Assembly: GCA_025964555.1 (NCBI GenBank)
Contig: JAOPYQ010000027.1
Coordinates: 111,462-175,461 of the forward strand
Source: Thermoleophilia bacterium
Lineage (GTDB): Bacteria; Actinomycetota; Thermoleophilia; Gaiellales; SKUG01
Reading direction: 5' to 3'
Length of the DNA stretch: 64,000 bases
Shown: piece after piece, positions 1 to 64,000 of the stretch
Layout of the letters: every line of letters starts with the position of its first letter
Numbering within the stretch: the stretch's first letter is position 1
The notes under the pieces: model-generated
Database searches by the model: none
The model's input: only the letters and a program-made list of their open reading frames with translations
Told to the model about the DNA's origin: nothing
Program-made: the position numbers and the translations under genes

Positions 1-3000
1 CGTTGGCAGATAGGCGTCGTCGGTGAATCCGTTGTGCTCGTCGTCGACCATGAGTTCGATCGCGCCGCCGTCGTATGCGGCGTTCACTTCGCCGGCCAGA
101 TACTTGGCGTGCATGTTGTAGCGATGCTCGACGCGGATGTCGCCGCCGGACGCCGGGATCGATGCCTGGTAGGAGACGGCGGTCCAGACGCGATCACCAT
201 CGAAGCCGGAGTTGACGTTCGAGGTCGGCAACGACTGGTCGCCGACGCCGTATGCCTTGGTGCCACCTGCGGCCCAGCCTGCGGCCGTCGTGGTGTTCCA
301 TGCTCCACCCGTCGCGCCGCTCGTACTCGGCGGTGATACGCCACCGCCGACGGACGCGCCGCTCGACGGCGTCGGGCCGCTCAGGCAGCCCGCGCTCGTG
401 CTCGCCTCGAAGTCCACGGTGCAGATCGGCGACCCGGCTCCGGCTGCGGGCGTGAAGGACGTGACGTTGCCCGCGGTGGTGCCAATCAGGTTGCCGTCGA
501 CGTAGATGCGGTAGGACGTGACGCCCTTGAAGTCCCACGAGGGCGCCCAGGTCAGTGCCGTGCCGACGGGGATCGAAGCGCCCGTCGCCGGCGTCAGCAG
601 GTCGAAGGCGTTCGGCGGGGTGGTGTCGGGCACCGACAGCGCCAGGAAGCTGAACGGGAACGTCGCGGCGTTGCCCACGTTGTCGTACACCTTGACCGAC
701 CAGTTGTGCGGCGCCGTGGTGCCGACGACCGCGCCGCCGAGGATCTGGTACGTGCCGCTGCTCGTTCCCGCGAGGTTGGTGGCGACGACCGTGCCGTCGA
801 CCACGAGGTCGTACTTGGCCACGCCGCTGCCGCCATCGGTGCCGGTGGACCACGAGAACGTCAGCATGCCTTCGTTGACCGTGGCGGTGTTGCCGGGGAA
901 GGTCGCCGTCAGTCCACTCGGAGCGATCGTGTCGATGTTGATCGTGCGCGGTGCACCGGCCGAGGTGACGCGTCCGGCGCTGTCGAACGCGCGCAGCGAC
1001 CACGTCGTCGGGCCTTCGGGCAGCACGATCGGCGACGAGAAGCCTGCCGTCGCGCCCGTGAGGACGTACACGTTGGCTCCTATCGTAAGCTCGATGCGTG
1101 CGAGGCAGTCGTCGTCGGTCGCGGTCCAGCTGAACGCGGGCGTGGTATCGGACGTGTACGAGTTGGCGGCCGGGCTCGCGAAGGCGATGGTCGGCGCGGC
1201 GGCGTCGACGCGGACGTTCATCGGCGACGGCGTGGAGTTCGTCGTCAGGCCGAAGTTGTCCTTCGCGACGACGCGCCACGTGTGCGTGCCACCGGCGAGC
1301 GGCGCGGTGACGGTGTAGCTCGTCGTGGCGGCGCCGACCGAGGTGGCGAGCACGCCGTCGACGTACACGTCGTAGCCTGCCAGGCCGCTCGTCGCATCGG
1401 ACGAGGCCTGCCACGTGAGGGTGGGGGTGGCGCTCGTGTAGGTCGGATCGCTCTCGCACGTCGGCGCACCGGCGCCGTTGGTGATCGCCGGGATCGCAGG
1501 CAGCGCGGCGGGGGCAATGAGGTTGAACGCGGTCGGCGGCACCGAGTCGTTCACGACCGTCAGCGACGGCGTGTCGGTGAAGTTGCCCGCGAAGTCGTAG
1601 GCGCGCACCCACATCGTGTAGGTCCCATCGGGCAGCAGGCCGTAGTCGCGCGACACGTTCGCGGACGTCAGGGTCGTCGACGTTGCGGCGGGCGGACCGG
1701 CCGGGTCGACCCAGAACTCCTGGTACGCGATGCCGCTCGCCACGGGCAGCGCGGGATCGGTCGGCGCCGACCACGACACGACGGTCGCGACGCGCGTGAG
1801 TGTCAGGTCCACGATCGGCGGCGTACGATCGAGGATGAACGTGCGCGTGACGCTCGTCACGGAGCCCGCGGTGTAGGGGTCGAACTGCTCGATGCGCCAC
1901 GTGTGGCTGCCGTCACCCGGATCGGCGGCAAGCGTGTGCTGGGTCGTCGGGTGCACCTGGCTGCCCACGTTCACGCCGTCGAGCCACACGTTGTAGCTGG
2001 TCGGCGCAGGTCCGCCGTCGCTCGGCCAGTGCCAGTCGAGGAGGGGCACGACGTTCGTCGCCGCGCCGTTGGCCGGCGTGTCGAGCAGCGGCACGGGAAT
2101 CGCGCCGTAGCCGGTGAAGAGCACCGGCGCCGTGTCGCGCGTGTTGCCGACCAGGTCGAGCGCGCGAACGAAGACCGTGTGGCCGCCATTGGTGACGCCA
2201 CTCACGAGCGTCGACGTGGTGCCCGCAGGCAGCGTTGCCTTGATCGCGCCGTCGACCCACACCTGGTAGGCGGCGGCGGGAGCAAGTCCGCTGTCGGCGT
2301 CGGACGACGCGCTCCATGCGACGTTGACGAAGCCACGGACGGTCTGGCCGGCGGTCGGGGCCGTGACGGCGAATGCGGTCGGCTGGATCGTGTCGATGCC
2401 GAAGCTGTAGGGCCCGAAGCTCGCGGCGTTGCCGAGCGCGTCGTAGGCGACGAAGCGCCACGTGTGCGCGCCATCGGCCATCGCTGCGGCCGGCGTCCAG
2501 CTGCCCTCGGTGCCGCTCGTGACCGCGGCGGCGCTGGCGGAGCCGTCGAGGAAGACCTCGACGCGGGTGAGGCACGTCGCGTCCGTCGCGTTCCAGTCGA
2601 GCGTCGGCGTGGTGTCACCGCTCCAGCTGCCCATCGCAGGCGAGTTGAGCGAGCCGGACGGCGGGGTCGTGTCGACCTGGATGTTCGTCGGGTAGGCCGG
2701 CGTCGCGTTGACGAAGTTCGCCTGGAAGTCGAGCGCACGCACGCCGAGCGAGTGCGCGCCTTCCGTCAGCGCAGGCGTCGTCCACGTTGTGGCCGGTGCA
2801 GGGACGGTCGCGTCGGGAGCGCCGACGCCGTCGACGTACACGTCGTAGTGCGAGAGGCCGGATTCCGCGTCGCTCGACGGCGTCCACGAGAACGCGGGGG
2901 TCGTGGTCGCGTAGGTCGGCACCGCGCCACAGGTCGGGGCCGGCTGCCCTGTCGTGATCGCCGGTAGAGCGGGGTTGGTGGGCAGGTTGAGCGCGAAGGT

Positions 3001-6000
3001 GGTCGGCGGCGTGATGTCGAAGATGACCTTGGCGATGTCACCTGCGGCGTCCACGGTGTTGGTGACGTTGCCGACGTTGTCGACCTCGACGAGGCGGTAG
3101 CGGTAGCAGGTCGGCTGCACCACGGAGGTATCTACGTACGGGCTCGTGGGATGGCCGATCGGCAGCGGATACGTGGCGTAGCTCGTCCACACGCCACAGG
3201 TGTTGGTGGCGATCGTGTACGGCGCGCTCTGTCGCTCGATGCGCCACGTCGCGATGCCCGAGCCTGCGCCGTCGCCACCGACGGCGTAGGACAGGTCGAC
3301 CATGAAGTCGGTGATGAGCCCGTTCTCCTGGTCGAGCGTCGCGCCGGTCGGAGCCGCGCCATCGACGTTCACGGTGAACGGGATCGTGGTCATCAGGCCG
3401 CTGCCGTTGGCGACCTGCACCACGGGAGCTACGCCAGGCGTGGTGGCGGTCGGCGACCAGGCGTAGCTGCCGTTGTAGAGGCCGCCGGACGTGTAGATGA
3501 ACGTCGACCCGAGCGCCGGGAACACTGCCGCGCCAGTTCCCGATTCGGGGTCGGTTGCCGCGACCGAGATGGTGAAGTTGATCGGGCCCGTCGGTGCTGC
3601 CTTGACCCAGATGGTGTCGGGCGCGGAGAGGTACTGCTCGCCCGGGTTGGTGCCTTCTGCCAGCGTGACGGACGCGCCGGTCGGGGCGGTCGTGTCGACC
3701 ATCCGCGCGGCAGAGACGGGCGAGAAGCCGACGTTGCCGACGTTGTCCGTGGCGGCGACGCGATAGCGGTAGCAGGTCGCATGCGCGAGCGTGTCTGCGT
3801 AGGACGCGCCGCCCGCTGGACCGACCGCGACCCAGGTGGCCGACCACGAGCAGACGCCACCGGCGAGCGTGCCGGTCTCGCGCTGGAGCTGGTAGCCAGC
3901 GATGCCGGAACCGGTGCCGTCGTTGCCGGCGGTGTAGTTGACCGTGAGGGCTGTCGAGGTCGTGTAGCCGCCCGGGTGCGTGACGGTCGCCGCGACCGGC
4001 ACCGCTGCATCGGAGATCACTTCGAACGGCAGGTTGAGCGAGCCGAGGCTGTTGGATCGCACGGCGGCGTTGAGGCCGGCGGGCGGCGCGCCGGCAGCAC
4101 CGGTCCACGAGTAGGTGCGGGTGAAGTTGGGGCCGGGGCCGGGCATCACGCCATTGCCCGTGAAGCCGGCAGCGAGGGCGGGGAACGTGACGTCGAGGAT
4201 CCCGGATGCGGCGGCCGCCGTGGCGTTCGCGTCGAACGTGCCGCTCGTGCCTGCGTTCGTGTTGACGAACAGGCGCGTCGGGTTGGCGAGGTACGTCCAC
4301 TGGGTGCCGGTGTTCTCGGCGAGCGTGATGGAGCCGGTCGGCGGCGTCAGGTCGATCTTGGTGACGTCGGTGCCGGTGAAGGTGCCGACGTTGCCGACGT
4401 TGTCGGTGACGAGCAGGCGGTAGCGCGCGCAGGTGCCGTCGGCGACGACGTCGTTGCGCGTGCCGGCGACGGTGCCCGCCCCGCTCGAGACGGTGGTGGT
4501 GTAGCCCGACCACGTGATGCAGGTGCCCGCGCTCAGCGTCGCGGTGTCACGCAGCAGAGTCCAGCCCTGGATGCCGGAGCCCGCGCCATCCCCGCCACTG
4601 CCAACGTTCACCACGATCGTCGTGGACGGGTTGTAGGAGTTGGGGTTGGTGACGGTGCCCGCGGCCGGGAGCACGGAGTCGGGCGTGAACTCGAACGGCG
4701 TGGAGGCGTTGTTGACCGCGGTCGCGTCGAATGCCTTCGCGTTGAGCGTCGGCGGGTCGGCGACCGCGCCCGCCGTGTTGAAGGAGTACGTCTGCGAGTA
4801 GCGATTCGCCGGGCCGATCGGCACGGTCTGCGACGCGGGCATGCCACCGGTCCAGCCGGCACCGGCCGAGCTGTACTCGACGCGGTTGATGCCGCTCGGA
4901 TCGCTCGCGATGGTGCGCACGTCGAAGGAGTAGGAGCCGGCCGGTGCGGTCGGGTTGTACCAGAGCACGTTGTTGGTGCCGACCGGGCCGGCCCAGTGGG
5001 TGTACTGCGACGTCTCGTTGTAGGAGTCGAAACCGACGAACGGCGGGAAGTTGTCGAGCAGCACGGAGATCGAGTTGGTGGCCGACGGGTTGCCCGCGAC
5101 GTCGAAGCTCGTCGCGGTGAGCGTGTACGTGCCGTCGGCGAAGGTCGAGGTGGCCCAGCTGCAGGTGAAGGTGTAGGCGTTGTAGGCGCCGCCGAGCGTC
5201 GCCGGGTCGCAGATCGTGCCGGTGCCGGGCGCCTGCGGTCCGGTCCAGGTGAGCTTCACCTTGGCGATGCCGGTGTGCACGTCGCTGGCGGTTCCCGAGA
5301 CGTTGAAGGTGCCGCCCTGGACGCTGCCGGACAGCGGCGCACCGATGTTGACGAGCGGTGCGACCAGGTCGACGCGTCGCGCCGTCGTGGGCGTGCTCTG
5401 GCCGACGTTGCCGACGTTGTCGGTGACGTCGAGGCGGTAGCGGTAGCACTGGCTGCCGAGCGCGGTGACGTCGTGGCTGTAGGACGCCGGCGCGATGCCG
5501 ACCCCGCTCGTGACGGAGGCCCACGTGTTCGCGAACGCGCCGCAGCCGTCGTTGGTGAGCGGCGCGGTGTCGACGAACAGGTTCCAGCTGCCGAGGCCGG
5601 ACTCGAGCGCACCTTCGGTGCCGGCGCCGAGCGTGACCGCGACGTTCGCGGTGATCTGGTTGCCGTTGACGACGCTTGCGGCCATACCGGTCGGCGCGGT
5701 GCCGTCGAGGCGCACCTCGAATGGCACGGTGCCGGAGTTGCCCGCCCCGTCGAATGCCGTCGCGACCTTCGCACCCGGTGGGGCGAGCGCGCCGGGGTTC
5801 GCGAACGTGTAGGACATCGTGTAGGCGTTCGCGACCGGGACCGGCGAGGTCGACGTCGCGTTGGTGATGCCCGCGGCCGGGGTCCAGCCGGCGCCAAGTC
5901 CGGGGAACTCGACGCGGTTGACGTTGCTGCCTGCGTCGGATGCCGTCACGCGCGCGTCGAGCTGGTAGGCGCCCGGAGCGGCGTTCGGGTTGACCCACGC

Positions 6001-9000
6001 CACGCTGGCGACCGAGTGCATGGCCGCGCTGCCATAGTCGTTCCAGCTGTGCCAGGCGCGGACCGGAGCGATGTTGTCGACCAGGTAGGTCCGCGTCTGG
6101 ATGACGGACAGGTTGCCGGCACGGTCGCGGGACTGGATCTTGATCGTGTAGATGCCGTCCATCGCCGGGAGCGTGGAGTTCCACGAGCACGACCAGGTCA
6201 GCGCGGTCCACGGTCCACCGAACGCGACGATCGGCGGGCAGGCGTTGCCGGTGAAGTCGGGGGCGGTTCCGGCGTCGGGTCCGTCCGGGCTCTCGTAGGT
6301 CACGACGACCTGGTCGATGCCGCTGCCCGTGTTGGTGTACTCGATGCCGCTTCCGGGCCACACGTCGTCGGCGGTGCCGGTGATGGCGAACGTGCCCGAC
6401 TGTGCGGAGCCGTTGGGCGGGCCGGTGAAGCCGACGTCCGGCTGGCCGAAGTCGAACTTCATGAAGCCGTTGTCGGCGATCGTCGTCATGTTGTCGACGT
6501 TGTCGAACACGCGGACGCGAGTCCTCCAGCAGAACGCGTCCTTGTAGTCGGCGATCATGTCGAAGTTCGGGTCGTTGAGGTAGTGCGTGATGTTGAGCGT
6601 CGTGCCGTTGACGGCGGGACCGGAGTAGCCGGTGATCGACGAGCCGTCGACCCACGGATCCCACGCGCCACACGCGTTGTCGGTGAGCGGCGCCGTCTGC
6701 ACGTCCATGATCCAGCGGCCGATGCCTGAGTCGGCGTCGGTACCGAGCGGCACGCTCTGGGGATACGTGACGGTGTTCTGCAGGCCCGTCATGGGCGGGA
6801 CGGTCGCCGGGCTCGTCGGCGCGAGGCTGTCGGGGCGGATGTCGAAGTCGAGCGCGGGCGAGCCGGTCGCTGCGCCACCGGTGTCGTAGGCGGTCGCGTT
6901 GTTGAGCGCCGGGTCGCCGATCGCGCCGGAGCCGGAGAAGGCGTAGTCCCACGTCCAGGTGTTCGCGGCGCCGACCACGTTGTCGCTGCCACCCGCGCCC
7001 CATGCTGCGCCTGCGCCGAGGTTCGGGAAGTCGACGCGGTCCATGCCGGCGCCGGGATCGCTCGCGGTCACCGTCGCGCGTGCAACGCCGGGATCGACGG
7101 GACCCGAGGGCGCAGGGTTGAACCACAGCAGGTTGCCACCGGGCGAGTAGAGGTAGTTGGAGAGGTTGCCGGCGGGCTCGGTCCAGGAGGTCCAGTTCGC
7201 TGTCGGTGGGCCCAGGTCGATGCTGATCCCGTTGGTGCAGCCGGTCGCCGCTGCGTTGGTCGCGACGTCGACGCCTCGCACGCAGACGTAGTACGTCGTG
7301 CCGTTGACGAGCGCGAGGCCTGAGCGGGTGAGCGTCGTCGCCGTGAGGGGCGCGTTGTCGGCCCACGTGACCAGTGCGCCGGCTGCGCAGTTGGCGCCTC
7401 CCGCGATCGTGGTGATGCAGTACTGGTACTTCTGGAGGCCCGATGCGACGCCGACGCCGGGCGCCGGGTCTGCGACCGCGCTCCAGTTGGCGCTCAGCGT
7501 GTTGGGGCTGCTCGTGTAGCCGACATCGGCGCCTGTGCCGTCGTTGATCGTCGCGGGCACCGGCGGGGCGATCGTGTCGACGCGCTGGCCATCGGAGGAG
7601 ACGGTTCCTGGCGTCGCGTTGCCGGCGACGTCGGTGCCGCGAACGGTGGTGTAGTAGAGCTCGCCCTGGACGAGTGCCAGGGCGGCGCTCGTCTCGGTGA
7701 TCGCCGTAACGTTGTTCGTCCAGTTCTTGACGATCGTGCCCGAGCACGCAATGCCGGTGGAGATGCAGTACTCCCACGACGCGATGCCGCTGAGCGGATC
7801 GCTGCCGCCCGGCCAGTTCGCGGACGCGGTCGTGAGCGACTGCAGCCAGGCGATGTCGGCGCCGGTGCCGTCGAGGACCGCGGGCGGCAGGATCGGCGCG
7901 ACGTTGTCGACGCGCTGTCCGTTGGAGCACAGCGGGGGAGCGGTGACGTTGAGCGCGGTGTCGTACGCGCGCACGCACGAATAGTAGATGGTGCCGTTGG
8001 CGAGGGTCAGTCCGCCGCTCGACTGGTTGAGCGTCAGGCCGGTCGCCGTCCACCCCTTCGTGGGTGTCGCCGCGCAGTCGGCGCCGGTCGGCGAGGTGGT
8101 GAGGCAGTACTCGTAGTGGTCGATGCCCGCGGGGTCGGTGGCGCCGTCCCAGTTGCTCAGCAGCGTGGTGGTGCTCGTCGTCCACGTCACGTCGCCCGGT
8201 CCGGCGCCGTCGCGGGAGGTGCCGAGCCAGGTCGGCGGGCCGACGTCGATCGTGATGCCGTCGCTGCAGGCGAGCGCGCCGTTGTTGGTCGCGACGTCGA
8301 CCGCACGCACGCAGACGCGGTACGTGGAGCCGTTGGTGAGCGTCAGGCCGGCACGGGTCACCGACGTCGCGCCGAGCGGCACGTTGTCGGTCCACGCGAG
8401 CGTCGCGGCGCCGGCGCAGTCGGTGCCGGCGGCGGTCGTGGTGATGCAGAACTGGTACTTGTCGACGCCGGAGGCGAAGCCGACGCCCGGCGCAGGGTCG
8501 GTGACGCCGGCCCAGTTGGCGCTCAGCGTGGTGGTGCTGGACTGGAAGTCGGTGTCGGCGCCGGTGCTGTCGTTGACGGTCGCCGATGCGGTCGGTCCCA
8601 CGGTGTCGACGCGCTGGGAGTTCGACGTCGCCAGCATCGTGCCGCCGTTGCCCGCGTTGTCGTAGCCGCGCACGGTGGTGTAGTACGCCTGGCCCTGGAC
8701 GAGCGTCAGGCCGGCGCTCGTCTGGGCGGCGGTGACGCCCGTGCTCGTCCAGTTCTTGGCGATCGTGCCGGCGCACGACGGGAGCGTCGAGATGCAGTAC
8801 TCCCAGCGGTTGAGGCCGGACAGCGCGTCGCTGCCGCCGGGCCAATTCGCCGACGCCGTGGTGAGCGACTGCAGCCAGGTGAGGTCCGCGCCCGTGCCGT
8901 CGTTGACCGCGGGCGGAACCGTGGGCTCCACCGCGTCGACCGTCTGGCCGTTCGAGCAGAGGGTCGCGCCGGTGTTGCCGGCGTTGTCGGTCGCGCGCAC

Positions 9001-12000
9001 GCACGAGTAGTAGGTGGTGGCGTGCACCAGGCTGAGCGCGTTGCTCGTCTCGGTCAGCGCGAGCGCATTGCCGGTCCACGACCTGGTCCCGCCACCGGCG
9101 CAGTCAGCTCCGGTCGCGGAGGTCGAGAGGCAGTAGTCGTAGCTGCCGATGCCGTTCGCGTCGGTCGCGGCGCTCCAGTGGCTCGACAGGGTGGACAGGC
9201 TCGTCGTCCACACCACGTCGGTCACCGGGCCGACGCCGTCGCGCGACGCGCCGGCCGGCCACACCGGCGGGATGCCGTCGATGAGCACGCCGTCGGAGCA
9301 CGACGATCCGCTGACCGCGTTGCCGGCGAGATCCCAGGAACGGATGCAGACCCGGTACGTGGTGCCGTCTGCGAGCGCGAGGCCCGAGCGCGTGAGCGAC
9401 GTGCCGGTCAGCGGCGCCGTGTCGGTCCAGGCCACGGTCGCCGCGCCGGCGCAGTCGGCGCCGCCAGCGGTAGTGGTGATGCAGTACTGGTACTTGAGCA
9501 GGCCGGAGGCAGGGGCCGGGTCGACGACGGTCGGCCAGTTCGCGTTCAACGTCGTGGCGTTGGACTGCACGTCGATGTCGGCGGCGAGGCTGTCGAGCAC
9601 GGTGTTCGCGGCGAGGGCGGGCGTCGACACCGTGTCCTTGCGCTGGCCGTTCGAGCATGCCGATCCGGCCGAGGGGTTGCCTGCGTTGTCGTACACGCGC
9701 ACGCACGCGAAGTACTGGGTACCTTCGGTGGTCGCGATGGGCGCGGCGGAGACGCTCGTCGCAAGGGCGTTGGTGGTCCAGGTGCGCAGCGCGCCACCGG
9801 CACAGTCGGCGCCGCTCGCGGACGTCGTGATGCAGTACTCCCAGCGGTTCACGCCCGAACCGATGTCCCCGCCACCCGACCAGTTCGCCTGGACCGTGCT
9901 GGCCGGGGTGTTGGTCTGGTTGATCCAGGTGATGTCAGCCGCGGTGCCGTCGTTGACGGTCGGGAGCGTCGGCAGCAGGGTGTCGACGGTCTGGCCGTTG
10001 GAGCACTGCACGGTGGAAGCGTTGCCCGCGGGGTCGTTCGCGCGAACGCACGAGTAGTAGAGGCCGCCCTCGGTGAGCGTCAGTCCGCCGCTTGTCTGGT
10101 TGAGCACGAGCGCGTTGTTGGTCCAGACCTTGGTCGCGCCCGCTGCGCAGTCCGAGCCCGACGGAGAGGTGGAGAGGCAGTACTCGTACTTCGCGACCGT
10201 GTTCGAGTCGGTGGCTGCCGACCAGTTGCTGCCGAGGGTGGTCAGGCTGTTGACCCAGGTCAGGTCGCCGGCGGCGGCGCCGTCGCGCCAGAAGGAGCCG
10301 CCAGGCCACGCCGGCGCGGTGTTGTCGACCTTGTAGGTGTTCGACGCGACGACGCGAACGTTGCCGGCGACGTCAGTGACGGTGAGCTGCAGTTCGTAGT
10401 CACCGTCGATGACTGCCGTCGTGTCCCAGGAGCAGGCCCAGGTCGGCGAGCTCGCGCCCGCGCACGTCACGCCTGTCGGCAGCGGGCCGGCGGGTGAGGG
10501 CGTGATGCGGCGCCACTGGAGTGAATGGGTCGCCACGCCGCTCGCGGCGTCGCTGGCGGTGCCGGACACCGCTACTGTGCCGCGGTTCCAGCTGCCGGTC
10601 GCGGGTGCGGTGATCGCGCCGTTCGGGAGCACGGTGTCGATTCGGAACTGGCCGCACGCACCGACGTCGGGCGCCGCGCATGACGTGGCGGTGAAGTTGT
10701 TCCACGCGCCGATCTGGTCGTCGCCGTTGAAGACGGAATCGTCCTCGACCGTGCGCCCGCGCATGTAATAGGTGCCGTCCGCGAGCGCCGGGGAGGTCCA
10801 GTCGTTGGTGGCGCCACCGAACGTCTGGCCGAAGGTGGAGTTGCCGGTCTGCACCACCGTGGCACAGGTCGCGTTCGAGCAGATCTGGTAGTTGATGTGG
10901 TGGTACCAGTCCGGATCGTCGAGGTCGGCGCGCAGGCGCGGCGTCGAATCGTTGGTCCAGCCGGTCGCCGAGATGGTGGTGGGTGCCGAGAGTCGCTGGT
11001 TGGCCGCGACGCCCGGCGTGTTGGTCGTGGCAGCGCCGAAGTTGATGAACGTGCTGAGCGAGTTCGTGTGGAGCAGTACGTTCGTGTTGTTCGCGCCCGT
11101 GTCGAGGACGACGAGCGCGTACTCGACGAAGACGTGGTCGCTCACGCCCAGGATGTTCGTGCCCGGATTGACCGTCATGTTCGGGATCGTGATGTTCGAG
11201 ATCTGGTTGTTCAGGGCGAACACGACGGGCGCGCTCTGCACCCAGTCCGTGAGCGCGACCGGAGCCGGCGCGTCCTGCATCTCGGTGAACACCGCGTCAC
11301 TCGGCGACGCGAGGCCCTTCCAGATGCGTGCCTTGACCGCGAGCGTCAGCGGGTTCGCGGTAGCCGAGGTCACCTGGATGCGGGCCTGCGCCGAGTACGG
11401 ACCGAGGGGCAGCGTCACGCCGCCGAGCGATTCCTGAGCCCAGCCGAACTGACCGAGCCCCGCGCCGTTGTTGAGCGGGGGGTTGCCGTCGACCGGAAGC
11501 GGATGCGTGGCATTGGTGACCGGCGCCGCTTCCGGCACGGTGGTGTTGCCGTTGGACCAGAACATGTACTCGCTGCCGACCGGCTCGTCGACGTCGCCGA
11601 TGGAGGTGCCCGTGTCGAGGCCACCAGGAGGCGTACCGAACAGGCCATTGACGGTGCCGCTGCCTGGCACGTACGCCGGCGACGGATAGAGCCACTGCGG
11701 GTAGCTCGACGCCGGGTCGAGCACGTACGGCAGCGCGATGCCGCGATCGTCGATCGTGACGCTCAGCAGGTCACCGTCGAGCTTCCACTCGAGGTCCTTG
11801 ATGCGGCGGCCTGCGGCGTTCTGCAGGAACGGCTTGGCGAGCACCACGTCGGCGCCGTAGTGGAGCGAGCCGTCGGCGGCGATGACCGGGCCCTTGCCGC
11901 CCTTCCAGCTGAGCTTCCACCTCCAGGTCCGCACTCCCTGGCTGCGGTGGACGGCGATCGATTCCTTGAGGCTGCCCCAGCCGACCTGCTGGACGACGTC

Positions 12001-12543
12001 GTACTCGGTGGTGGAGTACACCGCGCCGAGACGGTACGCCTGCGCCGGAACCTGCGGCGCGCCCTGCAGGTCCCAGCTGGCACGCTTGCCGCCGGGCAGG
12101 GCGATGTCGAGGCGCCCGTCGAGCGTCCTGGGGAAGGAGACGACCATCGCATCGAGGTCCGTGGTCGGCGTGCCGAGCTTGCGGATCAGCGAGCGGACGA
12201 CCCTGGCCTGGCGAGCGGTTCGGATGCAGGTCCAGATCGTCGACGTGCGCCGGCCGACCTTGCGGGTCGACTTGAACGCACCGAAGCGGCGAAGCTGCGC
12301 GCGCTGCGTGGCGGTCAGTCGGCGGGTCGAGCTGACAGTCGTGGCGCAGCGGATGCTTCGGGTGACGATCCGGGGAACCGGCGTCGCAGCGGCTGCTTCG
12401 GGCGCTGCGGTGCGTGCAGCGGGGGCGGCGAGCGCAGCCGTTGCGGTGGTCACGAGCAGTGCCACCAGGACGGTCGCGAGCAGCACGACGGCACGAACGA
12501 TCGCTCGTCCCGCATGCCGTCGATTCCCCCACGAAGCCCTCAC
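1..12543 (-). CDS. Giant secreted multi-repeat surface protein (>4180 aa; C-terminus runs off the window start): signal peptide, ~650-aa unique N-terminal region, then many Ig/FN3-like modules
   Basis: Absent from the ORF track. None of the listed minus-strand ORFs between 1 and 12643 is in the frame whose codons begin at coordinates divisible by 3, which fits a frame with no stop inside the window. Hand translation of that frame gives Arg-poor, GC3-rich protein. It starts at GTG 12543 (VRASWGNRRHAGRAIVRAVVLLATVLVALLVTTATAALAAP..., signal-peptide-like) and still reads ...AYDGGAIELMVDDEHNGFTDDAYLPT at position 1. Recurrent motifs: C[YA]RYR[LV]xxTDNVGNVG; module borders D[TS]xxP; SxSDxxSG[LV]xxYxVxVDG; Y[QE]YC[IL][ST]T. 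The exact start codon is uncertain. Confidence 0.8.
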   Translation of the reverse strand, partial: MRASWGNRRHAGRAIVRAVVLLATVLVALLVTTATAALAAPAARTAAPEAAAATPVPRIVTRSIRCATTVSSTRRLTATQRAQLRRFGAFKSTRKVGRRTSTIWTCIRTARQARVVRSLIRKLGTPTTDLDAMVVSFPRTLDGRLDIALPGGKRASWDLQGAPQVPAQAYRLGAVYSTTEYDVVQQVGWGSLKESIAVHRSQGVRTWRWKLSWKGGKGPVIAADGSLHYGADVVLAKPFLQNAAGRRIKDLEWKLDGDLLSVTIDDRGIALPYVLDPASSYPQWLYPSPAYVPGSGTVNGLFGTPPGGLDTGTSIGDVDEPVGSEYMFWSNGNTTVPEAAPVTNATHPLPVDGNPPLNNGAGLGQFGWAQESLGGVTLPLGPYSAQARIQVTSATANPLTLAVKARIWKGLASPSDAVFTEMQDAPAPVALTDWVQSAPVVFALNNQISNITIPNMTVNPGTNILGVSDHVFVEYALVVLDTGANNTNVLLHTNSLSTFINFGAATTNTPGVAANQRLSAPTTISATGWTNDSTPRLRADLDDPDWYHHINYQICSNATCATVVQTGNSTFGQTFGGATNDWTSPALADGTYYMRGRTVEDDSVFNGDDQIGAWNNFTATSCAAPDVGACGQFRIDTVLPNGAITAPATGSWNRGTVAVSGTASDAASGVATHSLQWRRITPSPAGPLPTGVTCAGASSPTWACSWDTTAVIDGDYELQLTVTDVAGNVRVVASNTYKVDNTAPAWPGGSFWRDGAAAGDLTWVNSLTTLGSNWSAATDSNTVAKYEYCLSTSPSGSDCAAGATKVWTNNALVLNQTSGGLTLTEGGLYYSCVRANDPAGNASTVQCSNGQTVDTLLPTLPTVNDGTAADITWINQTNTPASTVQANWSGGGDIGSGVNRWEYCITTSASGADCAGGALRTWTTNALATSVSAAPIATTEGTQYFACVRVYDNAGNPSAGSACSNGQRKDTVSTPALAANTVLDSLAADIDVQSNATTLNANWPTVVDPAPASGLLKYQYCITTTAGGADCAGAATVAWTDTAPLTGTSLTRSGLALADGTTYRVCIRSWDLAGNAVSGSSCSDGVLIDGIPPVWPAGASRDGVGPVTDVVWTTSLSTLSSHWSAATDANGIGSYDYCLSTSATGADCAGGGTRSWTGNALALTETSNALSLVHATTYYSCVRATDNAGNTGATLCSNGQTVDAVEPTVPPAVNDGTGADLTWLQSLTTASANWPGGSDALSGLNRWEYCISTLPSCAGTIAKNWTSTGVTAAQTSAGLTLVQGQAYYTTVRGYDNAGNGGTMLATSNSQRVDTVGPTASATVNDSTGADTDFQSSTTTLSANWAGVTDPAPGVGFASGVDKYQFCITTTAAGTDCAGAATLAWTDNVPLGATSVTRAGLTLTNGSTYRVCVRAVDVATNNGALACSDGITIDVGPPTWLGTSRDGAGPGDVTWTTSTTTLLSNWDGATDPAGIDHYEYCLTTSPTGADCAATPTKGWTATGLTLNQSSGGLTLANGTIYYSCVRAYDTALNVTAPPLCSNGQRVDNVAPILPPAVLDGTGADIAWLQSLTTASANWPGGSDPLSGIASWEYCISTGIACSGTIVKNWTNNVTAITETSAALALVQGELYYTTVRGTDVAGNATPGTVSSDGQRVDTIAPPVPATINDGTGADVGYTSSPNTLSANWSAVADPAPGVGVASGLQKYQYCITTIAGGANCAAGALVTWADNAPLTATTLTRSGLALVNGTTYYVCVRGVDVATNAAATGCTNGISIDLGPPTANWTSWTEPAGNLSNYLYSPGGNLLWFNPAPSGPVDPGVARATVTASDPGAGMDRVDFPNLGAGAAWGAGGSDNVVGAANTWTWDYAFSGSGAIGDPALNNATAYDTGGAATGSPALDFDIRPDSLAPTSPATVPPMTGLQNTVTYPQSVPLGTDADSGIGRWIMDVQTAPLTDNACGAWDPWVDGSSITGYSGPAVNGTTLNITHYLNDPNFDMIADYKDAFCWRTRVRVFDNVDNMTTIADNGFMKFDFGQPDVGFTGPPNGSAQSGTFAITGTADDVWPGSGIEYTNTGSGIDQVVVTYESPDGPDAGTAPDFTGNACPPIVAFGGPWTALTWSCSWNSTLPAMDGIYTIKIQSRDRAGNLSVIQTRTYLVDNIAPVRAWHSWNDYGSAAMHSVASVAWVNPNAAPGAYQLDARVTASDAGSNVNRVEFPGLGAGWTPAAGITNATSTSPVPVANAYTMSYTFANPGALAPPGAKVATAFDGAGNSGTVPFEVRLDGTAPTGMAASVVNGNQITANVAVTLGAGTEGALESGLGSWNLFVDTAPLTNDGCGAFANTWASVTSGVGIAPASYSHDVTALGSQCYRYRLDVTDNVGNVGQSTPTTARRVDLVAPLVNIGAPLSGSVQGGTFNVSGTASDVHTGIAKVKLTWTGPQAPGTGTICDPATLGGAYNAYTFTCSWATSTFADGTYTLTATSFDVAGNPSATNSISVLLDNFPPFVGFDSYNETSQYTHWAGPVGTNNVLWYNPTAPAGSYSFDVRTIASDPSGINRVEYSSAGAGWTGGMPASQTVPIGPANRYSQTYSFNTAGAVADPPTLNAKAFDATAVNNASTPFEFTPDSVLPAAGTVTNPNSYNPSTTIVVNVGSGGDGAGSGIQGWTLLRDTATLSAGTCITWSGYTTTVSSGAGTVAGTRNDVVADGTCARYRLLVTDNVGNVGTFTGTDVTKIDLTPPTGSITLAENTGTQWTYLANPTRLFVNTNAGTSGTFDANATAAAASGILDVTFPALAAGFTGNGVMPGPGPNFTRTYSWTGAAGAPPAGLNAAVRSNSLGSLNLPFEVISDAAVPVAATVTHPGGYTTSTALTVNYTAGNDGTGSGIAGYQLQRETGTLAGGVCSWSATWVAVGPAGGASYADTLAHATCYRYRVAATDNVGNVGFSPVSAARMVDTTAPTGASVTLAEGTNPGEQYLSAPDTIWVKAAPTGPINFTISVAATDPESGTGAAVFPALGSTFIYTSGGLYNGSYAWSPTATTPGVAPVVQVANGSGLMTTIPFTVNVDGAAPTGATLDQENGLITDFMVDLSYAVGGDGAGSGIATWRIERQSAPYTIATNTCGVWTSYATYPLPIGHPTSPYVDTSVVQPTCYRYRLVEVDNVGNVTNTVDAAGDIAKVIFDITPPTTFALNLPTNPALPAITTGQPAPTCGAVPTYATTTPAFSWTPSSDAESGLSHYDVYVDGVGAPDATVPAPATTWTTPALTEGAHSLGVRALDFQANFVNATPAYPTNIQVDTTPPSGSLNSPAMGSWSGDTTPTLDWNATDATCLTRVEVFLDGSASAAAVTSGTEGSWTPAAAMADGAHTWRFVAYDALGNAASFGPYSFGIDTIQPTAFAVTAPTAGQTVRGFVNVAWSASSDADSGLAPAAAYQVWVDGAIKATLPAGTTSTLVSGVTNGGHTVFVRALDLVGNTRDTAPVLFTGYGAIPVPLLDTPANGAATNVVPLLDWHWPSDGGPAPTSYNVWLDGVNVGSQVHPTTQHTLAADPGDGSHTWRIEQFDPYTAGSVTSVTRTFILDRTPPIVDLTLTRVATVVSWSAPTDPALPVASGIAYQEFWVDPAGPPAATSTTLTSANVSRDYGLLPDGTYTMWVRAYDFAGNFTDTPSLTVVNDSVPPTAFNLIAPAALPAIPAITNGAGAPTCESDPTYTSATPTLTWQASSDATSGLAGYDVYVDGVLATSVGAATTSYTVTAPLAGGTHTWRVVAKDNFGLTTNSTPSPMNVRVDAAAPTIAFASPAANSYTSDTTPAFSWTATDDDCLARIELTIGANVYVLTGATAGFSSPIVLPEGPTTWSLRAFDSAGRVTSAGAPRTINIDTIAPSGLTATFPGNTATVNEGMLTFSWSTGTDGGSGVAKYDLVVDGTVVATNLAGTSSGTYQILGGAVVGTTAPHNWSVKVYDNVGNAATFPFSFLALSVPDTTPPNAFDLLTPATGASIPVGTALTWAPSWDFKGVTSYRIYVDGNLIGTTAGNVTSFTPAAGAGSPICTVDFEASTSAGCLSGPTPSSGASVGGGVSPPSTSGATGGAWNTTTAAGWAAGGTKAYGVGDQSLPTSNVNSGFDGDRVWTAVSYQASIPASGGDIRVEHRYNMHAKYLAGEVNAAYDGGAIELMVDDEHNGFTDDAYLPT
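7200..10300 (-). repeat. Three tandem ~1.03-kb super-repeats inside the giant gene, each made of three ~114-aa FN3-like modules (nine modules in total)
   Basis: Signature strings recur with constant spacing on the + strand. gatgcag(t/a)actggtact occurs at 7414, 8443 and 9478. gatgcagtactccca occurs at ~7762, 8791 and 9829. gaggcagta occurs at 8101, 9126 and 10184. Sub-period is ~340-348 bp and super-period ~1029-1038 bp. Outer boundaries are approximate. Confidence 0.7.
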
Positions 12544-12689
12544 CCGTGTTGTATCGGTCGTTCGCGGGATGTTCGTGAGTCGTTTGGGCGATTTTCGGGA
12601 GCGTGGTGCAACCGGCGGCGCCATGCGGCCTACGACCGTTCAACGCATGAACTTTTCGGTGGTTTCTCGTTGACGAAGACTGGTCGGAT

Positions 12690-14381
12690 TCAGGTCAGTT
12701 CAGCGACGGAACGCGGACGTTCGACTGACACATCGGAGCCGAGGAGCTCCATCGCACGCTCTGCCATCGCCGTGATCGTGAGGCTCGGATTGACGCCGAC
12801 GTTCGCCGGCATCGTGCTGCCGTCGACGACGAGCAGGCCCTCGTAGCCGAAGGCGCGGTGGCGAGCATCGACCACGCCGCGCGCGGGGTCGGCGCCGATC
12901 GCGCAGCCGCCCAGCAGGTGCGCGGTGATGGGGATGTTGAAGAGTGCCTCGGTCAGCCCACTCTGCGGAATGCCGCCGATGTAGTCGGCGAGGCGCGAGG
13001 CGGATTCGTTGGCGATCGGCAGGAAGGTGGGATTCGGCCGACCGACGTCCTGGGCCGTCGAGTAGCGGATGCCCCGCCCGAGCAGGCGACGCCGACCACG
13101 CAGCTGGATGGCGTTGTCGTACGACTGCATGACCAGCACGAGGAACGATCGTCGTCCCCAGTGCTGCGGCCAGGTGATGCGCGCGAAGCGAACGGGATGC
13201 CGGAGCACCTGGCCGACGAACTTGAGCGGACGGCTCACGCGGGTGCCGTCGCCGACGAGCAGGGTGGACAGCATGCCGATGGCGCCGCCGCCCGCGCCAT
13301 AGGTGACCGGCTCGATGTGGGTCTGCGCGTCGGGCCAGATGCTGCTCGAGATCGCGACGGTCTGCGAGAAGTCGTGCTCGTCGGTGCGGGCGGTGACCGC
13401 GAGGATCGACTCGGAGTTGGTGCGTACGAGGTGACCGACGCGATCGCTCAGTCGCGGGAGCGACCCGGTGAGGCGCTGGCGCAGCAGCAGCTTGGTGCTG
13501 CCGAGCGAGCCCGCGGACACCACGACTCCCAAGCGGGCGCGGAAGGTGCGGCGGCGATGGCGCAGCCAGGCACCCGGACGGGTGGTCTCGACCTGCCAGC
13601 CGTGCGAGCCGTCGGCGTCCGTGTCGGGTGTGCCGTCGAGGCCGAGCGGAACGAGCCGGGTGACCTCGCGGTCGGCGAGGATGCGCGTGCCGGCACGCTC
13701 GGCGAACCAGAGGTAGTTCTTGCGGAGCGTGTTCTTGGCGTTGTAGCGACAGCCGACCATGCAGGCGCCGCAGCGGCGGCATCCGGAGCGGCGCGGTCCG
13801 TCGCCGCCGAAGTAGGGGTCGTCGACCTCCACGCCGGGCTCGCCCAGGAAGACGCCCACGCGGGTCATCTGGAAGGAACCCTCGACTCCGAGGTCGCGAC
13901 CGAGCTGCCGGATGTATCCGTCCGTGACGCCCGCGGGTCCGTAGGTCGTCACGCCCAGCATGTGTTCGGCGGTGTCGTAGTGCGGCGCGAGCTCGGCCTT
14001 CCAGTCGGCGAGGTCCGACCACTGGTCGGCGAGGTAGAAGGCGTCGTCCTTGGGTCGGTACAGGGTGTTGGCGTAGCCGAGGCTGCCGCCGCCCACGCCG
14101 GCGCCGGTGCCGATGAAGATGTCGCGGAAGAGCGAGAGGCGCAGCACGCCGCGCATGCCGAGCTTCGGCGCCCAGAAGAAGCGGCGCAGGTCCCAGGTGC
14201 TCTTCGCGTGCTCGTGGTCCTCGAAGCGGCGCCCGCACTCGAGCATGAGCACCGACTCGCCGCGTTCGGACAGCCGCAGCGCGGAGACGCTGCCACCGAA
14301 GCCGGACCCGACGACGATCCAGTCAGCGTCGAAGCCGTCGGTGTCGCGCGGGGCGTCGGCGGTGGCGTCAGCCTCGGCCAT
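12690..14381 (-). CDS. GMC-family FAD oxidoreductase (cholesterol oxidase ChoD-like)
   Basis: 563-aa ORF with N-terminal FAD fold DWIVVGSGFGGS. Overall resemblance to actinobacterial ChoD-type GMC oxidoreductases (CRRCGACMVGCRYNAKNT segment; C-terminal GMC region DGSTMPANVGVNPSLTI). Confidence 0.85.
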   Translation of the reverse strand: MAEADATADAPRDTDGFDADWIVVGSGFGGSVSALRLSERGESVLMLECGRRFEDHEHAKSTWDLRRFFWAPKLGMRGVLRLSLFRDIFIGTGAGVGGGSLGYANTLYRPKDDAFYLADQWSDLADWKAELAPHYDTAEHMLGVTTYGPAGVTDGYIRQLGRDLGVEGSFQMTRVGVFLGEPGVEVDDPYFGGDGPRRSGCRRCGACMVGCRYNAKNTLRKNYLWFAERAGTRILADREVTRLVPLGLDGTPDTDADGSHGWQVETTRPGAWLRHRRRTFRARLGVVVSAGSLGSTKLLLRQRLTGSLPRLSDRVGHLVRTNSESILAVTARTDEHDFSQTVAISSSIWPDAQTHIEPVTYGAGGGAIGMLSTLLVGDGTRVSRPLKFVGQVLRHPVRFARITWPQHWGRRSFLVLVMQSYDNAIQLRGRRRLLGRGIRYSTAQDVGRPNPTFLPIANESASRLADYIGGIPQSGLTEALFNIPITAHLLGGCAIGADPARGVVDARHRAFGYEGLLVVDGSTMPANVGVNPSLTITAMAERAMELLGSDVSVERPRSVAELT

Positions 14382-15318
14382 GCGGCTCGGACCAGTCAGG
14401 TTCGGGACCGCGCGGCACGATGCCTGACGGGTTGAGCTGGTCGTGCGTGACGAAGTAGTGGCGCTTGATGTGGTCGAAGTCCACGGTCTCGGCGATGCCC
14501 TCGACCTGATAGAGCTCGCGGGCGTGGGCCCAGAGACTGGGGTAGTCGACGATCCGGTGCAGGTTCGTCTTGAAGTGCGTGACGTACACCGCGTCGAAGC
14601 GCAGCAGCGTCGTGAACAGCCGCCAGTCGGCCTCGGTGATGCGGTCGCCCGCCAGGTACCGGCGCTCGGCGAGCATCCCCTCGATGCGGTCCAGGCTCGC
14701 GAACAGCGCGTCGTAGGCGTCGTCGAACGCGGTCTGCGACGTCGCGAACCCGCACGCGTAGACGCCGTTGTTGACCGTGGCGTAGACCCACTCGTTGATC
14801 GAGTCGATCTCCTCGCGCAGGTCTTCGGGGTACAGGTCGAGCTCGGGATGCTCGGCGAACTCGTCGAACGCCGAGTTGAGCATGCGGATCACGTCGCTCG
14901 ACTCGTTGTTGACCACGCGCCTGGTCTTCGTGTCCCAGAGCGTGGGCACGGTGATCCGGCCCTCGAAGGTCGGGTCTGTGGCGAGGTAGCCCTCGGAGAG
15001 GTACTGCCACCCGTTGATGGGATCGGTCTCGCCGTTCGCGGGGTCGCCGTCAGGTGACAGGTTGAAGCGCCAGCCGCGGTCGTCTCGGATCGGGTCGACG
15101 ACGGTCATCCCGATCGCCGATTCGAGGCCCTTGAGGCGGCGCACGATCATCGAACGGTGCGCCCATGGGCAGGCCTTGCACACATACAGGTGGTAGCGAC
15201 CCGCCTCGGCGGGGAACTCGCTCGACCCGTCGCTGGTCACCCAGTCCCGGAAGCGGCTCTGCTGGCGCTTCCACGAGCCATCGGCGCCCGTTTCCTTGAT
15301 GAACTGTGCCTGTGCCAT
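14368..15318 (-). CDS. Glutathionyl-hydroquinone reductase (Xi-class GST, YqjG/ECM4-like)
   Basis: Hallmark CPWAHR motif. Start placed at MAQAQFIKE (ATG 15318); the 88 upstream codons of the listed ORF are Arg-rich junk. Overlaps the start of the downstream GMC gene by 14 nt. Confidence 0.85.
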   Translation of the reverse strand: MAQAQFIKETGADGSWKRQQSRFRDWVTSDGSSEFPAEAGRYHLYVCKACPWAHRSMIVRRLKGLESAIGMTVVDPIRDDRGWRFNLSPDGDPANGETDPINGWQYLSEGYLATDPTFEGRITVPTLWDTKTRRVVNNESSDVIRMLNSAFDEFAEHPELDLYPEDLREEIDSINEWVYATVNNGVYACGFATSQTAFDDAYDALFASLDRIEGMLAERRYLAGDRITEADWRLFTTLLRFDAVYVTHFKTNLHRIVDYPSLWAHARELYQVEGIAETVDFDHIKRHYFVTHDQLNPSGIVPRGPEPDWSEPHGRG

Positions 15319-15338
15319 GGTCCCGCTCCCTCCGCGTC

Positions 15339-16046
15339 CTAGAACGGAGCCTCGGTGGAGATGTCGCGCTCCGGAGTCGGCTCCTTCATCGCACCAGCAT
15401 AGGCAGGTACGTCCTTCTCGGCTTCCGAGCCGGTCGACACGACAGCCTGGTACCACTCGTCGAGCGCCTCGGCGGTTGCCTTGGTGCCGAGCTTGGTCAC
15501 CGCGGCCGGCGGGCAGCTGAGTCCCTTGCCCCAGGCGGCGGAGAAGAGCCCCTCGATGTCGCGGCGCGGCGCGATGACCCACTTCTCGTCAGCGTCGACG
15601 TAGTCGTCGTCGAGCGCCTTCACGAGGGCGTCGGCATCCGGCACCTTGGTGCCGGTCCAGACGGCAACCCCGCCGTGCTCGAGGTCGTGGACGACGAAGC
15701 CGTCCTCGATCGGGGAGTCGTAGATGCCGAACGGCGCCCAGTCCTCGTAGTGCTTGCCGGTCGTCGGCGGGAAGCTGTCGCTCAGGCGCTTGCCCTCGTC
15801 GACGTGCTCGGCCTCCTGGAGCTCGTACGTGCCGAACACGCAGCCCGCGTCCACGAGGTCCTTCCCGGCGGTGCCCAGCGTGTCGGTGAGGTCCTCGTCG
15901 GCATCGGGTGCGTCGACGGTGCGGATCTTGACGGGCCCGTCGGTATCGCTCGACTGCTTCGGGCTGGAATCGTCACCGCAGCCCGCCGCGAGGAGCGCGG
16001 CGAGCACGAGGGCGGTGAAGCTGGAGAAGGTGCGCATGACTGACAT
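15339..16046 (-). CDS. Lipoprotein, DUF3105-like
   Basis: Signal peptide with lipobox LLAAGC. Acidic mature protein with an EHGGVAVW-type segment that I recall from DUF3105. Confidence 0.7.
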   Translation of the reverse strand: MSVMRTFSSFTALVLAALLAAGCGDDSSPKQSSDTDGPVKIRTVDAPDADEDLTDTLGTAGKDLVDAGCVFGTYELQEAEHVDEGKRLSDSFPPTTGKHYEDWAPFGIYDSPIEDGFVVHDLEHGGVAVWTGTKVPDADALVKALDDDYVDADEKWVIAPRRDIEGLFSAAWGKGLSCPPAAVTKLGTKATAEALDEWYQAVVSTGSEAEKDVPAYAGAMKEPTPERDISTEAPF

Positions 16047-16084
16047 GGGGTGCGCCTACCCGGCCTCGCGCGCCCGACAAACCG

Positions 16085-19000
16085 TCACGCGCTCGTGGAA
16101 CCGGCGAGCGGGCGGGGTTCGGTCGGCAGTTCCTCGCGCGGATCGTCCGTGAGGTCGGTCATGTCGCGGTCGCGGTCGAGCAGGCGGAACACCGCCGGCA
16201 CGATCACGAGGGTCAGCAGCGTCGCGACGAGCAGCCCGCCGATGACGACGGTGCCGAGCGACTGGCTGATGATGCCGCCCTCGCCGGAGATGCCCAGCGC
16301 GAGCGGGGTGAGTGCCGCGATCGTGGCGGCCGCCGTCATGAGCACGGGGCGCACGCGCAGTCGCGCGGCCTGGATGAGCGCCTCGTCGCGAGGCACGCCC
16401 TGGCGGCGCAGCTTGAGCGCCGCGTCCACGAGCAGGATCGAGTTGGACACGATGATGCCGATCAGCAGCAGCTGGCCGATCATCGCCGGCAGTCCCAGCG
16501 CGCGCTGGGTGACGATGAGCGCGCCGAACGAGCCGATGAACGAGAACAGGATCGGCGCGAGGATCGTGAACGGGTGCGCGAGCGATCCGAAGAACACGAC
16601 GAGCACGAAGAACACGAGCGTGATCGCCACGAGCATCGCGATCATCATGTCCTTGAACATCTCGTTGACGAATGCCGCGTCGCCCTGCTCCCAGTCGAGC
16701 GTGACCCCCTTCGGCAGGTCGAGCTTCTCCACCGCGGCGCGGATGTCCTTGGTGGTGCCTGCCGTGTCCTCGCCCAGCATGCGGGCGGTGATGCTGCCCG
16801 ACAGGCGGCCTTCCACGCGGTTGACGAAGAGCGGGCTGGAGGCCTGCTCGAAGGTCGCGACCCGTGCGAGCGGGAGCGTGGAGCCATCGCCGGTCGCGAC
16901 GGGCAGCTTGCCGAGCTGCTTGGGGTCACCGCTCACGCGCGTGCCGCCGCCGCTCACGACGACCGGCAGGACGCCGTCCTCATCCACCGTGATGGGGGTG
17001 GTCACGCCGCGCAGTGCGGCCTGGACGGCGTCGGCCGACACCGGCGCGTCCGCCTTGGCGCGCACGAGCAGCTGCGGGACCTCCTGCGCGGCCTGCGCCT
17101 CGATCTCGACGAGGTCCCAGCCATTCGCGCGCTTGTGCAGGAGCTCGTCGACCTGGGTGGCGGCCGTCGCGATGGACGCCTGGTCGTCGCCTTCGAGGTT
17201 GACCTGGAATGTGCCGCTCGGGGGGCCGTCGGTCAGCACCATGACGCTGAAGCCGTCGTCGTACTCCTTGAGCCCGAACGTGCGCAGCTTGCGCTCGGCG
17301 GCCTCGCCGTCGGCGCCGTCCTCGAGCGTGAAGAAGAACTCGGCGGTCGACGAGCCGATCGTCGGATCGAACGCGGCGTTGCCGCTGGGAATGCCATAGG
17401 TGAGCTGGACGTCCTTGAGTCCGTCGACCTTGGCGATCTCCTCGTCGAGCGGTGCGAGCAGCCTGCGCGCCTGTTCGACGGACGTGCCTGGCGGCAGCTG
17501 CGCGGTGCCGATGACCTGGCTCGCGCCCTCCGACGGGAGGAACTGCACCGGGATCGCACCCGCACCGACGGCGCCGAAGACGGCGACCATCGAGAGGATC
17601 GCGACGATGAGCACGGGCCAGCGCCAGCGGATGCCGAACTTCGTGGCAGGGATCACGGCGCGCGCGAGGGTGTCCTCGTTCGGGTCGTGCGGGCGGCCCG
17701 AGGGGCGCAGCACGTAGCTGCCGACGACCGGGATGAGCGTCACGGCGACGAGCAGCGAAGCGAGCAGCGCGGCCGTGACGATGATCGAGAAGGAGAGGAA
17801 GATCTCCGAGATGAGCCCGCCGACGAGACCGATCGGCAGGAACACTGCGGCGGTGGCGATGGTCGAGGACGCGATCGCGACCGCGACCTCGCTCGTGCCG
17901 TCGATCATCGCGCGATGGCGGGTGGCTCCGCGCTCGAGGTGCTTGTGGATGTTCTCGAGGACGACGATGCCGTCGTCGATGACGCGGCCGACCGCGATCG
18001 TGAGCCCGGCGAGAGTGATGATGTTGATCGTGAGGCCGAGCATCCACGCGGCGAGGATGCCGAACACGATCGAGGTCGGGATCGAGATCGCGGCGACGAG
18101 CGTGCCGCGCACGCTGCGCAGGAACAGGAAGATCACGATGACGGCGAACAGCGCGCCGAGCGATCCCTCGATGATGAGGCCCATGATCGAGGAGCGGATG
18201 TCACTCGCGGATTCGTAGAGCACCGACACCGCGTTGCCATCGAGGCGCTTCTCGGCCGTGTCGAGCACGTCGATGGTGCCGTCGACGGCGGTGACCTCGT
18301 CCTTGCCGGTCTCGCGGAACACCGAGATCGTGAGCGCCGGATCGCCGTTCACCGAGGCGTAGCCGCCGTCGGCTGCATCGGACTCGACGATGGTGGCGAC
18401 GTCCGCGAGCTGCGTGCCGCCGACGCGCAGCTGGCCGAGCTCACCGGCACTGCCGAGGTCGGCGCCCTCGACGACGAGCCCGACGGGTGCGCCGCCAGGT
18501 CCGGGGACGATGCCGGCGTTGGTGCGGGTGCGGCTCGATTCGATCGCGTCGGCGACCGCCTGGGCGGTGATTCCGCGCTCGAGTGCACTGGGCTCGAGCG
18601 TGACCGACACCTGCGGATCGCTGCCGCCGCCCACGTCCACGCGCGCGACGCCGTCGACCGATTCGAGGTCGGCCTGGATCTCGGCGGCGTCACGCGTGAG
18701 GCCGGCGAGGTCGCCGTCGGTTGCGCTCAGCGTGGCGAGCACCACCGCCTGCTCCTGGAAGCCGCCGGCGAACTCGGGGTCCTCGACGATGTCAGGCAGG
18801 TCGAGCTTGGCGATGCGCTCGGTGACGAGGCGCTCGAGCTCCTTGGAGTCGCTGCCGTACGCGAGCTCGGTGTAGAGGCGCAGCTGGCCGTCGGAGGCGA
18901 CCGTCGTGACGCCCTCGACACCCTCGATGGTCGCGACGGCCCGCTCGACCGGCTTGGCGACCTGCTCGTCGAGCGTCGCCGCGTCCACGCCGGGCGCGGC

Positions 19001-19150
19001 CATCGTGCCGATGCTGAACGGGAAGTCGAAGTCCGGGAACAGCTGCTGTCGCAGCTGGGTGGCGCCGACGATGCCGCCGAGCAGCACGAGGACGGTGGCG
19101 AGCAGGACGACGGATCGGCGCGCGAGGCACCACGTGACGAGGGCATGCAT
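16085..19150 (-). CDS. RND-superfamily efflux permease (AcrB/HAE-like, 12-TM, 1021 aa)
   Basis: Length, two large extracytoplasmic loops, and two hydrophobic blocks with typical RND repeats (e.g. GALFAVIVIFLFLRS and SLAHPFTILAPILFSFIGSFGAL). Confidence 0.9.
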   Translation of the reverse strand: MHALVTWCLARRSVVLLATVLVLLGGIVGATQLRQQLFPDFDFPFSIGTMAAPGVDAATLDEQVAKPVERAVATIEGVEGVTTVASDGQLRLYTELAYGSDSKELERLVTERIAKLDLPDIVEDPEFAGGFQEQAVVLATLSATDGDLAGLTRDAAEIQADLESVDGVARVDVGGGSDPQVSVTLEPSALERGITAQAVADAIESSRTRTNAGIVPGPGGAPVGLVVEGADLGSAGELGQLRVGGTQLADVATIVESDAADGGYASVNGDPALTISVFRETGKDEVTAVDGTIDVLDTAEKRLDGNAVSVLYESASDIRSSIMGLIIEGSLGALFAVIVIFLFLRSVRGTLVAAISIPTSIVFGILAAWMLGLTINIITLAGLTIAVGRVIDDGIVVLENIHKHLERGATRHRAMIDGTSEVAVAIASSTIATAAVFLPIGLVGGLISEIFLSFSIIVTAALLASLLVAVTLIPVVGSYVLRPSGRPHDPNEDTLARAVIPATKFGIRWRWPVLIVAILSMVAVFGAVGAGAIPVQFLPSEGASQVIGTAQLPPGTSVEQARRLLAPLDEEIAKVDGLKDVQLTYGIPSGNAAFDPTIGSSTAEFFFTLEDGADGEAAERKLRTFGLKEYDDGFSVMVLTDGPPSGTFQVNLEGDDQASIATAATQVDELLHKRANGWDLVEIEAQAAQEVPQLLVRAKADAPVSADAVQAALRGVTTPITVDEDGVLPVVVSGGGTRVSGDPKQLGKLPVATGDGSTLPLARVATFEQASSPLFVNRVEGRLSGSITARMLGEDTAGTTKDIRAAVEKLDLPKGVTLDWEQGDAAFVNEMFKDMMIAMLVAITLVFFVLVVFFGSLAHPFTILAPILFSFIGSFGALIVTQRALGLPAMIGQLLLIGIIVSNSILLVDAALKLRRQGVPRDEALIQAARLRVRPVLMTAAATIAALTPLALGISGEGGIISQSLGTVVIGGLLVATLLTLVIVPAVFRLLDRDRDMTDLTDDPREELPTEPRPLAGSTSA

Positions 19151-19408
19151 GCCGACAGGCTACCCGAGCTTTGTTGAACTTGACCCTGAAATTGGGACCT
19201 CAGGACCCGTCACTCCGTTTTTCGGGAGGACTGGCCGGGCGCTGGCGTGCCCGAGTGCCCCACGCCGCGCGAGGTGCGGTCACTGACTAACCCTGTGGGT
19301 CAGTAGGTGACCGAACCTCCCCGCGAACCGCACCTGCGTCGCACGTTGCGGTCGCAGGGCGCCCGAATCGTGCGACACGTGGCGCGAGCGGGTTGGCGCG
19401 AGCGGGGG

Positions 19409-21763
19409 TCAGACCGCGTCGGCGTGCTCGGCGCGGTGGGCGTGCGCTCCGACGGCGTTGGGCTCGAGCGCGCGCTCGATCACCTCGTGCAGCTGCAGGG
19501 ATGGCTGGAACGTCATCACGTCGCGCACCTCCTGCGGCACGTCGGCGAGGTCGGCCCGGTTGCGTTCGGGAAGCACGACCTCGGTGAGGCCGGCAGCGTG
19601 CGCCGCGAGCACCTTCTGCTTGAGCCCGCCGATCGGCAGCACCTTGCCCTGGAGCGTCAGCTCACCCGTCATCCCGAGCGTGTGGCGCACGGGGCGGCCG
19701 GTCAGCAGCGACACGAGCGCGGTCGCCATCGTGATGCCGGCGCTCGGGCCATCCTTGGGAATGGCTCCCGCCGGCACGTGCAGGTGGAAGGTGCGTCCCT
19801 CGAACGCGGACTGGTCGATGCCGAAGCTGTCGGCGTTCGCGCGCACGTGGCTCAGTGCGATGCGCGCGCTCTCGCGCATGACGTCGCCGAGCTGGCCGGT
19901 GAGCACGAGCTCGCCACCGCTCGAGCCGGAGGACGGCATCGACGTCGCCTCGACGAAGAGCACGTCCCCGCCGGTGCCGGTGACTGCGAGGCCGGTCGCG
20001 ACGCCAGGCACTGCGGTGCGCTCGGCGCTCTCATGCCAGACCCGTCGCTTGCCCAGTGCCGCGCGTGCGGCATCGGGGTCGACGACGATCGTCGACGTGT
20101 CGTCCTCGGTGTCAGTCGAGCCGGCGCCGACCACGCGCGTCGCGGTCTTGCGGGCGACGGTCGCGAGCGCGCGGTCGAGCTGGCGGACGCCGCCCTCACG
20201 CGTGTACTCGTCGATGATCGCGCGCACGGCCTCGTCGACCAGCGTGACCTCGCCCTCGCGCAGTCCTGCCCGGTCACGCTGGCGTGGCCAGAGGTGGCGC
20301 GAACCGATCGCGACCTTCTCCTCGGTCGTGTAGCCGTCGAAGGGGATGACCTCCATGCGGTCGAGCAGCGGGCCGGGGATCTGTTCGGCGACGTTCGCCG
20401 TCGCGATGAAGAACACGCCGGACAGGTCGAGGTCGACATCCAGGTAGTGGTCACGGAACGTGTGGTTCTGGGCCGGGTCGAGCACCTCGAGCAGGGCGCT
20501 CGAGGGATCGCCGCGCCAGTCCGCGCCGACCTTGTCGACCTCGTCGAGCAGGATCACCGGGTTCATCGTGCCGGCATCGCGCAAGGCCCGGACGAGTCGA
20601 CCGGGAAGCGCGCCGACGTACGTGCGTCGGTGGCCGCGAATCTCCGCCTCGTCGCGCATGCCACCGAGTGACATGCGGACGAACTTGCGTCCGAGTGCGT
20701 GGGCGATCGACTCGCCGATCGACGTCTTGCCGGTGCCGGGAGGTCCGACGAGCGTGAGGATCGCGCCGGAACGCGGGTCGGCTTCGATCTCGCGCTCGAT
20801 GCGCAGCTTGCGCACGGACAGGTGCTCGATGATGCGGTCCTTCACGTCGTCGAGGCCCGCGTGCTCGTCGTCGAGCACCTCGCGCGCGCGAGTCACGTCG
20901 AGCTCGTCCACGGTGCGCTCGCCCCATGGCACGTCGAGCAGCCAGTCGAGGTAGGTGCGGATGGTCTGCGCTTCCATCCCGCCGTCGCCCATGCGATCGA
21001 GGCGGCCGAGCTCGCGCTCGAACTGCTCGCGCACTGCGTCGGGCATGCCGGAGGCATCGAGCTTGGTGCGGTACTCGTCGATGACGGACGCGTCGTCGTC
21101 GCCCAGCTCCTTGCGGATCGAGTCCATCTGCTTGCGCAGGAAGAAGTCGCGCTGCTGCTTCTGGGTCTCGTCCTGGATGTTGTCGCGCACGCGGCGTCGT
21201 ACCTGCAGCTCCGCGAGGACCTCGCGCTGCAGCTCGAGCGCGAGGGCGAGGCGCTCCTCGACGTCGAGCTTCTCGAGGATCTGGACCTTCTGCTCGTGTC
21301 GCAGGTCGGGCGAGTAGCCGGCGGTGTCGGCGAGCGTGCCGGCGTCGGTGATCGCGCGCACGAACTGGCTCACGCGATCGTCGATGCCACGGATCTCGAT
21401 GATCTCCTCGACGATCGCCCGATACTCGCGCTCGGCCTCGGCGGTGCGTGCGCGGGGCGGGTTCTCGTCGGGGTGGGGTTCGACCGGCACGTAGAGGCGC
21501 CCATCGATGCCGGTGGTGGCGACGCCCGGCACGCCGCGATCTCCGCCGGTGACGACGGCGGCGCGACCGCCGCGGGGCAGGCGACCGACCTCGGTGACGT
21601 CGGCGATCACGCCGACGTTCGCGTACACGCCATCGTCGTCGCGCGGCACGAGCAGCACTCGGTCGCCGACGGACACGTCGACGTCGAGGGGCAGCGAGAT
21701 CGTCATGTCCGGGAAGACGACCGTGTCGTCGACGGGGACCAGGAGCAGCAGTTCGTGAGACAT
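19409..21763 (-). CDS. lon: ATP-dependent Lon protease
   Basis: Starts at MSHELLLLVPV (ATG 21763). Walker A GPPGTGKTS; catalytic serine motif PKDGPSAGITM. The listed 1524-aa ORF extends another 740 Arg-rich codons upstream, which I reject. Confidence 0.95.
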   Translation of the reverse strand: MSHELLLLVPVDDTVVFPDMTISLPLDVDVSVGDRVLLVPRDDDGVYANVGVIADVTEVGRLPRGGRAAVVTGGDRGVPGVATTGIDGRLYVPVEPHPDENPPRARTAEAEREYRAIVEEIIEIRGIDDRVSQFVRAITDAGTLADTAGYSPDLRHEQKVQILEKLDVEERLALALELQREVLAELQVRRRVRDNIQDETQKQQRDFFLRKQMDSIRKELGDDDASVIDEYRTKLDASGMPDAVREQFERELGRLDRMGDGGMEAQTIRTYLDWLLDVPWGERTVDELDVTRAREVLDDEHAGLDDVKDRIIEHLSVRKLRIEREIEADPRSGAILTLVGPPGTGKTSIGESIAHALGRKFVRMSLGGMRDEAEIRGHRRTYVGALPGRLVRALRDAGTMNPVILLDEVDKVGADWRGDPSSALLEVLDPAQNHTFRDHYLDVDLDLSGVFFIATANVAEQIPGPLLDRMEVIPFDGYTTEEKVAIGSRHLWPRQRDRAGLREGEVTLVDEAVRAIIDEYTREGGVRQLDRALATVARKTATRVVGAGSTDTEDDTSTIVVDPDAARAALGKRRVWHESAERTAVPGVATGLAVTGTGGDVLFVEATSMPSSGSSGGELVLTGQLGDVMRESARIALSHVRANADSFGIDQSAFEGRTFHLHVPAGAIPKDGPSAGITMATALVSLLTGRPVRHTLGMTGELTLQGKVLPIGGLKQKVLAAHAAGLTEVVLPERNRADLADVPQEVRDVMTFQPSLQLHEVIERALEPNAVGAHAHRAEHADAV

Positions 21764-21780
21764 GTCGGAATCCTCAGGTC

Positions 21781-21804
21781 TGGCACTCTCCGAAACGAGT
21801 GCCA
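21781..21804 (-). promoter_or_regulatory. Perfect 8-bp-arm inverted repeat in the lon leader (TGGCACTC-N8-GAGTGCCA)
   Basis: Read directly. Lies 18-41 nt upstream of the lon ATG, just before a GAGGA Shine-Dalgarno-like element. Could be an operator or a 5'-UTR hairpin. Confidence 0.3.
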
Positions 21805-21946
21805 ACTGCGAGTACCGTACGCCCGTTTCCTTGCGCTCGCAACTACATGCCCGTTTTAGCGGGGCCGTGCCCGAAAACGACGTCGCCATCAGGGGTGCCC
21901 AGGGCGGATCGGTCGCCCCTGGCGAGCTGGGCGCGGTCGTCTGGTG

Positions 21947-22049
21947 ACTGTCGCAGCCTGCCTCCACATGCTGGTGGCAGGTTGCCGCGGTCGATTCGCG
22001 TCGGCGAACTGTCGCATCCCGCCTCCACATGTTGGTGGTGCGCTGCCGC
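21947..22049. repeat. Two 42-bp direct repeats (35/42 identical) spaced 61 bp start-to-start, in the lon / dtxR-MCO divergent intergenic region
   Basis: Copy A 21947-21988: actgtcgcagcctgcctccacatgctggtggcaggttgccgc. Copy B 22008-22049: actgtcgcatcccgcctccacatgttggtggtgcgctgccgc. Shared core: GCCTCCACATGyTGGTGG. Confidence 0.6.
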
Positions 22050-22132
22050 AGCTTGGCCGCAGTTGGGCCACAGTGGGAGGTCGTTGGGTTGGTGCTCGCC
22101 CCAGGTATAAATATTTCGGCGGCCTTGCGCCA

Positions 22133-22154
22133 GAGTTTCGTCATGGCTAAACTC
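22133..22154 (+). promoter_or_regulatory. Palindrome GAGTTT-N10-AAACTC ending 5 bp before the dtxR-MCO start; candidate autoregulatory operator
   Basis: Read directly. An unusually AT-rich box, ggtataaatatttc, lies ~20 bp upstream at about 22103-22117 in an otherwise GC-rich intergenic region. Confidence 0.35.
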
Positions 22155-22159
22155 CGGTT

Positions 22160-23953
22160 ATGGCGACCCATCTCTCTGCATTGCGGAATGGCGTAGCTCC
22201 TCGGTCGGTTGCGGTCGAGGACTATGTGAAGTGCATCTGGACCCTCGAGGAATCCGGTGAGGAGCCCACGGGGAGCGCGATCGCGGCCAAGCTCGAGGTC
22301 TCGCCCGCGTCGGTCACCGGCATGGGTCGCAAGCTCGTCCAGCTCGGACTGGTCGAGCAGGAGCCCTACCGTCCGTGGCGCCTGACGGCCAGTGGTCGAC
22401 TGCTGGCACTCGAGATCGTTCGCCACCACCGCCTGCTCGAGCTGTTCCTCGCCCGCTCGCTCGGGATGGGCTGGGACCGCATCCACGCCGAGGCGGAAGT
22501 GCTCGAGCACCACATCAGCGAGGAGCTCGAGGAGCTCATCGCGACGGCGCTCGGCGACCCCGAGTTCGACCCGCACGGTCACCCGATCCCGACGCGCGAC
22601 GGCACGATGCCGACCCGGCGCATGCGATCGATCCTCGACGTGCCCGCGGGCGACGTCGCCACGATCGTCCAGGTGCGCGGCGAGACGCCCGAACTGCTGC
22701 GCTACCTGGACGAGCACGGCCTGCTCGTCGGCACGGCGGTGACCGTGGTCGCGCACGAGCCGGTCGCCGGAACCACGTCGGTTCGCGTGCGCGGCGAGGA
22801 CCCGCTCGTGGTGATGGGCAACGACCTCGCATCGCGCATCGATGTCGACGGCGACCCGCACCCGGCTGCCGGTGACCGACCGGCGTCGGAGCGCTCCGCC
22901 GCCGAGCGGCTCGCGGCCGATCCTGCCGAGCGCGGCTCGGTGGAGGCGCGCATCATCGCGGTCGGCGCGGCAACCATCGCGCTGCTCGTGGCCGCACTCG
23001 CGGCAGTGCTGTTCGTGCAGGGCGCACCCGACGGCGAGCGCCGCATCCTCGCGGCCGACGCGCACGCCGCGATGCACGGCGACGGCTCGTCGGAGGATGC
23101 GCGCTCGGCGATGATCGGCGAGCAGGTCCCCGCGCCGGGCGGCCCGCACGACACCGACGACATCCTCTACCCACCGCCCGCCCAGCCCTACGAGCCGGGT
23201 CGGGTGCGCGAATTCACGCTCGACGTCGAGGAGACGATGCTCGAAGTCGCACCCGGACTGAAATTCCCGGCGTGGACGTTCAACGGCAGCGCCCCCGGAC
23301 CCGTGCTGCGCGTGACCGAGGGCGACCGCGTGCGCATCACGCTGCGCAACAAGAGCACCCAGCCGCACACGCTGCACAGCCACGGCATCCACACGTCCGA
23401 CCAGGACGGCGTGTTCGAGATCGTCGCGCCCGGCGAGGAGCACGTGTACGAATTCACCGCCGGACCCGCTGGCGTGATGCCGTACCACTGCCACGTCATG
23501 CCGCTCAAGAAGCACATCGGCAAGGGCCTCTACGGCACGATCATCATCGACCCGAAGGTGCCGCGACCCAAGGCGAAGGAGCTGACGATGGTCATGAACG
23601 CCTTCGACACCGACTACGACGGCGAGAACGAGGTCTACGCCGTCAACGGCAAGGCCTTCTACTACGCCAAGTACCCGATCAAGGTGAAGCGCGGCGAGCT
23701 GGTCCGGATCTTCCTGACCAACATGACCGAGAACGATCCGATCAACTCGTTCCACCTGCACGGCAATTTCTTCACCTACTGGCCGGTGACGTTCGACAAC
23801 CCCAGCCTGTACACCGACGTGGTGTCGCAGATCCAGGGTGACCGAGGCATCATCGAGGCGCGATTCCCCTCCACGGGCGAGTACATGTTCCACGCGCACC
23901 AGACCGAGTTCGGCGACCTCGGCTGGATGGGATTCTTCGAGGTGGTCGCATGA
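22160..23953 (+). CDS. Fusion protein: DtxR/MntR-family metalloregulator (wHTH + metal/dimerisation + FeoA/SH3-like domain) - linker - one TM helix - two-domain multicopper oxidase
   Basis: Single uninterrupted 597-aa ORF. N-terminal part: EDYVKCIW, RHHRLLELFL, HAEAEVLEHHIS, DPHGHPIP, then an SH3-like segment (aa ~155-228). Hydrophobic helix ARIIAVGAATIALLVAALAAVLFV (aa ~263-286). C-terminal part carries copper motifs HTLHSH (403-408), YHCH...H (442-452), FHLHG (531-535) and FHAH (577-580). Confidence 0.85.
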   Translation: MATHLSALRNGVAPRSVAVEDYVKCIWTLEESGEEPTGSAIAAKLEVSPASVTGMGRKLVQLGLVEQEPYRPWRLTASGRLLALEIVRHHRLLELFLARSLGMGWDRIHAEAEVLEHHISEELEELIATALGDPEFDPHGHPIPTRDGTMPTRRMRSILDVPAGDVATIVQVRGETPELLRYLDEHGLLVGTAVTVVAHEPVAGTTSVRVRGEDPLVVMGNDLASRIDVDGDPHPAAGDRPASERSAAERLAADPAERGSVEARIIAVGAATIALLVAALAAVLFVQGAPDGERRILAADAHAAMHGDGSSEDARSAMIGEQVPAPGGPHDTDDILYPPPAQPYEPGRVREFTLDVEETMLEVAPGLKFPAWTFNGSAPGPVLRVTEGDRVRITLRNKSTQPHTLHSHGIHTSDQDGVFEIVAPGEEHVYEFTAGPAGVMPYHCHVMPLKKHIGKGLYGTIIIDPKVPRPKAKELTMVMNAFDTDYDGENEVYAVNGKAFYYAKYPIKVKRGELVRIFLTNMTENDPINSFHLHGNFFTYWPVTFDNPSLYTDVVSQIQGDRGIIEARFPSTGEYMFHAHQTEFGDLGWMGFFEVVA

Positions 23954-25182
23954 GCAGCATCGATACCGACGTGTCAGTCGCACCGGTCGAGGCCGGCAGC
24001 CGCATCGCCTCGATCGGCGTCGCGGTCATGCCGATCGTGGTGCTCGTGGCGATCGTCGCCGCGGTCCTCGCCGGCGGCGACAGGATCCTCGGGGGCTTCG
24101 GACACAACCCACCACCGGCCGACGAGGTCGTCGTCGATCGCGTGCACTTCGTGGACGGCCACATCGAGGTGTCGATCACGAACCCGCAGAGCGACCCGAT
24201 CACGCCTGCGGTCGTGTACGTCGACTCGGCGATCGCGTACGGCGTGGAGGGCCTCGGCGAGGAGCTCGGGCGCCACGACGACGCGACGCTCGTCATCCCG
24301 TACCCGTGGATCCAGGACGATCCGTACACGATCGACATCACCTCTTCGAGCGGCATCACCACGACCGTGGACGTGCCCGCGGCGGTGCCGGCGGCGCGTG
24401 TGGATGCGGGTGGCCTCGGCTGGGGCGCGCTCATCGGCATCCTCGTCGGCGTCGTGCCGGTCGCGCTCGGACTCGCGTGGCTGCCCGCGATGCGACGGCT
24501 GCGCCCGTCGATCGTGGCGGGATTCGTCGCCTTCACCGGTGGCCTGCTGCTGTTCCTGGCGATCGATGCGACTGCGGAGGCCTTCGACGTGCAGGCGCGT
24601 GTGCTGCCCGCGTTCGGGGGTGCCGGCCTCATCGCGATGGGGATCGTCGCGAGCATGGTGGCCATCTCGTTGCTCGGACGCTGGCTGCGGCACGGCGTGG
24701 TGGAGGACGATCGTGACGCGACGTCGACCGCGATGACGCTGGCGTTGCTCGTCGCGGTCGGCATCGGCGTGCACAACCTCGGCGAGGGGCTCGCGATCGG
24801 CTCGAGCTTCTCGCTCGGCGAGGGGTCGCTTGCGGTGTCGCTCATCGTGGGCTTCATGGTGCACAACCTCACCGAGGGCATCGGCATCGCTGCGCCGATC
24901 GCCTCGGCGCGCGGATCGCTTCGCGCGTGGCCGGCGATCGGGCTCGCGCTCGTCGCCGGCGTTCCGGCGGTGGCGGGGATCTGGCTCGGCCGCTACGTCG
25001 AGGGCAACCTGTTCGCAGCGCTCTGCTTCTCGATCGCGGCAGGTGCTGCGCTGCAGGTGGTCGTCGAGGTCTCGAAGTTCGTGCGGCGCGCGCCGGGTGG
25101 CGGATTCACCGCGCCGGGCGTGCAGGCCGGATTCGCGCTCGGGATGGTCGCGATGTGGCTGACCGGCTCGCTCGCCGGCTGA
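23950..25182 (+). CDS. ZIP-family divalent metal permease with an extra N-terminal TM helix and a ~120-aa extracytoplasmic domain
   Basis: ZIP signature helices HNLGEGLAIG and HNLTEGIGIA. Start overlaps the upstream stop (ATGA at 23950-23953). Confidence 0.85.
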   Translation: MSSIDTDVSVAPVEAGSRIASIGVAVMPIVVLVAIVAAVLAGGDRILGGFGHNPPPADEVVVDRVHFVDGHIEVSITNPQSDPITPAVVYVDSAIAYGVEGLGEELGRHDDATLVIPYPWIQDDPYTIDITSSSGITTTVDVPAAVPAARVDAGGLGWGALIGILVGVVPVALGLAWLPAMRRLRPSIVAGFVAFTGGLLLFLAIDATAEAFDVQARVLPAFGGAGLIAMGIVASMVAISLLGRWLRHGVVEDDRDATSTAMTLALLVAVGIGVHNLGEGLAIGSSFSLGEGSLAVSLIVGFMVHNLTEGIGIAAPIASARGSLRAWPAIGLALVAGVPAVAGIWLGRYVEGNLFAALCFSIAAGAALQVVVEVSKFVRRAPGGGFTAPGVQAGFALGMVAMWLTGSLAG

Positions 25183-25186
25183 GGGA

Positions 25187-25807
25187 TCAGCGCTCGATGG
25201 TGTCGAGCGTGCGAAGCCACCTGACGATGTGCGGGAGACTGTCCACGAACGCGCCGGGCTCGAGCGACTCGCGGTAGCACGCTGCCTGGAGCATTCCGAG
25301 CCAGCCGAACGCGACGTAGTCGGGGTCGAGGTCCGGGTCGGTGACTCCCTGCTGCTGGCCGAGGCCGATGGCCATCCGTACCTGTTCGAGCGTCTCGTGC
25401 TCGATCGCTGCGAGCAGGGCCCGAACCGCCTGCTTGTCCACGGTCACCGCGATCCGTCGCAGCTGGTGCAGCTCGAGGAACTCCGGCTCGTGGATCATCC
25501 GCTCGAGGTACTGCGCAGACTGCTGCACGATGTCGTTGCCAGCCGTCGCGTACTCGTCGTAGAGGCGGCGAACCCGATCCATCGAATCCTGGAGCGACTG
25601 CATGAACAGGTCGAGCTTTCCGGCGAAGTGCTTGTAGAGCATCGGCTCGCTGCATCCGGCGACCCGCGCGATGCTCGCCGTGCTGGCGCCGTAGTAGCCG
25701 ACGCGGGCGAACTCCGAGCGCGCTGCACGGAGGATCCCCTTGCGCCGCTCGTCCCCGGTCAGGCGGGGGCGGGGCGGGTCATACTCGGTGAGTGCGGGTT
25801 CGCGCAT
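25187..25807 (-). CDS. TetR-family transcriptional regulator
   Basis: Starts at MREPALTEY (ATG 25807). HTH ASTASIARVAGCSEPMLYKHF. The upstream part of the listed 373-aa ORF is rejected. Confidence 0.9.
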   Translation of the reverse strand: MREPALTEYDPPRPRLTGDERRKGILRAARSEFARVGYYGASTASIARVAGCSEPMLYKHFAGKLDLFMQSLQDSMDRVRRLYDEYATAGNDIVQQSAQYLERMIHEPEFLELHQLRRIAVTVDKQAVRALLAAIEHETLEQVRMAIGLGQQQGVTDPDLDPDYVAFGWLGMLQAACYRESLEPGAFVDSLPHIVRWLRTLDTIER

Positions 25808-25843
25808 GCCCCTCGATCGTAGACCGGGTGGCGTGGATAAATT

Positions 25844-25870
25844 CGTTCGAACGGAAGGAATGTATACGTT
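25844..25870. promoter_or_regulatory. Two palindromes in the TetR divergent promoter: CGTTCGAACG (perfect 10-mer, 25844-25853) and AATGTATACGTT (10/12, 25859-25870)
   Basis: Read directly. AT-rich island between the TetR start (25807) and the divergent GTG start (25898); a typical TetR operator position. Confidence 0.4.
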
Positions 25871-25897
25871 GGCGGCATCAGTTGGAAGGATCGTAGG

Positions 25898-26581
25898 GTG
25901 ACGTGGCCCACGCGAATCCTGTTGTTGTGCACGGCGTGCTGCTTGCTCGTCCCGGCGACCGCCTTCGGGCACGGCGCCGAGGACAAGAAATACCGTACGG
26001 AGATCGTTTCGATCGAGCCGTCGGGGCTCCCCGTCGACGTGCGGATGAGCAAGGGCGACGAGATCCGGTTCGAGAACCAGGGCGACGAGGACCTGATGCT
26101 GTGCGGCTATGACGCCGACACGTGCGAGGAGTGGGTCAGGATCGGCCCCGACGGCGTCTTCGTCGACACGAACTCCAAGGCGTACTACTCCAACTCGGAG
26201 GAGGACCAGCCCGGCGCCGTGCCGGAGGACGCCGGCGAGGGCCCTCCCGGCTTCGAGCGCGTGCGCGAGGCGCCGGCCTTCTACGCCTACCACGACCATC
26301 GCGTGCACTGGATGGGGCGGGCACTCCCGCCGGGGGTCGACGACTCCGACCCGTCGACCCAGAAGGTCATGGATGGCGAGGTCCGGTTCCGGTACGGCGA
26401 CACGCCGGGCACCGTGAAGGTGCGCGTCGACTACGTCGGCGGACAGACGTGGCTGCAGCGATACGGCGAGCAGCTCATCGTCGCCGGCGGCATCCTCGTG
26501 ATGATCGTCGTGTTCGCGATCGACGCGGTGAGGCGCCGGCGGCGCGCTGCGTCACCCGTCGTCGCGGACGACGAGGTGTAA
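25898..26581 (+). CDS. Secreted, C-terminally membrane-anchored protein of unknown function with a His-rich motif
   Basis: GTG start preceded by GGAAGGA. Signal peptide ILLLCTACCLLVPATAFG followed by HGAED. Motif YAYHDHRVHWM. C-terminal TM LIVAGGILVMIVVFAI followed by RRRRR. Confidence 0.65.
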   Translation: MTWPTRILLLCTACCLLVPATAFGHGAEDKKYRTEIVSIEPSGLPVDVRMSKGDEIRFENQGDEDLMLCGYDADTCEEWVRIGPDGVFVDTNSKAYYSNSEEDQPGAVPEDAGEGPPGFERVREAPAFYAYHDHRVHWMGRALPPGVDDSDPSTQKVMDGEVRFRYGDTPGTVKVRVDYVGGQTWLQRYGEQLIVAGGILVMIVVFAIDAVRRRRRAASPVVADDEV

Positions 26582-26618
26582 CTCGCCCCGAGTGCCGGGG
26601 CGGGGTGCTCGCGCCAGA

Positions 26619-26975
26619 CTAGAAGCCGAAGGCGGCGGGCTCGACGAGGAACGCCGCGTCGGCGGCGAGGTTCGACCAGCCGATGATGGCATCCTTGTGT
26701 GCCGAGAAGTCCGTGCCTGCCGGAGCGGAGCGCATCTCCTTGGCGAGCGCCATCGCGGCGTCGGCCGCGGCGCCGAGCGCCGTGGCGACCTCACGCGAAC
26801 CGGAGTCGCGCGTGGTGGTCATGCGCAGCGACGGGATGCCCTGGTAGGACAGTCGCGCTGCGGCGTCGAGCGCTGCGGCGGCGTCTGCGCTGCCGAGCTT
26901 GCTCGCGGCGGCCTGGAAGCCGTTGGCGGCGTCGTGGAAGATGCTGGTGGTGATGGTGGGGGGAAGCGGCTGCAT
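26619..26975 (-). CDS. Hypothetical Ala-rich 118-aa protein
   Basis: High-GC3 frame from MQPLPPTITTSIFHDAANGF (ATG 26975). The upstream 49 codons of the listed ORF look non-coding. No family recognised. Confidence 0.5.
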   Translation of the reverse strand: MQPLPPTITTSIFHDAANGFQAAASKLGSADAAAALDAAARLSYQGIPSLRMTTTRDSGSREVATALGAAADAAMALAKEMRSAPAGTDFSAHKDAIIGWSNLAADAAFLVEPAAFGF

Positions 26976-27103
26976 GTGCTGATGTTCGCGCGCACCCGGT
27001 CGAAGTGGAGCCCGCCGACGCGCGCGATGGCCGCCCTGACGCGCCGATGGCCCGTTTGACCACGAGCGTTCATGGTCCGCGTGGCGCGGGTAGGCGGCCG
27101 GCG

Positions 27104-27820
27104 ATGGCAGACACGGTGACACTCAGCGAACAGGTCGAGGAGCTCGAGGCGCGCATCGCCACGCTCGAGGCGCGGATCCAGGCCCTCGAGGCGGGCGCGA
27201 GCCCCAGCCGCCGTTCGGGCAGCAGCGGAAGCGGCTCGTCGGCAGCGCTCGAGGTCGACGCGCGCGAGTGGACGACCCCGTACGCGATCGCCGAGCTCGA
27301 GGTCGCCGAGACGTGGATCGAGCTGCACGAGACGTCGGCGCGCCCGCAGCTGCAGCGGCTCATCCGCCAGGTCGTCGAGGAGGAAGGCCCGATCACCGAG
27401 CGCCTCGTGCTCGATCGCGTGCGCCGCGCATGGGGCCTCAAGCGCGCGGGCGGTCGGGTCCAGGAGGCGTTCGACCAGGCCGTTCGTCAGCTCGTCGCCC
27501 GCGCGCTCGTCGAACGTGACGACGATGCACTGCGACTGCCTGGAACGTCCCTCGTGACCGTGCGCGTGCCGACGAGCGAGGAAGCGACCCGCCGAGGCGC
27601 GGAGGATGTCCCGCGCGTGGAACTCGCGCTGGCGATGGTCCGCACCGCGCACGCTGCTGGCGGCTCGGTCGCGATCGACGACCTGACGATGCAGGTCGCC
27701 AAGCTCTTCGGCTGGACCCGTCGCGGCGGCGCGATCCAGGAGCGGCTGGATGCTGCCCTCGAACTGGCCGCTGCTCGGGGCGACGTGACCATCGACGCCA
27801 GGCGCGTTTCCGCCGCCTGA
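27104..27820 (+). CDS. Coiled-coil protein with a DUF3320-like C-terminal domain (standalone)
   Basis: Starts at MADTVTLSEQVEELEARIATLEARIQALE (ATG 27104). The segment LIRQVVEEEGPITERLVLDRVRRAWGLKRAGGRVQEAFDQAV matches my recollection of DUF3320, which normally forms the C-terminus of large helicase/nuclease proteins. Confidence 0.6.
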   Translation: MADTVTLSEQVEELEARIATLEARIQALEAGASPSRRSGSSGSGSSAALEVDAREWTTPYAIAELEVAETWIELHETSARPQLQRLIRQVVEEEGPITERLVLDRVRRAWGLKRAGGRVQEAFDQAVRQLVARALVERDDDALRLPGTSLVTVRVPTSEEATRRGAEDVPRVELALAMVRTAHAAGGSVAIDDLTMQVAKLFGWTRRGGAIQERLDAALELAAARGDVTIDARRVSAA

Positions 27821-27959
27821 TCCACAGAGGCGGCCACGCCGTGGCCGGGAACGGGATCGCGTCGATTCACGCGGGCCTCCGCGCGGGCGCCCGCGAGGGC
27901 GCACGAGCTCGTGCGGCATGCATTGCCGGATCCGACGATCCGTGGTTCGCTGGAGGAGC

Positions 27960-28898
27960 ATGACCTCGACCTCCGTCAGCGCGAACCCGTCACTGACCGC
28001 ACCCGCGGGTGCTGCGGTCGTGCCTGGCACCAGCGCGATCGGCACGCCGGCAGCCCCGGCCACCGGGATCATCGGCGGCGGCGCGACGCCACCCGCGGAT
28101 CCCGCGCAGCTCATCGCCCTGCTGACGACGCTGCTCACGCTCCTTCGATCGATGCCGGGCGCGCAGGGCGCGCAGGTCGGCGCAGCCAGCGTGCAGGGCG
28201 GCGGCGGCGCCGCAGCTCCGGTGCAGCCTGGCGTCTCCGGTTTCGGCCCGACCACCATGGGTGGCTTCGTGGCGCTCGGTGCGACGCAGTCCGACGGCTT
28301 CGGCAGCGCGATGGGCTCGACCGTGGGCGGCGCACTGCTCGGCGGCACGCTCGGCACGTCGACCTCGCTCTCCAACGGCTCGGTGCCCGGCTACCTGCCG
28401 TCGATCGGCTCGGTCATCGGCGGCGGCGGTTCGTTCGGCACGCCCGCACCCGATCCCAATTTCGGCACGACGACGTTCGGCGGGTTCTCCGCGATCTCGC
28501 CGACGCCCGCCCCGACCCCGAGCACCTTCGGCACCGCGCCGACCGGCGCGACCACCGTCGGTGGCGTCGCGCTCGGTACCGTGGCAGGCGCCACGGGTGG
28601 CGGTGCAGCCGCAGCTCCTGCCGCCACGCCGCAGATCGACATGCGCCGCGTGCTCGGCACGCCCCGCGCAGGCGACGTGATCGACACGATCCTCAAGCGC
28701 GCCACGCTCAGCGCGGCCGCATCGCACAGCGAGGGCCAGTACATCGTCCTCCAGGACGCGAGCGGCGCGCAGCTGCAGGCACACGTGCACGGCGCGTGGT
28801 CCTCGAACCCGACGCGCATCCTCGAAGGCATCCAGCGCGGCTTCGTCCAGGTGCACCTGCACGAGGACGGCACGCTGCACCTGCACGACGTCGTCTGA
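27960..28898 (+). CDS. Low-complexity Gly/Thr/Ala/Pro-rich protein with FG-type repeats and a ~80-aa His-rich C-terminal domain
   Basis: ATG 27960 preceded by a strong GGAGGAG. High GC3. Repeats GFG, SFGT, NFGT, TFGG and TFGT. C-terminus: QYIVLQDASGAQLQAHVHGAW...VQVHLHEDGTLHLHDVV. Confidence 0.65.
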   Translation: MTSTSVSANPSLTAPAGAAVVPGTSAIGTPAAPATGIIGGGATPPADPAQLIALLTTLLTLLRSMPGAQGAQVGAASVQGGGGAAAPVQPGVSGFGPTTMGGFVALGATQSDGFGSAMGSTVGGALLGGTLGTSTSLSNGSVPGYLPSIGSVIGGGGSFGTPAPDPNFGTTTFGGFSAISPTPAPTPSTFGTAPTGATTVGGVALGTVAGATGGGAAAAPAATPQIDMRRVLGTPRAGDVIDTILKRATLSAAASHSEGQYIVLQDASGAQLQAHVHGAWSSNPTRILEGIQRGFVQVHLHEDGTLHLHDVV

Positions 28899-28932
28899 CG
28901 CCTCGTGTGAAGCGTCGATGAAGACGGTCCGC

Positions 28933-28958
28933 CAACGCACGCACGCGTGCTAGCGTTG
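28933..28958. promoter_or_regulatory. Nested palindrome CAACGC-AC-GCACGCGTGC-TA-GCGTTG, ending 5 bp before the response-regulator start codon
   Basis: Read directly. Either the terminator hairpin of the upstream gene or an autoregulatory operator. Confidence 0.3.
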
Positions 28959-28963
28959 CGACC

Positions 28964-29773
28964 ATGACCGGCACCGACGGGCGCAACATCGTCGTCATCG
29001 AGGACGAGGACGCCATCCGTGACGTCCTCGCCTACAACCTCGAACGCGCCGGCTTCGAGGTCGCGACCGCAGGCGATGGCCGCGAGGGACTGCAGCTGGT
29101 GCGCGACCGCATCCCGAGCCTCGTGCTGCTCGACCTCATGCTTCCGGAGCTCGACGGCCTCGAGGTGTGTCGTCGCCTGCGATCGGATCCCGCGACCGCG
29201 CGCATTCCCGTGATCATGCTCACCGCGAAGGGTGACGAGGCCGAGATCATCGAAGGGCTCGAGGCCGGCGCGGACGACTACGTCACCAAGCCGTTCTCGC
29301 CACGCGAGCTCGTCGCGCGCGTGCAGGCGAACCTGCGCCGCAGCGGACGCGCGGGAGACGACGCGGCCGTCGAAGCGGAGCGCGTCGGCGCGGACGCCGA
29401 TGCAGCCGACGGAGCAGACGGGGCGTCGGCCGACGTCGACAGTGCGCTCGCGACCGATCCCGCCCGCCAGCGCGTGCAGGTCGGCGAGGTCGTGGTCGAT
29501 CCGGACCGGCACGAGGTGCTCGTGGCGGGCAGCGACATCCGCTTCACGCGCACCGAGCTGCGCCTGCTGCACGTGCTGCTGCGCCGTCCGGGGCGCGTCT
29601 ACACGCGCGAACAGCTGGTCGAGCGCGTGATGGGCGACAACGCCTGGGTGACCGATCGCACGATCGACGTGCACGTGCGCGCGATCCGTCGCAAGCTCGG
29701 CGCGCATGCGGACGCCATCGAGACGATCCGCGGCGTGGGGTATCGTGGGCGCGACGTGGAGGAGCGCGCATGA
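28964..29773 (+). CDS. OmpR/PhoB-family response regulator with an expanded acidic Ala/Asp linker
   Basis: Receiver motifs VLLDLMLPELDG and LTAKG. Winged-helix C-terminus FTRTELRLLHVLL...IETIRGVGYR. A ~45-aa linker (GDDAAVEAERVGADADAADGADGASADVDSA) sits between the domains. Confidence 0.9.
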   Translation: MTGTDGRNIVVIEDEDAIRDVLAYNLERAGFEVATAGDGREGLQLVRDRIPSLVLLDLMLPELDGLEVCRRLRSDPATARIPVIMLTAKGDEAEIIEGLEAGADDYVTKPFSPRELVARVQANLRRSGRAGDDAAVEAERVGADADAADGADGASADVDSALATDPARQRVQVGEVVVDPDRHEVLVAGSDIRFTRTELRLLHVLLRRPGRVYTREQLVERVMGDNAWVTDRTIDVHVRAIRRKLGAHADAIETIRGVGYRGRDVEERA

Positions 29774-30951
29774 CACCACCCCCAGACACAGATCCGCTGC
29801 GGCTGCCGCTGCTCGGACGCAACGCAGCAGCAGAGCGACTCGTACGCGAGCGCACGTGGATGCTCGAACAGCGCGTGCGCGAACTCGAGCGCGAACGACA
29901 GGACCTCGGTCGCATCCTGCGCGGCCTGGGGGAGGGCGTCATCGCCGTCGACCGCGCGGGGATCGTCGTCCACGCCAATCCCGCCGCCATCTCGATGCTC
30001 GGCCTCGACACCACCTCGCTGCTCGGCAGCCACATGTTCGTGGCCATCCAGCAGCCCGGCGTGTGCGACCTCGTGGAGGACGTCATGCGCGGCGACGAAG
30101 GCCGCCTCGTTCGCGAGCTCGTGATCGAAGGACCGGCGGGCGGCGACGCCGTGCTCGTGGTGTCGGTGCGGCCGCTGCGCAAGGCCGGCAGCGAGGATGG
30201 CGAGGCCGAAGGCGCGATCGCCGTCGTGCGCGACGTCACCGAGCTGCGCCGCCTCGAGCGCGCGCGCCAGGACTTCTTCGGGAATGTCAGTCACGAGCTC
30301 AAGACGCCCGTCACCGCGATCCGCGGCGCGATCGAGACGATCATCGACGACCCGGACATGACCGACGAGGTGCGCGCGCGCTTCCTCGACGGCGCGAGCC
30401 ATCACGCGATGCGACTGTCGGCGCTCGTCACCGACCTGCTCGCCCTCGCGCGACTCGAGGAAGGTCCGGGAGCGCTGCAGCGCACCGACGTCGACGTCGC
30501 CGGACTCGTCGGCGAGGTGCTCGCCGGCGCCGAGTCCACCGCCGGTCGCCGCGACATCGTGCTGGAACTCGCGGTCGAGACGATCGACGGCGCGCCGACG
30601 TTCACGGTGCAGGGCGACGAGGAGGCGCTGCGCCAGGCGATCGGCAACCTCGTCGACAACGCCGTCGCGCACAGCGACGAAGGTGGCGCGGTGCGAGTGG
30701 GGCTCGCGCGCACCGGCGAGGTCGTCCGCATTGCCGTGCAGGACAACGGCAGCGGCATCCCGGAAGATGCAGTCGAGCGGGTGTTCGAGCGCTTCTACCG
30801 CGTCGATGCCGCCCGCTCGCGTGCGCGTGGCGGGACCGGGATCGGGCTGTCGATCGTCAAGCACGTCGCGCAGGCGCACGGCGGATCGGTCGGCGTCGAG
30901 AGCGACCTGGGCGTCGGCAGCACGTTCACGCTCCTGCTCCCGGTTTCGTGA
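29770..30951 (+). CDS. Soluble PAS-domain sensor histidine kinase
   Basis: H-box SHELKTP. N and G boxes DNAVAHS, DNGSGIP and GTGIGLSIV. N-terminal coiled coil plus PAS-like GVIAVDRAGIVVHANPAA. No hydrophobic helix. Start overlaps the regulator stop (ATGA). Confidence 0.9.
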   Translation: MTPPPDTDPLRLPLLGRNAAAERLVRERTWMLEQRVRELERERQDLGRILRGLGEGVIAVDRAGIVVHANPAAISMLGLDTTSLLGSHMFVAIQQPGVCDLVEDVMRGDEGRLVRELVIEGPAGGDAVLVVSVRPLRKAGSEDGEAEGAIAVVRDVTELRRLERARQDFFGNVSHELKTPVTAIRGAIETIIDDPDMTDEVRARFLDGASHHAMRLSALVTDLLALARLEEGPGALQRTDVDVAGLVGEVLAGAESTAGRRDIVLELAVETIDGAPTFTVQGDEEALRQAIGNLVDNAVAHSDEGGAVRVGLARTGEVVRIAVQDNGSGIPEDAVERVFERFYRVDAARSRARGGTGIGLSIVKHVAQAHGGSVGVESDLGVGSTFTLLLPVS

Positions 30952-30980
30952 CGCGCCGCTCGCGGTACCCACGAACCAGC

Positions 30981-31274
30981 ATGGCTTCAGGTGACGTGAT
31001 CGAGCTCGAGCGGGTCGTCGGACCAGGGACGAACCTGGGTGGCGGCGCAAAGGTCGTGGTGCTCAACGACGACCACAACACGTTCGAGGGCGTGGCGATG
31101 GCGCTGTCGCGGGTGCTGCCCGGCGTGGATTTCGATGGCGGCCTGGCGTTCGCCACGCGCATCCACACGGAAGGTCGCGCCGAGGTGTGGAGCGGCTCGC
31201 TCGAAGTGGCCGAGCTGTACTGGCAGCAGCTGCGCGATTCGGGGCTCACGATGGCCCCGATCGAGCGCGGGTAA
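30981..31274 (+). CDS. clpS: ATP-dependent Clp protease adaptor ClpS
   Basis: 97 aa from MASGDVIELE. Core VVVLNDDHNTFEGVAMALSRVLPG is typical of ClpS. Confidence 0.9.
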   Translation: MASGDVIELERVVGPGTNLGGGAKVVVLNDDHNTFEGVAMALSRVLPGVDFDGGLAFATRIHTEGRAEVWSGSLEVAELYWQQLRDSGLTMAPIERG

Positions 31275-31280
31275 CCGCCG

Positions 31281-32450
31281 GTGATCGACGTCTTCCTGGT
31301 GCTCATGGTCGTGGGCGCGGGCGTGCTCGGATGGCGACGAGGCTTGGCCGTGTCGATCGCCGCGGGACTCGTGTTCACCGCGGCGGGACTGCCGCTGGCG
31401 GCGCTCGCGGCGGCGATCGGTCGACCTGCGCCCGCGCTCGCCTTCATCATCGGCGGCATCCTGGGACTGGTGCCGCTGGCGCTGCGCCTCGAGGCGCTGA
31501 CGGACTGGCTCGATGAGCTGCTCGAGAGCGACGCGCTGCAGGTCGCGGACAAGGTCGGTGGCGCCGTCGCCAACACGCTCATCGCTGCGACGCTCGGGTG
31601 GTTCGTCGCGGCGCTCGCCTCGATCGCGCCGGGGGATTCGCCGACGCTCTCGGCGATGCGCAGCTCGGCGGTGTTCGGCGCGCTGGTGGAGGCGGTCCCG
31701 CCGCAGGGCGCGCTCGGCGTGGTGGTGCTGCGCTCGGGGCTGGTGCCGGCGCTCAACGGTCCGCTCGTGCTCGCGGAAGATCCGGATCCGGCGTCGGCGA
31801 CGAAGCCTGCGGTGCTCGCGGCGCGCCGGAGCGTGCTGCAGGTTCGCAGCACGGCGTGCGACAAGATCGTCACCGGCACGGGATGGGTCGCGGGTCCCGG
31901 AATCGTCGTGACGAACGCGCACGTCGTGGCGGGCACGCGGCGGAGCTTCCTGTCAGGCGGTCCGCAGTACACGGGCGCGGCGGCGACGGTGACGGCGTTC
32001 GACCCGGTGAACGACATCGCGGTGCTCGCGCTCGATCCGGGGCAGCGCGCGCAGCTGCCACCGGTGCTGCGCATCGTCGAGCGCGTGCAGCACGGCGAGC
32101 CGGCAGCAGTGATCGGCTATCCGCTCGGCGGGAGCCAGACGGCCGAGCCGGCACGCATTGATCGCGTCGCGCCGTACGACGTGGAGCCGCTCACGGGTGG
32201 GGCGACGTCCGTCGCGAACATCCTCGCCTTCCGCGCGAAGGTGCAGCCCGGCAACTCGGGTGGTCCGGTCGTCGCCGAGGACGGCAGCGTGCTCGGGCTC
32301 GTGGTCGCCCAGGCGCTCGGGCAGCGCACCCAGGCGGCATACGGAGTTGCGAGCGCCGACCTGCTCAAGGCCATCGCCGCCGGTTCGAGCCGCGTGCCGA
32401 TCGCGACGGGCCGCTGCCTCGAGGAAGCCGAGCTCACCACCGAGCGCTAG
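31281..32450 (+). CDS. marP: MarP-type membrane serine protease (CvpA-like 4-TM domain + trypsin-like S1 domain)
   Basis: GTG start. N-terminal TM block. Catalytic triad context TNAHVV, NDIAVL and GNSGGPV. Confidence 0.8.
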   Translation: MIDVFLVLMVVGAGVLGWRRGLAVSIAAGLVFTAAGLPLAALAAAIGRPAPALAFIIGGILGLVPLALRLEALTDWLDELLESDALQVADKVGGAVANTLIAATLGWFVAALASIAPGDSPTLSAMRSSAVFGALVEAVPPQGALGVVVLRSGLVPALNGPLVLAEDPDPASATKPAVLAARRSVLQVRSTACDKIVTGTGWVAGPGIVVTNAHVVAGTRRSFLSGGPQYTGAAATVTAFDPVNDIAVLALDPGQRAQLPPVLRIVERVQHGEPAAVIGYPLGGSQTAEPARIDRVAPYDVEPLTGGATSVANILAFRAKVQPGNSGGPVVAEDGSVLGLVVAQALGQRTQAAYGVASADLLKAIAAGSSRVPIATGRCLEEAELTTER

Positions 32451-32478
32451 AGGTCGTGGCTAGTGCACGGGTCCGCGA

Positions 32479-33183
32479 TCAGACCGCGGAGCGTGCGCCG
32501 AGCGAGGTGACGCCGGCGCGCGGGCCGTCGTCGGTGCCGATTCCCTCGTCGGACACGGCGATCGCCAGGCCGAACTCGGGAACGTTGTTGATCTTCGCGT
32601 CGCGGGCGAACAGGCGATCGCGCGACATCAGGTACAGCTCCGGGATGATCTCCGCGACGAGCTCGCCCTTGGCGTAGACGCGCACGACCGAGCTCTGCGA
32701 CACGACGATGGCGACGGCCTTCGTCTGGGCCGTGATCGAGCTGCCGGCGGCGTGGCGCGTGCCGAGCCCGAGGCCGAAGGATTCCGAGCCGCTGATCTCC
32801 ACGTTGATGTAGCGCGCGGCGGAGTGGAAAAAGCCCTCGTGGTCGACGACGAAGCCGCCATCGAGCTGGGAGAGCTCCTTGATCGTCTCGCGAAGGTCCG
32901 CGCGCGAGACGTGCAGCAGGTCGCGGTCGTGTCCCTTGAGCGGGTCGAGCAGCAGCGGGCGCGAGCGTTCGAGGACGGCTTCGTGGTCGCCGAACACGAA
33001 CAGCGTCCCGACCTTGCGGCCCTCGCGACCCTCGCGAGCGAGCTCGACGGCGAGCTCGATGAGCTCCTCGAGCACCTGGCGCTTCTGGTCGGTGCACTTG
33101 ACGCGGTCACACACCGAACCGAAGAGGCGCTCGATCACGTCGGAGCGCTGGTCAGGGGCGAATGCGTTCGGGAAGTCGGCCAT
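32479..33183 (-). CDS. Cytosolic DisA_N/DAC-domain protein (putative diadenylate cyclase with variant motifs)
   Basis: Collinear with the CdaA DAC core. LDGGFVV sits where DGA is expected, and LGTRHAAGSSIT where GTRHRAA is expected, followed by AIVVSQSS..V. No TM segment. Confidence 0.75.
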   Translation of the reverse strand: MADFPNAFAPDQRSDVIERLFGSVCDRVKCTDQKRQVLEELIELAVELAREGREGRKVGTLFVFGDHEAVLERSRPLLLDPLKGHDRDLLHVSRADLRETIKELSQLDGGFVVDHEGFFHSAARYINVEISGSESFGLGLGTRHAAGSSITAQTKAVAIVVSQSSVVRVYAKGELVAEIIPELYLMSRDRLFARDAKINNVPEFGLAIAVSDEGIGTDDGPRAGVTSLGARSAV

Positions 33184-33211
33184 GGGCGCAGCGTAGCACC
33201 GAGTTCACCGA

Positions 33212-34111
33212 TCAGATGATCGACGCTCCGAAGAGCGAGCAGATGAGCTCGGACGCGGTCTCGGCCGTCTGGTTGCGCACGTCGAGGACCGGGTTCACCT
33301 CGACGATGTCGACGCTGTCGGGCTTCGCCGTGGCGATGATCTCGAGCAGCGTGTGCGCCTCGCGATAGTTGAGCCCGCCACGCACCGGGGTGCCGACACC
33401 AGGAGCATCGCGCGGATCCAGCGCGTCCAGGTCGAGCGAGACGTGCAGGAAGGATGCCCCTTCGGTGATCTCGAGCGCCTCGTCTGCGACGGCGGCAATG
33501 CCGCGACGGTCGATCTCCTGCATCGTGATCACGCGGGGCGCCTCGGGCGTGCGCAGGAACGCGCGCTCGTGCTGGTCCAGGTCGCGCGCGGCGATGATGA
33601 CCGTCTTCTTGTGGTCGAGTGCGCGTGCGGGCCAGCGGTCGGAAGCGAAGCGTGGATCGTCCGCGCAGCGCCCGAGTGCGACGGCGAGCGGCATGCCGTG
33701 GACGTTGCCGCTCGGCGAGGTGGCGGGCGTGTTGACGTCCGCGTGCGCGTCGATCCAGATCGCGCCGCCCGGACCGTGCACGCTCGCCATGCCGCGCAGC
33801 GAGCCGATCGCGACGGAGTGGTCGCCGCCGAGCAGCATCGGGACGCATTCACGCTCGACCGCGTCGACCGTCATCTGGGCGGCTGCATCGCAGGCGCGCA
33901 GGATCTCCTCGACGAAGTGCGCGTCACCGGCGCCGGAATCGACGAGGCCGCGCGTTCGCACGAGCACGTTGCCGAGCTCGACGACGTCGATGCCCAGGTC
34001 GGTCAGGCGCTGGGTCATGCTCGTCAGGCGCAGCGCGGACGGGCCCATGTCGACACCACGCCGATTGCCGCCGAGGTCCATGGGAAAGCCGATGATGCCG
34101 ATGCGTCGCAT
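33212..34111 (-). CDS. rocF: Arginase
   Basis: Ureohydrolase Mn motifs GGDHSVAIG, DAHADVNTP and SLDLDALDP. Confidence 0.9.
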   Translation of the reverse strand: MRRIGIIGFPMDLGGNRRGVDMGPSALRLTSMTQRLTDLGIDVVELGNVLVRTRGLVDSGAGDAHFVEEILRACDAAAQMTVDAVERECVPMLLGGDHSVAIGSLRGMASVHGPGGAIWIDAHADVNTPATSPSGNVHGMPLAVALGRCADDPRFASDRWPARALDHKKTVIIAARDLDQHERAFLRTPEAPRVITMQEIDRRGIAAVADEALEITEGASFLHVSLDLDALDPRDAPGVGTPVRGGLNYREAHTLLEIIATAKPDSVDIVEVNPVLDVRNQTAETASELICSLFGASII

Positions 34112-34162
34112 GGGCCGAGCCTACCGGCCGCGGGTCCGCGGGGCGACGCGGGCGACGCGTGC

Positions 34163-34618
34163 TCAGGGGCGCACGGCGCCGACGTATGCGGCGCCGCTCG
34201 GAAGCGGTGCCACCTCGACACGGCGACCGGTACCGGGCGCGTGCACGTACTGGCCGTCGCCGACGTACACGCCGACGTGGCCGAAGCCGCGATCCCACGT
34301 CCAGACGAGGTCGCCGCGCTGGAGCGCCGACCGGCGCACGCGAGCGCCGTGGTTCCACAGGTCGTAGCTGCTGCGAGCCGCGAGCGGCGCGCCCACCGTG
34401 GCGTACGCGAAGGTCACGAGGCCGGAGCAGTCGAAGCGCTTCGGACCAGCGGATCCGGTGTGGTACGGCGAGCCGACCTTGCCGAGCGCGGTGACCGTGG
34501 CGGCCTCGCGCTGCGCCGGCGTGGTGGCGATCACGCCCGACGCGGCGTGCGCGGGGGCGCCCAGGGCGAGCATCGCCCCGAGCATGCACAGCATCGTTGT
34601 CATCGTCCGTCGCACCAT
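34163..34618 (-). CDS. Secreted NlpC/P60 peptidoglycan endopeptidase (151 aa)
   Basis: Starts at MVRRTMTTMLCMLGAMLALGAPAHA (ATG 34618). Catalytic FDCSGLV and GHVGVYVG. The listed 361-aa ORF is an artefactual extension. Confidence 0.85.
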   Translation of the reverse strand: MVRRTMTTMLCMLGAMLALGAPAHAASGVIATTPAQREAATVTALGKVGSPYHTGSAGPKRFDCSGLVTFAYATVGAPLAARSSYDLWNHGARVRRSALQRGDLVWTWDRGFGHVGVYVGDGQYVHAPGTGRRVEVAPLPSGAAYVGAVRP

Positions 34619-34752
34619 CGCCGGGATGAATTCGGCCGGTGCGGCGATCGAATTGAATGGCCTGAAGCGACTGAAATGCCTGCAGACGGCCACAGCACGT
34701 GGACGACCTGCAGCAACCGCGCCGTGGCGTGGATGCACCCGGTTCGGGGTGC

Positions 34753-35226
34753 CTACGGGCGTACGGCGCCGACGAACGCGCCGCCGCCGGGCAACTGCGC
34801 GACCTCGACGTGGCGACCCGACCCCGGGGCGTGGACGTAGCGGCCCCCGCCGAGGTACATGCCGACGTGGCCGAGGCCGCGATCGTAGGTCCACACGAGG
34901 TCGCCGCGCTTGAGGCCGGCGCGCCTGATGCGCACGCCGTGGCGGAACAGGTCGTAGCTCGTGCGCGCAGCGAGCGGCTTGCCGGCGCGGCGGTAGGCGT
35001 AGTTGACGAGCCCGGAGCAGTCGAAGCTGCTTGGCCCGGTGGCGCCCCACACGTAGGGGGAGCCTGCCTTGTGGGCGGCGACGCTGGCAGCCTGCATGCG
35101 CTGCTTGGCAGTGGTCGAGACGTGTCGGCCAGCTGCGTCGGCAGCTGGCGTGAATGCGAGCAGCGCACCCAGTGCGGACAGGACGGTGGTGGTCTTGGAG
35201 GGGAACATGGCGGCGACTGTCGGCAC
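34753..35226 (-). CDS. Secreted NlpC/P60 peptidoglycan endopeptidase, tandem paralogue
   Basis: Signal peptide. FDCSGLV, GHVGMYLG and the same C-terminal ...FVGAVRP as the neighbouring gene. Alternative start at MFPSK (35208). Confidence 0.85.
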   Translation of the reverse strand: MPTVAAMFPSKTTTVLSALGALLAFTPAADAAGRHVSTTAKQRMQAASVAAHKAGSPYVWGATGPSSFDCSGLVNYAYRRAGKPLAARTSYDLFRHGVRIRRAGLKRGDLVWTYDRGLGHVGMYLGGGRYVHAPGSGRHVEVAQLPGGGAFVGAVRP

Positions 35227-35340
35227 CCTCGGAGACGCCTTGAGTCACCGTCCCGCGCCTGAACCGTCCAGCATTCGGAGCACGCCCATGGATCGAAAGC
35301 GGCCCCGCGCGTCCGCGGATTTCGTGCTAGACGGCCAGCC

Positions 35341-36858
35341 CTAGCGGATGCCGGGGATCCGCCGCCAGAGCTTCACCACGCGCAGCAGCATCCGCGCGCG
35401 CTTGGGCGAATCGGTCACCCGCAGCAGCAGCTCGTAGCCGCCACCCTTCGCGAACGACTCCACGATCGACTGCTGGCGGCAGTACTTCTGGATGCCCGAC
35501 GCGGCGTGGCGTCGCCCGAGCCCCGACTGGCGGATGCCGCCCATCGGCACGTCGTAGGAGTTGTAGATGAGCAGCGTGGAGTTGACGTTCGCCGTGCCGA
35601 CCTCGAGCCGCCTCGCGATCGCACGTGCCTCGCGTCGCCCACCGGCCCACACCGACCCGTTGAGCCCGAGCTCGGAATCGTTGGCGAGCTCGAGCGCGTG
35701 CTCGGCGCTGCGCACCCGCTCGAGGCGCACCACCGGCCCGAACGTCTCGTCCGCGTGCGCCAGCATCGTCGAGTTCGTGTCGGTCAGCAGCGTCGGCGTC
35801 ACGAACGCCGCGCCCGCCGCGGGCACGTCGGCGCCGCCGACCAGCACGGTCGCGCCCTTGTCGATCGCATCCTGCACGTGCGCGCGCACCTGGCCCGCGT
35901 GCTCGACGCTCGCGAGCGATCCCATGTCAGCGGAGAAGTCCGTCGACCAGCGCACGTCGAGTTCGCCGACGCGCCGGGTGGCGGCGGCGACGAATTCGTC
36001 CCAGATCTCCTCGTGCACGTACACGCGCTCGACGCAGATGCAGGTCTGGCCCGAGTTCGCGAAGCCGCCCGTCATGAGCCCGTGCACGGCGTCGTCGACG
36101 TTCGCGCCCGGCAGCACGAGCATCGGGTTCTTGCCGCCGAGCTCGAGCGAGGACGGGATGAGGCGCTGCGCCGCGCCCGTGGCGATGATGCGCCCGGTGG
36201 CCGTCGAGCCCGTGAAGCCGATCATGTCGACCGCGTCCAAGAGGGGTTCGCCGAGGTCCGGTCCGGTGCCGACGAGCACCTGGAACAGGTCGCCGTCGAG
36301 CCCGGCCTCGATGAGCAGCTCGCGCGCGAGCAGCGTCGACATCGGGGTGACCTCGCTCGGCTTGGTGAGCACCGCGTTGCCGGCGAGCAGTGCCGGCAGC
36401 GCGTCGGCTACGCCGAGGATGAACGGGAAATTCCAGGGCGTGATCATCCCGATCAGGCCGTGCGGGTGCCACGCGGTGCGTGCGCGCGTCAGCAGGGGCA
36501 CGCCGCCGCGTGCCCGCTTCTCGTGCAGGTGGCGGCGGCCGTGCGCGAGGTAGTAGCGCGCGGTGCCGGCCACGGTGACGAGCTCGGCGAGCGCGTCGCG
36601 TCGCGCCTTGCCGTTCTCACGCTGGATGGTGTCCAGGATCTCGTCCTGGCGTTCGAACACCAGGTCGTGGAAGCGGGCGACGACCTTCGCTCGCTCACGC
36701 CACGTTCGCGCGGCCCAGCGTGCCTGCGCCGCGCGAGCTGCACGAGCCATCGCCTCGACGCCCGCCGGATCGGTCGTGGGAATGGACGCGACGAGCTCGC
36801 CCGTGGCCGGGTTGTGCACGTCGAGCTGGGCAGGGGTCGGGGGCGCGGTGGTCTCCAT
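35341..36858 (-). CDS. NAD(P)-dependent aldehyde dehydrogenase (succinate-semialdehyde dehydrogenase-like)
   Basis: Starts at METTAPPTPAQLDVHNPATGE (ATG 36858). Motifs ELGGKNP and GQTCICVER (catalytic Cys). Confidence 0.9.
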   Translation of the reverse strand: METTAPPTPAQLDVHNPATGELVASIPTTDPAGVEAMARAARAAQARWAARTWRERAKVVARFHDLVFERQDEILDTIQRENGKARRDALAELVTVAGTARYYLAHGRRHLHEKRARGGVPLLTRARTAWHPHGLIGMITPWNFPFILGVADALPALLAGNAVLTKPSEVTPMSTLLARELLIEAGLDGDLFQVLVGTGPDLGEPLLDAVDMIGFTGSTATGRIIATGAAQRLIPSSLELGGKNPMLVLPGANVDDAVHGLMTGGFANSGQTCICVERVYVHEEIWDEFVAAATRRVGELDVRWSTDFSADMGSLASVEHAGQVRAHVQDAIDKGATVLVGGADVPAAGAAFVTPTLLTDTNSTMLAHADETFGPVVRLERVRSAEHALELANDSELGLNGSVWAGGRREARAIARRLEVGTANVNSTLLIYNSYDVPMGGIRQSGLGRRHAASGIQKYCRQQSIVESFAKGGGYELLLRVTDSPKRARMLLRVVKLWRRIPGIR

Positions 36859-36904
36859 CGTGTGGTGCGTACCCGGTGGACGGCTACGTGCGATCATTGA
36901 CGGC

Positions 36905-37180
36905 ATGTCGCGCCGAATCCTCAACTGGTGGGAGGGCCTGACCGGACGAGGTCGGGTGCTCGTGGGCATCCCCGTGGCGTGGGTGGCGCTGTTCGCCTTC
37001 CACCAGCTGTTCCCGCTGCTCGACCAGGTCGATCGCGCGATGTACGCGACGATGGAGGCCGTGCCGATCGCGCTCGTGCTCGCGTGGGCCACCCAGAACG
37101 AGATGCGCCGCCGCCTCGAGCGCGCGGACGCGATCTCGAAGTGGGAAGCCGACCACCCCGGCGAGACCTGGCGTGGCTGA
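36905..37180 (+). CDS. Small membrane protein (91 aa), unknown function
   Basis: High-GC3 frame from MSRRILNWWEG. Two hydrophobic segments. Its stop overlaps the next gene's GTG. Confidence 0.55.
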   Translation: MSRRILNWWEGLTGRGRVLVGIPVAWVALFAFHQLFPLLDQVDRAMYATMEAVPIALVLAWATQNEMRRRLERADAISKWEADHPGETWRG

Positions 37181-37742
37181 CGCAGCGCCCGCGGCGCCGA
37201 TGCGGCGCGTGCTCGTCAGCGGCATCAGCGGAGCGGGCAAGACCACGCTCGCCAGGCGGGTCGCCGCAGCCCTCGACCTGCCATACACCGAGCTCGACGC
37301 CCTCCACCACGGCCCGGGCTGGATCAAGCGACCCGAGTTCGAGGCCGACACCGCCGCCCTCGCAGCCAGCGATCGCTGGATCACGGAGGACCAGTACCAG
37401 TCCTTCATCGGCGACCTGCTCTGGCAACGCGCCGACACGTTGCTCTGGCTCGACCTGCCGCGGCGCGTCGTGATGTGGCGCGTCGTCACGCGCACCTTCG
37501 TGCGCATGGTGCTGCGGACGCCGCTCTACAACGGCAATCGCGAGCGGGTGCGCAACCTGCTCAGCTCCGGCCATCCGATCCGATGGGCCTGGACCCACCA
37601 CGCAGATCGGCGGGCGCGGACCCAGGAGCAGGTGGCGGCGCATCCGGACGTCGTCGTCGTGCGCTTTCGGTCCACTGCCGACGTCGCGGCGTGGTGCGGT
37701 CGCCTGGGTGCTCGCGCCGAGGTGTCGTCGCCCGAACCGTGA
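37173..37742 (+). CDS. P-loop NTPase / adenylate-kinase-like AAA protein
   Basis: Walker A GISGAGKTTLA. About 190 aa. Alternative start at ATG 37200 (MRRVLVSG). Confidence 0.75.
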   Translation: MADAAPAAPMRRVLVSGISGAGKTTLARRVAAALDLPYTELDALHHGPGWIKRPEFEADTAALAASDRWITEDQYQSFIGDLLWQRADTLLWLDLPRRVVMWRVVTRTFVRMVLRTPLYNGNRERVRNLLSSGHPIRWAWTHHADRRARTQEQVAAHPDVVVVRFRSTADVAAWCGRLGARAEVSSPEP

Positions 37743-37773
37743 TGCCTGCGGAACTTCGGGCATACACCCCGTC

Positions 37774-38586
37774 GTGATCGAGTTCCGAGATGTCAGCAAG
37801 CGTTACCCGGACGGCACCGTCGCCGTCGAGTCGTTCAGCTTCGTCGTGCCGTCGCACGAGACGGTCGTGTTCGTCGGCTCCTCGGGATCCGGCAAGACGA
37901 CGTTGCTGCGGATGGTCAACCGGATGGTGGATCCGACCTCGGGCACGGTGCTCATCGACGACCAGGACGTGCAGCAGGTCGACAAGGTGCAGCTGCGCCG
38001 CTCGATCGGCTATGTGCTGCAGGGCGTCGGGCTGCTGCCGCACCGCACGATCCTCGACAACGTCGCCACCGTGCCGATGCTCCGGGGCGTCTCGCGCGCG
38101 CACGCGAGGAAGGACGCGCTCGGGCTGCTCGACCGTGTCGGCCTCGATCGCGCGCTCGCCACGCGATATCCGAGCCAGCTGTCGGGTGGGCAGCAGCAGC
38201 GCGTCGGCGTGGCGCGCGCGCTCGCCGCGGATCCCAACATCCTGCTCATGGACGAGCCGTTCGGCGCCGTGGACCCGATCGTGCGCGCCGAGCTGCAGGT
38301 GGAGCTGCGGCGCCTGCAGTCCGAGCTGGGCAAGACGACGGTGTTCGTGACGCACGACGTGGACGAGGCCTTCAAGATCGGTGACCGGGTCGTGATCCTG
38401 AGCGCGGGCGGCAGGATCGAGCAGGCCGACACGCCGGAGCGCATCGTGGCCCATCCCGCCAACGACTTCGTCGCCGACTTCATCGGCGCACGCTCGGCCA
38501 GGCGCACGCTGCGCGTACAGGATGTCGACGGTCGCGAGGTCGTCGTCGACGGCGACGGCCGTCCGGTCGGAATGCTCGCCACGTGA
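37774..38586 (+). CDS. ABC transporter ATP-binding protein (osmoprotectant OpuC/ProV-type)
   Basis: GTG 37774 (VIEFRDVSKRY). Walker A GSSGSGKTT, signature LSGGQQQRV, Walker B LLMDEPF. Confidence 0.9.
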   Translation: MIEFRDVSKRYPDGTVAVESFSFVVPSHETVVFVGSSGSGKTTLLRMVNRMVDPTSGTVLIDDQDVQQVDKVQLRRSIGYVLQGVGLLPHRTILDNVATVPMLRGVSRAHARKDALGLLDRVGLDRALATRYPSQLSGGQQQRVGVARALAADPNILLMDEPFGAVDPIVRAELQVELRRLQSELGKTTVFVTHDVDEAFKIGDRVVILSAGGRIEQADTPERIVAHPANDFVADFIGARSARRTLRVQDVDGREVVVDGDGRPVGMLAT

Positions 38587-39278
38587 ACTGGCTGTCGCAG
38601 AACACGGACCTGGTCTTCGACCTGACGCTCACGCACCTGCGCCTGTCGATCCCGCCGATCCTGCTGAGCCTCGTGCTCGCGATCGCGATCGGCTACCTCG
38701 CGCATCGCCAACGCTTCGCGCGCGGCCCGGTGCTGACGCTCACCGGGCTGCTGTACGCGGTGCCGTCGCTGCCGCTGTTCATCATGATCCCGGTCGTGTT
38801 CGGCACGCCGCTGCGTTCGGGCTCGACGATGATCATCGCGCTGACCATCTACGGCGTCGCGCTGCTCGTGCGCTCCGCCGCCGATGCGTTCGGCTCCGTC
38901 GACCGGAGCGTGCACGAGACGGCGAACGCGGTGGGCTTCTCGCCGTGGGCGAGGTTCTGGCGCGTCGAGCTGCCGCTCGCGGGCCCGGTCCTGCTCGCCG
39001 GACTGCGCGTGGTCGCGGTCAGCACGGTCAGCCTCGTCACCGTCGGTGCAGTCATCGGCATCCAGAGCCTCGGCACGCTGTTCACCGACGGCTTCCAGCG
39101 CGGCATCCAGGCCGAGATCTTCACCGGCGTCATCCTCACGATCCTCGTCGGCTACCTCCTCGACACCGCGTGCGTGTGGACGGGCCGGCTGCTCATGCCA
39201 TGGACGCGCCCGCGCCCGCGCACGAACTCGCGCGCACCGCTGCACGTGCCCGCCGACGTCGCAGGAGGCGCACGATGA
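38583..39278 (+). CDS. ABC transporter permease (Opu-type)
   Basis: Multi-TM BPD-type permease. Overlaps the upstream stop by 4 nt. Confidence 0.85.
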   Translation: MNWLSQNTDLVFDLTLTHLRLSIPPILLSLVLAIAIGYLAHRQRFARGPVLTLTGLLYAVPSLPLFIMIPVVFGTPLRSGSTMIIALTIYGVALLVRSAADAFGSVDRSVHETANAVGFSPWARFWRVELPLAGPVLLAGLRVVAVSTVSLVTVGAVIGIQSLGTLFTDGFQRGIQAEIFTGVILTILVGYLLDTACVWTGRLLMPWTRPRPRTNSRAPLHVPADVAGGAR

Positions 39279-39946
39279 CGCTGGTGCAGGGCGCCCTCGA
39301 CTGGCTCGGCGATCCCGCCAACTGGCGCGGACTGTCGGGCATCCAGCAGCGACTCGTCGAACACCTCGCGATCACCGGAGCCGTGATCCTCGTCGCCGCG
39401 CTCATCGCACTGCCGCTCGGGATCCTCGTCGGGCACACGCGGCGCGGCCGGGGGACGGTCGTCGCACTCACGAGCGGCGTGCGGTCGATCCCGACGCTCG
39501 GCCTGCTCACGATCCTCGCGCTCAACCTCGGGATCGGGCTCACCGCGCCGGTGCTCGCACTCATCGTGCTGGCGATCCCGCCACTGCTTGCGGGCGCGTA
39601 TGCCGGGATCGAATCGGTCAGCGTCGACGCGGTCGATGCATCGCGCGGGATCGGCATGACCGAGTGGCAGCTGGTGCGCGCCGTCGAGGTGCCGCTCGCG
39701 CTGCCGGTGATCGTCGGCGGGCTGCGCTCCGCGACGTTGCAGGTGGTGGCCACGGCGACCTTGGCGGCCTATGTCGCGGATGCGGGGCTCGGCAGGTTCC
39801 TGTTCAGCGGACTCAAGCAACGACAGTATTCGGAGATGTTGGGCGGCGCGATCCTCGTGGCGACCCTGGCGCTCGTGCTAGAAACCGCACTCGCGCTCAT
39901 GCAGCGAGTGCTGACGACAGTTCCCCCAGACACAGGACGACCATGA
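39275..39946 (+). CDS. ABC transporter permease (Opu-type), second subunit
   Basis: Starts at MTLVQGALDWLGD (ATG 39275, ATGA overlap). Multi-TM. Confidence 0.85.
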   Translation: MTLVQGALDWLGDPANWRGLSGIQQRLVEHLAITGAVILVAALIALPLGILVGHTRRGRGTVVALTSGVRSIPTLGLLTILALNLGIGLTAPVLALIVLAIPPLLAGAYAGIESVSVDAVDASRGIGMTEWQLVRAVEVPLALPVIVGGLRSATLQVVATATLAAYVADAGLGRFLFSGLKQRQYSEMLGGAILVATLALVLETALALMQRVLTTVPPDTGRP

Positions 39947-40875
39947 ACCCCTCGCTCCACCGCCGCCTGCTCCAGTTCGGCATCGCAGCCCTCGCATCCG
40001 TCGCGCTCGTCGCGTGTGGCAGCGACGACTCCGATCCGCTCAAGGATTCCTCCTCGTCCAAGACGTCGTCGGGTGAGACGATCGTGATCGGCTCGCAGGA
40101 CTACTACTCGAGCGAGATCATCGCCGAGATCTATGCGCAGGCCCTCGAGTCCGCGGACTACACGGTCAAGCGCGACTTCAAGATCGGCCAGCGCGAGGTG
40201 TACGTGCCGGAGATCGAGAACGGCTCGATCGACCTGTTCCCGGAGTACAGCGGTCCGCTGCTGCAGTACTGGGAACCGAAGACCGAGGCGCGCCTGAGCG
40301 TCGACGTCTTCGACGCGCTCGTGGAGGCCGCGCCCAAGGGGCTCAATATCCTCGACCAGTCCGACGCCACCGACCAGGACTCCTACGTCGTGACTCGCGA
40401 GTTCGCGGACGAGTACGACCTCGAGACGCTCGAGGACCTCGCCAAGGTCGACGACAAGCTCACGATCGGGGCGAACTCCGAGCTCGAAGGTCGCCCCAAC
40501 GGACCGAAGGGTCTCGAGAAGGCGTACGGGTTCGAGCCCGCGTTCACCCCGATCGAGGACAGCGGTGGCCCGCTCACGGTCAAGGCGCTCAAGGACGGCA
40601 CCATCCAGATGGCGATCATCTACACCGCCGACCCGTCGATCTCGAAGAACGACCTCGTCGCGCTCCAGGACACCAAGGGCCTGTTCCTCGCGTCGCACGT
40701 CGTCCCCGTCGCCAGCGACAAGCTCGACGACGACGCGGTCGCGATCATCAACAAGATCAGCGCCGAGCTGACACCCGAAGGCCTCGTGGCCCTCAACGCC
40801 GAGAGCGTCGACAAGCAGTCACCGGCGAAGGACATCGCCAAGGGCTGGCTCGCCGACCACGACGTCACCGCCTAG
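39943..40875 (+). CDS. Glycine betaine/choline-type ABC substrate-binding lipoprotein
   Basis: ATG 39943 (ATGA overlap). Lipobox LVACGS. OpuBC/OpuCC-like core: IVIGSQDYYSSEIIAEIYAQALE...FPEYSG. Confidence 0.85.
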   Translation: MNPSLHRRLLQFGIAALASVALVACGSDDSDPLKDSSSSKTSSGETIVIGSQDYYSSEIIAEIYAQALESADYTVKRDFKIGQREVYVPEIENGSIDLFPEYSGPLLQYWEPKTEARLSVDVFDALVEAAPKGLNILDQSDATDQDSYVVTREFADEYDLETLEDLAKVDDKLTIGANSELEGRPNGPKGLEKAYGFEPAFTPIEDSGGPLTVKALKDGTIQMAIIYTADPSISKNDLVALQDTKGLFLASHVVPVASDKLDDDAVAIINKISAELTPEGLVALNAESVDKQSPAKDIAKGWLADHDVTA

Positions 40876-40957
40876 CAGCGCGAATCAGCTCCCGTTCGTT
40901 CACTGACCCCGCAGGCGGGTAGCCCGTGGGGAAACGCGAGAGCGAATGGGAGGCGAC

Positions 40958-41704
40958 ATGCACCTGCAGCGTGATGCGGCGCCCGGGATCCACCGGATCG
41001 AGGACGCCTACGTGAACTGGTACCTCGTCGAGGCCGAGGATGGCGTCTGCATCGTGGACGCCGGCCATCCGCGGTCGTGGCACTCGCTGGAGCGAGTCCT
41101 CGAGGGACTCGGTCGCGTGCCCGGCGACATCAAGGCGGTGGTGCTGACCCATGCCCACTTCGACCACGTCGGTTTCGCCGAACGCGCGCGCACCGAGCTC
41201 GACGTCCCGGTCTGGGTGCACGAGGCGGACGAGGCGCTCGCATCGGACCCGTGGGACTACGAGCACGAGCGCAGTCGACTGCCGTACGCGGCGAAGCATC
41301 CGTCCTTCGACGTCGCGTTCGCGGCGATGGGCGCCGAGGGCGCGCTGTTCGTACGAGGCGTGCAGGAGGTGCGCACGTTCACCGACGGCCAGGTGCTCGC
41401 GGTGCCGGGATCGCCGACGGTCGTGCACGTCCCGGGCCACACCCACGGATCCTGTGCCCTGTACTACCCCGAGCGGGACACGCTCATCACCGGCGACGCC
41501 ATCGTGACGCACGATCCGTACACGAACGGCGACGGCCCTCGCATCATCGCTGGGGCCGCCACCGCCGACTCGGCCCAGGCGCTCGCCTCGCTGGACGCGC
41601 TCCTGCAGACACCTGCGACGCTACTGCTCGTGGGGCACGGCGAGCCGTGGGTCGACGGCGTGGAGTCGGCGGTCGCGGCGGCGCGCGAGGTTGGCGCCAC
41701 CTGA
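40958..41704 (+). CDS. MBL-fold metallo-hydrolase
   Basis: THAHFDH (HxHxDH) and later PGHTHGS. GGGAGG sits 4 nt before ATG 40958, so I prefer that start to the listed 40946. Confidence 0.85.
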   Translation: MHLQRDAAPGIHRIEDAYVNWYLVEAEDGVCIVDAGHPRSWHSLERVLEGLGRVPGDIKAVVLTHAHFDHVGFAERARTELDVPVWVHEADEALASDPWDYEHERSRLPYAAKHPSFDVAFAAMGAEGALFVRGVQEVRTFTDGQVLAVPGSPTVVHVPGHTHGSCALYYPERDTLITGDAIVTHDPYTNGDGPRIIAGAATADSAQALASLDALLQTPATLLLVGHGEPWVDGVESAVAAAREVGAT

Positions 41705-41794
41705 CGCCATCTGACGCGACCGGCTCCCGGCCCGGCGCTGCCTCTGCACGTGCGTGGCCTGCTTCCATGCAGGCGTGGCCGAGCACCCCGTCGC

Positions 41795-42634
41795 CTACCG
41801 CGTGATCGCGCCGCACGGCGCGGCCACCTCGATGCAGTCCCAGCGCAGCTGGCGCAGGGTCGGCATGCGCCACGCGTTCCAGAAGTCGCCGTGCATGCCG
41901 GTCGGGTCGAGCATGTCGTCGGCGAGGCGCACGATCGTCGGCGACTGCGGCCGCACCGGCCACGTCACGAGCGTCGCCACGCGCATGATCGCCACGGGGT
42001 GGCTCGACGGGCAGACCGTGTGCGGCGTGGCGCCGCCGACCGATGCGTAGGCCATGTGCGACCTGTGGTTGGCGGAATCGAGGTGGCGCCCGTCCCAGCA
42101 GTCGGGGAAGCGCACCCACGCGCCAAGCCGCTCGCCGTTCCGGCAGGCCGGCACGACGTTGGACTGCGTCATGCGCCCGCGGCCCACGCACTGCCAGCTC
42201 GTCACGCGCATCGACTGCGGCGTGGTCGAGTGCAGGTCGCCCGCGATCATCCGCAGCCCGCGCGGCGGAGCGGCGGCCTGGCGCTTGCCGGCGCGTTGGT
42301 AGTACACGGTCATGGCGCCATGCACGAGCGTGCTGCGTACCTCGAGCGTCGGAACCCAGTACGCCGCGGTGTCGCTGCGGCTCGCGCAGCTCGTCGCGGA
42401 ACGCTCGAGCGACGCGGTCGTCGAGGCGGCATCGGCGGAGCGCGCACCGAAGAACTCGTGGCGGTGCGCAGCGCCCGGACGGCCGGGATAGACGATCGGG
42501 TCGTCGTTCGCGACATGCGAGCTCGCGCACTCGACCCTGAAGGAATTCGCGAGCGCGTCGGACGGCGCGGCGAACGTCGTCCCCATGAGTGCGAGGAGCA
42601 GCGTGAGCGTGAGCGGGAGTGGACGGCGGTGCAT
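41795..42634 (-). CDS. Secreted DUF1996-like protein
   Basis: Signal peptide. The pattern DDPIVYPGRPGAAHRHEFFG and a Cys-rich body match what I recall of DUF1996. Its start lies 1 nt after the upstream gene's stop. Confidence 0.7.
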   Translation of the reverse strand: MHRRPLPLTLTLLLALMGTTFAAPSDALANSFRVECASSHVANDDPIVYPGRPGAAHRHEFFGARSADAASTTASLERSATSCASRSDTAAYWVPTLEVRSTLVHGAMTVYYQRAGKRQAAAPPRGLRMIAGDLHSTTPQSMRVTSWQCVGRGRMTQSNVVPACRNGERLGAWVRFPDCWDGRHLDSANHRSHMAYASVGGATPHTVCPSSHPVAIMRVATLVTWPVRPQSPTIVRLADDMLDPTGMHGDFWNAWRMPTLRQLRWDCIEVAAPCGAITR

Positions 42635-42635
42635 G

Positions 42636-44495
42636 TCAGTACGTGCCGTTCGGACCGATCGTGGGGATCGGCTGCGCGCCGGGACAACCGCGGTTGGATC
42701 CGGTCCACGGCAGCTTCACCACGACGCTCGAGGCGTTGTCGTCCTCGTTGGATTCGTAGATGACGTTCGTGGGGTCGGCGACGTGCACGTAGGCGAAGCA
42801 GCCGCGCAGGCCGGTGACGTCGATCCAGTTCTCGTGGTAGGTGGACGGGTACACGTCGCTCCAGCCGACGGACGTGCCGAGCGTGACGGTCTGCTGCGAG
42901 AGGCGCTGGCTGCAGCCCGGGAAGTGGTAGCGGCGCGGTGAGCCGGGGAGCCGGCCGAACCGGCGCTGGAGGTCCCGGAGGCAGTACACCGTCTTGGGGC
43001 CGATCTTGGTGCGTTCGACGGGGTCGCCGGCGGCGTTGAGGCGCCACAGTTCCATGCGCGCGGCGCCGTTCCACTTCCAGTAGCGGTACTGGCCGGGGAC
43101 CGCCTTGAACAGCAGCTTCGCGCCGGTGTCGATGAGCACGGGGGTGTCGTTGACGCGGTGCAGCACCTGTCGCGCGGCCATCGTGAACTGGCTGTCGCGG
43201 CGGCCGCGGAGCGAGGCCGGCCCGGTGCCGCGGCTGTCGAGCGAGTTGGTGCTGTAGAGGATCGAGCGTCGACCGCGGTGGCCAAGGGCGACGTCCGCGG
43301 GCCTGGACATGCGCAGGTTCGGACAGCGGAAGCTCGCCTCGTCCGGGCCGTAGCAGGGGTTGAGGGGGCGGCTGCGCGGGCCGGTGGTCGGATACAGGTA
43401 GTGCAGGCGCCAGGTCGCGTCGTCGGGCATCGGGGTCGGCTCGCCGGGGCGGTCGGGGTGGGGCACGCCACGCCATGACCAGGCGAGTGCGCCGGCATAG
43501 CCCTGGCGAACGTACGCGTCGAGGGCAGTGGACGCGGCGTCGTCGGAGGGGGCGTCGAAGCCGCCGATCATGATCGGGGCGTCGGCGGCCTCGGCGGCGC
43601 GAACGTCGGCAGCGGCGCGGCAGGTGGCGCAGGCGTCGCCGGACATCGTGGTGATGTGCTGGGGGTCGTAGGCGTCGACGCGGAGGCCGGTCCAGACGTC
43701 GATGCGGGTGATGTCGCTCGGGCCGATGAGGATGTTCTTGGTCGGGGCGGCCGCGCGCAGCGGCTCGATGATCCCGGCGGCATGGAGGCGCAGCTGTTCG
43801 CGGGTCGCGAGGGCGGTGTCGGCGAGGCGTTCGGCGCCGGTGACGACCTCCCACCCGAACAGGTGGTGGTGGTTGCGATAGCGCGCGAACAGCGGGCGCA
43901 GCGCGGCGCCGAGCGCGGCGGACTGGGCGGGGTCGGTGATCCAGGAGCGCGGGATGCTGTCCGGGTCGGGAAAGAGCACCGGGAGGAGGAAGACGTCGTT
44001 GCGCTCGGCGAGCGTGAGGGCGACCTCCATGTCGAACACCACGGCGGGGTTGACGGCGGTGGGGGTGCCGTCGGCGGTTCGCTGCACCTGCCAGGCATCG
44101 TTGGGGAAGAGTTCCCAGCGCACGACGCGAACGCCGCGGCGCGACATGTCGCGGAAGATGACGTCGAGCTTGTCCCGGTTGGCACGAACGCCTCGGGTGC
44201 GGCCGCAGCCGAAGTCGCAGCCACGATCGATCCAGGGGAGATTGGCGCCGAGCGCGAACCAGCGGCCGTTGAACGCGTCGAGGGGCGCGATCGGCTGGAC
44301 CGGCGTGGCGGCGCCGGCAGCCGGAGCTGCAGCGAGCGTCGGGGTCGTCGTCGCGGCGGCGGCGGCGGCGAAGGCCGCGAGCACGAGAACGCCGACGAGC
44401 GTGATCGCCCTCCCGTACGCGCGCGCACGCGCGCGCGGGAACGAGAAACGACCGGCGAGACGGTCGAGGATGGTGGATTCCGGATCCAGAAGCAT
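42636..44495 (-). CDS. Secreted two-domain protein: GH5-like TIM-barrel domain + C-terminal lysyl-oxidase-like domain
   Basis: N-terminal anchor or signal (ITLVGVLVLAAFAAAAAA). Mannanase/cellulase-like segments FALGANLPWIDRGCDFG and VRVVRWELFP. The C-terminal ~220 aa are collinear with the LOX catalytic domain (GPKTVYCLRD; GWSDVYPSTYHENWIDVTGLRGCFAYVHVADPTNVIYESNEDDN). Confidence 0.7.
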   Translation of the reverse strand: MLLDPESTILDRLAGRFSFPRARARAYGRAITLVGVLVLAAFAAAAAATTTPTLAAAPAAGAATPVQPIAPLDAFNGRWFALGANLPWIDRGCDFGCGRTRGVRANRDKLDVIFRDMSRRGVRVVRWELFPNDAWQVQRTADGTPTAVNPAVVFDMEVALTLAERNDVFLLPVLFPDPDSIPRSWITDPAQSAALGAALRPLFARYRNHHHLFGWEVVTGAERLADTALATREQLRLHAAGIIEPLRAAAPTKNILIGPSDITRIDVWTGLRVDAYDPQHITTMSGDACATCRAAADVRAAEAADAPIMIGGFDAPSDDAASTALDAYVRQGYAGALAWSWRGVPHPDRPGEPTPMPDDATWRLHYLYPTTGPRSRPLNPCYGPDEASFRCPNLRMSRPADVALGHRGRRSILYSTNSLDSRGTGPASLRGRRDSQFTMAARQVLHRVNDTPVLIDTGAKLLFKAVPGQYRYWKWNGAARMELWRLNAAGDPVERTKIGPKTVYCLRDLQRRFGRLPGSPRRYHFPGCSQRLSQQTVTLGTSVGWSDVYPSTYHENWIDVTGLRGCFAYVHVADPTNVIYESNEDDNASSVVVKLPWTGSNRGCPGAQPIPTIGPNGTY

Positions 44496-44746
44496 GGTCG
44501 CTATGTATCACGCCGAGGCCGGGCCGCGCATGGTGCGACGCCTCCCGAACGATCGATCCGGAGCGTGCTGGAAGGTCTGCAATGCGTCGAAGGCCAAGGG
44601 TGCGGCCCTGCGTCCGACGGGCTTTTTCGTCGTCGAGCGGTAGAATTCCGGAAATTCGAGGGCGTAGGGTGCATGCAGCCTGCGACATGGCGGCCATCGC
44701 GGGCCTTGACCCGAACACACGTCCGTCCCTAAGGTTCCCGCTCCAG

Positions 44747-45673
44747 ATGGCCCCATCCACATGGACATCCCCGCGTCGCCTCGCGACGCTCATGGGATGC
44801 ACGATCGCCGCCCTCGCGCTGCTGCTCCCCGCCGCGCAGGTCTCATCGGCATCGAGCATCGCCCAGCTTGCCTCCCGCCTCGCGGCCGACGCCGGTGGGC
44901 TCGCGGATGCGCGAACGGACCTCGAGCAGGTCCGTGACGAGTTGCGTGCCGTGCGCGGCGAACACCGTCGGCTGCGGGTCGAAGTCGAAGGTCGTCTCGT
45001 CGCGATCTACAAGCACGGCGGTGGCGGCGATGCACTCGCCCGCATGGCCGGCGGCGAGTCGATGCGCGACGTCGGCAACTCGCTCGACGCGCTCGACCAC
45101 GTGGCAGACCAGGACGCCCGGCTGCTCAAGCGCTGGCAGCTGCTCGACGCCAAGCGCACGCGACTGCTCAAGCGGCGAACGCACCTCGAGCACGAGATCG
45201 ACCGGCTCGAGGAGCGAGTGCAGTCCTCGCGTGAGCGACTGAGCGCCGCCGAGGCGCGCGTCGCGAAGGCGCGACGCGACGCGGCGGCGATGGCGACGAT
45301 CCAGGATTCGCCACTGCTGCCGAGGGTCGGCAATCCCGAGGTGACGGCGGTCGAGGCCGAGAGCGGCTCGAACCCGTCCGCGGACCAGCCGATCGGCTTC
45401 CAGCAGTCGGGCACGGCGTCGGTGTACCACGATTCCTTCGCCGGCGAGGAGACCGCCAACGGCGAGGTCTACGACCCGAACGCGTTCACGGCGGCACACC
45501 CGTCGCTGCCGTTCGGCACGTGGGTCACGGTGAGCGGGCCCGGTGGCTCGATCCAGGTGCGCATCAATGACAGGGGCCCCTTCGTCGGTGGCCGCATCAT
45601 CGACCTGTCGCGGGCGGCGGGCGATGCGATCGGGCTGAGCCTCGGTTCGGTGACGCTCAGCGTCGATGCGTAG
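44747..45673 (+). CDS. Secreted coiled-coil + RlpA-like double-psi beta-barrel (DPBB) protein
   Basis: Starts at MAPSTWTSPRRLATLMGCTIAALALLLPAAQ (ATG 44747). C-terminal DPBB: ASVYHDSFAGEETANGEVYDPNAFTAAHPSLPFGTWVTV...VRINDRGPF. Confidence 0.8.
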   Translation: MAPSTWTSPRRLATLMGCTIAALALLLPAAQVSSASSIAQLASRLAADAGGLADARTDLEQVRDELRAVRGEHRRLRVEVEGRLVAIYKHGGGGDALARMAGGESMRDVGNSLDALDHVADQDARLLKRWQLLDAKRTRLLKRRTHLEHEIDRLEERVQSSRERLSAAEARVAKARRDAAAMATIQDSPLLPRVGNPEVTAVEAESGSNPSADQPIGFQQSGTASVYHDSFAGEETANGEVYDPNAFTAAHPSLPFGTWVTVSGPGGSIQVRINDRGPFVGGRIIDLSRAAGDAIGLSLGSVTLSVDA

Positions 45674-45679
45674 ACGGCG

Positions 45680-48085
45680 CTAGTGCGCCCACTCGACTCG
45701 CGGCACGCGGCGCTGGAGCGCGGCGGGCATCCACCAGTTCGCGGGGCCGAGCCAGCGCATCGTGGCGGGCAGCAGCAGCACGCGCACGATCGTCGCGTCG
45801 AGCGCGAGCGCGACCGCCATCCCGAAGCCGATCTGCTTGATGAGCACGAGCTCGGTCGTGGTGAACGCGATGCCGATGACGATGAGGATGAGTGCCGCCC
45901 CGGTGACGAGGGGCGCGGTGGCGGCCACGCCGCGCGCCGTGGCTTCCTGGTCGTCGTGACCGGCCTGGTAGAGCTCAGTGACCTTGGCGAGCATGAACAC
46001 CTCGTAGTCCATCGACAGGCCGAAGAGCAGGCAGAACAGGATGATCGGGATCGTCGCCTCGGTGTAGCCGATCGGCGCGGTGCCGAGCAGGTCGATCCCG
46101 ACGCCGTTCTGGAAGACCGCGATCACCACCCCGAGCGAGGCGAGGATCGACAGCGTGTCGAGGACGATCGCCTTGAACGGAAGCGTCAGCGAGCGGAACG
46201 CGACGGCGAGCACGATGAGCGTCGAGACGAACATGAGGATGAGCGTGTGCGGCATGCTCGACTTGATCGCGTGCAGGAACTCGATCTCGCCCGCGCCCTG
46301 TCCGCTCACGAGCATCTCGACCGGGAAGTTCGTGCCCTGCACCTCGCGCGCAACGGCTCGCGACACGGCGCCGCCATTGCCGAGTGACCGGTCGCCGTAG
46401 GCGTTGAGCAGCGTGCGGCCGCGCTCCTTGTCGATCTTGACGATCTCGGTGCGGCGGATGTGCTCGACGCCGAGCAACTGCGCCTCGATCGTGTCGAGCT
46501 CGGCCTGCTTCGACGTGCTCGCGATCATGATCACCGGCGACTCGACGCGCTCGTCGAACTTCGACTCGAGCTGGCGCTTGGCGACCATCGACAACGAGTC
46601 GGGCGGCAGGATGTCGTCGTGGGGCACGTCGAGGTGCGCGCCGAGCGTCGGGCTTGCGAGCACGACGAGGATGGCGATGCCGCCGAAGATCGACAGGCCC
46701 GGCTTCTTCATGACGAGATGTGCGAGCCGGTACCAGCCCGTCGTCGTGGGGTCGCGGTCCACCTGCACGCGGCGCACGGTCCACTTCTCCACGCGATGGC
46801 CGATCAGGCCGAGCACGGCGGGCAGGAGCGTGAGCGACGCGAGCACCGTGACGGCGACGACGACCACGCCGCCGAGCGCGATCGCGAACATGATCGGCAG
46901 CGGCATCGCGGCGAGTGCGCCGATGCCCGCGATGACCGCAACGCCGCTGATCGCGGCGGCCCGGCCACTGGTGGCGACCGTGGTGATCGTCGCCTCGCGG
47001 ACGGTGCGACCCGCGGCGAGCTCCTCACGGAAGCGCGACACGCCCAGCAACGAGTAGTCGATGCCGAGCCCGAAGCCGAGCATCGATGCGATGTTCATCA
47101 CGAAGATCGACAGGCCGAGCGGGATCGACAGCACGTGCAGGATCGCGAGCGTCACGACCACCGAGGTCAGGCCGACGAGCAGCGGGATGCTCGCGGCGAC
47201 GACCGTGCCGAAGACGAACAGCAGCACGAGCAGCGCGAGTGGCGTACCGATCGCCTCGGCCTTGGCGAGGTCACGCTTGGACAGTGCCGTCGTGTCGGCG
47301 AACACCGCCATCGTTCCCGCGATCTGGAATTCGTCGCGATCGTAGCCGGCCGACTCGATCGTCGCGAGCAGTTCCTCGTAGCCGTTGATCGCGATGTCGT
47401 CGGTGTCGTCGAAGTAGATCGTGAACGCGACGAGCCGCCCGTCCGTCGACGCGCGCGCCTTCCCGACGGACAGCACGTGGGGCACCCGGTACAGCGCCGG
47501 CGTGATCTTGTCGAAGCGCTTCGTTGCTGCATCGAGCGGACCCGGCACCATCACGACCTGCTGGCCGACCGGCATGCGGAACTCGTCGCGCATCTCCTCG
47601 ATGACCTGGATCGCCTCGCCGTCCTTGAGCAGGAAGCCGCCCTGGGTGAACGACTTCTCGGCTGTGCCCGCCAGCGGCAGGCAGGCGAGGACCATCACGA
47701 TCCATCCCCACGTGATCGTCTTGCGCGCCTGCCACACGCCCTCGGCGAATCGGACGAGGCCGCCGCCGGTATCGGGCAGCGACGAGGGCGACGGTGCCGG
47801 CGCTCCGGGCAGCCCCACGAACACCTCGCCGGGAAGCGCGCCTGACGGTGCGCCCGGGTGCGCAGCCGGGATGCCCGAGGCCGCGTCGTCGAACATGAGG
47901 TCGGCGCAGCGCGCCCAGACGAGTCGACCTGCGCCGGCGTCGACGAGGGCGAATGCGCCATCGAGGCGAACGATCGTGCCGCGCAGGCCGTCCTCGGTGG
48001 AGACGATGTCGCCCGGGACGACGCGTGCTGGCACCGGGCGCGCGCGTGGCGGCCGGAGGAGGAAGACGACCGCGACGGCCGCCAT
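45680..48085 (-). CDS. MMPL-family (RND-type) lipid transporter with a ~115-aa N-terminal extension
   Basis: Two 6-TM MMPL blocks (e.g. GLGIDYSLLGVSRFREE and LLFGLSMDYEVFMLAKV). GC3 stays high back to ATG 48085. Alternative start at ATG 47896. Confidence 0.85.
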   Translation of the reverse strand: MAAVAVVFLLRPPRARPVPARVVPGDIVSTEDGLRGTIVRLDGAFALVDAGAGRLVWARCADLMFDDAASGIPAAHPGAPSGALPGEVFVGLPGAPAPSPSSLPDTGGGLVRFAEGVWQARKTITWGWIVMVLACLPLAGTAEKSFTQGGFLLKDGEAIQVIEEMRDEFRMPVGQQVVMVPGPLDAATKRFDKITPALYRVPHVLSVGKARASTDGRLVAFTIYFDDTDDIAINGYEELLATIESAGYDRDEFQIAGTMAVFADTTALSKRDLAKAEAIGTPLALLVLLFVFGTVVAASIPLLVGLTSVVVTLAILHVLSIPLGLSIFVMNIASMLGFGLGIDYSLLGVSRFREELAAGRTVREATITTVATSGRAAAISGVAVIAGIGALAAMPLPIMFAIALGGVVVVAVTVLASLTLLPAVLGLIGHRVEKWTVRRVQVDRDPTTTGWYRLAHLVMKKPGLSIFGGIAILVVLASPTLGAHLDVPHDDILPPDSLSMVAKRQLESKFDERVESPVIMIASTSKQAELDTIEAQLLGVEHIRRTEIVKIDKERGRTLLNAYGDRSLGNGGAVSRAVAREVQGTNFPVEMLVSGQGAGEIEFLHAIKSSMPHTLILMFVSTLIVLAVAFRSLTLPFKAIVLDTLSILASLGVVIAVFQNGVGIDLLGTAPIGYTEATIPIILFCLLFGLSMDYEVFMLAKVTELYQAGHDDQEATARGVAATAPLVTGAALILIVIGIAFTTTELVLIKQIGFGMAVALALDATIVRVLLLPATMRWLGPANWWMPAALQRRVPRVEWAH

Positions 48086-48225
48086 GCATGCAAGTGCCCA
48101 GAAGATGGCGACGTCCCCTTTCCCGCGTCGGACCCGCCCTGCCTGAGCTTCGATTCAGGTTCGCCTCGCGTCTCATGCGCGTGTCGAGTCGATGCTCGGT
48201 ATGGTCGCGACCTGCCGACGACGGT

Positions 48226-48240
48226 GGCCCGAAACGGGCC
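48226..48240. promoter_or_regulatory. Perfect hairpin/palindrome GGCCCG-AAA-CGGGCC overlapping a direct repeat of GAAACGG, in the mmpL / thiolase divergent intergenic region
   Basis: Read directly. GAAACGG occurs at 48231-48237 and 48243-48249, 12 bp apart. Confidence 0.3.
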
Positions 48241-48331
48241 ATGAAACGGCCGTCTGCGGTAATCCCGATGATCTGGTAACGAGGTAGCCGGTTCGCGCCG
48301 GAACGTGCTCCATGACGAGGTACGACACGCG

Positions 48332-49429
48332 ATGACAGCGACCCCATCACGAAACCGCCGAGGCAGCCTGCACCGACAGGTGCGGCCCGCGATCACGCGA
48401 ACGGTGAACCGCCCGACCGTGCGCGCGGCGATCGCCGGTGTCGCCTCGTACCTGCCCGACGAGGTCGTCACCTCCGAGGAGGTCGAGCGCCGCATCGCCG
48501 AGGCGAGCGTCGAGCACGGCTTCGTGCCGGTGCCCGGCATCGTCGAGAAGCTCACGGGCGTTCGCGAGCGCCGCTACAAGCGCCGCGACCAGAACACCTC
48601 CGACCTCGCGGTGGAGGCCGCCATCAAGGCGATGGCGATGGCGGGTGTCACCATCGACGACATCGACCTCATCGTGTTCGGCTCGTCGAGCCAGGACCTC
48701 ATCGAGCCCGCGACCGCGCACATCGTGAGCGCGAAGCTCGGCGGCCGCGCGGTCGTCTTCGACATCAAGAACGCCTGCAACTCGTTCATGAACGGCATGC
48801 AGGTCGCCGATGCGCTCATCCGCACCGGCCAGTACAGGAAGGCGCTCATCTGCTCGGGCGAGTGCCCAAGCGAAGCGGTGCGCTGGGAGATTCGCGACAC
48901 GCAGCACATGAAGGACTCGTTCGCCGGCTACACGTTCGGCGATGCCGGCGCCGCGATGGTCCTCGAAGCGCGCACCGATGGCACCGGCATCCATGAGATC
49001 GACGTGGTCGCAGCGAGCCGGTACTGGGAGCTGTGCACCCTGCCGACCGGCGGCAGCATGCACCCCCGCGACCTGGAGAAGACGTACTTCGAGGGCGACG
49101 GCACGGCGCTGCGCGACGCGTTCATCGAAGTCGGCCCTGGCGTGATCATCGAGCTGTTCAAGCGCACGCGCACCACGTTCGACGACTATGACGTCGTGCT
49201 GTTCCACCAGGTGAGCGAGCAGATGCTCGACGTGTTCCTGAACGTGAGCGGCGTGCCGGAGGAGAAGGTCGTGCGAACGGTGGACCTGCTCGGCAACGTC
49301 GCCAGCACGACGCTGCCGATCCAGCTCGAGAAGGCGATGGAGTCCGGACGCGCCAAGCCCGGCGACAACGTGCTGTGGATCGGCGTCGGAGCGGGCATCA
49401 GCACCGTCGTGATGACCACGCGCCTGTAG
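48332..49429 (+). CDS. KASIII/FabH-like thiolase (OleA-like candidate)
   Basis: Thiolase fold with Cys (DIKNACNSF), His (VLFHQVS) and Asn (LGNVAST). Start is ATG 48332, or GTG 48305 as listed. Confidence 0.85.
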   Translation: MTATPSRNRRGSLHRQVRPAITRTVNRPTVRAAIAGVASYLPDEVVTSEEVERRIAEASVEHGFVPVPGIVEKLTGVRERRYKRRDQNTSDLAVEAAIKAMAMAGVTIDDIDLIVFGSSSQDLIEPATAHIVSAKLGGRAVVFDIKNACNSFMNGMQVADALIRTGQYRKALICSGECPSEAVRWEIRDTQHMKDSFAGYTFGDAGAAMVLEARTDGTGIHEIDVVAASRYWELCTLPTGGSMHPRDLEKTYFEGDGTALRDAFIEVGPGVIIELFKRTRTTFDDYDVVLFHQVSEQMLDVFLNVSGVPEEKVVRTVDLLGNVASTTLPIQLEKAMESGRAKPGDNVLWIGVGAGISTVVMTTRL

Positions 49430-49561
49430 GTCGCGCTGCTCGATGGACCTGTACCTGCCGACCCGATGACACCTCCACGGATCGTCGCGCCCGTGCGACG
49501 CTGCGTGGATCTGCGGCGACGGGCAGGTTCGTGACCTCGGCATGAGGGACAGAACCGAGGC

Positions 49562-50869
49562 ATGTCCGTCGAATCGACCACTCCTGCCTCGACCGGGGCG
49601 TCCCACGCCGCGGAGCCCCGCGACTGGGATCCTGCCGCCCCTGCGAAGCGCCGGAGCGAGCGACGCCTGCTCGCAGCGTCGCGTCCGCTCGCGTGGTTCC
49701 TGCTGCACGCGATCGTGCGCAATCGCCGCGACGTCGTGCACATCCCACGATTGGGCTACGTCATCACGGGCGCGGTCGCGTGTCGCGAAGCGGCCGTCGA
49801 CAGCGAACACTTCCGCAAGGACGGCCCCAAGAGCGCCGGCGCGCTGCTCACCCAGGTGATGGGCAAGACGGCGCTGCTCAACATGGAGGGCCCCGACCAC
49901 GTCGCGCTGCGGCGACGCCTGCAGGGGCTGTTCACGCCCAAGTTCGTCAACGAGCTCGCGGATCGCGCGCTCGCCCCGATCTCGGCGGAGGTCGTCGCCG
50001 ACCTGCAGGCCGGGAAGACGCTCGACGTGTCGCTGCTCGCGCGGCGCGTAACCGGCACGATGATGTGCCACATGGTCGGACTGCGCCTGGAGGGCGAGGC
50101 CCGAGAGAAACGGGCTCGCGAGATGTACAAGCTCGGCCAGCGGCTCGTGGGCATGGTCCCCACGAACATGAAGGAGCTCGACGAGCGCGAGGTCGCCGCA
50201 GCCAAGGCGGTGTTCGAGCAGCTCGTCGACGGCATCGACGAGGTGCACGCCGACGGCGACGAGAACACCATCCCCGGCCGCCTGCGCGAGCTCGGCTTCG
50301 ACCTGGAGGAGACGCGTGGCGTCGTGGGCATGCTGCTCATCGCCGGCACCGAGACGACGTCGACGGCGCTCGTTCGGATCACGTCGCTGCTTTACGACAC
50401 GTCGCAGTGGAAGCGACTGCAGCGCCATCGCGAGCTGCTCGACAACGCGATCGAAGAGGGCCTGCGCTGCGCGACGCCGGTGCCGGTGTCGACTCGAACG
50501 TCCGCCAAGGACTTCACCTTCCACGGCACGAAGATCCGCAAGGACGAGCTCGTGCTCATCGCGTGGGCGCGCGCCATCCGCGACGACCGCGTGATCGAGC
50601 GCGGCACCGAGTTCGACATCGCGCGCGAGATCCCCCGCGAGCTGCGGCTCATCTGGTTCGGCGCCGGCCCACACTTCTGCCTCGGCTACAACCTGGCGAT
50701 GCGCGAGCTCACGACGGTGCTCACCGCGCTGCTCGACGGAGCACCGGAGATCGAGATCACGAAGCGCAAGGCAGCCCGGAAGGTGCTGCTGCCCACATGG
50801 GACGAGCTGTACGTGCGCCGCGCGGGCGGCGCCGCGACGAGCCACGCGCCGGCCGGGGCGAGCGCATGA
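49562..50869 (+). CDS. Cytochrome P450 (first of three)
   Basis: I-helix AGTETT, ExxR (EGLR), heme loop FGAGPHFCLG. Confidence 0.9.
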   Translation: MSVESTTPASTGASHAAEPRDWDPAAPAKRRSERRLLAASRPLAWFLLHAIVRNRRDVVHIPRLGYVITGAVACREAAVDSEHFRKDGPKSAGALLTQVMGKTALLNMEGPDHVALRRRLQGLFTPKFVNELADRALAPISAEVVADLQAGKTLDVSLLARRVTGTMMCHMVGLRLEGEAREKRAREMYKLGQRLVGMVPTNMKELDEREVAAAKAVFEQLVDGIDEVHADGDENTIPGRLRELGFDLEETRGVVGMLLIAGTETTSTALVRITSLLYDTSQWKRLQRHRELLDNAIEEGLRCATPVPVSTRTSAKDFTFHGTKIRKDELVLIAWARAIRDDRVIERGTEFDIAREIPRELRLIWFGAGPHFCLGYNLAMRELTTVLTALLDGAPEIEITKRKAARKVLLPTWDELYVRRAGGAATSHAPAGASA

Positions 50870-52506
50870 CGAGCAGCGCGGTCACCGACGCACGCGACAT
50901 CGCCGGGATCATCGAGCGTCTCCACGGCGCCGGGTTCGAGGTCATGGTCGACGAGCTCGTCCGCGCGGCGCGCACCGTCGGCGACGGCGTGCTCATGACC
51001 GAAGGCAGGCGCACGGTCACGGGCGCGGAGGTCGCGCACGCCTTTGACGTGCTGCCACGCGCGCTCGCGGCGCGCGGGATGCGCCCGGGGCAGGTGGTGC
51101 TGTTCGGCGTGCGTCCGGGAATCGATGCGCTCCTGCTGCTGCTCGGCGCGATGCGAACCGGCGCGATCGTGACGTTCGTGGATCCGGGCGTCGGCAGCGA
51201 GCTGTTCGAGCGACGCCTCGAGCTGCTCGCCCCCGACTGGGTCATGGCCGAATCGCTGCTCTACGTCGCCTCGGCCCCGACCCCGCTGCGCGGGTACCTG
51301 CGCCGTCGTGGGCTGACACTGCCGCGCCTGTCGAAGCTGCCCGGCACGCACATCCGCGTCGGTCGACGATTTCCAGGCGTGCCCAGGGGCGAGTCGCTCG
51401 ACGACCTGCTGGCCGACGCGACCGTCGCGGATCGCGCACTGCCCGCGCTCGACGTCGATGCGCCGAGCCTCGTCATCTTCACGTCCGGCACGACCGGCGA
51501 CCCCAAGGGCGTCCAGCACACGGGCCGCTCCATGGCAGCAGCCGTGCGTCTGTTCCTGCAGCACTTCGAGCTGCCGCCCGATTCGGTGATGTACAACCAC
51601 AACATCCACTCGTTCGTGATGGCGATCCTCGCGCAGGTGCCCACCGTCGTGGAGCCGATGGAGTTCCGGACCACCCGATTCATCGAGCACTGCGAGTCGC
51701 ACGGAGTCACGCACACGTTCGGCCTTCCGGTCGATGCGTACACGATGGTGCAGTACTGCGAAGCGCGCGACCGCAAGCTCCCGCAGTCCCTGCGCCAGAT
51801 GGTGCTGTACTCGGCGCCGGTCACCACGGGCGTGCTCGAGCGCATCCACGCGATCGCGCACCCGCAGCTCCGCGTGACCTGCGCCTACGCGATGACAGAG
51901 GCTGCGCCAGTGGCCTGGATCGACTCGCGTGACAAGTGCGCCTGGAAGGGCGACGGCGACGTCGTGGGGCCGATCGCCCCCGAGGTCGAGTACCGCATCG
52001 ATGCCGACACCCACGAGCTGCACATCAAGGGCGACAACATCCACCGTGGTTACGCGAACATCCACCCCGACCGCATCGAGTGGCACGCGACCGGCGACCT
52101 GGCGCGTGTCGACGAGGCCGGCAACATCGTGCTCATGGGTCGCGCCAAGGACATGATCATCCGCGGCGACTTCAACCTGTATCCGGGCCTGTACGAGGAG
52201 ACCGTCAGCCGCATCCCCGGCGTCGGCGCGTGCGCGTTCATCGGACGCCCGGATCCGGTCACCGCCGACGAGCGTGTCCTGCTGTTCGTCGAGCCCGATC
52301 CGCGCGAGTTCACCCGTGGCGACGGCGACAGGCTCGCGAAGGAGATCATGCGCGCCCTGGAAGGCGGCGGCGAGCTCGGGATCGATCGCAAGGCGCTCCC
52401 GGACGAAGTCCGCGTGCTCGACGCGCTGCCGCGCTCCGGTCGCTCGAGCAAGATCGACCACAAGGCGCTGCGCCAGCTCGCGGTGGAGGACGCCGCGCAT
52501 GCGTGA
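50866..52506 (+). CDS. ANL-superfamily adenylate-forming enzyme (acyl-AMP/CoA ligase or OleC-like beta-lactone synthetase), 546 aa
   Basis: ATG 50866 overlaps the P450 stop (ATGA). Motifs FTSGTTGDPKGV and TGDLARVDEAGN. Confidence 0.85.
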   Translation: MTSSAVTDARDIAGIIERLHGAGFEVMVDELVRAARTVGDGVLMTEGRRTVTGAEVAHAFDVLPRALAARGMRPGQVVLFGVRPGIDALLLLLGAMRTGAIVTFVDPGVGSELFERRLELLAPDWVMAESLLYVASAPTPLRGYLRRRGLTLPRLSKLPGTHIRVGRRFPGVPRGESLDDLLADATVADRALPALDVDAPSLVIFTSGTTGDPKGVQHTGRSMAAAVRLFLQHFELPPDSVMYNHNIHSFVMAILAQVPTVVEPMEFRTTRFIEHCESHGVTHTFGLPVDAYTMVQYCEARDRKLPQSLRQMVLYSAPVTTGVLERIHAIAHPQLRVTCAYAMTEAAPVAWIDSRDKCAWKGDGDVVGPIAPEVEYRIDADTHELHIKGDNIHRGYANIHPDRIEWHATGDLARVDEAGNIVLMGRAKDMIIRGDFNLYPGLYEETVSRIPGVGACAFIGRPDPVTADERVLLFVEPDPREFTRGDGDRLAKEIMRALEGGGELGIDRKALPDEVRVLDALPRSGRSSKIDHKALRQLAVEDAAHA

Positions 52507-53284
52507 CGCGTCCGAGCCCGGGCACGCGACATGGGTCGTGGTGCCCGGCTACAACGAGGAAGCCTGGATCGGATCGACGATCGACTCGCTCGCGCGCCAG
52601 GAGAACGCGTCCGAGCTGACGGTGCTGGTCGTGGACAACGCGAGCACCGACGACACCGCAGGCGCGGTGGCGACGGCTGCCGATCGCAATCCGGGCCTCG
52701 ACGTACGCGTGCTGCGCGAGGACGAGAAGGGCACCGGCGCCGCGAGCGACACCGGCTTCCGGCACGCGATCGCACATGGCGCGACGGTCGTGCTGCGCAC
52801 CGACTCGGACTGCGTCGCCGATCCCGACTGGGCGAGGACGATGCTCGCTGCGGTCAACGACCGCAACCTCGACCTCGTTGCCGGCAACCTGCGCCAGCGC
52901 ACCGACGACGGCATGGGCACGGCGCTCGGTCCGGTGCTCGTCCCCGTCGTGCTCGCGCTCATCCGCTTCATCGGGCGCGTGCGCCCCAACAACAACGACA
53001 ACCCTGCCTACCGGACGAAGTTCGTCGTGACACCGGGCGCGAACCTGGCGATCCGCGCGCAGGCCTACCTCGATTCGGGCGGCTTTCCACGCACCGCGAT
53101 CGAGGACGCCCACGAGGACAAGGCGATCGTCAATGCCGTGCGGCTCGTGAGCGACCGCATCGGCTTCGAGAAGCGGTCGATGGTGCGTTTCTCCAACCGG
53201 CGCGTGGCACGGAACGGGTTGCTCAAGGTGCTGCGCTGGTACTTCAACCATGGCGGAGGCGGCGCGGAGGTGGACGTTCGATGA
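52499..53284 (+). CDS. Family 2 glycosyltransferase (soluble, 261 aa)
   Basis: ATG 52499 overlaps the upstream gene by 8 nt. Motifs VVVPGYNEE, VDNASTDDT and RTDSD (DxD). Confidence 0.8.
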   Translation: MRDASEPGHATWVVVPGYNEEAWIGSTIDSLARQENASELTVLVVDNASTDDTAGAVATAADRNPGLDVRVLREDEKGTGAASDTGFRHAIAHGATVVLRTDSDCVADPDWARTMLAAVNDRNLDLVAGNLRQRTDDGMGTALGPVLVPVVLALIRFIGRVRPNNNDNPAYRTKFVVTPGANLAIRAQAYLDSGGFPRTAIEDAHEDKAIVNAVRLVSDRIGFEKRSMVRFSNRRVARNGLLKVLRWYFNHGGGGAEVDVR

Positions 53285-54279
53285 GCGACGATCAGGCAAT
53301 GACACCTCGCCGGTCACGCGTGGCGGTGACGGGCGCAAGCGGGTTCGTCGGCGGCAAGGCGGCCGACTGGCTCGAGGAGCATGGCTACGAGGTGTACCGC
53401 TTCGGCCGCCGCTCGGTGACCAAGGTGCCCGAGCGCATCCGTGACAGCTATCGCAGCTGGGACATCGAGGCCGGCAAGCTCGACCAGGCGCCCGAGGTCG
53501 ACGCGGTCGTGCACTGCGCCGGCGCCGTCGACGACTGGGGCGTGTACGAGCCCTTCCGCCTCGCGAACGTCGAGGGCACGCGCACCGTGCTGCAGACCTT
53601 TCCCCACGCACGCTTCGTGCACGTCTCGAGTGCGAGCGTCTACGACCCCCACGCGGACCACTCCCTCGTGCGCGAGGACCAGGCGGACCCGGCCGACGAA
53701 GCCGACACCGCGCGCGTCACGTGGCTCAACCCCTACGGGCGTACCAAGCGCATGGCCGAGAACGTCGTCGCCACCACCGCCACCAACCGCTCGATCATCC
53801 TGCGCCCGCACGCCGTGTATGGCCCGGGTGACACGCAGCTGCTGCCGCGACTGACATCGCGCATCCGCTTCGGTCGTCTCATCGTCGCAGGAGACGAGAC
53901 GGTGCGCGTATCGCTCACGCACGTCGACAACTTCTCCTACGCGATCCAGCTCGCGATCGAGTCCGACGCCACCGGGGCATTCAACATCTCCGACCCGACC
54001 GCACCCACGCTCGGCGAGTGCCTCACGACGGTGCTGCGCACGATCGGCAAGCCCGAGCGACTGCTGTGGCTGCCGACAGGACCCGTCACCGCGCTCGCAT
54101 TCGTGATGGAGGCGGCGTGCGGGTTCGGCCGCGGACCCAAGCCGCCGATCACGCGCTTCCAGCTGTCGCACCTGACGCGCGACTTCGTCTACGACCTGAC
54201 GAAGGCGCGCGAGCAGCTCGGCTACGACCCGGCGATCGACCTGCCGCAGGGGCTCGAGACCGTCGACGTGCCTGCGTAG
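53281..54279 (+). CDS. NAD-dependent epimerase/dehydratase-family SDR (3-beta-HSD/OleD-like), 332 aa
   Basis: ATGA overlap at 53281. Rossmann VTGASGFVGG; catalytic YGRTK. Confidence 0.8.
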   Translation: MSDDQAMTPRRSRVAVTGASGFVGGKAADWLEEHGYEVYRFGRRSVTKVPERIRDSYRSWDIEAGKLDQAPEVDAVVHCAGAVDDWGVYEPFRLANVEGTRTVLQTFPHARFVHVSSASVYDPHADHSLVREDQADPADEADTARVTWLNPYGRTKRMAENVVATTATNRSIILRPHAVYGPGDTQLLPRLTSRIRFGRLIVAGDETVRVSLTHVDNFSYAIQLAIESDATGAFNISDPTAPTLGECLTTVLRTIGKPERLLWLPTGPVTALAFVMEAACGFGRGPKPPITRFQLSHLTRDFVYDLTKAREQLGYDPAIDLPQGLETVDVPA

Positions 54280-54345
54280 CGCGTTTCGCTCGACCGCCGT
54301 ACGGAAACGCACGGTGAACGACCCACCGTCGACAGGGGAACACCC

Positions 54346-55659
54346 GTGAGCTGTCCGATCGATCATGCAGGCGCGTCGGCGATCGCCGATGCCGCCTGGG
54401 GCCCCGGCCCGCAGGCACGCCCCGGCGCCAAGGGCGCGAAGGCGAACGAGCACAAGGTCTTTCGCGCCTCCCAGCGCCTCATGTGGTACTTCAACATGTA
54501 TGCGCGCTGGCGCGGCAAGCGCGGCGCGGACGTGGTGGCAATCCCGTTCCTGGGCTACGGGATCAACGGTGCGGTCGCGGTGCGCGAGATGCTGCTCGAC
54601 GAGGCGCGCTTCCCGAACACGAACTCCAGGCCCGAGACCGTGCTGTTGAGCCAGGTCGTCGGCCCGGCGTCGCTCACGAACCAGAACGGCAAGCCGCACC
54701 GCGACCTGCGGCTGCAGCTGACCGACCTGTTCACGCCCAGATACGTGAGCGAGCTGTGCGACCGCGTGCTCACCGACGTGATGGACAACCTCGAGCGCCA
54801 GCTGCGCGCGGGCGAGACGGTCGACATGGCGCGCTTCACGAAGATCATGACCGGCGCGATCGTCGCGGACCTCAACGGCGAGGAGTTCGAGACGGTCGAG
54901 GCGCAGGAACGGCGCGCACTCGAGCTGTCGGAGCTCGGTCGTCAGCTCGCGAACATGATCCCCGCGCGGCTGCGTCCGTTCACGCCGAAGGAGCTGGCGA
55001 AGGTCAACGAGCGTCTCGACCTGCTGGTGGAGGGGCTCGAGGAGACGTACGAAGCCGGCGAGGAGCGCACGGTGCCGGGCCGCTTCAAGGCGCGCGGGGT
55101 GCCGTGGGACGTCGCGCGGGGCATCCTCGTCGTGCTCATCCTCGGTGGGCTCGAGACCACGCAGTCGGGCGGTTCCAGGCTCGTCGCGCTCCTGAGCGAC
55201 ACGAACCAGTGGGCCGACCTGCACGCGCGCCCCGACAAGCTCATGGAGACGATCGACGAGAGCATCCGTGTCACGACTCCCGTGCCGATCATCACGCGCT
55301 GGGTCGCCGAGGACACGGTGTTCCGCGGCACGCGCATGAAGCAGGACAAGCTGGTCGTGGCGTTCCTCAACAACGCGGTGCGCGACGAGCGCGTGATCCC
55401 CGACGGCGGGGACTTCTGCCCGGCGCGCACGATCCCGCGCGAGCTGCGCCAGCTGCACTTCGGTGCCGGCCCGCACTTCTGCATCGGCAACAACCTCGCG
55501 CGCGGCGAGATGAAGATGTTCATGGAGCGCGTGCTGCGGGTGCCGGGCGAGATCGAGGTCGTCGACCGAACGTTCGCCAAGCACTGCCTCATCCCGACGT
55601 ACAAGCACCTGATGGTGCGGATCAAGCCGGGCAGCGCGAGCAAGCAGCACGCAGCGTGA
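54346..55659 (+). CDS. Cytochrome P450 (second of three)
   Basis: GTG start. I-helix LGGLETT, ExxR (ESIR), heme loop FGAGPHFCIG. Confidence 0.9.
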   Translation: MSCPIDHAGASAIADAAWGPGPQARPGAKGAKANEHKVFRASQRLMWYFNMYARWRGKRGADVVAIPFLGYGINGAVAVREMLLDEARFPNTNSRPETVLLSQVVGPASLTNQNGKPHRDLRLQLTDLFTPRYVSELCDRVLTDVMDNLERQLRAGETVDMARFTKIMTGAIVADLNGEEFETVEAQERRALELSELGRQLANMIPARLRPFTPKELAKVNERLDLLVEGLEETYEAGEERTVPGRFKARGVPWDVARGILVVLILGGLETTQSGGSRLVALLSDTNQWADLHARPDKLMETIDESIRVTTPVPIITRWVAEDTVFRGTRMKQDKLVVAFLNNAVRDERVIPDGGDFCPARTIPRELRQLHFGAGPHFCIGNNLARGEMKMFMERVLRVPGEIEVVDRTFAKHCLIPTYKHLMVRIKPGSASKQHAA

Positions 55660-56942
55660 GCGCAACCACGACCGGTGGGGCAGCACCCCGCGTGGTGCAG
55701 CCCAACGCCGCCGCGCTCGAAGCCATGCGACACGCCGACCCCGGCGCGAAGCTCGCGAAGCGGCACGAGGCGAAGCTGTTTCGCGCCTCGCAGCGCATCT
55801 TCTGGTGCTTCAACATGTACGCGCGGTATCGGCGCCGCGACATCGTGAAGGTCCCGTTCCTGGGCTATGCCATCAACGGCGCCGTCGCGGTGCGCGAGGC
55901 GCTGCTCGATGCGGAGAAGTTCCCGAACACCAACTCCAGGCCCGACACCGTGCTCGTGACGCAGCTCGTCGGCCCGCAGTCGCTCACCAACCAGAACGGC
56001 GAGCCGCACAAGCAGCTGCGACTGCAGCTGCAGGACCTATTCACGCCGAAGTACGTTCGCGACCTGTGCGACCGCGTGCTGACCCCCGTCATGGACGACG
56101 TTCGCGCAGCGCTCCTGCGCGGCGAGACGGTCGACGTGTCGCGCTGGGCGCGCATCATCACCGGCACGATCGTGATGAGCATGAACGGCGAGCACCTGAC
56201 CGGCGCGGCGCGGGACGAGCGGGCGATGGAACTCACCGAGATCGGGCGCGAGATCGCGAACATGGTCCCGGCGCGGCTCAAGGCCGTGGGCGACAAGCGA
56301 GTCGACCACGCGAACGCGCTCGTCGACCGGCTCATCGTCGGCGTCCGCGAGACGTACGAGGCTGGCGACGAGGGGACGATTCCGGGTCGCATGAAGGCGC
56401 GCGGGATCCCGTGGGAGGTCGCGCGCGGACTCATCGTGGTGCTCATCCTGGGCGGCACGGAGACGACGCAGTCGGGCAGCGCGCGGATCGTCGCGATGCT
56501 CACCGACACGAACCAGTGGGGCGTGCTGCGCGCCGACCACAACCTGCTCGACAACGCCATGGACGAGGGCCTGCGCGCGTGCACGCCCGTGCCGATCATC
56601 ACGCGCTGGGTGGCGAAGGACTGCGAGTTCCGCGGAACGAAGATGCGCAAGGACAAGCTCGTCGTCACGTTCCTCAACAACGCGGTGCGCGACAAGCGCG
56701 TGATCGATCGCGGCGGCGACTTCGACATCACGCGAACGATCCCGCGTGAGCTGCGCCTGCTCAACTTCGGCGCCGGGCCGCACTTCTGCCTCGGCTACAA
56801 CCTCGCCAAGCGCGAGATCGGCATGATGCTTGAGCAGCTCCTCGCCCTCCCGCGAGAGGTGGAGATCGTCGATCGCACCTACGCCGACGCCGTGCTCATG
56901 CCGGCGTACAGGCACCTGATGATCCGCATGCGGCCGGCCTGA
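55656..56942 (+). CDS. Cytochrome P450 (third of three; close paralogue of the second)
   Basis: GTG 55656 overlaps the upstream stop (GTGA). LGGTETT, EGLR and FGAGPHFCLG. Long collinear identity with the preceding P450 (FRASQR..W.FNMYAR...FPNTNSRP.TVL...LTNQNG.PH). Confidence 0.9.
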   Translation: MSATTTGGAAPRVVQPNAAALEAMRHADPGAKLAKRHEAKLFRASQRIFWCFNMYARYRRRDIVKVPFLGYAINGAVAVREALLDAEKFPNTNSRPDTVLVTQLVGPQSLTNQNGEPHKQLRLQLQDLFTPKYVRDLCDRVLTPVMDDVRAALLRGETVDVSRWARIITGTIVMSMNGEHLTGAARDERAMELTEIGREIANMVPARLKAVGDKRVDHANALVDRLIVGVRETYEAGDEGTIPGRMKARGIPWEVARGLIVVLILGGTETTQSGSARIVAMLTDTNQWGVLRADHNLLDNAMDEGLRACTPVPIITRWVAKDCEFRGTKMRKDKLVVTFLNNAVRDKRVIDRGGDFDITRTIPRELRLLNFGAGPHFCLGYNLAKREIGMMLEQLLALPREVEIVDRTYADAVLMPAYRHLMIRMRPA

Positions 56943-57055
56943 ACGAGTGGCCCGAATCACTGCCTGTGCGTCATCGACGTCACATCCCCCGTGACTTTCA
57001 TGACGCACATGCCACGAGGACGGAACCGCAGGGCCCGCCGACACGACGTACAGGC

Positions 57056-58363
57056 ATGCCGGTACGCCGGAACATCTCGCTGCTCATCGCAGGAAACGGC
57101 GCGTCGCTGCTCGGCGACGGCATGTTCGTGGTCGCCATCGGCTTCGCCGTGTTCGCGGTCGGCGGTGGCGCGGGCGCGCTCGGCGTGATCCTGCTGGCGG
57201 GCGTGGCGACGATCTTCGCGTGCATCCTGCCCGCGGGGGTGCTGGTGGATCGGGTCTCGCGTCGCCGCGTGCTCGTCGGCGCGGACGTCGTCCGTTGCCT
57301 CATCCAGCTGTCCAGTGCGGCGATCGTCGCGCACGACGACGCCCACTGGTGGTGGCTGCTGCCGGGATCGATCCTGTTCGGCGCGGTCACCGCGCTGCAC
57401 CAGCCGGCGACGATGTCGTTCACGGCCGAGGTCGCTCCGCCGGAGGAGCTCGAGAAGGTGAATGGATCGATCCAGGCGCTGCGCGGCCTGGGCATCGTGC
57501 TCGGCGGCGCCATCGCAGGATGGATCGTCGCCACGCGTGGACCGGTCGACGTCATGGTCGTCGACGCGATCACGTTCCTGGTCTGCGCGATCTGCATCGC
57601 CGCGATCCGCATGCCTGATCACGCGGAGGCCACGCCCGCGGCTCGCGTCGCGGGTGGAACGACAGGCGTCGACGACATCAAGGCCGCGGTGTCGGTCGTG
57701 CGATCGCACACCTGGCTCGTGCACGGACTGCTGCTCATCACCGGGTTCGTGGTGGTGAGCTACGGACCGATCCAGGTCGTCGGGCCCGCCGCCGCCGAGG
57801 ACAACGCAGTCGCCGCGGGAATGTCAGCCTCGATGTTCTGGGCATGGATGTCAGCCGCCACCGCGATCGGGATGATCGTGGGCGGCGTGACTGCGTTCGT
57901 GCGCCCCGTCGGCGAGACGATGAACGCGCTGCGCATCCTGCTCGTGCTCGGCGCGCTCGGGCCGATCGGCATGGCCGCAGGCGTCGAGCCGCTCCTGACG
58001 CTCCCCGGCTTCGCGGCGATCGGCGGCGCGATGGGGCTGTTCTCCTCCGGCTGGGAATCGGTCAAGCAGTCCCGCATCGAGCAGCGCATGCTCGCGCGGG
58101 TCGCATCGCTCGACATGTTCGCGCAGCTCGTCGGGATGATGGTCGGCGTGACGGCCGCCGCGGCGATCGCGACGTTCATGAGCACCGACGCGGTGCTGTG
58201 GTGGATCGGGATCGGCTGCGCCGCGCTCGCCGTGGTCTCGGCCACGAGCCCCGCCCTCACCGGGATCTTCCGCGTGCGCGCGGGTGAGCTGGCGAGCGCA
58301 GGTGAGCTGGCGAATTCGGGTGGCGAACCGACCGATGCCGTCGCGCCGGCGCTCGCGAACTGA
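57056..58363 (+). CDS. MFS transporter (EntS/MFS_3-like exporter)
   Basis: Starts at MPVRRNISLLIAGNGASLLGDGMF (ATG 57056). About 12 hydrophobic helices. Confidence 0.85.
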   Translation: MPVRRNISLLIAGNGASLLGDGMFVVAIGFAVFAVGGGAGALGVILLAGVATIFACILPAGVLVDRVSRRRVLVGADVVRCLIQLSSAAIVAHDDAHWWWLLPGSILFGAVTALHQPATMSFTAEVAPPEELEKVNGSIQALRGLGIVLGGAIAGWIVATRGPVDVMVVDAITFLVCAICIAAIRMPDHAEATPAARVAGGTTGVDDIKAAVSVVRSHTWLVHGLLLITGFVVVSYGPIQVVGPAAAEDNAVAAGMSASMFWAWMSAATAIGMIVGGVTAFVRPVGETMNALRILLVLGALGPIGMAAGVEPLLTLPGFAAIGGAMGLFSSGWESVKQSRIEQRMLARVASLDMFAQLVGMMVGVTAAAAIATFMSTDAVLWWIGIGCAALAVVSATSPALTGIFRVRAGELASAGELANSGGEPTDAVAPALAN

Positions 58364-58372
58364 CGTGGCTGG

Positions 58373-59575
58373 CTACGCCGCCTCGTAGTACTGCACGTCG
58401 TTGCCCTCGCCCCAGCCTTCGCGGTCCAGGTCGATCACGGGCTCGTCTTCGCGGGGCATCGCGACCTTCGGCGCTTCCTCCACGACGACCGGCAGCTCGT
58501 GCTCGGCGACGAGCAGCTCGTGCAGCAGCAGCGCGTCGCGGATGAGCTCGTCGAGCGTCTCCATGTCGTCGGGCGCGCCGTCACGCGTGACGACGAGCAG
58601 GTCGCCGACGATGTCGACGTCCATCGGATGCTCGGCCAGGTACTGGTCCATGCGCTGGTCCACGAGCTGCTGCAGTGCGCGCTGGTCCTGCTCCGGCGTC
58701 GCGGCCAGGTGGGCGCGGCATTCCGCGAAGCCGGGGGCGATCAGTCCACCGAGCATCGCGCGCAGCAGGATCGGGCGCTGGGCGTAGTGGTCGGCGCGGA
58801 TGCTCGCACCCTTCCAGCGGGCGGCGGCGGCCTCGGGCATCGGCATCACGACGATGCCGGCACGCCAGTGGGTGGCGTGGTCGCCGTACTCGGCATCCGG
58901 CGGCAGCTCGGCGCGGCGCAGCACGCTGCCGACGATCGCCTCGCGCCCGACGACCTTGCGACGTGCGACGTGCTCGAACGTGCGATCGGCGAGCCCACCG
59001 ATGAGCGGCGACCGATCGAGCAGTCCCGGCATGATCTTGCCCGGCCCGGCCGCAGCGCCCGGCTCGAAGCCGCGGCTCGCGCACCAGTGGTACCAGAAAC
59101 CGACGCGTGCCTGGACGTGGATGAGGATGCGCACCGCGACCGGGATGAGGACACCGAAGCCGACACCGATGCCGAGCTTGATGCCGGTGCCGAAACCGCC
59201 GGGGTGCAGGATCGACGTGATCGCGAAGTACCAGCACAGGAGCGTCACCGCGACGGCACCGGCGAGCTGCGCGCCCTCGAGGCTCAGCAGCCGCTCCACG
59301 GTGAACTTGGCTCGCTCCGCGGGTGGCTCGACCGATCCCCGTGGCGAGCCCTCGAAGACGAGATCCTTGGGTCGCGGATGCAGGAGGCCGTCGTCAGCCA
59401 ATGTCGGCTTCTCGAGCTTCGGCGCGTCGAGGTAGTAGACCTCGGCTTCCTCGGGTTCGGGCTCCGGGAGCGCGACGTGCTCGGTCCAGCCCATGCCGTC
59501 CCACCAGCGCACGCCTCCAGACCCCGCGGGATCGGGGTACCAACCTGGTGCTGGTGCGGCCTGGCTCAGTGTCAT
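58373..59575 (-). CDS. DUF2510-domain membrane protein
   Basis: Starts at MTLSQAAPAPGWYPDPAGSGGVRWWDGMGWTEH (the DUF2510 signature). Central TM pair. The upstream 51 codons of the listed ORF are rejected. Confidence 0.75.
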   Translation of the reverse strand: MTLSQAAPAPGWYPDPAGSGGVRWWDGMGWTEHVALPEPEPEEAEVYYLDAPKLEKPTLADDGLLHPRPKDLVFEGSPRGSVEPPAERAKFTVERLLSLEGAQLAGAVAVTLLCWYFAITSILHPGGFGTGIKLGIGVGFGVLIPVAVRILIHVQARVGFWYHWCASRGFEPGAAAGPGKIMPGLLDRSPLIGGLADRTFEHVARRKVVGREAIVGSVLRRAELPPDAEYGDHATHWRAGIVVMPMPEAAAARWKGASIRADHYAQRPILLRAMLGGLIAPGFAECRAHLAATPEQDQRALQQLVDQRMDQYLAEHPMDVDIVGDLLVVTRDGAPDDMETLDELIRDALLLHELLVAEHELPVVVEEAPKVAMPREDEPVIDLDREGWGEGNDVQYYEAA

Positions 59576-59751
59576 CACCTGGGCGTGGACAAGGGGTGCG
59601 TGGGTGCGTGTCCGCACGCGGTACGGGCGGACAATCGAACCATCGGCACGGCGAACGTCGGCCTTGAGCCCCGGCGAGCGGCGTCGTGCTGCGGTATTGT
59701 CGGCGTCGAGCCGCGGAATTCCGCCCATTCGACCCCATCAGGAGGCCCCAG

Positions 59752-60744
59752 ATGATCGTGACCACCAAGGAGCTGTTCCAGCACGCCTACGGGAAGTACG
59801 CCGTCGGGGCCTACAACATCAACAACCTCGAGCAGGCGATGGGGCTGTTCCGAGGCAACCTCGGGAAGCTCGAGAGCGCCGATGCAGCCGTGGACGAGGC
59901 CGTCGCGGCCCCGTTCATCATCCAGATCTCGCGCGGCGCGCGCAGCTACACCGACAAGCGCATGCTCGAGGCCGTCATCCGCGGCGCGGACGAGGTGTTT
60001 CCGGAGGCCGTGTTCGCCGTGCACCTCGACCACGGCACCGAGGAGTCCTGTTACGACTGCATCGACTCCGGGTTCTACTCGAGCGTGATGATCGACGCCT
60101 CGCACGAGGACTTCGAGGAGAACATCGCGATCACCAAGCGCGTGGTCGAGCGTGCCCACGCCAAGGGCATCGTCGTGGAAGCCGAGCTCGGACAGCTCGG
60201 CGGCGTCGAGGAGGACATCGAGGTCTCGGAGGAGCACGCGTCGCTCACGGATCCCGACCAGGCCGTCGAGTTCGTGGAGCGCACCGGCTGCGACTCGCTG
60301 GCCGTCGCCATCGGTACCTCGCACGGTGCGTACAAGTTCGCCGGTGGTCAGGGCCTGCACTTCGATCGCATCGAGGCGATCCAGGGGCTGCTGCCGGACT
60401 TCCCGCTCGTGATGCACGGCTCCTCGAGCGTCCCGAAGGAGTGGGTCGACCGGATCAACGAGGCGGGCGGCGACATGCCGGGCGCGTCGGGCGTGCCGGA
60501 GGACCAGTACCTGCCCGCCGCGAAGCTCGGCGTGACGAAGGTCAACATCGACACGGACGGCCGCCTCGTGTGGTGCGCGATCCACCGCGAGTTCTTCCGC
60601 GACAAGCCTGCCGAGTTCGACCTGCGCGGTCCCGGCAAGCCGTTCATGAACGCGTACGCGGAGTTCATCGCGCACAAGAACCAGAAGCTCGGTTCGGCAG
60701 GTCAGCTCGCGGGCGTCAAGGAGACGCTCGCGGTCACGGCGTGA
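59752..60744 (+). CDS. fba: Class II fructose-1,6-bisphosphate aldolase
   Basis: AGGAGG lies 6 nt before ATG 59752. Motifs AVHLDHG, AIGTSHGAYK and LVMHGSSSVP. Confidence 0.95.
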   Translation: MIVTTKELFQHAYGKYAVGAYNINNLEQAMGLFRGNLGKLESADAAVDEAVAAPFIIQISRGARSYTDKRMLEAVIRGADEVFPEAVFAVHLDHGTEESCYDCIDSGFYSSVMIDASHEDFEENIAITKRVVERAHAKGIVVEAELGQLGGVEEDIEVSEEHASLTDPDQAVEFVERTGCDSLAVAIGTSHGAYKFAGGQGLHFDRIEAIQGLLPDFPLVMHGSSSVPKEWVDRINEAGGDMPGASGVPEDQYLPAAKLGVTKVNIDTDGRLVWCAIHREFFRDKPAEFDLRGPGKPFMNAYAEFIAHKNQKLGSAGQLAGVKETLAVTA

Positions 60745-60771
60745 GCACGGGCGTGACGCTCGGCGACTGAC

Positions 60772-61326
60772 TCAGCGCACCACGAAGTACGCGACGGCCC
60801 CGAGGGCCAGGAGCACGAGGACGATCGGGAACAGCTTCCCGCCGACCCGCTTCTGGACGAAGGGGCCGTCGGTCGTTTCGGTGCCGGTCGGCATCGCGCC
60901 GCTTGCGGGAATGGCTGACGACGTTGCGGCCATCGTCGAGCCGGAGGTCGCACCCGCCGTGGCGCCATAGCTCGGGGGCGGCGGATTCGATCCACCGCCG
61001 CCGATCTTGCCGTCGCCGTCGATGTCCTGACCGGTCGCCAGCTCGATGTTCTGGATCACGTGGTCGGGCATGAACTTGTGGTACCGCTTGAGCTTCTCGA
61101 GCGCCTCGGGCGGAAGCGTCGCGCCGTTGAGCGAGATGTCCTCGGTCGAGTGCGACGAGGACTGCTGCATCGTGGCGTTGCCCTGGCCGTCGAGCGTGAT
61201 GTCCATCGTCGCGCCGGAGCCGTCGGCGCGTCGGAGGGTGCCCGTGCGGCGCAGCTCGTCGAACTCGGGATCGGTGACCCCCTGCGCGCGCAGGAGCTGT
61301 TCGGCGAGTGGCGGTATCTCGTGCAT
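60772..61326 (-). CDS. Hypothetical tail-anchored membrane protein
   Basis: 184-aa high-GC3 ORF. Contains DGDGKIGGGGSNPPPP, a Ser/Thr/Ala-rich linker and a C-terminal TM LFPIVLVLLALGAVAYFVV. Confidence 0.55.
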   Translation of the reverse strand: MHEIPPLAEQLLRAQGVTDPEFDELRRTGTLRRADGSGATMDITLDGQGNATMQQSSSHSTEDISLNGATLPPEALEKLKRYHKFMPDHVIQNIELATGQDIDGDGKIGGGGSNPPPPSYGATAGATSGSTMAATSSAIPASGAMPTGTETTDGPFVQKRVGGKLFPIVLVLLALGAVAYFVVR

Positions 61327-61484
61327 GCAGGCGGGTTACCCACGTCGCGACGGTCGCATGCCGACGTGCGCGGCATCGCACCATTGGATGCCGTCACGCT
61401 GCAGACGCTGCAGACCTGCTTGCGCGTTGCTGCTCCGTGGTTTCACCATCGTTCGAACATCGTTTGACTGGGAGGAATGTCACC

Positions 61485-62804
61485 ATGGATCTGCAGCACC
61501 GAACCCGCGCGCTTCGACGCGCTCTTCGCGACCACCTGCCACTCGTCGTCGTCGGCACATGCGTCGCCGCGACGAGCGCATATGGCGCCGTCTCGATTTC
61601 TGGACAGAGCATCATCAACGGGACCGTCACGAGCGCGGACGTTCGCAATGGTTCGCTGCAGCTCGTGGACCTGTCGCCCAAGGCACGCCGCTCGATGCGG
61701 GGAGCCGCCGGCGCGACCGGAGCAGGTGGCGCCACTGGCGCCGCCGGGCTTGCGGGCCTCGCCGGACCGATGGGTCCCGTTGGGCCGATGGGTCCGGCCG
61801 GCAAGTGGAGCGGCGTGACCGCGAGCTCGGGCGACACGAGCGTGGACAACGACACGAATTCAGGGGACGCCAACAACGTTGGTGTCCCTGGACCTGCCGG
61901 CGCGATGGGTCCGCAGGGCCCCGCGGGCGACAAGGGCGCGCCCGGCGACAAGGGCGCGCCCGGCGACAAGGGCGCACCCGGTGACAAGGGCGAGGGCGGC
62001 GACAAGGGCGAGAAGGGCGACAAGGGCGAGGGCGGCGACAAGGGCGAGAAGGGTGACAAGGGCGACAAGGGCGAGGGTGGCGACAAGGGCGAGAAGGGTG
62101 ACAAGGGTGACAAGGGTGACAAGGGACAAGGCGGCGACAAGGGCGAGAAGGGTGACAAGGGTGAAGGCGGCGACAAGGGCGACAAGGGTGACAAGGGAGA
62201 AGGCGGCGACAAGGGTGAGAAGGGCGACAAGGGCGACAAGGGTGAGCCTGGCGAGAAGGGCAACAAGGGCGACCAGGGCGAGCTTGGCCTGATGGGCATG
62301 ACCGGACTCACCGGCGACAAGGGCGCGAAGGGTGACAAGGGTGACAAGGGCGACGACGGCCTGTCCGGTGGCAAGGGAGACAAGGGCGAGAAGGGTGACA
62401 AGGGTGAGAAGGGTGACGCCGGCAGCGCCGGTACGACCGGACCCATCGGACCCATGGGACCCGTCGGGCCGATCGGACCGCAGGGCATCCAGGGCCTGAC
62501 CGGCCCGGCCTTCGTTCCCACGCTCGACGTCGTGCTTGGCACGCCTGTCTCGACCGGCAACGGGTCCGACCCGACCGCCTCCGCGACGGCTGCGTGCAAC
62601 AACGCAGATGCGAACGGCGACGACATCCTCATCGGCGGTGGCTTCCAGCGCACGGATGCCACGGCCAACGCGGGTCGCGTCGACGCGTCGTTCCTCAACA
62701 CGCCGCCGAACCCCGACGTGTGGACTGTCACGTTCCGACGTGACAGCTCCACCAACAACACGAACGTCAGCTATCGCGCATACGCGATCTGCCTCGTCGT
62801 CTGA
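61485..62804 (+). CDS. Membrane-anchored collagen-like triple-helix repeat protein (GDK-rich) with a ~98-aa C-terminal globular domain
   Basis: GGGAGG lies upstream of ATG 61485. N-terminal anchor LPLVVVGTCVAATSAYG. A first short G-X-Y run (GAAGATGAGGATGAAGLAGLAGPMGPVGPMGPAG) is followed by 70 uninterrupted G-X-Y triplets. Confidence 0.85.
   Translation: MDLQHRTRALRRALRDHLPLVVVGTCVAATSAYGAVSISGQSIINGTVTSADVRNGSLQLVDLSPKARRSMRGAAGATGAGGATGAAGLAGLAGPMGPVGPMGPAGKWSGVTASSGDTSVDNDTNSGDANNVGVPGPAGAMGPQGPAGDKGAPGDKGAPGDKGAPGDKGEGGDKGEKGDKGEGGDKGEKGDKGDKGEGGDKGEKGDKGDKGDKGQGGDKGEKGDKGEGGDKGDKGDKGEGGDKGEKGDKGDKGEPGEKGNKGDQGELGLMGMTGLTGDKGAKGDKGDKGDDGLSGGKGDKGEKGDKGEKGDAGSAGTTGPIGPMGPVGPIGPQGIQGLTGPAFVPTLDVVLGTPVSTGNGSDPTASATAACNNADANGDDILIGGGFQRTDATANAGRVDASFLNTPPNPDVWTVTFRRDSSTNNTNVSYRAYAICLVV
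61881..62510 (+). repeat. 630-bp uninterrupted G-X-Y coding repeat dominated by 9-bp GGYGACAAG (Gly-Asp-Lys) and GGCGAGAAG (Gly-Glu-Lys) units
   Basis: Read directly. Runs from GVPGPAG at 61881 to GLTGPA at 62510. Highly iterated GDKGEKGDKGEGGDKG blocks. Confidence 0.9.
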
Positions 62805-62827
62805 TCAGGCGTCGAATCGGGAGCTGG

Positions 62828-62845
62828 CCGCGCGGCGTCGCGCGG
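62828..62845. terminator. GC hairpin CCGCGCG-GCGT-CGCGCGG downstream of the collagen-like gene
   Basis: 7-bp perfect stem with a 4-nt loop, 24 nt after the stop codon. No U-tract, so this is weak. Confidence 0.3.
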
Positions 62846-63250
62846 GCTCGGGCCTAGTGTCCGAGCTCGCCGGCGCCGCGCTTCGCGTCGGGGCCGAGGT
62901 GCTCGTCGACGTCCGGAGCGATCCAGTCGCTCGGCATCGCAGGAACGCCGGGCAGCGGCGCAGCAGGAGGCGGGGCCAGCTCGCCGTTGGGCGATGGCTC
63001 ATGGAAGACGCCGCTCGTGCCCACGGCACGCGACGCTGCTCCTACCTGGTCGGGATGCACTCCCGCTGACCTCCTGGCGAATCTCCGACGCGCCGATTGG
63101 GCCGCGCCATCGTGACCGTTCCTCGCGTGCGTGACGAGCAACGTTCCAGCCCATGGTGCAACGAGCCGGGCCGCATGTCCACCGCCAGTTCCACGAACCG
63201 TCGACGCCACCGTCGGTCACGACACCCCATGCGAGGATAGGGGCCAGCCA

Positions 63251-64000
63251 ATGGCCGCCGACCCGACATCCCGCCCCGACCTTCGCGTGTACCTGGCCGT
63301 CCCCGACGCCCATCGTGAGCGGGCAGCGTGGGCGCTCGAAGCGCTCCTGGCACGCGCGCGCATCCCGAACTGGCGGCTGGTCGAAGGAGATGAAGACGTC
63401 GACCTGGCGCTGCCTGCCGACGCCGCGCAATGGGACTTCGTCGCCGATCGCGAGCCCGACGCAGAGCGCGACCCGCTCGCGTTCACCTTCTGGTGGCTCG
63501 CGCGCGTGGAGGAGCAGCTCGCGCCGGAGGACGCGTTCGACGAGCATGGCCGATTCCGGTTCGAGCGATCGGCTTCGGCGCGCGCGCCGCACGCCGTGCC
63601 CGTCGACGAGCTCGCGGAGCGCATCGCCACCGACACTGGCCTGGCGCGCGCGCCGCACGCGGACGGCGAACCCACGTGGCGGGTCGTCGCCACCCACGAC
63701 ATCGACCTTCCGCTGCGCTGGACGCGGGTCGGCCGTCGCCGCGCGCTGCGCTCGATCCGGAACGACCTGCGCGCCGGGCGGATCTTCCCCGCGCTGCGCA
63801 CCACGCTCGCCTACGTCGCGGGCCTGCTGCCCGGGCGCGACCCGTGGGACAACTTCGCGGCGATCACGGACCTGGAACGCGCCGAAGGCGCCGAGTCCAC
63901 CAGCTACCTGCTCGTTGGCAGGCACGCGCCCGAGGATGGCGACGCGGAGCTGCACGATCGAGGTCGCTCCTGGATCGGCAGCGAGCGTGGCGCGGCGCTC
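63251..64000 (+). CDS. Partial CDS (N-terminal 250 aa), possibly a polysaccharide-deacetylase-family protein with a DUF7033-like N-terminus
   Basis: Not in the ORF track because there is no stop in the window. ATG 63251 opens a high-GC3 frame: MAADPTSRPDLRVYLAVPDAHRERAAWALEALL...FTFWWLARVEEQLAPEDAFDEHGRFRFERS...PVDELAERI. Family assignment is from memory only. Confidence 0.5.
   Translation, partial: MAADPTSRPDLRVYLAVPDAHRERAAWALEALLARARIPNWRLVEGDEDVDLALPADAAQWDFVADREPDAERDPLAFTFWWLARVEEQLAPEDAFDEHGRFRFERSASARAPHAVPVDELAERIATDTGLARAPHADGEPTWRVVATHDIDLPLRWTRVGRRRALRSIRNDLRAGRIFPALRTTLAYVAGLLPGRDPWDNFAAITDLERAEGAESTSYLLVGRHAPEDGDAELHDRGRSWIGSERGAAL

Follow-up and report, generated by a model that had tools for sequence, protein, structure and literature searches.

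A probable fibrillar-adhesin-like giant protein of a Thermoleophilia actinobacterium, with a basic N-terminal segment as candidate tether

Fibrillar adhesins are long single polypeptides with a stalk of tandem Ig- or FN3-like modules and distinct terminal domains (PMC8286594; PMC9210967). In Gram-positive bacteria, their usual polarity places the adhesive domain at the N-terminus, with the anchor at the C-terminus, and nearly half of the catalogued fibrillar-adhesin-like (FA-like) proteins have no recognisable anchor, which is flagged as an open gap (PMC8286594). Sortase-anchored giants of the Ig-repeat type, such as the 7651-residue adhesin of Mobiluncus mulieris (PMC10619420), represent the largest protein type of their genomes and carry dozens of Ig-like domains, which intramolecular cross-links, including disulfides, stabilise. 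Giant1-5 of Apilactobacillus kunkeei are 3000-8000 aa long and have a Sec signal, with no transmembrane helix or LPXTG motif; they are proposed to be kept on the negatively charged cell wall by a terminal region of positive charge (PMC12863079). This region is SH3b-like and lies at the C-terminus; most of the repeats are alpha-helical, and the N-terminal tip is a beta-solenoid. The RTX/T1SS adhesins (SiiE; Marinomonas MpIBP, PMC4083281) have an Ig-like extender stalk and ligand-binding domains near the C-terminus, with RTX repeats, a C-terminal T1SS signal, often near-identical repeats and no Sec signal.

We propose that a giant gene at one edge of the window (the whole stretch of DNA analysed, 64,000 nucleotides) encodes a fibrillar-adhesin-like surface fibre of a Thermoleophilia actinobacterium, possibly tethered at its basic N-terminus; we put the probability of this reading at roughly 0.6. 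The Thermoleophilia, actinobacteria that abound in soil, are seldom cultured, and our literature search turned up no work on adhesins or giant surface proteins from this class. The protein resembles the fibrillar adhesins in its single long chain, its tandem Ig/FN3-like stalk and its distinct terminal domains, and it shares with nearly half of the FA-like proteins the lack of a recognisable anchor. It differs in that Pfam scans recognised no adhesive domain in it, that its N-domain, X and Y modules lie outside Pfam, and that its polarity is probably reversed, with the basic N-terminus near the cell and a distinct domain at the C-terminus. It is like the sortase-anchored giants in size rank, in its dozens of Ig-like domains and in disulfides as cross-links, but this family has no LPXTG motif and appears to be stabilised by paired cysteines. 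With the A. kunkeei giants it has in common the Sec signal, the size, the absence of a transmembrane helix or LPXTG motif and a charged terminal region; here, however, it is the N-terminus that is basic, the stalk is all-beta, and there is no sequence relationship. Unlike the RTX/T1SS adhesins, it carries a signal of the Sec type, lacks RTX repeats and has old, diverged modules. The organism probably has no larger protein, and this one is probably the main contact of the cell with the outside.

The giant gene is real and intact. On the minus strand, window positions 1-12639 form a stop-free frame of 4213 codons, and 4181 of these are visible from the probable start, GTG 12543, in line with the original prediction of an unlisted open frame of more than 4180 residues. 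The GC content reaches 0.59, 0.59 and 0.92 at the first, second and third codon positions, and each 600-nt slice has a GC3 of 0.85-0.97. The ORF list omits the frame because it extends past the edge of the window. In 1-12700, the list has 26 ORFs of 100 aa or more, and all of them are shadow frames, as had been claimed: their GC peak falls at position 1 or 2, giving Arg-rich translations, or they occupy the codon-aligned antisense frame. ATG 12624 is a possible alternative start; the peptide RKSPKRLTNIP..TDT.RVRASWGN, encoded upstream of the GTG, is also conserved in the ENA fragment P0010. The same interval contains, at 12557-12601, an imperfect tandem of 22 nt; neither a promoter nor a terminator consensus was found in the interval. 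A regulatory RNA in this leader was considered and rejected, as Rfam gave no match.

Short-read assemblies often break or collapse giant repeat-rich genes, and two homologues, P0001 and P0005, are truncated by contig ends. A pseudogene or a mis-assembled, collapsed repeat region would nevertheless be a most improbable explanation of this locus. The 4213 codons run without a stop in a 70% GC genome and with uniform GC3. Collapse is unlikely because internal DNA repeats of 100 bp or more do not exceed 76% identity, the longest exact repeat being 28 nt, and because the modules best match their positional counterparts in homologues; the module order is collinear with that of homologues assembled independently.

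Table 1. Features along the giant gene, in window coordinates and residues of the predicted protein.
Feature	Residues (aa)	Window position	Strand	Basis or remark
Possible N-terminal extension or 5' leader		12544..12624	-	alternative ATG 12624, 27 codons upstream of GTG 12543
Signal peptide	1-39	12427..12543	-	Arg-rich n-region, ~23-residue hydrophobic core, ALA|AP
Basic segment, two conserved Cys	40-129	12157..12426	-	net charge +18 (charge count)
N-domain, all-beta	130-345	11509..12156	-	ends in motif LPYV(L/I)DP
Middle N-terminal region	346-519	10987..11508	-	model pLDDT 70-85 in core
Y-type module	520-637	10633..10986	-	self-BLAST to aa 2317-2395, 39-50% identity
Ig-like module IG1	638-742	10318..10632	-	sub-threshold partial Big_13, Big_7 and Big_3_2 matches
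Nine FN3-like modules, (A-B-C)x3	743-1778	7210..10317	-	alignment and identity matrix
Two X-Y-IG units	1779-2502	5038..7209	-	alignments and HMM census
Three X-Y units	2503-3180	3004..5037	-	each Y ends C[YA]RYR..(T)DNVGNV; alignment
Nine Big_13/Big_7-type modules	3181-4035	439..3003	-	Pfam and HMM census
C-terminal domain, first half (146 aa)		1..438	-	aligned to seven homologues, 32-48% identity

By inspection and hydropathy, the protein would be exported via a Sec-type signal, in which MRASWGNRRHAGR precedes the hydrophobic run of ~23 residues and ALA|AP. The Kyte-Doolittle 19-mer maximum of 2.63 lies at aa 14; elsewhere in the protein the value is at most 1.43, and hydropathy gives no internal membrane helix. 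P0001, P0002, P0005, P0051 and P0052 have equivalent N-termini. Export by the Tat pathway was rejected, with no NCBIfam Tat-signal match, a poor fit to the twin-arginine consensus and a disulfide-rich chain of 4300 residues. The basic segment that follows has equivalents of +16 to +25 in P0001, P0002, P0005, P0010 and P0052 (Lys/Pro-rich in P0052), and the whole proteins are acidic, with a pI of 4.2-4.6, despite this segment. From its charge alone, we propose the segment as a candidate cell-envelope tether.

The preferred reading would then work as follows. An acidic protein of ~4320 residues would be exported through the Sec pathway and would stand on, or extend from, the cell as a fibre of the order of 100 nm. 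The basic N-terminus would hold the fibre non-covalently, through its charge on anionic polymers of the wall or as an uncleaved signal-anchor. The fibre would offer its C-terminal domain at the far end, and possibly also its N-terminal beta domains, for binding to a surface, a polymer or a neighbouring cell. The opposite polarity that is usual in Gram-positive bacteria counts against this reading, as do the family member P0051, in which the basic segment is absent, the lack of an adhesive domain in Pfam scans of the giant and the weak fold matches of the N-terminal model.

The ~650-residue N-terminal region had been described as unique; not all of it is, as residues 520-637 turn out to be a Y-type module. 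The N-domain has no Pfam family match; its AlphaFold model reaches a pLDDT of ~90 over aa 134-280, and it is common to ~45 cluster representatives, often directly upstream of PA14. The middle region may be a CBM-like beta-sandwich. Foldseek gave weak matches only, to CBM4, CBM22 and transglutaminase sandwiches, with TM-scores of 0.11-0.15 that are normalised to the whole 526-residue multi-domain model. PA14, a recognised adhesive domain, lies near the N-terminus of P0051 and P0052, where it holds the place of the middle region. The N-terminal fold as a whole is best described, from the model, as a putative multi beta-sandwich.

Behind this region stands the module array. An HMM census counts 31 FN3/Ig-like beta-sandwich modules, namely three IG, nine Cys-paired FN arranged as (ABC)x3, five X-Y pairs and nine Big_13; there are about 32 in all. 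The Ig-like module predicted to follow the N-terminal region is present, with two further copies downstream, at aa 2036-2158 and 2397-2499, where the IG HMM recurs. The FN3-like modules with paired cysteines number exactly nine, as predicted. Each is ~112 aa long with four Cys (two in F5 and F8), and they share 35-66% identity with one another; the block contains a DNA super-repeat of 1029-1047 nt, 70% identical, and repeats outside it are only 31-50% identical. At least four units ending in C[YA]RYRxxxTDNVGNVG had been reported. The motif is there; the count is five, each unit consists of X and Y, and the first two also contain an Ig module. The roughly nine modules of ~95 aa with the pattern SxSDxxSGxxxYxVxVDG are nine Big_13/Big_7 modules.

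Profile and structure comparisons bear out this domain content. Over the giant protein, Pfam scores Big_13 at 97.6 bits (cutoff 27) and Big_7 at 62.3 bits (cutoff 24.1). The nine-module Big_13 segment gives 86.7 and 84.5 bits, respectively, both above cutoffs, and aa 3190-4050 match fn3 (PF00041) at 31.8 bits (cutoff 25). None of the nine FN modules with Cys matches Pfam fn3 directly, and the X-Y units at aa 2503-3180 match no Pfam family. By hhalign, FN aligns with B13 at 93% probability and Y with B13 and FN at 91-93%; FN, Y, IG and B13 are linked at 90-93%. The AlphaFold model of one X-Y-IG unit (aa 2159-2500, pLDDT 74) consists of three beta-sandwiches, and the folds that it matches best are those of tandem FN3 arrays, the Vibrio cholerae biofilm scaffold RbmA, the Deinococcus radiodurans HPI S-layer protein and SiiE. 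Many modules are probably disulfide-stapled, because many carry paired cysteines. Across six proteins, 47 of 48 FN modules hold four, two or no Cys; the sole module with three is truncated by a contig end, and C3 and C4 are lost together. The original prediction of a giant secreted adhesin or envelope-layer protein is thus supported: a Sec-type signal, 31 FN3/Ig modules with an even number of Cys per module, an acidic chain with no internal membrane helix, and folds that match tandem FN3 arrays as well as the RbmA, S-layer and SiiE proteins. An enzymatic function was rejected, as no Pfam or NCBIfam scan found a catalytic domain.

The fold matches bring in two other possibilities, both of which we consider unlikely. 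First, the protein may be a structural envelope protein of the S-layer type, in which the chain of beta-sandwiches packs into a lattice or sheath and does not act as an adhesin. The HPI match (TMq 0.42, rmsd 4.7 over 222 columns) points this way, and so does the composition, which is acidic, rich in Thr/Ala/Gly and poor in Lys/Glu/His/Met. The fixed order of the 21-module array, with each module conserved, is also easier to reconcile with a specific assembly than with a mere spacer. However, Pfam/NCBIfam scans, run on the entire protein and on segments of it, found neither an SLH domain nor another known S-layer anchor domain. Typical lattice-forming S-layer proteins are far smaller than ~440 kDa, and the FN module number, which across relatives is 0, 3, 5, 6, 9 or 23, would be awkward for a fixed lattice. 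Second, the protein may be released as a matrix or biofilm scaffold that is not kept on the producer and cross-links polymers or cells via both ends. This would agree with the match to RbmA, with the missing anchor (no known anchor domain or motif appears in Pfam/NCBIfam scans of the giant, nor in the homologue C-termini) and with putative binding modules at both ends, namely PA14 in relatives and the MAM-like C-terminus; the anchor-less A. kunkeei giants do occur in culture supernatant (PMC12863079). Against it stands the N-terminal segment, conserved and strongly basic in an otherwise acidic protein, which points to attachment to an anionic envelope; this segment is the sole point that separates a released scaffold from the tethered fibre that we prefer.

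At the other end, the window cuts through the C-terminal domain. P0002, P0004, P0051 and P0052, together with three C-terminal fragments, end at a conserved '...QTWTFNL' strand 137-149 residues beyond the edge. At loci L003 and L005, a terminus of this type lies beside a convergent epimerase gene. From these homologues, the gene is estimated to run a further 411-447 nt plus a stop codon. The full length would come to about 4320 aa and ~440 kDa, because the complete homologues end 137-149 residues past the edge. A sortase-anchored LPXTG adhesin with its sorting signal just past the window would have the usual layout of Gram-positive and actinobacterial fibrillar adhesins (PMC8286594), and the protein's own C-terminus does lie beyond the edge. 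The seven homologous C-termini (four complete, three fragments), aligned onward from the visible part, nevertheless contain no LPXTG motif, hydrophobic tail, basic tail or membrane helix, the complete relatives have no SLH domain either, and no sortase gene occurs among the ~25 larger ORFs scanned. The homologues thus do not support the LPXTG motif that had been expected outside the window, and sortase anchoring is very unlikely. HemolysinCabind/RTX repeats were likewise absent from Pfam scans of the giant protein and from the homologue C-termini.

The final visible region had been called lectin-like, which is plausible in part. The complete C-terminal domain of the homologues matches the accessory domain of M36 metallopeptidases in six of seven members, with an E-value of 2.9e-10 at best; the match covers model positions ~1051-1154 and is local, far below the whole-family cutoffs. 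On this profile match, the domain is homologous to the accessory domain of secreted M36 metallopeptidases. The M36 peptidases (NCBIfam NF038112/NF038111) and InhA-like MAM (PF20773) are thus alike to this family in the accessory domain aligned to the C-terminal domain of the homologues, but the giant has no peptidase domain. InhA-like MAM matches two of the seven members below threshold, at positions 112-151, with a best score of 19.4 bits against a cutoff of 26.9 (homologue P0028), which is a weak resemblance. The conserved domain appears jelly-roll-like. The half-domain in the window alone matches neither Pfam, M36 nor InhA-like MAM, and PDB sequence and profile searches with the C-terminal domain returned chance-level matches only.

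The family was found by an exhaustive HMMER search with a fused N-terminal and C-terminal query. It is small, and every named member comes from a Thermoleophilia MAG; the four complete members (P0002, P0004, P0051, P0052) are 3564-3842 aa long. Word-indexed protein searches found P0001 and P0003 only with the N-terminus and nothing with the C-terminal 142 aa. Alignment of the N-terminus to genome and metagenome contig collections found no related loci, and a 42-nt exact pattern (window 21-62) had no match there. The modules compared are closer to their positional counterparts in homologues than to each other, positional orthology holding for 21/21 modules against P0052 and 19/21 against P0004. 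By these alignments, the last 21 modules form an old, fixed-order array shared module for module with relatives, and the FN block is the length-variable part, growing by A-B-C triplets, of which close relatives have one, two or three.

Taken further, the protein family could be a Thermoleophilia-specific surface organelle, held at the basic N-terminus by charge or an uncleaved signal-anchor and not by sortase, with a distal array of 21 non-interchangeable modules that have partners of their own and a reach tuned by the gain or loss of A-B-C triplets of disulfide-stapled FN3 modules. This is a tentative idea that we regard as doubtful; if true, its anchoring polarity and length-tuning rule would be ones not described for Gram-positive fibrillar adhesins. 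The tethered fibre that we favour may represent a new way of attachment that does without sortase, which bears on the anchor gap in fibrillar-adhesin surveys (PMC8286594). The family also adds four domain types without Pfam models: the N-domain, X, Y and the C-terminal domain. Such a gene is easily missed: the ORF list omits it, and MAG annotations break it up or give it a wrong name (e.g. 'laminin sub domain 2'). Apart from these points, the giant is an ordinary, previously uncharacterised member of a very common protein class.

No record of the neighbouring GMC oxidoreductase was found in the searched collections, and the DUF3105 neighbour was found only on a 1.8-kb Logan contig (SRR13312975), 100% identical to the window. 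Four loci have the order DUF3105-GST-giant in common, which, like the positional orthology of the modules, speaks for a real and maintained gene.

The giant protein combines a Sec-type signal, cysteine pairing of the extracellular type, a long chain of beta-sandwiches and distinct domains at both ends. This plan fits the fibrillar-adhesin kind, which likewise has an Ig/FN3-like stalk and special terminal domains, often with no recognisable anchor (PMC8286594). By the features that define those classes, the protein is not an RTX adhesin or an SLH-anchored S-layer protein, nor, as judged in its homologues, an LPXTG substrate. Our literature search turned up no work on adhesins or giant surface proteins of Thermoleophilia.

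Across the six frames of the first 14 kb, the longest stop-free stretch is a minus-strand frame of 4213 codons; it runs off the window and is therefore missing from the ORF list. GC at its codon positions 1, 2 and 3 is 0.59, 0.59 and 0.92, and GC3 stays at 0.85-0.97 in all 600-nt slices, as coding sequence does in a genome of 70% GC. The 26 ORFs of 100 aa or more that are listed within the giant-gene region are all shadow frames, recognised either by a GC peak at codon position 1 or 2 together with 15-32% arginine, or as a codon-aligned antisense frame. The original prediction of an unlisted frame of more than 4180 aa beneath shadow ORFs is thus borne out, as translation meets no stop and 4181 codons are visible from GTG 12543, the most likely start, from which residues are numbered. 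The start is ambiguous, because the 27 residues that the alternative ATG 12624 would add are conserved in a related ENA fragment (P0010); this region may belong to the protein as an N-terminal extension, or may be a conserved leader, and its 27 codons include an imperfect 22-nt tandem repeat. Scans of the 146-nt gap between the upstream gene and the giant gene gave neither an Rfam family nor a consensus for a promoter or terminator.

Word-indexed searches found a single relative, P0001, a 970-aa fragment from a Thermoleophilia MAG that is 60-61% identical and has the same upstream genes, and an exhaustive HMMER search with the fused N-terminal and C-terminal parts gave 50 representatives. Among these and their cluster members are four complete homologues: P0002 (3739 aa), P0004 (3564), P0051 (3754) and P0052 (3842). 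An exact 42-nt probe and an N-terminal protein pattern of the giant gene had no match in GTDB representative genomes or JGI metagenomes. The family is small and uncharacterised, and all members bearing a name come from Thermoleophilia so far. The architecture is kept: N-domain, IG, a variable number of FN, two X-Y-IG units, three X-Y units, nine B13 and the C-terminal domain. FN modules number 3 in P0004, 6 in P0005 (a partial protein labelled 'laminin sub domain 2', from a Thermoleophilia MAG) and 9 in the giant protein, that is, one, two and three ABC triplets. P0051 has five; P0052 has none, with additional X-Y units and a PA14 domain; and P0002, the most divergent complete homologue, has 23 and no X-Y block. 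Giant Ig-repeat surface proteins are common; what is of some note in this family is that it shows no sortase signal, a basic segment at the N-terminus, a 21-module array of fixed order and an FN block that expands by triplets.

A repeat array of this size might be an assembly artefact; this is disfavoured by the low identity of its DNA repeats (at most 76% over at least 100 bp), the longest exact repeat of 28 nt and the collinearity of the modules with independently assembled genes. For the 21 modules of aa 1779-4065, the best match lies at the equal ordinal position for 21 of 21 in P0052 and 19 of 21 in P0004. Orthologous modules share 40-68% identity with P0052, and a similar level with P0004 at its 19 collinear positions, whereas paralogous modules reach 31-50% at best; hence the array is old, fixed in order and collinear with these genes. 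The giant gene is judged real and intact.

Features of the giant gene, its protein and the remainder of the window
Feature	Window (strand)	Residues	Remarks
Longest stop-free frame	1-12639 (-)		4213 codons
Signal peptide		1-39	Arg-rich n-region, hydrophobic core of ~23 residues, then ALA/AP
Basic segment		40-129	net charge +18
N-domain	11509-12156 (-)	130-345	all-beta; no Pfam match
Middle region		346-519	model of moderate confidence
First Y-type module		520-637	
Ig module		638-742	
FN modules		743-1778	nine of 110-120 aa; super-repeat (A-B-C)x3
X-Y-IG units		1779-2502	two
X-Y units		2503-3180	three
Big_13/Big_7 (B13) modules		3181-4035	nine
Start of C-terminal domain		4036-4181	
Possible extension or leader	12544-12640 (-)		
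22-nt tandem repeat	12557-12601		imperfect
DUF3105-GST region	12690-21562 (-)		
Match of Logan contig L001	14461-16285		100% identical
Repressor-cupredoxin ORF	22160-23953 (+)		about 598 aa
623-codon frame	42636-44507 (-)		GC3 0.92
MMPL-ketosynthase region	45680-55659		

The nine FN3-like modules with paired cysteines and the nine repeats of about 95 aa were both counted correctly in the original prediction; for the units ending in C.RYR..DNVGNV, the type stands, and the number is five (two X-Y-IG and three X-Y) rather than 'at least four'. Identity between FN modules is 45-66% within a type vs 35-48% between types. Among 48 FN modules of six proteins, 47 have 4, 2 or 0 cysteines, and the one module with 3 is truncated at its contig end; F5 and F8 lack the third and fourth jointly. 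This pattern fits two disulfides per module, and would place the chain in an oxidising, extracellular location. In profile-profile comparison, FN, Y, IG and B13 modules are related to one another at 90-93% probability, with X modules more distant; four module types of the family have no Pfam model. One X-Y-IG unit was modelled as three beta-sandwiches (pLDDT 74), and the PDB structures that it resembles most are tandem FN3 arrays (contactins, NCAM2), V. cholerae RbmA, CbhA FN3 modules, the D. radiodurans HPI S-layer protein and SiiE. The AlphaFold model of the N-domain has pLDDT around 90 for aa 134-280. For the middle region, Foldseek gave weak matches to carbohydrate-binding-module and transglutaminase sandwiches (TM-scores of 0.11-0.15 when normalised to all 526 residues of the model). 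The N-domain, of about 215 aa and with LPLPYVIDP at its end, represents a family outside Pfam with about 45 cluster representatives, including P0008, P0011 and P0014-P0050; it usually follows a signal peptide or TM segment directly, and in several proteins is itself followed immediately by a PA14 domain or BNR repeats.

In every homologue, the C-terminal domain opens with a half that is 32-48% identical to the last 146 visible residues and then runs 137-149 residues further, so that the full protein should have about 4318-4330 aa and an estimated mass of about 440 kDa. A sortase signal had been expected past the window edge; all homologues end instead in a conserved half-Ig strand, '...HTW.V.A.D.AGN...S.QTWTFNL', with no LPXTG, hydrophobic tail or basic tail at any C-terminus checked. 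No sortase was found among roughly 25 larger ORFs scanned in the rest of the window, and on both counts a sortase substrate is disfavoured. The final region had also been called lectin-like. The visible fragment alone matches no Pfam family, and a profile of complete C-terminal domains (A4) finds no PDB entry above chance level. In 6 of 7 homologous members, the complete domain aligns with internal positions ~1051-1154 of the 1604 in NCBIfam's myxosortase-dependent M36 metallopeptidase model (best E 2.9e-10), and 3 match the rhombosortase-dependent M36 model; Pfam InhA-like MAM gives below-threshold matches in 2 of 7 (the hit looked at closely, in P0028, scored 19.4 bits; cutoff 26.9). P0041 contains the motif 'WDGGTVEVSTNGGTTW', which is typical of jelly-roll domains of this kind. 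At the level of fold, 'lectin-like' is thus a reasonable guess, and sugar binding is putative.

We propose the following arrangement. The exported chain would extend on the order of 100 nm, assuming about 32 modules of roughly 3.5-4 nm, the dimension of an FN3 module. No known anchor was found in the visible part or in the homologues' C-termini. The signal peptide is the sole strongly hydrophobic stretch visible, and the basic segment right behind it would be the best candidate for the cell-proximal end. In five other members this segment carries +16 to +25 (and is Lys/Pro-rich in P0052), the proteins being otherwise very acidic (net charge -143 and pI 4.4 for the giant protein as a whole). 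It may bind anionic wall polymers, or sit behind an uncleaved signal-anchor. The Giant1-5 proteins of A. kunkeei, which lack an anchor as well, have been proposed to attach non-covalently by charge in a similar way, although their attachment is C-terminal and the basic segment here is N-terminal (PMC12863079). If the basic N-terminus is cell-proximal, the MAM-like C-terminal domain could be the distal binding tip. PA14 adjoins the N-domain in relatives, which shows that binding modules are also possible near the N-terminus, and thus the polarity of the fibre is uncertain. The present evidence does not separate a cell-bound adhesin from an S-layer-type coat, which we consider unlikely, or from a released matrix scaffold, to which we give the same low odds.

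The gene order DUF3105 (lipoprotein), GST (omega-type), giant gene is common to the window and three related loci (L002, L003, L005), with an RND/MMPL transporter and/or Lon further upstream in all four. A GMC oxidoreductase separates GST from the giant gene in the window and L002 only, and a convergent epimerase gene follows the giant gene in L003 and L005. The housekeeping neighbours resemble the Thermoleophilia MAG more closely (85% identity for Lon and 74% for RND) than the giant protein does (60-61%). The neighbourhood of P0002 (L006, Logan SRR10178536) is a different one, possibly a mobile element, and contains two DNA methylases, Macro and bPH_2 proteins and a DNA-polymerase-exonuclease-like gene. 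Part of the window is matched without a difference by a Logan contig of 1825 nt (L001) from run SRR13312975, which must therefore have sampled the source organism or a strain almost identical to it.

The remainder of the window is ordinary chromosome. It includes a 623-codon frame with coding-type GC3 and no Pfam match at E <= 1e-5. A single unbroken ORF joins a DtxR/IdeR-type metal-dependent repressor (Fe_dep_repress, Fe_dep_repr_C, FeoA), a hydrophobic helix, IIAVGAATIALLVAALAAVLFV, and two cupredoxin domains (Cu-oxidase_3, Cu-oxidase_2); it would be either a fusion of a membrane-tethered repressor with a multicopper-oxidase-like module outside the cytoplasm, or two genes that have lost the stop codon between them. 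Further along, a second MMPL transporter adjoins a KAS III-type ketosynthase, two cytochrome P450s and a family-2 glycosyltransferase, which has the look of a cluster for the synthesis and export of lipids or glycolipids.

Follow-up and report, generated by a model that had tools for sequence, protein, structure and literature searches.

A Mn-type DtxR/MntR repressor joined through a putative transmembrane helix to a type-C two-domain multicopper oxidase in Thermoleophilia

Introduction

To our knowledge, all characterised DtxR/MntR/IdeR regulators are soluble. ToxR, CadC and TcpP are membrane-integrated one-component regulators that carry an OmpR-type DNA-binding domain and an outer sensor domain, and PutA, at once the flavoenzyme of proline utilisation and a repressor of the ribbon-helix-helix type, is a peripheral protein that shuttles between DNA and the membrane. 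Two-domain multicopper oxidases (MCOs) need to form a trimer to build their copper cluster, and those of type C are defined by a T1 site within the N-terminal cupredoxin domain (PMC13151041). In ammonia-oxidising archaea, the gene for MCO1 adjoins that of a ZIP permease, and the pair has been proposed to serve metal uptake, hypothetically the import of copper (PMC7785015).

Here, we describe the gene mntR::mco from a 64-kb stretch of DNA of a Thermoleophilia bacterium, referred to as the window. Unlike the soluble DtxR/MntR norm of 140-240 aa, its product has 597 aa and includes a hydrophobic helix and an exported-type enzyme. The architecture appears to be a rare, previously undescribed arrangement built from known parts, and it occurs in a small group of uncultured actinobacteria from soil. 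The original prediction had remarked that it had not been seen described, and the searchable literature likewise gave no description: queries for a fusion of DtxR with a multicopper oxidase, for a membrane-tethered DtxR protein and for MntR together with an MCO and a ZIP transporter returned nothing relevant.

Results

The reading frame opens with ATG and encodes 597 aa plus a stop codon without an internal stop, confirming the uninterrupted frame claimed for it (Table 1). Along the protein, a Mn-type DtxR/MntR repressor is followed by a 28-aa spacer, a hydrophobic helix and a type-C two-domain MCO, and the same in-frame fusion is present in P0001 (about 90% identity) and in P0002/L001 (75%), both from other samples. 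The original prediction of a DtxR repressor, a helix and a two-cupredoxin MCO in one frame was borne out by Pfam, by hydropathy and by these two closest relatives, and the motifs quoted in its support are all present: EDY (D21), RHH (H90), EAEVLEHH (E113, E116, H117) and DPHGHPIP in the repressor, and HTLHSH (H403, H406, H408), HCH (H443, C444, H445), FHLHG (H532, H534) and FHAH (H578, H580) in the oxidase. A full-length AlphaFold2 model based on alignment A1 was of low confidence (mean pLDDT 55.9, pTM 0.47) and served for a secondary-structure outline only. A second alignment intended for structure prediction (A2, 76 fused, MCO-only and MntR-only sequences) was discarded because MAFFT had put half of each MCO beneath the MntR part.

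Table 1. Features of the mntR::mco locus, with positions in the window
Feature	Position	Strand	Basis
Probable promoter	22125..22153	+	-35-like TTGCGC (22125-22130), 17-nt spacer, -10-like TAAACT (22148-22153)
Palindromic operator-like site GTTTCGTCATGGCTAAAC	22135..22152	.	Overlaps promoter spacer and -10 element
Fused gene mntR::mco	22160..23953	+	ORF, Pfam domains, alignment of relatives
Mn-type DtxR/MntR module (predicted cytoplasmic), aa 1-232	22160..22855	+	Pfam, NCBIfam, PDB matches, ligands
Low-complexity spacer (predicted cytoplasmic), aa 233-260, Ala/Asp/Glu/Arg/Pro-rich	22856..22939	+	Absent from stand-alone MntRs
Single putative transmembrane helix, aa 261-286, probable former signal/anchor sequence of the MCO	22940..23017	+	Hydropathy, alignment, AlphaFold2
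N-terminal MCO extension (predicted extracytoplasmic), aa 287-345	23018..23194	+	Conserved residues, dN/dS
Type-C two-domain MCO, aa 346-597	23195..23950	+	Pfam, PDB matches, ligands
ZIP-family metal transporter	23950..25182	+	Pfam Zip E 1.4e-07 (below cut-off); NCBIfam ZupT E 5.5e-11
TetR-family regulator	25187..25807	-	Pfam TetR_N; start inferred
Conserved 227-aa protein	25898..26581	+	No Pfam match; 57-60% identical homologues in L001, L040-L043

The MntR module comprises the winged helix-turn-helix domain Fe_dep_repress (PF01325; aa 19-71, E 7.6e-12, score 45.7 bits, cut-off 26), the dimerisation and metal-binding domain Fe_dep_repr_C (PF02742; aa 76-145, E 1.2e-26) and, as the mark of the three-domain DtxR subgroup, a FeoA/SH3 domain (aa 160-229, E 6.3e-15), all assigned by Pfam. 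Its best NCBIfam match is the MntR model NF047407 (E 4e-54), at 183.7 bits under the equivalog cut-off of 350 bits, and it matches 8PVT (E 7e-42) and 5ZR4 (E 1.6e-41) in the PDB. Aligned to the IdeR sequence, residues H90, E94, H109, E116 and H117 take the positions of IdeR H79, E83, H98, E105 and H106, while IdeR M10 and C102 are replaced by the oxygen ligands D21 and E113, a signature of the Mn type. Asp or Asn at the one position and Glu or Asp at the other are found in all 34 DtxR-type genes of the first 46 fetched loci (L001-L046). Relative to L001, dN/dS is lower for aa 1-150 (0.22) than for aa 151-232 (0.45), with dS of about 0.5-0.8; the DtxR part has intact metal ligands and, like the oxidase, is under purifying selection.

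The spacer, which appears to evolve neutrally, has 19 aa fewer in P0001 than in the window and 14 aa fewer in L001, with the frame kept in each case; its dN/dS is 1.35, a value from only 15 alignable codons, and it has no codon-position GC pattern, with GC3 periodicity normal on either side. Behind it lies the only hydrophobic segment of the protein, where the Kyte-Doolittle hydropathy averaged over 19 residues reaches its maximum of 2.67 (centre aa 274-277) and exceeds 1.6 for centres 268-283. The AlphaFold2 model has a low-confidence helix at 261-286, and the hydrophobic helix originally claimed at aa ~263-286 is upheld by both. The charges flanking it do not clearly obey the positive-inside rule. 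In the alignment, the N-terminal ends of stand-alone MCOs fall on query aa about 257-290, and the helix is homologous to their signal or anchor sequence; here this hydrophobic segment lies internally, at aa 261-286. Distant MCO homologues carry a twin-arginine signal (SRRxFL), whereas in close ones the signal lacks the Arg-Arg pair.

The N-terminal extension of the MCO contains a His/Met-rich stretch, HAAMHG, and a conserved motif, MxGxxVxAPGxPxxTD; M318, G320, A325, G327, P329 and D333 are invariant in fused and stand-alone homologues, and the dN/dS of the extension is 0.50. The oxidase itself (dN/dS 0.215) matches the Pfam families Cu-oxidase_3 (PF07732; aa 357-466, E 5.1e-24) and Cu-oxidase_2 (PF07731; aa 485-595, E 3.5e-21) and, with all motifs aligned, the PDB entries 3GDC (E 5e-85; aa 349-596, end to end) and 7RAB (E 3e-78). 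Its T1 copper site lies in domain 1 (H403, C444 and H452, with L457 at the axial position), and the T1 Cys is indeed in the N-terminal cupredoxin domain, as the type-C layout put forward at the outset requires. Eight His of the trinuclear cluster stand in four HxH motifs (H406/H408, H443/H445, H532/H534, H578/H580), and none of the His and Cys ligands varies across alignment A1. The nearest structure, 3GDC, has three chains in its PDB entry; a search for functional papers under the codes 7RAB and 3GDC found none.

The ZIP gene start overlaps the stop codon of the fused gene (ATGA) and retains an ATG with a Shine-Dalgarno pairing of -7.9 kcal/mol, and its product is predicted to have an N-terminal anchor and an extracytoplasmic domain of about 110 aa ahead of the transporter. 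A ZIP homologue lies directly 3' of the MCO in 77 of the 84 loci with room. The TetR gene forms the conserved right-hand border of a variable slot 3' of mntR and occupies the same position in L001, in the P0001 contig and in L040-L043. For the 227-aa protein, a signal peptide, a His just past the likely cleavage site and a C-terminal transmembrane segment are predicted; its gene belongs to the syntenic backbone and is at most a candidate member of the mntR::mco system. The backbone shared with L040-L043 comprises the TetR gene, the 227-aa gene, DUF3320, a response regulator and kinase, and a protease. In these four loci mntR, 79-81% identical, stands alone or ahead of a ZnuA/ABC-3 Mn-type transporter, and the fused mntR is the resident copy. 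No second DtxR homologue was found within the 64-kb window.

Upstream of mntR::mco, the -10-like element ends 6 nt ahead of the ATG, implying a leaderless mRNA. A conserved layout, cTTGCGC...TA(A/T)A(C/T)T-N5-6-ATG, precedes mntR in the window and in L001, L004, L005 and L007, and recurs in L002 with a spacing that fits an alternative TTG start. A simple sigma-70 consensus scan of 21700-25400 yielded no promoter, the proposed one falling under its threshold; the assignment as a probable promoter draws on the cross-locus conservation and on the known structure of actinobacterial promoters. The palindrome reported at 22133-22154 in the original prediction is real and matches a motif conserved upstream of homologous operons, with a family consensus of about GTTTAGGCATGGCTAAAC. 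This motif has one match in the 64-kb window versus 0 in shuffles, and a further 13 loci carry it directly 5' of mntR or of the operon, versus 1.2 expected by chance; the left half of the window site departs from the family consensus at 2 positions. Since the conserved palindrome overlaps the probable promoter, autoregulation of mntR::mco is predicted.

Orthologues are divided as to the fusion, which is present in frame in the two closest relatives, whereas more distant ones are split. Among 117 fetched loci, 108 contain an MCO, and in 17 its immediate upstream neighbour is a same-strand mntR; the two genes are split in 16 of these and fused in one (L001). The closest stand-alone MCOs (L002-L005) belong to mntR-MCO-ZIP operons with 4-bp ATGA overlaps. 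In five split loci mntR and MCO share a frame, and in L006 and L014 one in-frame TAG closes mntR, with the ATG of the MCO 12 and 9 nt further on. The fusion is a derived, lineage-restricted merger of two neighbours that are translationally coupled in the widespread mntR-MCO-ZIP operon. In a neighbour-joining tree of MntR, calculated with no bootstrap, the stand-alone MntRs P0271-P0277 fall among the fused ones, so that a single origin of the fusion needs a later loss or replacement of MCO-ZIP; two independent fusions may have occurred instead. The C-terminal tail of P0271, considered as a relative of the spacer (DRGSVS versus ERGSVE), was unconvincing at the DNA level.

A phmmer search of 1.84 billion cluster representatives found no protein matching both halves; fused members may hide in clusters led by a stand-alone MCO, and those of the mntR::mco family do sit in clusters so represented. 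A scan of metagenome contigs returned 71 loci, 0 fused and none above 60% identity. Because only three fused sequences are known, all from uncultured organisms, the fusion could be tolerated and not advantageous; all relatives come from metagenomes. Two other joined proteins were rejected: P0257, in which MntR is joined to Nramp, misses the first part of the Nramp profile (presumably the first two transmembrane helices, by E. coli MntH) and is probably a deletion or chimera, and P0242, in which an MCO is joined to ZIP, has Arg-rich out-of-frame text interspersed, probably from frameshift errors.

Discussion

The fusion mntR::mco is real and lineage-restricted, and we propose, with a probability of roughly 0.6, that its product is bitopic (N-terminus in, C-terminus out), a membrane-tethered MntR autorepressor covalently joined to an oxidase. 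Here we infer how the protein sits in the membrane, that it binds DNA from there, that it is specific for Mn and stays uncleaved, and what the oxidase does physiologically. The stop-start junction between the two genes would have been lost in the ancestor of a small Thermoleophilia/Gaiellales-like clade, uniting an autoregulatory Mn-type mntR with the downstream gene of a secreted or signal-anchored type-C MCO, the first structural gene of the operon, and the old signal sequence of the MCO, now internal, would have become a signal anchor. The polypeptide, whose probable source is the leaderless mRNA, with the ZIP gene still translationally coupled, would hold the MntR module in the cytoplasm, followed by a flexible spacer of about 28 aa and a single membrane-spanning helix, with the oxidase on the outer side. 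At sufficient cytoplasmic Mn(II), paired tethered MntR modules would occupy the palindrome and repress their own promoter; given co-translational membrane insertion, the operator should remain within reach of the tethered repressor. Upon Mn shortage, the operon would be derepressed and would supply the oxidase and the ZIP importer, plausibly an oxidase-permease pair for metal uptake. Against a tethered repressor, the symmetry mismatch between a DtxR dimer and an MCO trimer would have to be absorbed by flexible linkers, and distant Mn-regulated promoters would be hard to serve from the membrane.

The fusion might also act as a transmembrane device, in which DNA binding is set by cytoplasmic Mn(II) together with the assembly or copper loading of the outer oxidase trimer, trimerisation controlling MntR pairing inside; we consider this unlikely. 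If it were true, mntR::mco would be the first DtxR-type regulator to couple an extracytoplasmic state to transcription, and the widespread MCO-ZIP pair, archaeal MCO1-ZIP included, would represent manganese-controlled and not copper-controlled uptake.

Several other explanations have to be weighed against a tethered and intact repressor-oxidase. Signal peptidase I or another protease might cut the polypeptide just past the helix, freeing the MCO trimer and leaving MntR tail-anchored, and a further cut might free MntR altogether. Such cleavage would resolve the dimer-trimer mismatch and accords with the derivation of the helix from a signal sequence and with Ala-x-Ala-like motifs past the helix in stand-alone relatives (SAA, STA, SNA, SSA), of which L001 keeps 'SAA-S'; in the window, a possible, weak site can be read between Gly and Ala of V-Q-G-A. 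However, the window and P0001 have no good Ala-x-Ala site (FVQGAPDG), with Pro right behind the best small-residue position, and the hydrophobic core of 22 residues is long for a cleaved signal peptide; we judge cleavage to be rather unlikely. The MCO could also arise mainly from an internal GTG, the read-through fusion being a minor by-product of a lost stop. This codon, placed 'near 22939' in the original prediction, does exist one base away, at 22940-22942 (codon 261, the first of the helix segment); it is in frame and exactly at the start point of the stand-alone MCOs, L001 has a GTG there too, and in actinobacteria many genes have no Shine-Dalgarno sequence ahead of their start. Against it, the MCO begins with ATG and a Shine-Dalgarno pairing of -4.9 to -12.5 kcal/mol in 9 of 9 split operons examined, whereas the pairing at the GTG is at background in both fused loci (-3.3 in the window and -1.7 kcal/mol in L001, with a background mean of -3.25), and several indels in the spacer have left the frame open. 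Ribosomes on mntR meet no stop codon before the MCO and must read on, which yields the fusion regardless. Because the GTG lacks the start signals of all nine split operons, the fusion is probably the only form in which the MCO is made; the separate oxidase originally suggested is not favoured, and as the main product it is distinctly improbable.

It is very improbable that the MntR part is a decaying relic, a cytoplasmic appendage whose regulatory role has passed to another soluble MntR elsewhere in the genome. The degenerate left half-site of the window operator would fit such decay, but the dN/dS of the DNA- and metal-binding part is as low as that of the enzyme, all metal ligands are kept, and the gene occupies the resident mntR position of related genomes in a window devoid of a second DtxR homologue. 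An assembly or sequencing artefact, a frameshift or lost stop joining two genes in one assembly, might be suspected from the split state of most homologous operons and from the garbled 'fusions' that occur in metagenome gene calls (P0242, P0257). It is effectively refuted: two independent assemblies share the fusion, in frame, despite differing spacer lengths, and the coding sequence flanking the spacer shows a normal GC3 periodicity. Moreover, the split ancestors are mostly out of frame with a 4-bp overlap, so that a single base error would not suffice to produce the fusion, which also has a 28-aa spacer.

If the repressor-oxidase is membrane-anchored as proposed, the DtxR family would be able to regulate from the membrane, and the fusion would offer a simple natural experiment on operator search by a tethered repressor, with the dimer-trimer mismatch as a concrete structural puzzle. 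It may further serve as a 'Rosetta stone' for a conserved module that combines a Mn-type regulator with a type-C MCO and a ZIP transporter. By record titles, loci of this module come from Actinomycetota, Methylomirabilota, Acidobacteriota, Cohnella (Bacillota), Hyphomicrobiales and Candidatus Fraserbacteria, and the module has relatives in ammonia-oxidising archaea. Because the bacterial pair is linked to a Mn-type repressor and swaps with Mn ABC transporters in the same slot, the archaeal MCO1-ZIP pair may be manganese-related instead.

In comparison with known systems, the MntR-type repressors with an SH3/FeoA domain (PDB 5ZR4 and 8PVT being nearest, with SloR 5CVI, ScaR 3HRS and IdeR 1FX7) have the same three domains in the same order and resemble the MntR module in conserved ligand positions, a palindrome at their own promoter and a link to metal-import genes. 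Known members are soluble and about 215-240 aa long, whereas here a spacer, a helix and a predicted extracytoplasmic enzyme are added. Type-C MCOs (3GDC and 7RAB; 2ZWN and 3G5W more distantly) and the related copper nitrite reductases share the two cupredoxin domains, the N-terminal T1 Cys and the eight His; the known enzymes open with an export signal, whereas in mntR::mco the signal is internal, behind a predicted cytoplasmic part of 260 aa, and a further difference is the Leu at the axial T1 position.

ToxR, CadC and TcpP have the topology predicted here from sequence, with a cytoplasmic N-terminal DNA-binding domain, one helix and an outer C-terminal domain, and DNA would likewise be bound at the membrane. 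In mntR::mco, however, the DNA-binding domain is of the DtxR type, the metal would be sensed in the cytoplasm and the outer part is an enzyme; the resemblance is one of analogy without common ancestry, not of family membership. PutA offers the likeness of a repressor covalently joined, at the membrane, to an enzyme of the pathway that it regulates but, unlike mntR::mco, has neither a transmembrane segment nor an exported domain. Lastly, yeast Fet3-Ftr1 and archaeal MCO1-ZIP resemble the locus in that an MCO gene adjoins that of a metal permease, and archaeal homologues of the MCO (L008, L035, L037) are 46-60% identical. The permease of the window is ZIP-like with an added N-terminal domain, not an Ftr1, and in the archaeal and yeast pairs the regulator is unfused, whereas the bacterial pair is tied to a Mn-type regulator and not to copper limitation.

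A single reading frame joins an MntR-type repressor to a multicopper oxidase

The gene mntR::mco is a single open reading frame, and the original prediction that it encodes a complete DtxR-family repressor, a hydrophobic helix and a two-domain multicopper oxidase (MCO) was borne out by the ORF itself, by Pfam and by hydropathy; all sequence motifs quoted in that prediction were likewise found in the protein. All five domain matches exceed the curated Pfam cut-offs, and the three N-terminal ones correspond to the domain set expected of a long DtxR-family repressor. For the N-terminal part, NCBIfam ranks a Mn-dependent MntR model first (E 4e-54); the match stays below the equivalog cut-off. Only one strongly hydrophobic stretch is present, with a 19-residue Kyte-Doolittle mean peaking at 2.67 around aa 274-277. 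On the minus strand, a 1524-aa ORF runs antisense across the entire fused gene into the Lon protease gene; only its Lon part looks real, the remainder being a stop-free antisense frame typical of DNA with 70% GC.

Positions of the features discussed, in the window (nt) or in the fused protein (aa)
Feature	Position	Strand	Remark
ORF antisense to the fused gene	19409-23983	minus	1524 aa; Lon part ~19409-21800
51-nt direct repeat, two copies	21938-21988 and 21999-22049		imperfect; 78% identity, 61-nt spacing
18-bp palindrome	22135-22152		GTTTCGTCATGGCTAAAC
Fused gene mntR::mco	22160-23953	plus	597 codons, ATG start
Fe_dep_repress	aa 19-71		fused protein, Pfam
Fe_dep_repr_C	aa 76-145		fused protein, Pfam
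FeoA/SH3	aa 160-229		fused protein, Pfam
Predicted transmembrane helix	aa 261-286		fused protein
GTG equivalent to the MCO start	22940
Cu-oxidase_3	aa 357-466		fused protein, Pfam
Cu-oxidase_2	aa 485-595		fused protein, Pfam
ZIP-like gene	23950-25182	plus	directly downstream of the fused gene
TetR gene	25187-25807	minus	divergent from the next gene
Gene for 227-aa protein	25898-26581		no Pfam match
326-aa ORF	27918-28898		no Pfam match

A search of 5.8 billion proteins revealed two further proteins covering both halves, namely P0001 from a JGI metagenome (~90% identity to the window protein) and P0002 from an NCBI Thermoleophilia MAG (75% identity; DNA fetched as locus L001), the latter labelled at NCBI only as 'multicopper oxidase, type 3'. 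By alignment, the spacer linking the two parts falls short of the window's by 19 aa in P0001 and by 14 aa in P0002. The latter also carries a 6-aa insertion after the helix, and the reading frame is open across the spacer in all three proteins. The three loci share the order fused gene, ZIP-like gene (4-bp overlap), TetR on the opposite strand and a ~225-aa gene. In view of these fused relatives, production of the ORF by an assembly error is effectively excluded. As to whether orthologues are fused or split, the closest relatives (P0001 and P0002) are fused and all other top matches are stand-alone MCOs (~330-390 aa), whose N-termini align to query aa ~257-290, the hydrophobic helix. The three fused sequences, all from uncultured organisms, are the only ones known.

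Metal sites of the two halves

Among solved structures, 3GDC (E 5e-85) and 7RAB (E 3e-78) are nearest to the MCO part, and each carries the annotation multicopper oxidase; copper nitrite reductases come next, along with two-domain laccases (2ZWN and 3G5W). The T1 ligands H403, C444 and H452, the HxH pairs H406/H408, H443/H445, H532/H534 and H578/H580, and an extra histidine, H411, are invariant among the fused and stand-alone homologues; the axial T1 position is L457. Because its T1 Cys sits in the N-terminal cupredoxin domain, the defining feature of type C (PMC13151041), the fused MCO belongs to this type. Two-domain MCOs are trimers in which the trinuclear cluster is formed between protomers (PMC13151041).

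In an ungapped alignment of the repressor half with IdeR, the ligands H79, E83, H98, E105 and H106 are kept, and the Fe-type residues Met10 and Cys102 of IdeR are replaced by Asp21 and Glu113, which would provide oxygen ligands typical of Mn-responsive members. The Asp21 and Glu113 positions are occupied by D/N and E/D, respectively, in 34 of 34 DtxR-type genes of loci L001-L046.

Origin from an mntR-MCO-ZIP operon

The closest stand-alone MCOs (L002-L005) are encoded in operons of the order mntR (227-235 aa), MCO and ZIP-like gene, with ATGA overlaps at both junctions and an MCO frame that differs from that of mntR. An MCO homologue is present in 108 of the 117 fetched loci, a ZIP-like gene directly follows the MCO in 77 of the 84 loci whose sequence extends far enough downstream, across several phyla, and a DtxR-type gene adjoins in 59 loci (same strand: 35 downstream and 17 directly upstream; divergent: 7). 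Since mntR and MCO are split in 16 of the 17 upstream cases, L001 being the one fused locus, and no protein matching both halves turned up when 1.84 billion cluster representatives were scanned exhaustively with phmmer, the fusion is a rare, derived state of a widespread mntR-MCO-ZIP operon. Five split loci have mntR and MCO in one shared frame, three of them from a metagenome scan and two, L006 (1673-1690) and L014 (6661-6675), from Methylomirabilota and confirmed by inspection. In both of the latter, one in-frame TAG closes mntR and the MCO ATG follows 12 and 9 nt on, respectively, with a Shine-Dalgarno sequence in the gap; a single point mutation of this TAG would fuse the two genes, showing that a small change suffices.

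Two other matches of the phmmer scan seem to stem from deletion, chimerism or frameshift error and not to be functional fusions: in P0257, a complete MntR is followed by an Nramp transporter without the first part of the Nramp profile, presumably equivalent to the first two helices of E. coli MntH, and in P0242 MCO and ZIP segments are linked via Arg-rich out-of-frame stretches. The ZIP-like transporter of the window has an extra N-terminal anchor and a ~110-aa extracytoplasmic domain, which is also conserved (loci L001-L034 and L047-L099).

Stand-alone MntRs are the nearest relatives of the DtxR part (78-82% identity), and their loci share the window backbone of TetR (minus), ~227-aa gene, DUF3320, response regulator with histidine kinase, and protease; the fused mntR is the copy resident at this locus. 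The slot that separates mntR from TetR varies. Nothing fills it in L040-L042, L043 has a gene for a ZnuA-type binding protein and then two ABC-3 permeases (Mn-type) there, and MCO-ZIP takes its place in the three loci with a fused gene (window, L001, P0001 contig); in L044 and L045 a ZnuA-type gene directly follows mntR, and these short contigs end ahead of the TetR border. In a neighbour-joining tree of the MntR part (no bootstrap), P0002 is basal to a clade of the window/P0001 pair and stand-alone MntRs, and the MCO parts of the fused proteins are mutual closest relatives, with 84-85% identity versus at most 73% to any stand-alone MCO. The simplest reading of these relationships would be one fusion followed by cargo replacement in some lineages, independent fusions being the less simple alternative. 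The homology search with the DtxR part (aa 1-262) omitted P0001 and P0002 despite 78-93% identity there; its word-based candidate selection can thus miss close relatives, so absence from its list is weak evidence.

An Nramp gene lies a few genes downstream in L040 and L042 and is absent from the window, where the 326-aa ORF is found at this position. In L007, a Gaiellales MAG whose mntR has 73% identity to the window's DtxR part, the normal stop of mntR overlaps (ATGA; 6699-6782) a gene with a lipoprotein-type signal (LVAGC), after which the contig ends; this gene probably encodes the binding protein of a Mn ABC transporter, as in L043-L045. The divergent pair of TetR and 227-aa protein is kept in all close relatives. 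The latter protein has a signal peptide, a His just after the likely cleavage site (between AFG and HG), a body rich in beta structure and a transmembrane segment near its C-terminus, a layout that we take to resemble that of membrane-anchored copper-binding proteins with an N-terminal His.

Translation, selection and topology of the fused protein

The MCO could in principle be started separately, and an internal GTG from which the original prediction envisaged a signal-anchored oxidase is indeed present. In 9 of 9 split operons examined, however, the MCO start is an ATG with a Shine-Dalgarno-like sequence (anti-SD duplex -4.9 to -12.5 kcal/mol), whereas the equivalent codon is GTG in both the window (-3.3 kcal/mol) and L001 (-1.7 kcal/mol), and background pairing at in-frame positions of the fused ORF is -3.25 ± 2.5. 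The ZIP start has kept its ATG in both fused loci (-7.9 kcal/mol). By these start signals, independent MCO initiation is no longer signalled in the fused loci, and a separate product from the GTG is disfavoured; because mntR has no stop, ribosomes must read on into the MCO. An MntR domain that is a relic is disfavoured as well, both by its conserved ligands and by dN/dS (Nei-Gojobori, window versus L001, dS 0.5-0.8 over regions), which is 0.22 in the DNA-binding and metal-binding part (aa 1-150), 0.45 in the SH3/FeoA domain, 1.35 in the spacer (15 alignable codons), 0.92 in the transmembrane helix, 0.50 in the extracytoplasmic extension and 0.215 in the oxidase. Codon-position GC is of coding type in both domains and flat in the spacer, and both halves are maintained.

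The product is predicted to place ~260 aa in the cytoplasm and ~310 aa outside, connected by the one helix; the distribution of flanking charges is not decisive. If cut after the helix, the protein would yield a normal MCO and an MntR held by a tail anchor; an Ala-x-Ala-like site is kept in L001 but absent from the window. Distant homologues (Methylomirabilota, Kribbella, Fraserbacteria) have clear twin-arginine signals, e.g. MSGLSRRQFLRWG; the Arg-Arg pair has been lost from the close stand-alone Thermoleophilia MCOs, which begin with a long hydrophobic segment. A signal freed from the twin-arginine pathway can plausibly serve as an internal signal anchor, and may have made N-terminal fusion tolerable.

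Putative promoter and operator

A conserved layout, cTTGCGC - 17 nt - TA(A/T)A(C/T)T - 5-6 nt - ATG, leads up to the start codon in five loci (window, L001, L004, L005, L007) and, given an alternative TTG start, also in L002. It fits an actinobacterial -35/-10 promoter that would yield a leaderless mRNA, and a leaderless start would also explain why the P0001 gene call begins 38 codons late; a simple consensus promoter scan did not reach its threshold at this layout. The 18-bp palindrome (family consensus about GTTTAGGCATGGCTAAAC) overlaps the spacer and -10 element of this putative promoter, is the sole such site in the window (0 in shuffles), and recurs as the same motif in 13 other loci (1.2 expected by chance), where it immediately precedes mntR or the operon. 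As a putative operator over the promoter, it would have the classic layout for autorepression by promoter occlusion. The 51-nt direct repeat lies in the intergenic region that separates the fused gene from the minus-strand Lon protease gene. Both copies include CCTCCACATG(C/T)TGGTGG, and the repeat may be a regulatory element for lon or the operon.

Proposed function and relation to known systems

Most likely, the protein is an MntR that is anchored in the membrane and linked to the enzyme encoded first in its own operon. Paired MntR modules would bind the operator and turn the operon off when cytoplasmic Mn(II) suffices, and Mn shortage would allow synthesis of the oxidase and ZIP importer. 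The MCO-ZIP pair is most plausibly a metal-uptake module, probably for manganese, because sister genomes have a Mn ABC importer in the slot that it occupies and because its linkage to Mn-type regulators extends across phyla. By analogy, the oxidase might act on the transported metal, with a relay as in Fet3-Ftr1; alternatively, it might clear away Fe(II) or Cu(I) as competing ions.

A literature search found no characterisation of the bacterial MCO-ZIP pair; the homologous MCO1-ZIP pair of ammonia-oxidising archaea has been proposed for copper uptake (PMC7785015). Nor did we find in the literature any DtxR-family regulator described as membrane-anchored or as fused to an oxidase; the original prediction, too, knew of no description of this architecture. 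The component families are well known, as is the idea of a membrane-bound one-component regulator. As with regulators of the ToxR/CadC type, coupled transcription, translation and membrane insertion of the operon would keep the operator near the tethered repressor.

Follow-up and report, generated by a model that had tools for sequence, protein, structure and literature searches.

A GH5-like barrel with glycine at both catalytic positions is fused to a lysyl-oxidase-family domain lacking the copper-binding histidines in Thermoleophilia

The defining feature of lysyl oxidases (LOX) is a copper site, which both makes and serves the LTQ cofactor. Glycosidase-derived pseudoenzymes, such as the GH1-like domains of alpha-Klotho and the chitinase-like lectins, have lost a catalytic glutamate and act as TIM-barrel binding or scaffold modules, and metal-independent pseudoenzymes often arise with a lysine ammonium filling the place of the lost metal. 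Mutants of the copper site of LOXL2 form no LTQ cofactor, and a Ca2+ site has also been described in LOXL2 (PMC5899467). Red-algal LOX-like (LOXL) proteins lack the His core while the lysine and the tyrosine are kept, and the authors assumed that LTQ was present (PMC6508830). Prokaryotic LOX proteins in published surveys are mostly single-domain (PMC4448552).

The gene studied here lies in a window of 64,000 nucleotides, which is the whole stretch of DNA analysed, from a Thermoleophilia MAG. The open reading frame was recovered with the same coordinates, strand and length (619 aa) as in the earlier note (Table 1). At least 47 full-length homologues of the protein were found, with identities of 47-100%, and a search of NCBIfam with the 619-aa protein gave no match. 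The homologue search and a contig scan showed the GH5-LOX fusion in Thermoleophilia/Gaiellales MAGs only; the patterns of the contig scan were over-specific and returned the fused family alone, at 12 Thermoleophilia/Gaiellales MAG loci. The fusion of a GH5-like barrel to a LOX-like domain is lineage-specific, which bears out the earlier remark that such a pair of domains in a secreted protein is unusual. A variant with RTX repeats (P0049) also exists. Within the alignment of the fused family, the mean pairwise identity was 0.70 for the C-terminal domain and 0.50 for the N-terminal domain. A pseudogene or decay reading of the fused gene was ruled out by this strong conservation, and the new invariant residues specific to the copper-less clade described below also speak against decay.

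Table 1. Coordinates in the window of the fusion gene, its domains and motifs, and the neighbouring genes.
Feature	Coordinates	Strand	Remarks
Whole ORF (P0001)	42636..44495	-	619 aa; hypothetical protein JWL76_1597, Thermoleophilia MAG
N-terminal region, basic stretch + hydrophobic helix (residues ~28-47)	44355..44495	-	AF2 helix 30-46; hydropathy
Ala/Thr/Pro-rich low-confidence linker (residues 48-70)	44286..44354	-	pLDDT <50 at residues 48-59
GH5-fold (beta/alpha)8 barrel, predicted catalytically degenerate (residues ~71-366)	43398..44285	-	Foldseek; family profile vs PDB
TGAE (residues 219-222), end of strand beta4	43830..43841	-	GH5 has NEPE; acid/base Glu replaced by Gly220
GGFD (residues 311-314), end of strand beta7	43554..43565	-	GH5 has GEF; nucleophile Glu replaced by Gly312
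Lysyl-oxidase-family domain, copper-less [Y/F/W]-W-K type (residues ~375-619)	42639..43373	-	
YRYWK (residues 470-474)	43074..43088	-	Replaces H-x-H-[W/Y]-H (LOXL2 His626/628/630); hhalign, hmmalign, MAFFT with LOXL2, census
GPKTVYCLRD (residues 499-508)	42972..43001	-	K501 = LTQ lysine position (LOXL2 K653)
GWSDVY (residues 544-549)	42849..42866	-	Y549 = LTQ tyrosine and fourth metal ligand position (LOXL2 Y689; PMC5899467)
ESNEDDN (residues 581-587)	42735..42755	-	Equivalent, by alignment, of LOXL2 Ca2+-binding loop E722/D724/N727/N728
DUF1996 gene, 279 aa with signal peptide	41795..42634	-	Pfam E 1.1e-45; junction TGA-c-ATG
Coiled-coil + DPBB_1 (RlpA-like) gene, divergently transcribed, conserved neighbour	44582..45673	+	Pfam DPBB_1 E 4.3e-21; synteny
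MMPL transporter gene, conserved neighbour	45680..48085	-	Synteny

The earlier note had aligned the C-terminal ~220 residues by eye with the animal LOX catalytic domain, a likeness that was weak when looked for directly and decisive when traced through bacterial intermediates. The score of the protein against the Pfam Lysyl_oxidase profile (PF01186) was 15.7 bits (E 0.012), below the gathering score of 20.4; in the fused family, 31 of the 45 members gave weak matches (best E 0.0015, all with E up to 0.1), while some stand-alone members of the copper-less clade passed this profile with 21-29 bits. Direct hhalign comparison of the family profile with the LOXL2 segment was not significant (probability 2.6%) and gave a W-x-W register, and the profile of the C-terminal domain retrieved only spurious CDGSH matches from PDB sequences (E ~0.7). 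The AF2 model of this domain alone (alignment A2) had a pLDDT of 40.2, and the best Foldseek match of this low-confidence model had an E value of 0.5. Searching a library of 1.84 billion proteins with the family profile led to bacterial proteins carrying H-x-H-W-H (E 1e-20 to 1e-25), which themselves score 48-64 bits on the Pfam LOX profile and of which one matches LOXL2 (5ZE3). Comparison of the family profile with the bacterial LOX profile by hhalign gave a probability of 100% and an E value of 2.5e-41 over 208 columns with 31% identity. As judged from these profiles, the C-terminal domain is a true homologue of the LOX catalytic domain, robustly so only via the bacterial LOX intermediates; the Pfam check proposed earlier upholds the relation to PF01186 through these intermediates, but not by the direct score.

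Comparison with the bacterial LOX proteins showed that the copper ligands of H-x-H-W-H are replaced by Y470-R471-Y472-W473-K474, so that the three ligands become tyrosine, tyrosine and lysine. The earlier note had set WEWHSCHQHYH against YWKWNGAARME; the His triad is indeed absent in either register, but the register itself was off by six residues. The pairing of WEW with WKW is coincidental, and HQHYH aligns with YRYWK, rather than with the residues downstream of WKW, in the gap-free alignment through bacterial LOX. This alignment was preferred to the W-x-W register of the non-significant direct profile comparison, which is the register of the earlier note. The other two pairings that had been proposed, GPKTVYCLRD with HKASFCLED and GWSDVY...ESNEDDN with GCYDTY...ESDYTNN, were recovered by the bacterial-LOX, hhalign and MAFFT alignments. 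Neither K501 nor Y549 varies in the fused family or in the wider clade, and R507, within the first of these motifs, is specific to the copper-less clade. By alignment alone, N393-L394, E581, N583, D586 and N587 are putative Ca2+-site residues (LOXL2 D549/L550, E722, D724, N727 and N728). The clade alignment contained no conserved histidine elsewhere, and an alternative metal site was ruled out, as the clade has no conserved set of His, Cys or Met.

Three motifs served to define the copper-less clade operationally: [Y/F/W]-W-K at the site of H-W-H, K-x-x-Y-C-L-R-D-L, and G-T-S-V-G-W-[S/A]-D-x-Y-P; the 619-aa protein carries YWK, GPKTVYCLRDL and GTSVGWSDVYP. A motif census of 104 cluster representatives that span the motif, are more distantly related and lie outside the fused family provided the survey of the His triad in bacterial LOX-like homologues that the earlier note had called for: [YFW]-W-K was found in 87 and H-W-H in 12. 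Phe or Trp is tolerated at position 472 in 16 of the 87 sequences, so that the hydroxyl at this position is dispensable, and position 470 is variable. K474, R507, A478/A479, W484 and Y553 were gained and are invariant in the clade, and D508 and E482 were retained. These motifs place the C-terminal domain in a large subclade of actinobacterial proteins, where His-x-His-Trp-His has become x-x-[Tyr/Phe/Trp]-Trp-Lys. This clade comprises thousands of proteins, mostly stand-alone secreted proteins from soil Actinomycetota, part of which are auto-annotated as 'lysyl oxidase family protein'; the copper-less LOX-type domain by itself is not rare but forms a very abundant stand-alone family. The beta-sandwich of the LOX core gave weak CARDB-like matches. 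A membrane protease with CvpA and trypsin-like parts (MarP-like), which suggests an envelope context, was found upstream of the stand-alone gene, on the same strand, at 14 of 36 loci, and neighbourhood clustering of 80 stand-alone loci showed, beyond the MarP-like protease, only housekeeping synteny (topA, prfA, sua5, GT4, DUF354).

The N-terminal domain was matched by phmmer to the mannanases 3VUP and 2C0H, and the family profile retrieved 2C0H (E 2.6e-13), 4OOU (3.1e-11), 3VUP (1.2e-10) and 5Y6T (3.7e-8) from the PDB. The best Foldseek matches of the AF2 model were 4OOZ (6e-13), 2C0H (1e-12), 5Y6T and 3VUP, all with E values of 6e-13 to 2e-12. We take these mannanases to belong to GH5_10 (CAZy). 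Pfam PF00150 did not match the 619-aa protein and, among the family members, matched P0040 alone (E 9.6e-6), while a word-indexed homologue search with the N-terminal domain alone returned one member of the family, without any intact GH5 ancestor. The barrel is derived from a GH5 beta-mannanase-type barrel, of which it retains subfamily hallmarks (NLPW...DFG, R126-W127, GWE and WSW).

The results of the profile and structure-based alignments showed that both catalytic glutamates are replaced by glycine. GWD(L/I)MNEPE of the mannanases pairs with GWEVVTGAE, which places Gly220 in the acid/base column, where Glu is present in only 7 of the 45 family members, and P(I/M)V(V/I)GEF pairs with PIMIGGF, which places Gly312 in the nucleophile column, where G, A, T, S or F is found and none of the 45 aligned homologues has E or D. 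Homologues of subgroup B have [N/D/S]EPE, with the acid/base Glu retained and the nucleophile absent. E216 and E222 were rejected as substitute catalytic residues, since active mannanases carry both at the same columns. The earlier note had found no canonical NEP motif (WEVVTGAE) and a glycine at the nucleophile position (IMIGGFD), and both observations stood. On these aligned residues, a classical retaining glycosidase would be ruled out, because both glutamates are now glycine. The suggestion that both domains may be catalytically divergent is supported by the glycine residues of the barrel and the missing copper ligands of the LOX-like domain, and neither domain is predicted to be able to use the canonical mechanism of its family.

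Kyte-Doolittle hydropathy reached its maximum (2.3) at residues 31-49; the N-terminal helix serves either as signal peptide or as membrane anchor, and the two-domain protein is predicted to be exported. The AF2 model of the two-domain protein had a pLDDT of 86.3, and its pTM of 0.80 together with an interdomain linker pLDDT of ~90 suggests that the GH5-like and LOX-like domains are held in a fixed mutual arrangement. The fusion gene and the DUF1996 gene are translationally coupled, and the pairing is kept in L003, L005, L010-L013 and L020. The fusion gene is co-transcribed with this secreted DUF1996 gene in a conserved envelope-type block (FAAL/MMPL, RlpA-like). A scan for promoters and terminators gave results at chance level. 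DUF1996 in fungi is associated with CBM/WSC modules (PMC7679414). The neighbourhood lends weak support to an envelope role.

The reading that we favour, and that we hold to be somewhat probable, is that the dead barrel is a glycan-binding module joined to a metal-free LOX-fold pocket which is not a canonical amine oxidase. Since the LOXL2 copper-site mutants lack the cofactor (PMC5899467), a LOX-like domain that has lost the His3 copper site would be unable to self-generate LTQ, and would therefore not act as an amine oxidase of the canonical kind. The ammonium of K474 most likely takes the place of Cu(II) beside Y549, and this swap would leave a metal-free, now cationic pocket (K474, R507 and K501), which may either just bind a ligand or support a new chemistry that is independent of copper. 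By analogy with other glycosidase-derived pseudoenzymes, the dead barrel is most likely a glycan-recognition module; it probably binds an envelope glycan, next to the metal-free LOX-fold pocket, and would bring the LOX-fold domain, the more strongly conserved of the two, to a polymer of the cell envelope or outside the cell, together with DUF1996.

If some quinone chemistry had survived, one would expect both LTQ precursor residues to be invariant in the family and the wider clade, as they are. A cryptic amine oxidase would still form the Lys-Tyr quinone and oxidise amines, via a non-His metal site (the phenolates of Tyr472 and Tyr549 with Lys474) or with a trans-acting maturation partner such as DUF1996, which has no known function and is tightly coupled to the fusion gene; the red-algal LOXL proteins without the His core likewise keep the lysine and the tyrosine (PMC6508830). 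However, LTQ is missing from the LOXL2 copper-site mutants (PMC5899467), the dispensable hydroxyl at 472 and the variability of 470 do not fit such a metal site, the clade has no set of conserved His, Cys or Met residues for a metal, and DUF1996 was not among the families that recur next to the stand-alone genes, either in the loci inspected or in the neighbour-clustering survey. We judge this oxidase to be quite unlikely. Slightly further from what we expect, and improbable in our view, is a non-classical glycoside-active enzyme, in which the barrel would work by substrate-assisted catalysis or with other residues, or with transglycosylase or lyase activity, and the LOX-fold beta-sandwich would be no more than an accessory or binding domain. 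The acid/base Glu kept by subgroup B means that some non-classical glycosidase chemistry may exist in the family, as [N/D/S]EPE without the nucleophile is compatible with substrate-assisted mechanisms; the barrel keeps its subfamily-specific motifs, and a C-terminal beta-sandwich is common in GH-A enzymes, with which the long Foldseek alignments agree. Against this stand the Gly, Ala, Arg or Ser that this protein and the homologues nearest to it have at both catalytic positions, the occurrence of E216 and E222 in active mannanases, which means that they do not stand in for what was lost, and a C-terminal domain that shows stronger conservation than the barrel and occurs by itself in thousands of proteins.

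If the protein were an envelope component with a purely structural or adhesive role, both domains would be inert scaffolds, with K474 stabilising the hairpin in place of Cu2+ and with a structural part for the conserved lysine and tyrosine. This would agree with the general occurrence of a lysine ammonium in the former metal site of metal-independent pseudoenzymes, with the beta-sandwich of the LOX core and its CARDB-like matches, and with the envelope gene neighbourhood. The C-terminal domain is, however, very strongly conserved, with the clade-gained polar invariant R507 and the retained D508 and E482, and the many small stand-alone secreted versions argue for an autonomous activity, so we regard inert scaffolds as unlikely, if still worth considering. 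Going beyond the favoured glycan-binding barrel with its metal-free pocket, the [Y/F/W]-W-K clade, including the GH5-fused form, could be a copper-independent enzyme class on the LOX fold. A lysine ammonium would stand in for Cu(II) next to the conserved Tyr/Lys pair, and would give either a Lys-Tyr-derived cofactor made without metal or an entirely new Tyr/Lys/Arg acid-base chemistry acting on an envelope polymer; the dead mannanase barrel would provide targeting and DUF1996 would be the partner. This is a speculative proposal to which we give a small chance.

The clade is a natural experiment, in that a large and strongly constrained bacterial branch lacks the three copper ligands and keeps both cofactor precursors. 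It allows a direct test of whether the quinone is still formed and of which ligand occupies the pocket, and it bears on the need for copper beyond LTQ biogenesis and on the role of prokaryotic LOX. The fusion to a dead mannanase barrel, coupled in turn to DUF1996, may hint at what the substrate is. For annotation, it would be wrong to take the stand-alone members that bear the name 'lysyl oxidase family protein' for active copper amine oxidases, or the fused form, at present a 'hypothetical protein', for an active mannanase.

Comparison of the barrel with known systems showed that the mollusc, collembolan and earthworm GH5 beta-mannanases (2C0H, 3VUP, 4OOU/4OOZ and 5Y6T) are its best sequence and fold matches and share NLPW...DFG, GW[D/E] and xxxG-x-F on strand beta7. 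The barrel differs from them by the glycine at both catalytic positions, an extra C93-x3-C97 pair and the fused LOX-like domain. It resembles alpha-Klotho and the chitinase-like lectins as a TIM-barrel glycosidase fold without the catalytic Glu, although these belong to other GH families and other organisms, and we know of no such glycosidase-derived pseudoenzyme fused to an oxidase-family domain.

Comparison of the LOX-like domain with LOXL2 (PF01186; 5ZE3) showed that the LTQ lysine (K653 = K501) and tyrosine (Y689 = Y549), the CxxD motif, the Ca2+-loop residues and the P-[D/N]-L motif are common to both, whereas His626/628/630 of LOXL2 correspond to Y470/Y472/K474, and the SRCR or propeptide regions of animal LOX/LOXL2 are absent. 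The nearest sequence relatives outside the clade are the bacterial and archaeal H-x-H-W-H LOX proteins (Haloterrigena turkmenica LOX, PMC6452851; P0148-P0195), which have a secreted, disulfide-containing single-domain layout in common with it. Unlike the copper-less clade, they keep the full His triad and lack A478/A479, W484, Y553 and the N-terminal C381-C391 pair, and they also lack R507, except for P0170 and P0172 (C[L/A]RDN). The red-algal LOX-like proteins of Cyanidium caldarium and Cyanidioschyzon merolae (PMC6508830, PMC4448552) are, as here, secreted and devoid of the His copper site, with the LTQ lysine and tyrosine kept, but they are eukaryotic and single-domain, unlike this fusion.

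The 619-aa fusion protein is encoded by the sole long ORF at its locus that was backed by databases, and is identical to a hypothetical protein from a Thermoleophilia MAG. At least 46 further full-length homologues (47-79% identity), nearly all of them without annotation, shared the same architecture, and a genome scan placed the fused GH5/LOX form in Thermoleophilia/Gaiellales MAGs only; the G+C content was about 70% across the whole window. The N-terminus is made of a basic stretch, a hydrophobic helix (residues ~30-47) and an Ala/Thr/Pro linker, which makes it an exported or membrane-anchored protein. In P0049, an 831-aa variant, additional RTX-type GGxGxD calcium-binding repeats, consistent with an extracellular location, precede a degenerate GH5 barrel and a Y-W-K LOX domain.

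A phmmer search of the PDB with the fusion protein matched two animal GH5 beta-mannanases, 3VUP and 2C0H, and a family profile built from 45 sequences gave stronger matches (2C0H, E 2.6e-13; 4OOU, 3.1e-11; 3VUP, 1.2e-10; 5Y6T, 3.7e-8) and also matched the Trichoderma reesei mannanase at 1.6e-5. AlphaFold2 modelled the whole protein confidently (mean pLDDT 86.3, pTM 0.80), and the same mannanases were the best Foldseek matches of this model in the PDB (E 6e-13 to 2e-12, TM 0.63-0.69 on target). In all HMMER alignments, GW(D)xMNEPE of the mannanases corresponded to GWEVVTGAE, so that Gly220 takes the acid/base position, where model strand 214-219 ends. P-x-V-[IV]-G-E-F paired with PIMIGGF, and the nucleophile position, where model strand 308-313 ends, is taken by Gly312. 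Both sites agree with clan GH-A, in which they are expected on beta4 and beta7, and the earlier note was right that a canonical NEP acid/base motif is missing and that a Gly (IMIGGFD) sits at the usual place of the nucleophile Glu.

Comparison of the 45 family sequences showed Glu in the acid/base column of just seven, all from the most divergent subgroup (NEPE, DEPE, SEPE or SEAE), and an acidic residue in the nucleophile column of none (G, A, T, S or F). The other subfamily hallmarks were kept (P87, D94-F95-G96, R126-W127, W215-E216 and W339-S340-W341). With both catalytic positions lost and these hallmarks kept, the barrel is, judged by its sequence, a conserved yet catalytically degenerate GH5 derivative; a decaying remnant was ruled out by the mean pairwise identity of 0.50. 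A near-invariant C93-x3-C97 pair flanking the DFG motif (DRGCDFGC, residues 90-97), not found in the aligned mannanase structures, may form a disulfide or another site.

The Pfam Lysyl_oxidase model matched the fusion protein over residues 499-591, where its 15.7 bits fell short of the 20.4-bit gathering score; 31 of 45 relatives matched just as weakly. A C-terminal profile (252 residues) searched against 1.84 billion cluster representatives recovered 2163 proteins with an E-value of 0.001 or lower, 702 of them with 1e-10 or lower. Most of the closest hits were stand-alone proteins, 250-310 aa long and bearing signal peptides, and proteins with the bacterial LOX motif H-x-H-W-H came lower in the list (E 1e-20 to 1e-25) and scored 48-64 bits on Pfam Lysyl_oxidase. 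P0172, of this H-x-H-W-H type, matched human LOXL2 (structure 5ZE3) at E 3.5e-5, in an alignment that brought the copper, Lys and Tyr motifs into register. Furthermore, hhalign of the fusion family against ten classical bacterial LOX gave a probability of 100% (E 2.5e-41, 208 aligned columns).

The pairings with LOXL2 were concordant in hmmalign, hhalign and an independent MAFFT alignment including the LOXL2 segment. The Cu ligands His626, His628 and His630 correspond to Y470, Y472 and K474, respectively, the LTQ lysine K653 to K501, the LTQ tyrosine and fourth metal ligand Y689 to Y549, and E722, D724, N727 and N728 of the Ca2+ loop to E581, N583, D586 and N587 (roles from PMC5899467). The LTQ Lys/Tyr context is thus kept, as first proposed, and the His triad is absent under either register, while the proposed pairing of WEW with WKW was six residues off. 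That register was returned by direct hhalign of the family profile against the LOXL2 segment alone, and was dropped because it was non-significant (probability 2.6%) and needed two 4-residue gaps. The register via bacterial LOX, supported at E 2.5e-41, runs without gaps from the copper motif to the end of the following beta-strand (around ARMELWRL) and has one short gap at the hairpin turn ahead of the Lys motif; by this alignment the LOX His motif corresponds to YRYWK, six residues upstream of the place first proposed. With this correction, the initial observation was confirmed overall and its interpretation supported.

Among 104 cluster representatives covering the motif outside the close family, 87 had [Y/F/W]-W-K, 12 had H-W-H and five were frameshift-corrupted. 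In the copper-less clade, W473 and K474 were 100% conserved, position 472 was Y (71), W (8) or F (8), and position 470 was variable; K501, Y549 and their flanking motifs remained conserved, and R507 (CLRDL), A478/A479, W484, Y553 and an extra Cys pair (C381/C391) were clade-specific. No conserved His column was found in the clade, the highest reaching 57% (position 571). With one stand-alone member as query, a word-indexed search returned at least 2194 clusters (E <= 1e-10), many with a precomputed PF01186 match and some auto-named 'lysyl oxidase family protein' (Solirubrobacterales or Actinomycetota MAGs). P0170 and P0172, both classical H-x-H-W-H LOX, already show C[L/A]RDN, a motif that typifies the copper-less clade, and may be transitional forms. 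P0187 (832 aa) has two LOX-like domains, each preceded by a CxxCH heme-c-type motif, with GTQWRYDN and DGGHWSYGH instead of H-x-H-W-H or Y-W-K, and could represent a third type of metal site in the LOX family.

We infer that the fusion protein is no retaining glycosidase, and the barrel is probably a glycan-recognition module; a non-classical glycosidase, for which the kept hallmarks could speak, is improbable with both carboxylates lost. Because the copper site is required for LTQ biogenesis in LOXL2 (PMC5899467), the protein should not be a canonical copper/LTQ amine oxidase either, and a cryptic one, which the retained K501 and Y549 favour and the missing copper ligands oppose, is improbable. 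An inert scaffold is rather unlikely given the conservation of the C-domain (mean pairwise identity in the fused family of 0.70 versus 0.50 for the barrel). The invariant Lys474 plausibly lies in the former metal position beside Tyr549, where it would make the metal-free pocket cationic. The strong constraint on this LOX-fold pocket suggests that it binds a ligand or performs new chemistry and is not decaying.

Features of the fusion locus in the window
Feature	Position	Strand	Remark
Weaker MarP-like protease homologue	31851-32423
Aldehyde dehydrogenase	35341-37092	-
DUF1996 gene	41795-42634	-	279 aa, signal peptide; Pfam E 1.1e-45; translationally coupled
Fusion gene	42636..44495	-
C93-x3-C97 motif	44216-44228	-
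MMPL	45680-48085	-	lipid-export-type gene set adjoining locus
KAS III	48305-49429	+	same set
AMP-binding/FAAL-like enzyme	49693-52506	+	same set
NAD-dependent epimerase/reductase	52531-54279	+	same set

The DUF1996 start codon lies one nucleotide past the fusion-gene stop (TGA-c-ATG), and this pairing was conserved only in the subgroup without the GH5 acid/base Glu. A divergently transcribed coiled-coil + DPBB_1 (RlpA-like) gene lies upstream, followed by the MMPL transporter and then the KAS III, AMP-binding and reductase/epimerase genes. The order MMPL / DPBB / fusion / DUF1996 was repeated in homologous contigs (55-78% identity), and the acid/base-Glu subgroup (~49-51% identity) was without these neighbours. 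Fusion homologues at loci L003 and L005 were also flanked by AMP-binding and MMPL genes. An aldehyde dehydrogenase gene lies ~5 kb from the fusion locus, and directly after DUF1996 in L005 (9029-10603) and L006; aldehydes are products of amine oxidases, and this proximity is probably backbone synteny. No solved structural relative of DUF1996 was found; fungal DUF1996 has been reported fused to CBM1, CBM6 or WSC modules (PMC7679414).

Neighbours were also clustered at 80 soil-metagenome loci of stand-alone relatives. In 14 of the 36 with sufficient upstream sequence, the LOX-like gene was preceded on its own strand by a membrane protease of MarP-like architecture (CvpA + trypsin-like), which directly abutted it in 6-7 of the 14; other recurring neighbours were housekeeping genes. 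This CvpA(Colicin_V) + Trypsin_2 serine protease preceded the LOX domain by ~110-170 bp in L029, L043, L069, L082, L083, L097 and others, and in L003, L012 and L013 weaker homologues were located at 2-3 kb from the fusion gene. The gene neighbourhood hints at a cell-envelope role for the fusion protein.

Our results showed an exported protein, encoded in an operon with DUF1996, that joins a GH5-derived barrel with neither catalytic carboxylate to a LOX-family domain in which the copper ligands are absent and the cofactor-precursor residues present. This lineage-specific fusion of a GH5 pseudoenzyme with a domain from a large and as yet undescribed branch of copper-less lysyl oxidases, its function being inferred, is relevant to the LOX and protein-derived-cofactor fields. 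Our literature search yielded no account of a copper-less LOX clade in bacteria. In a survey of LOX evolution, the His core was kept in all groups but the red alga C. merolae (PMC4448552), and a study of Cyanidium described K and Y as present and the copper site as absent (PMC6508830).
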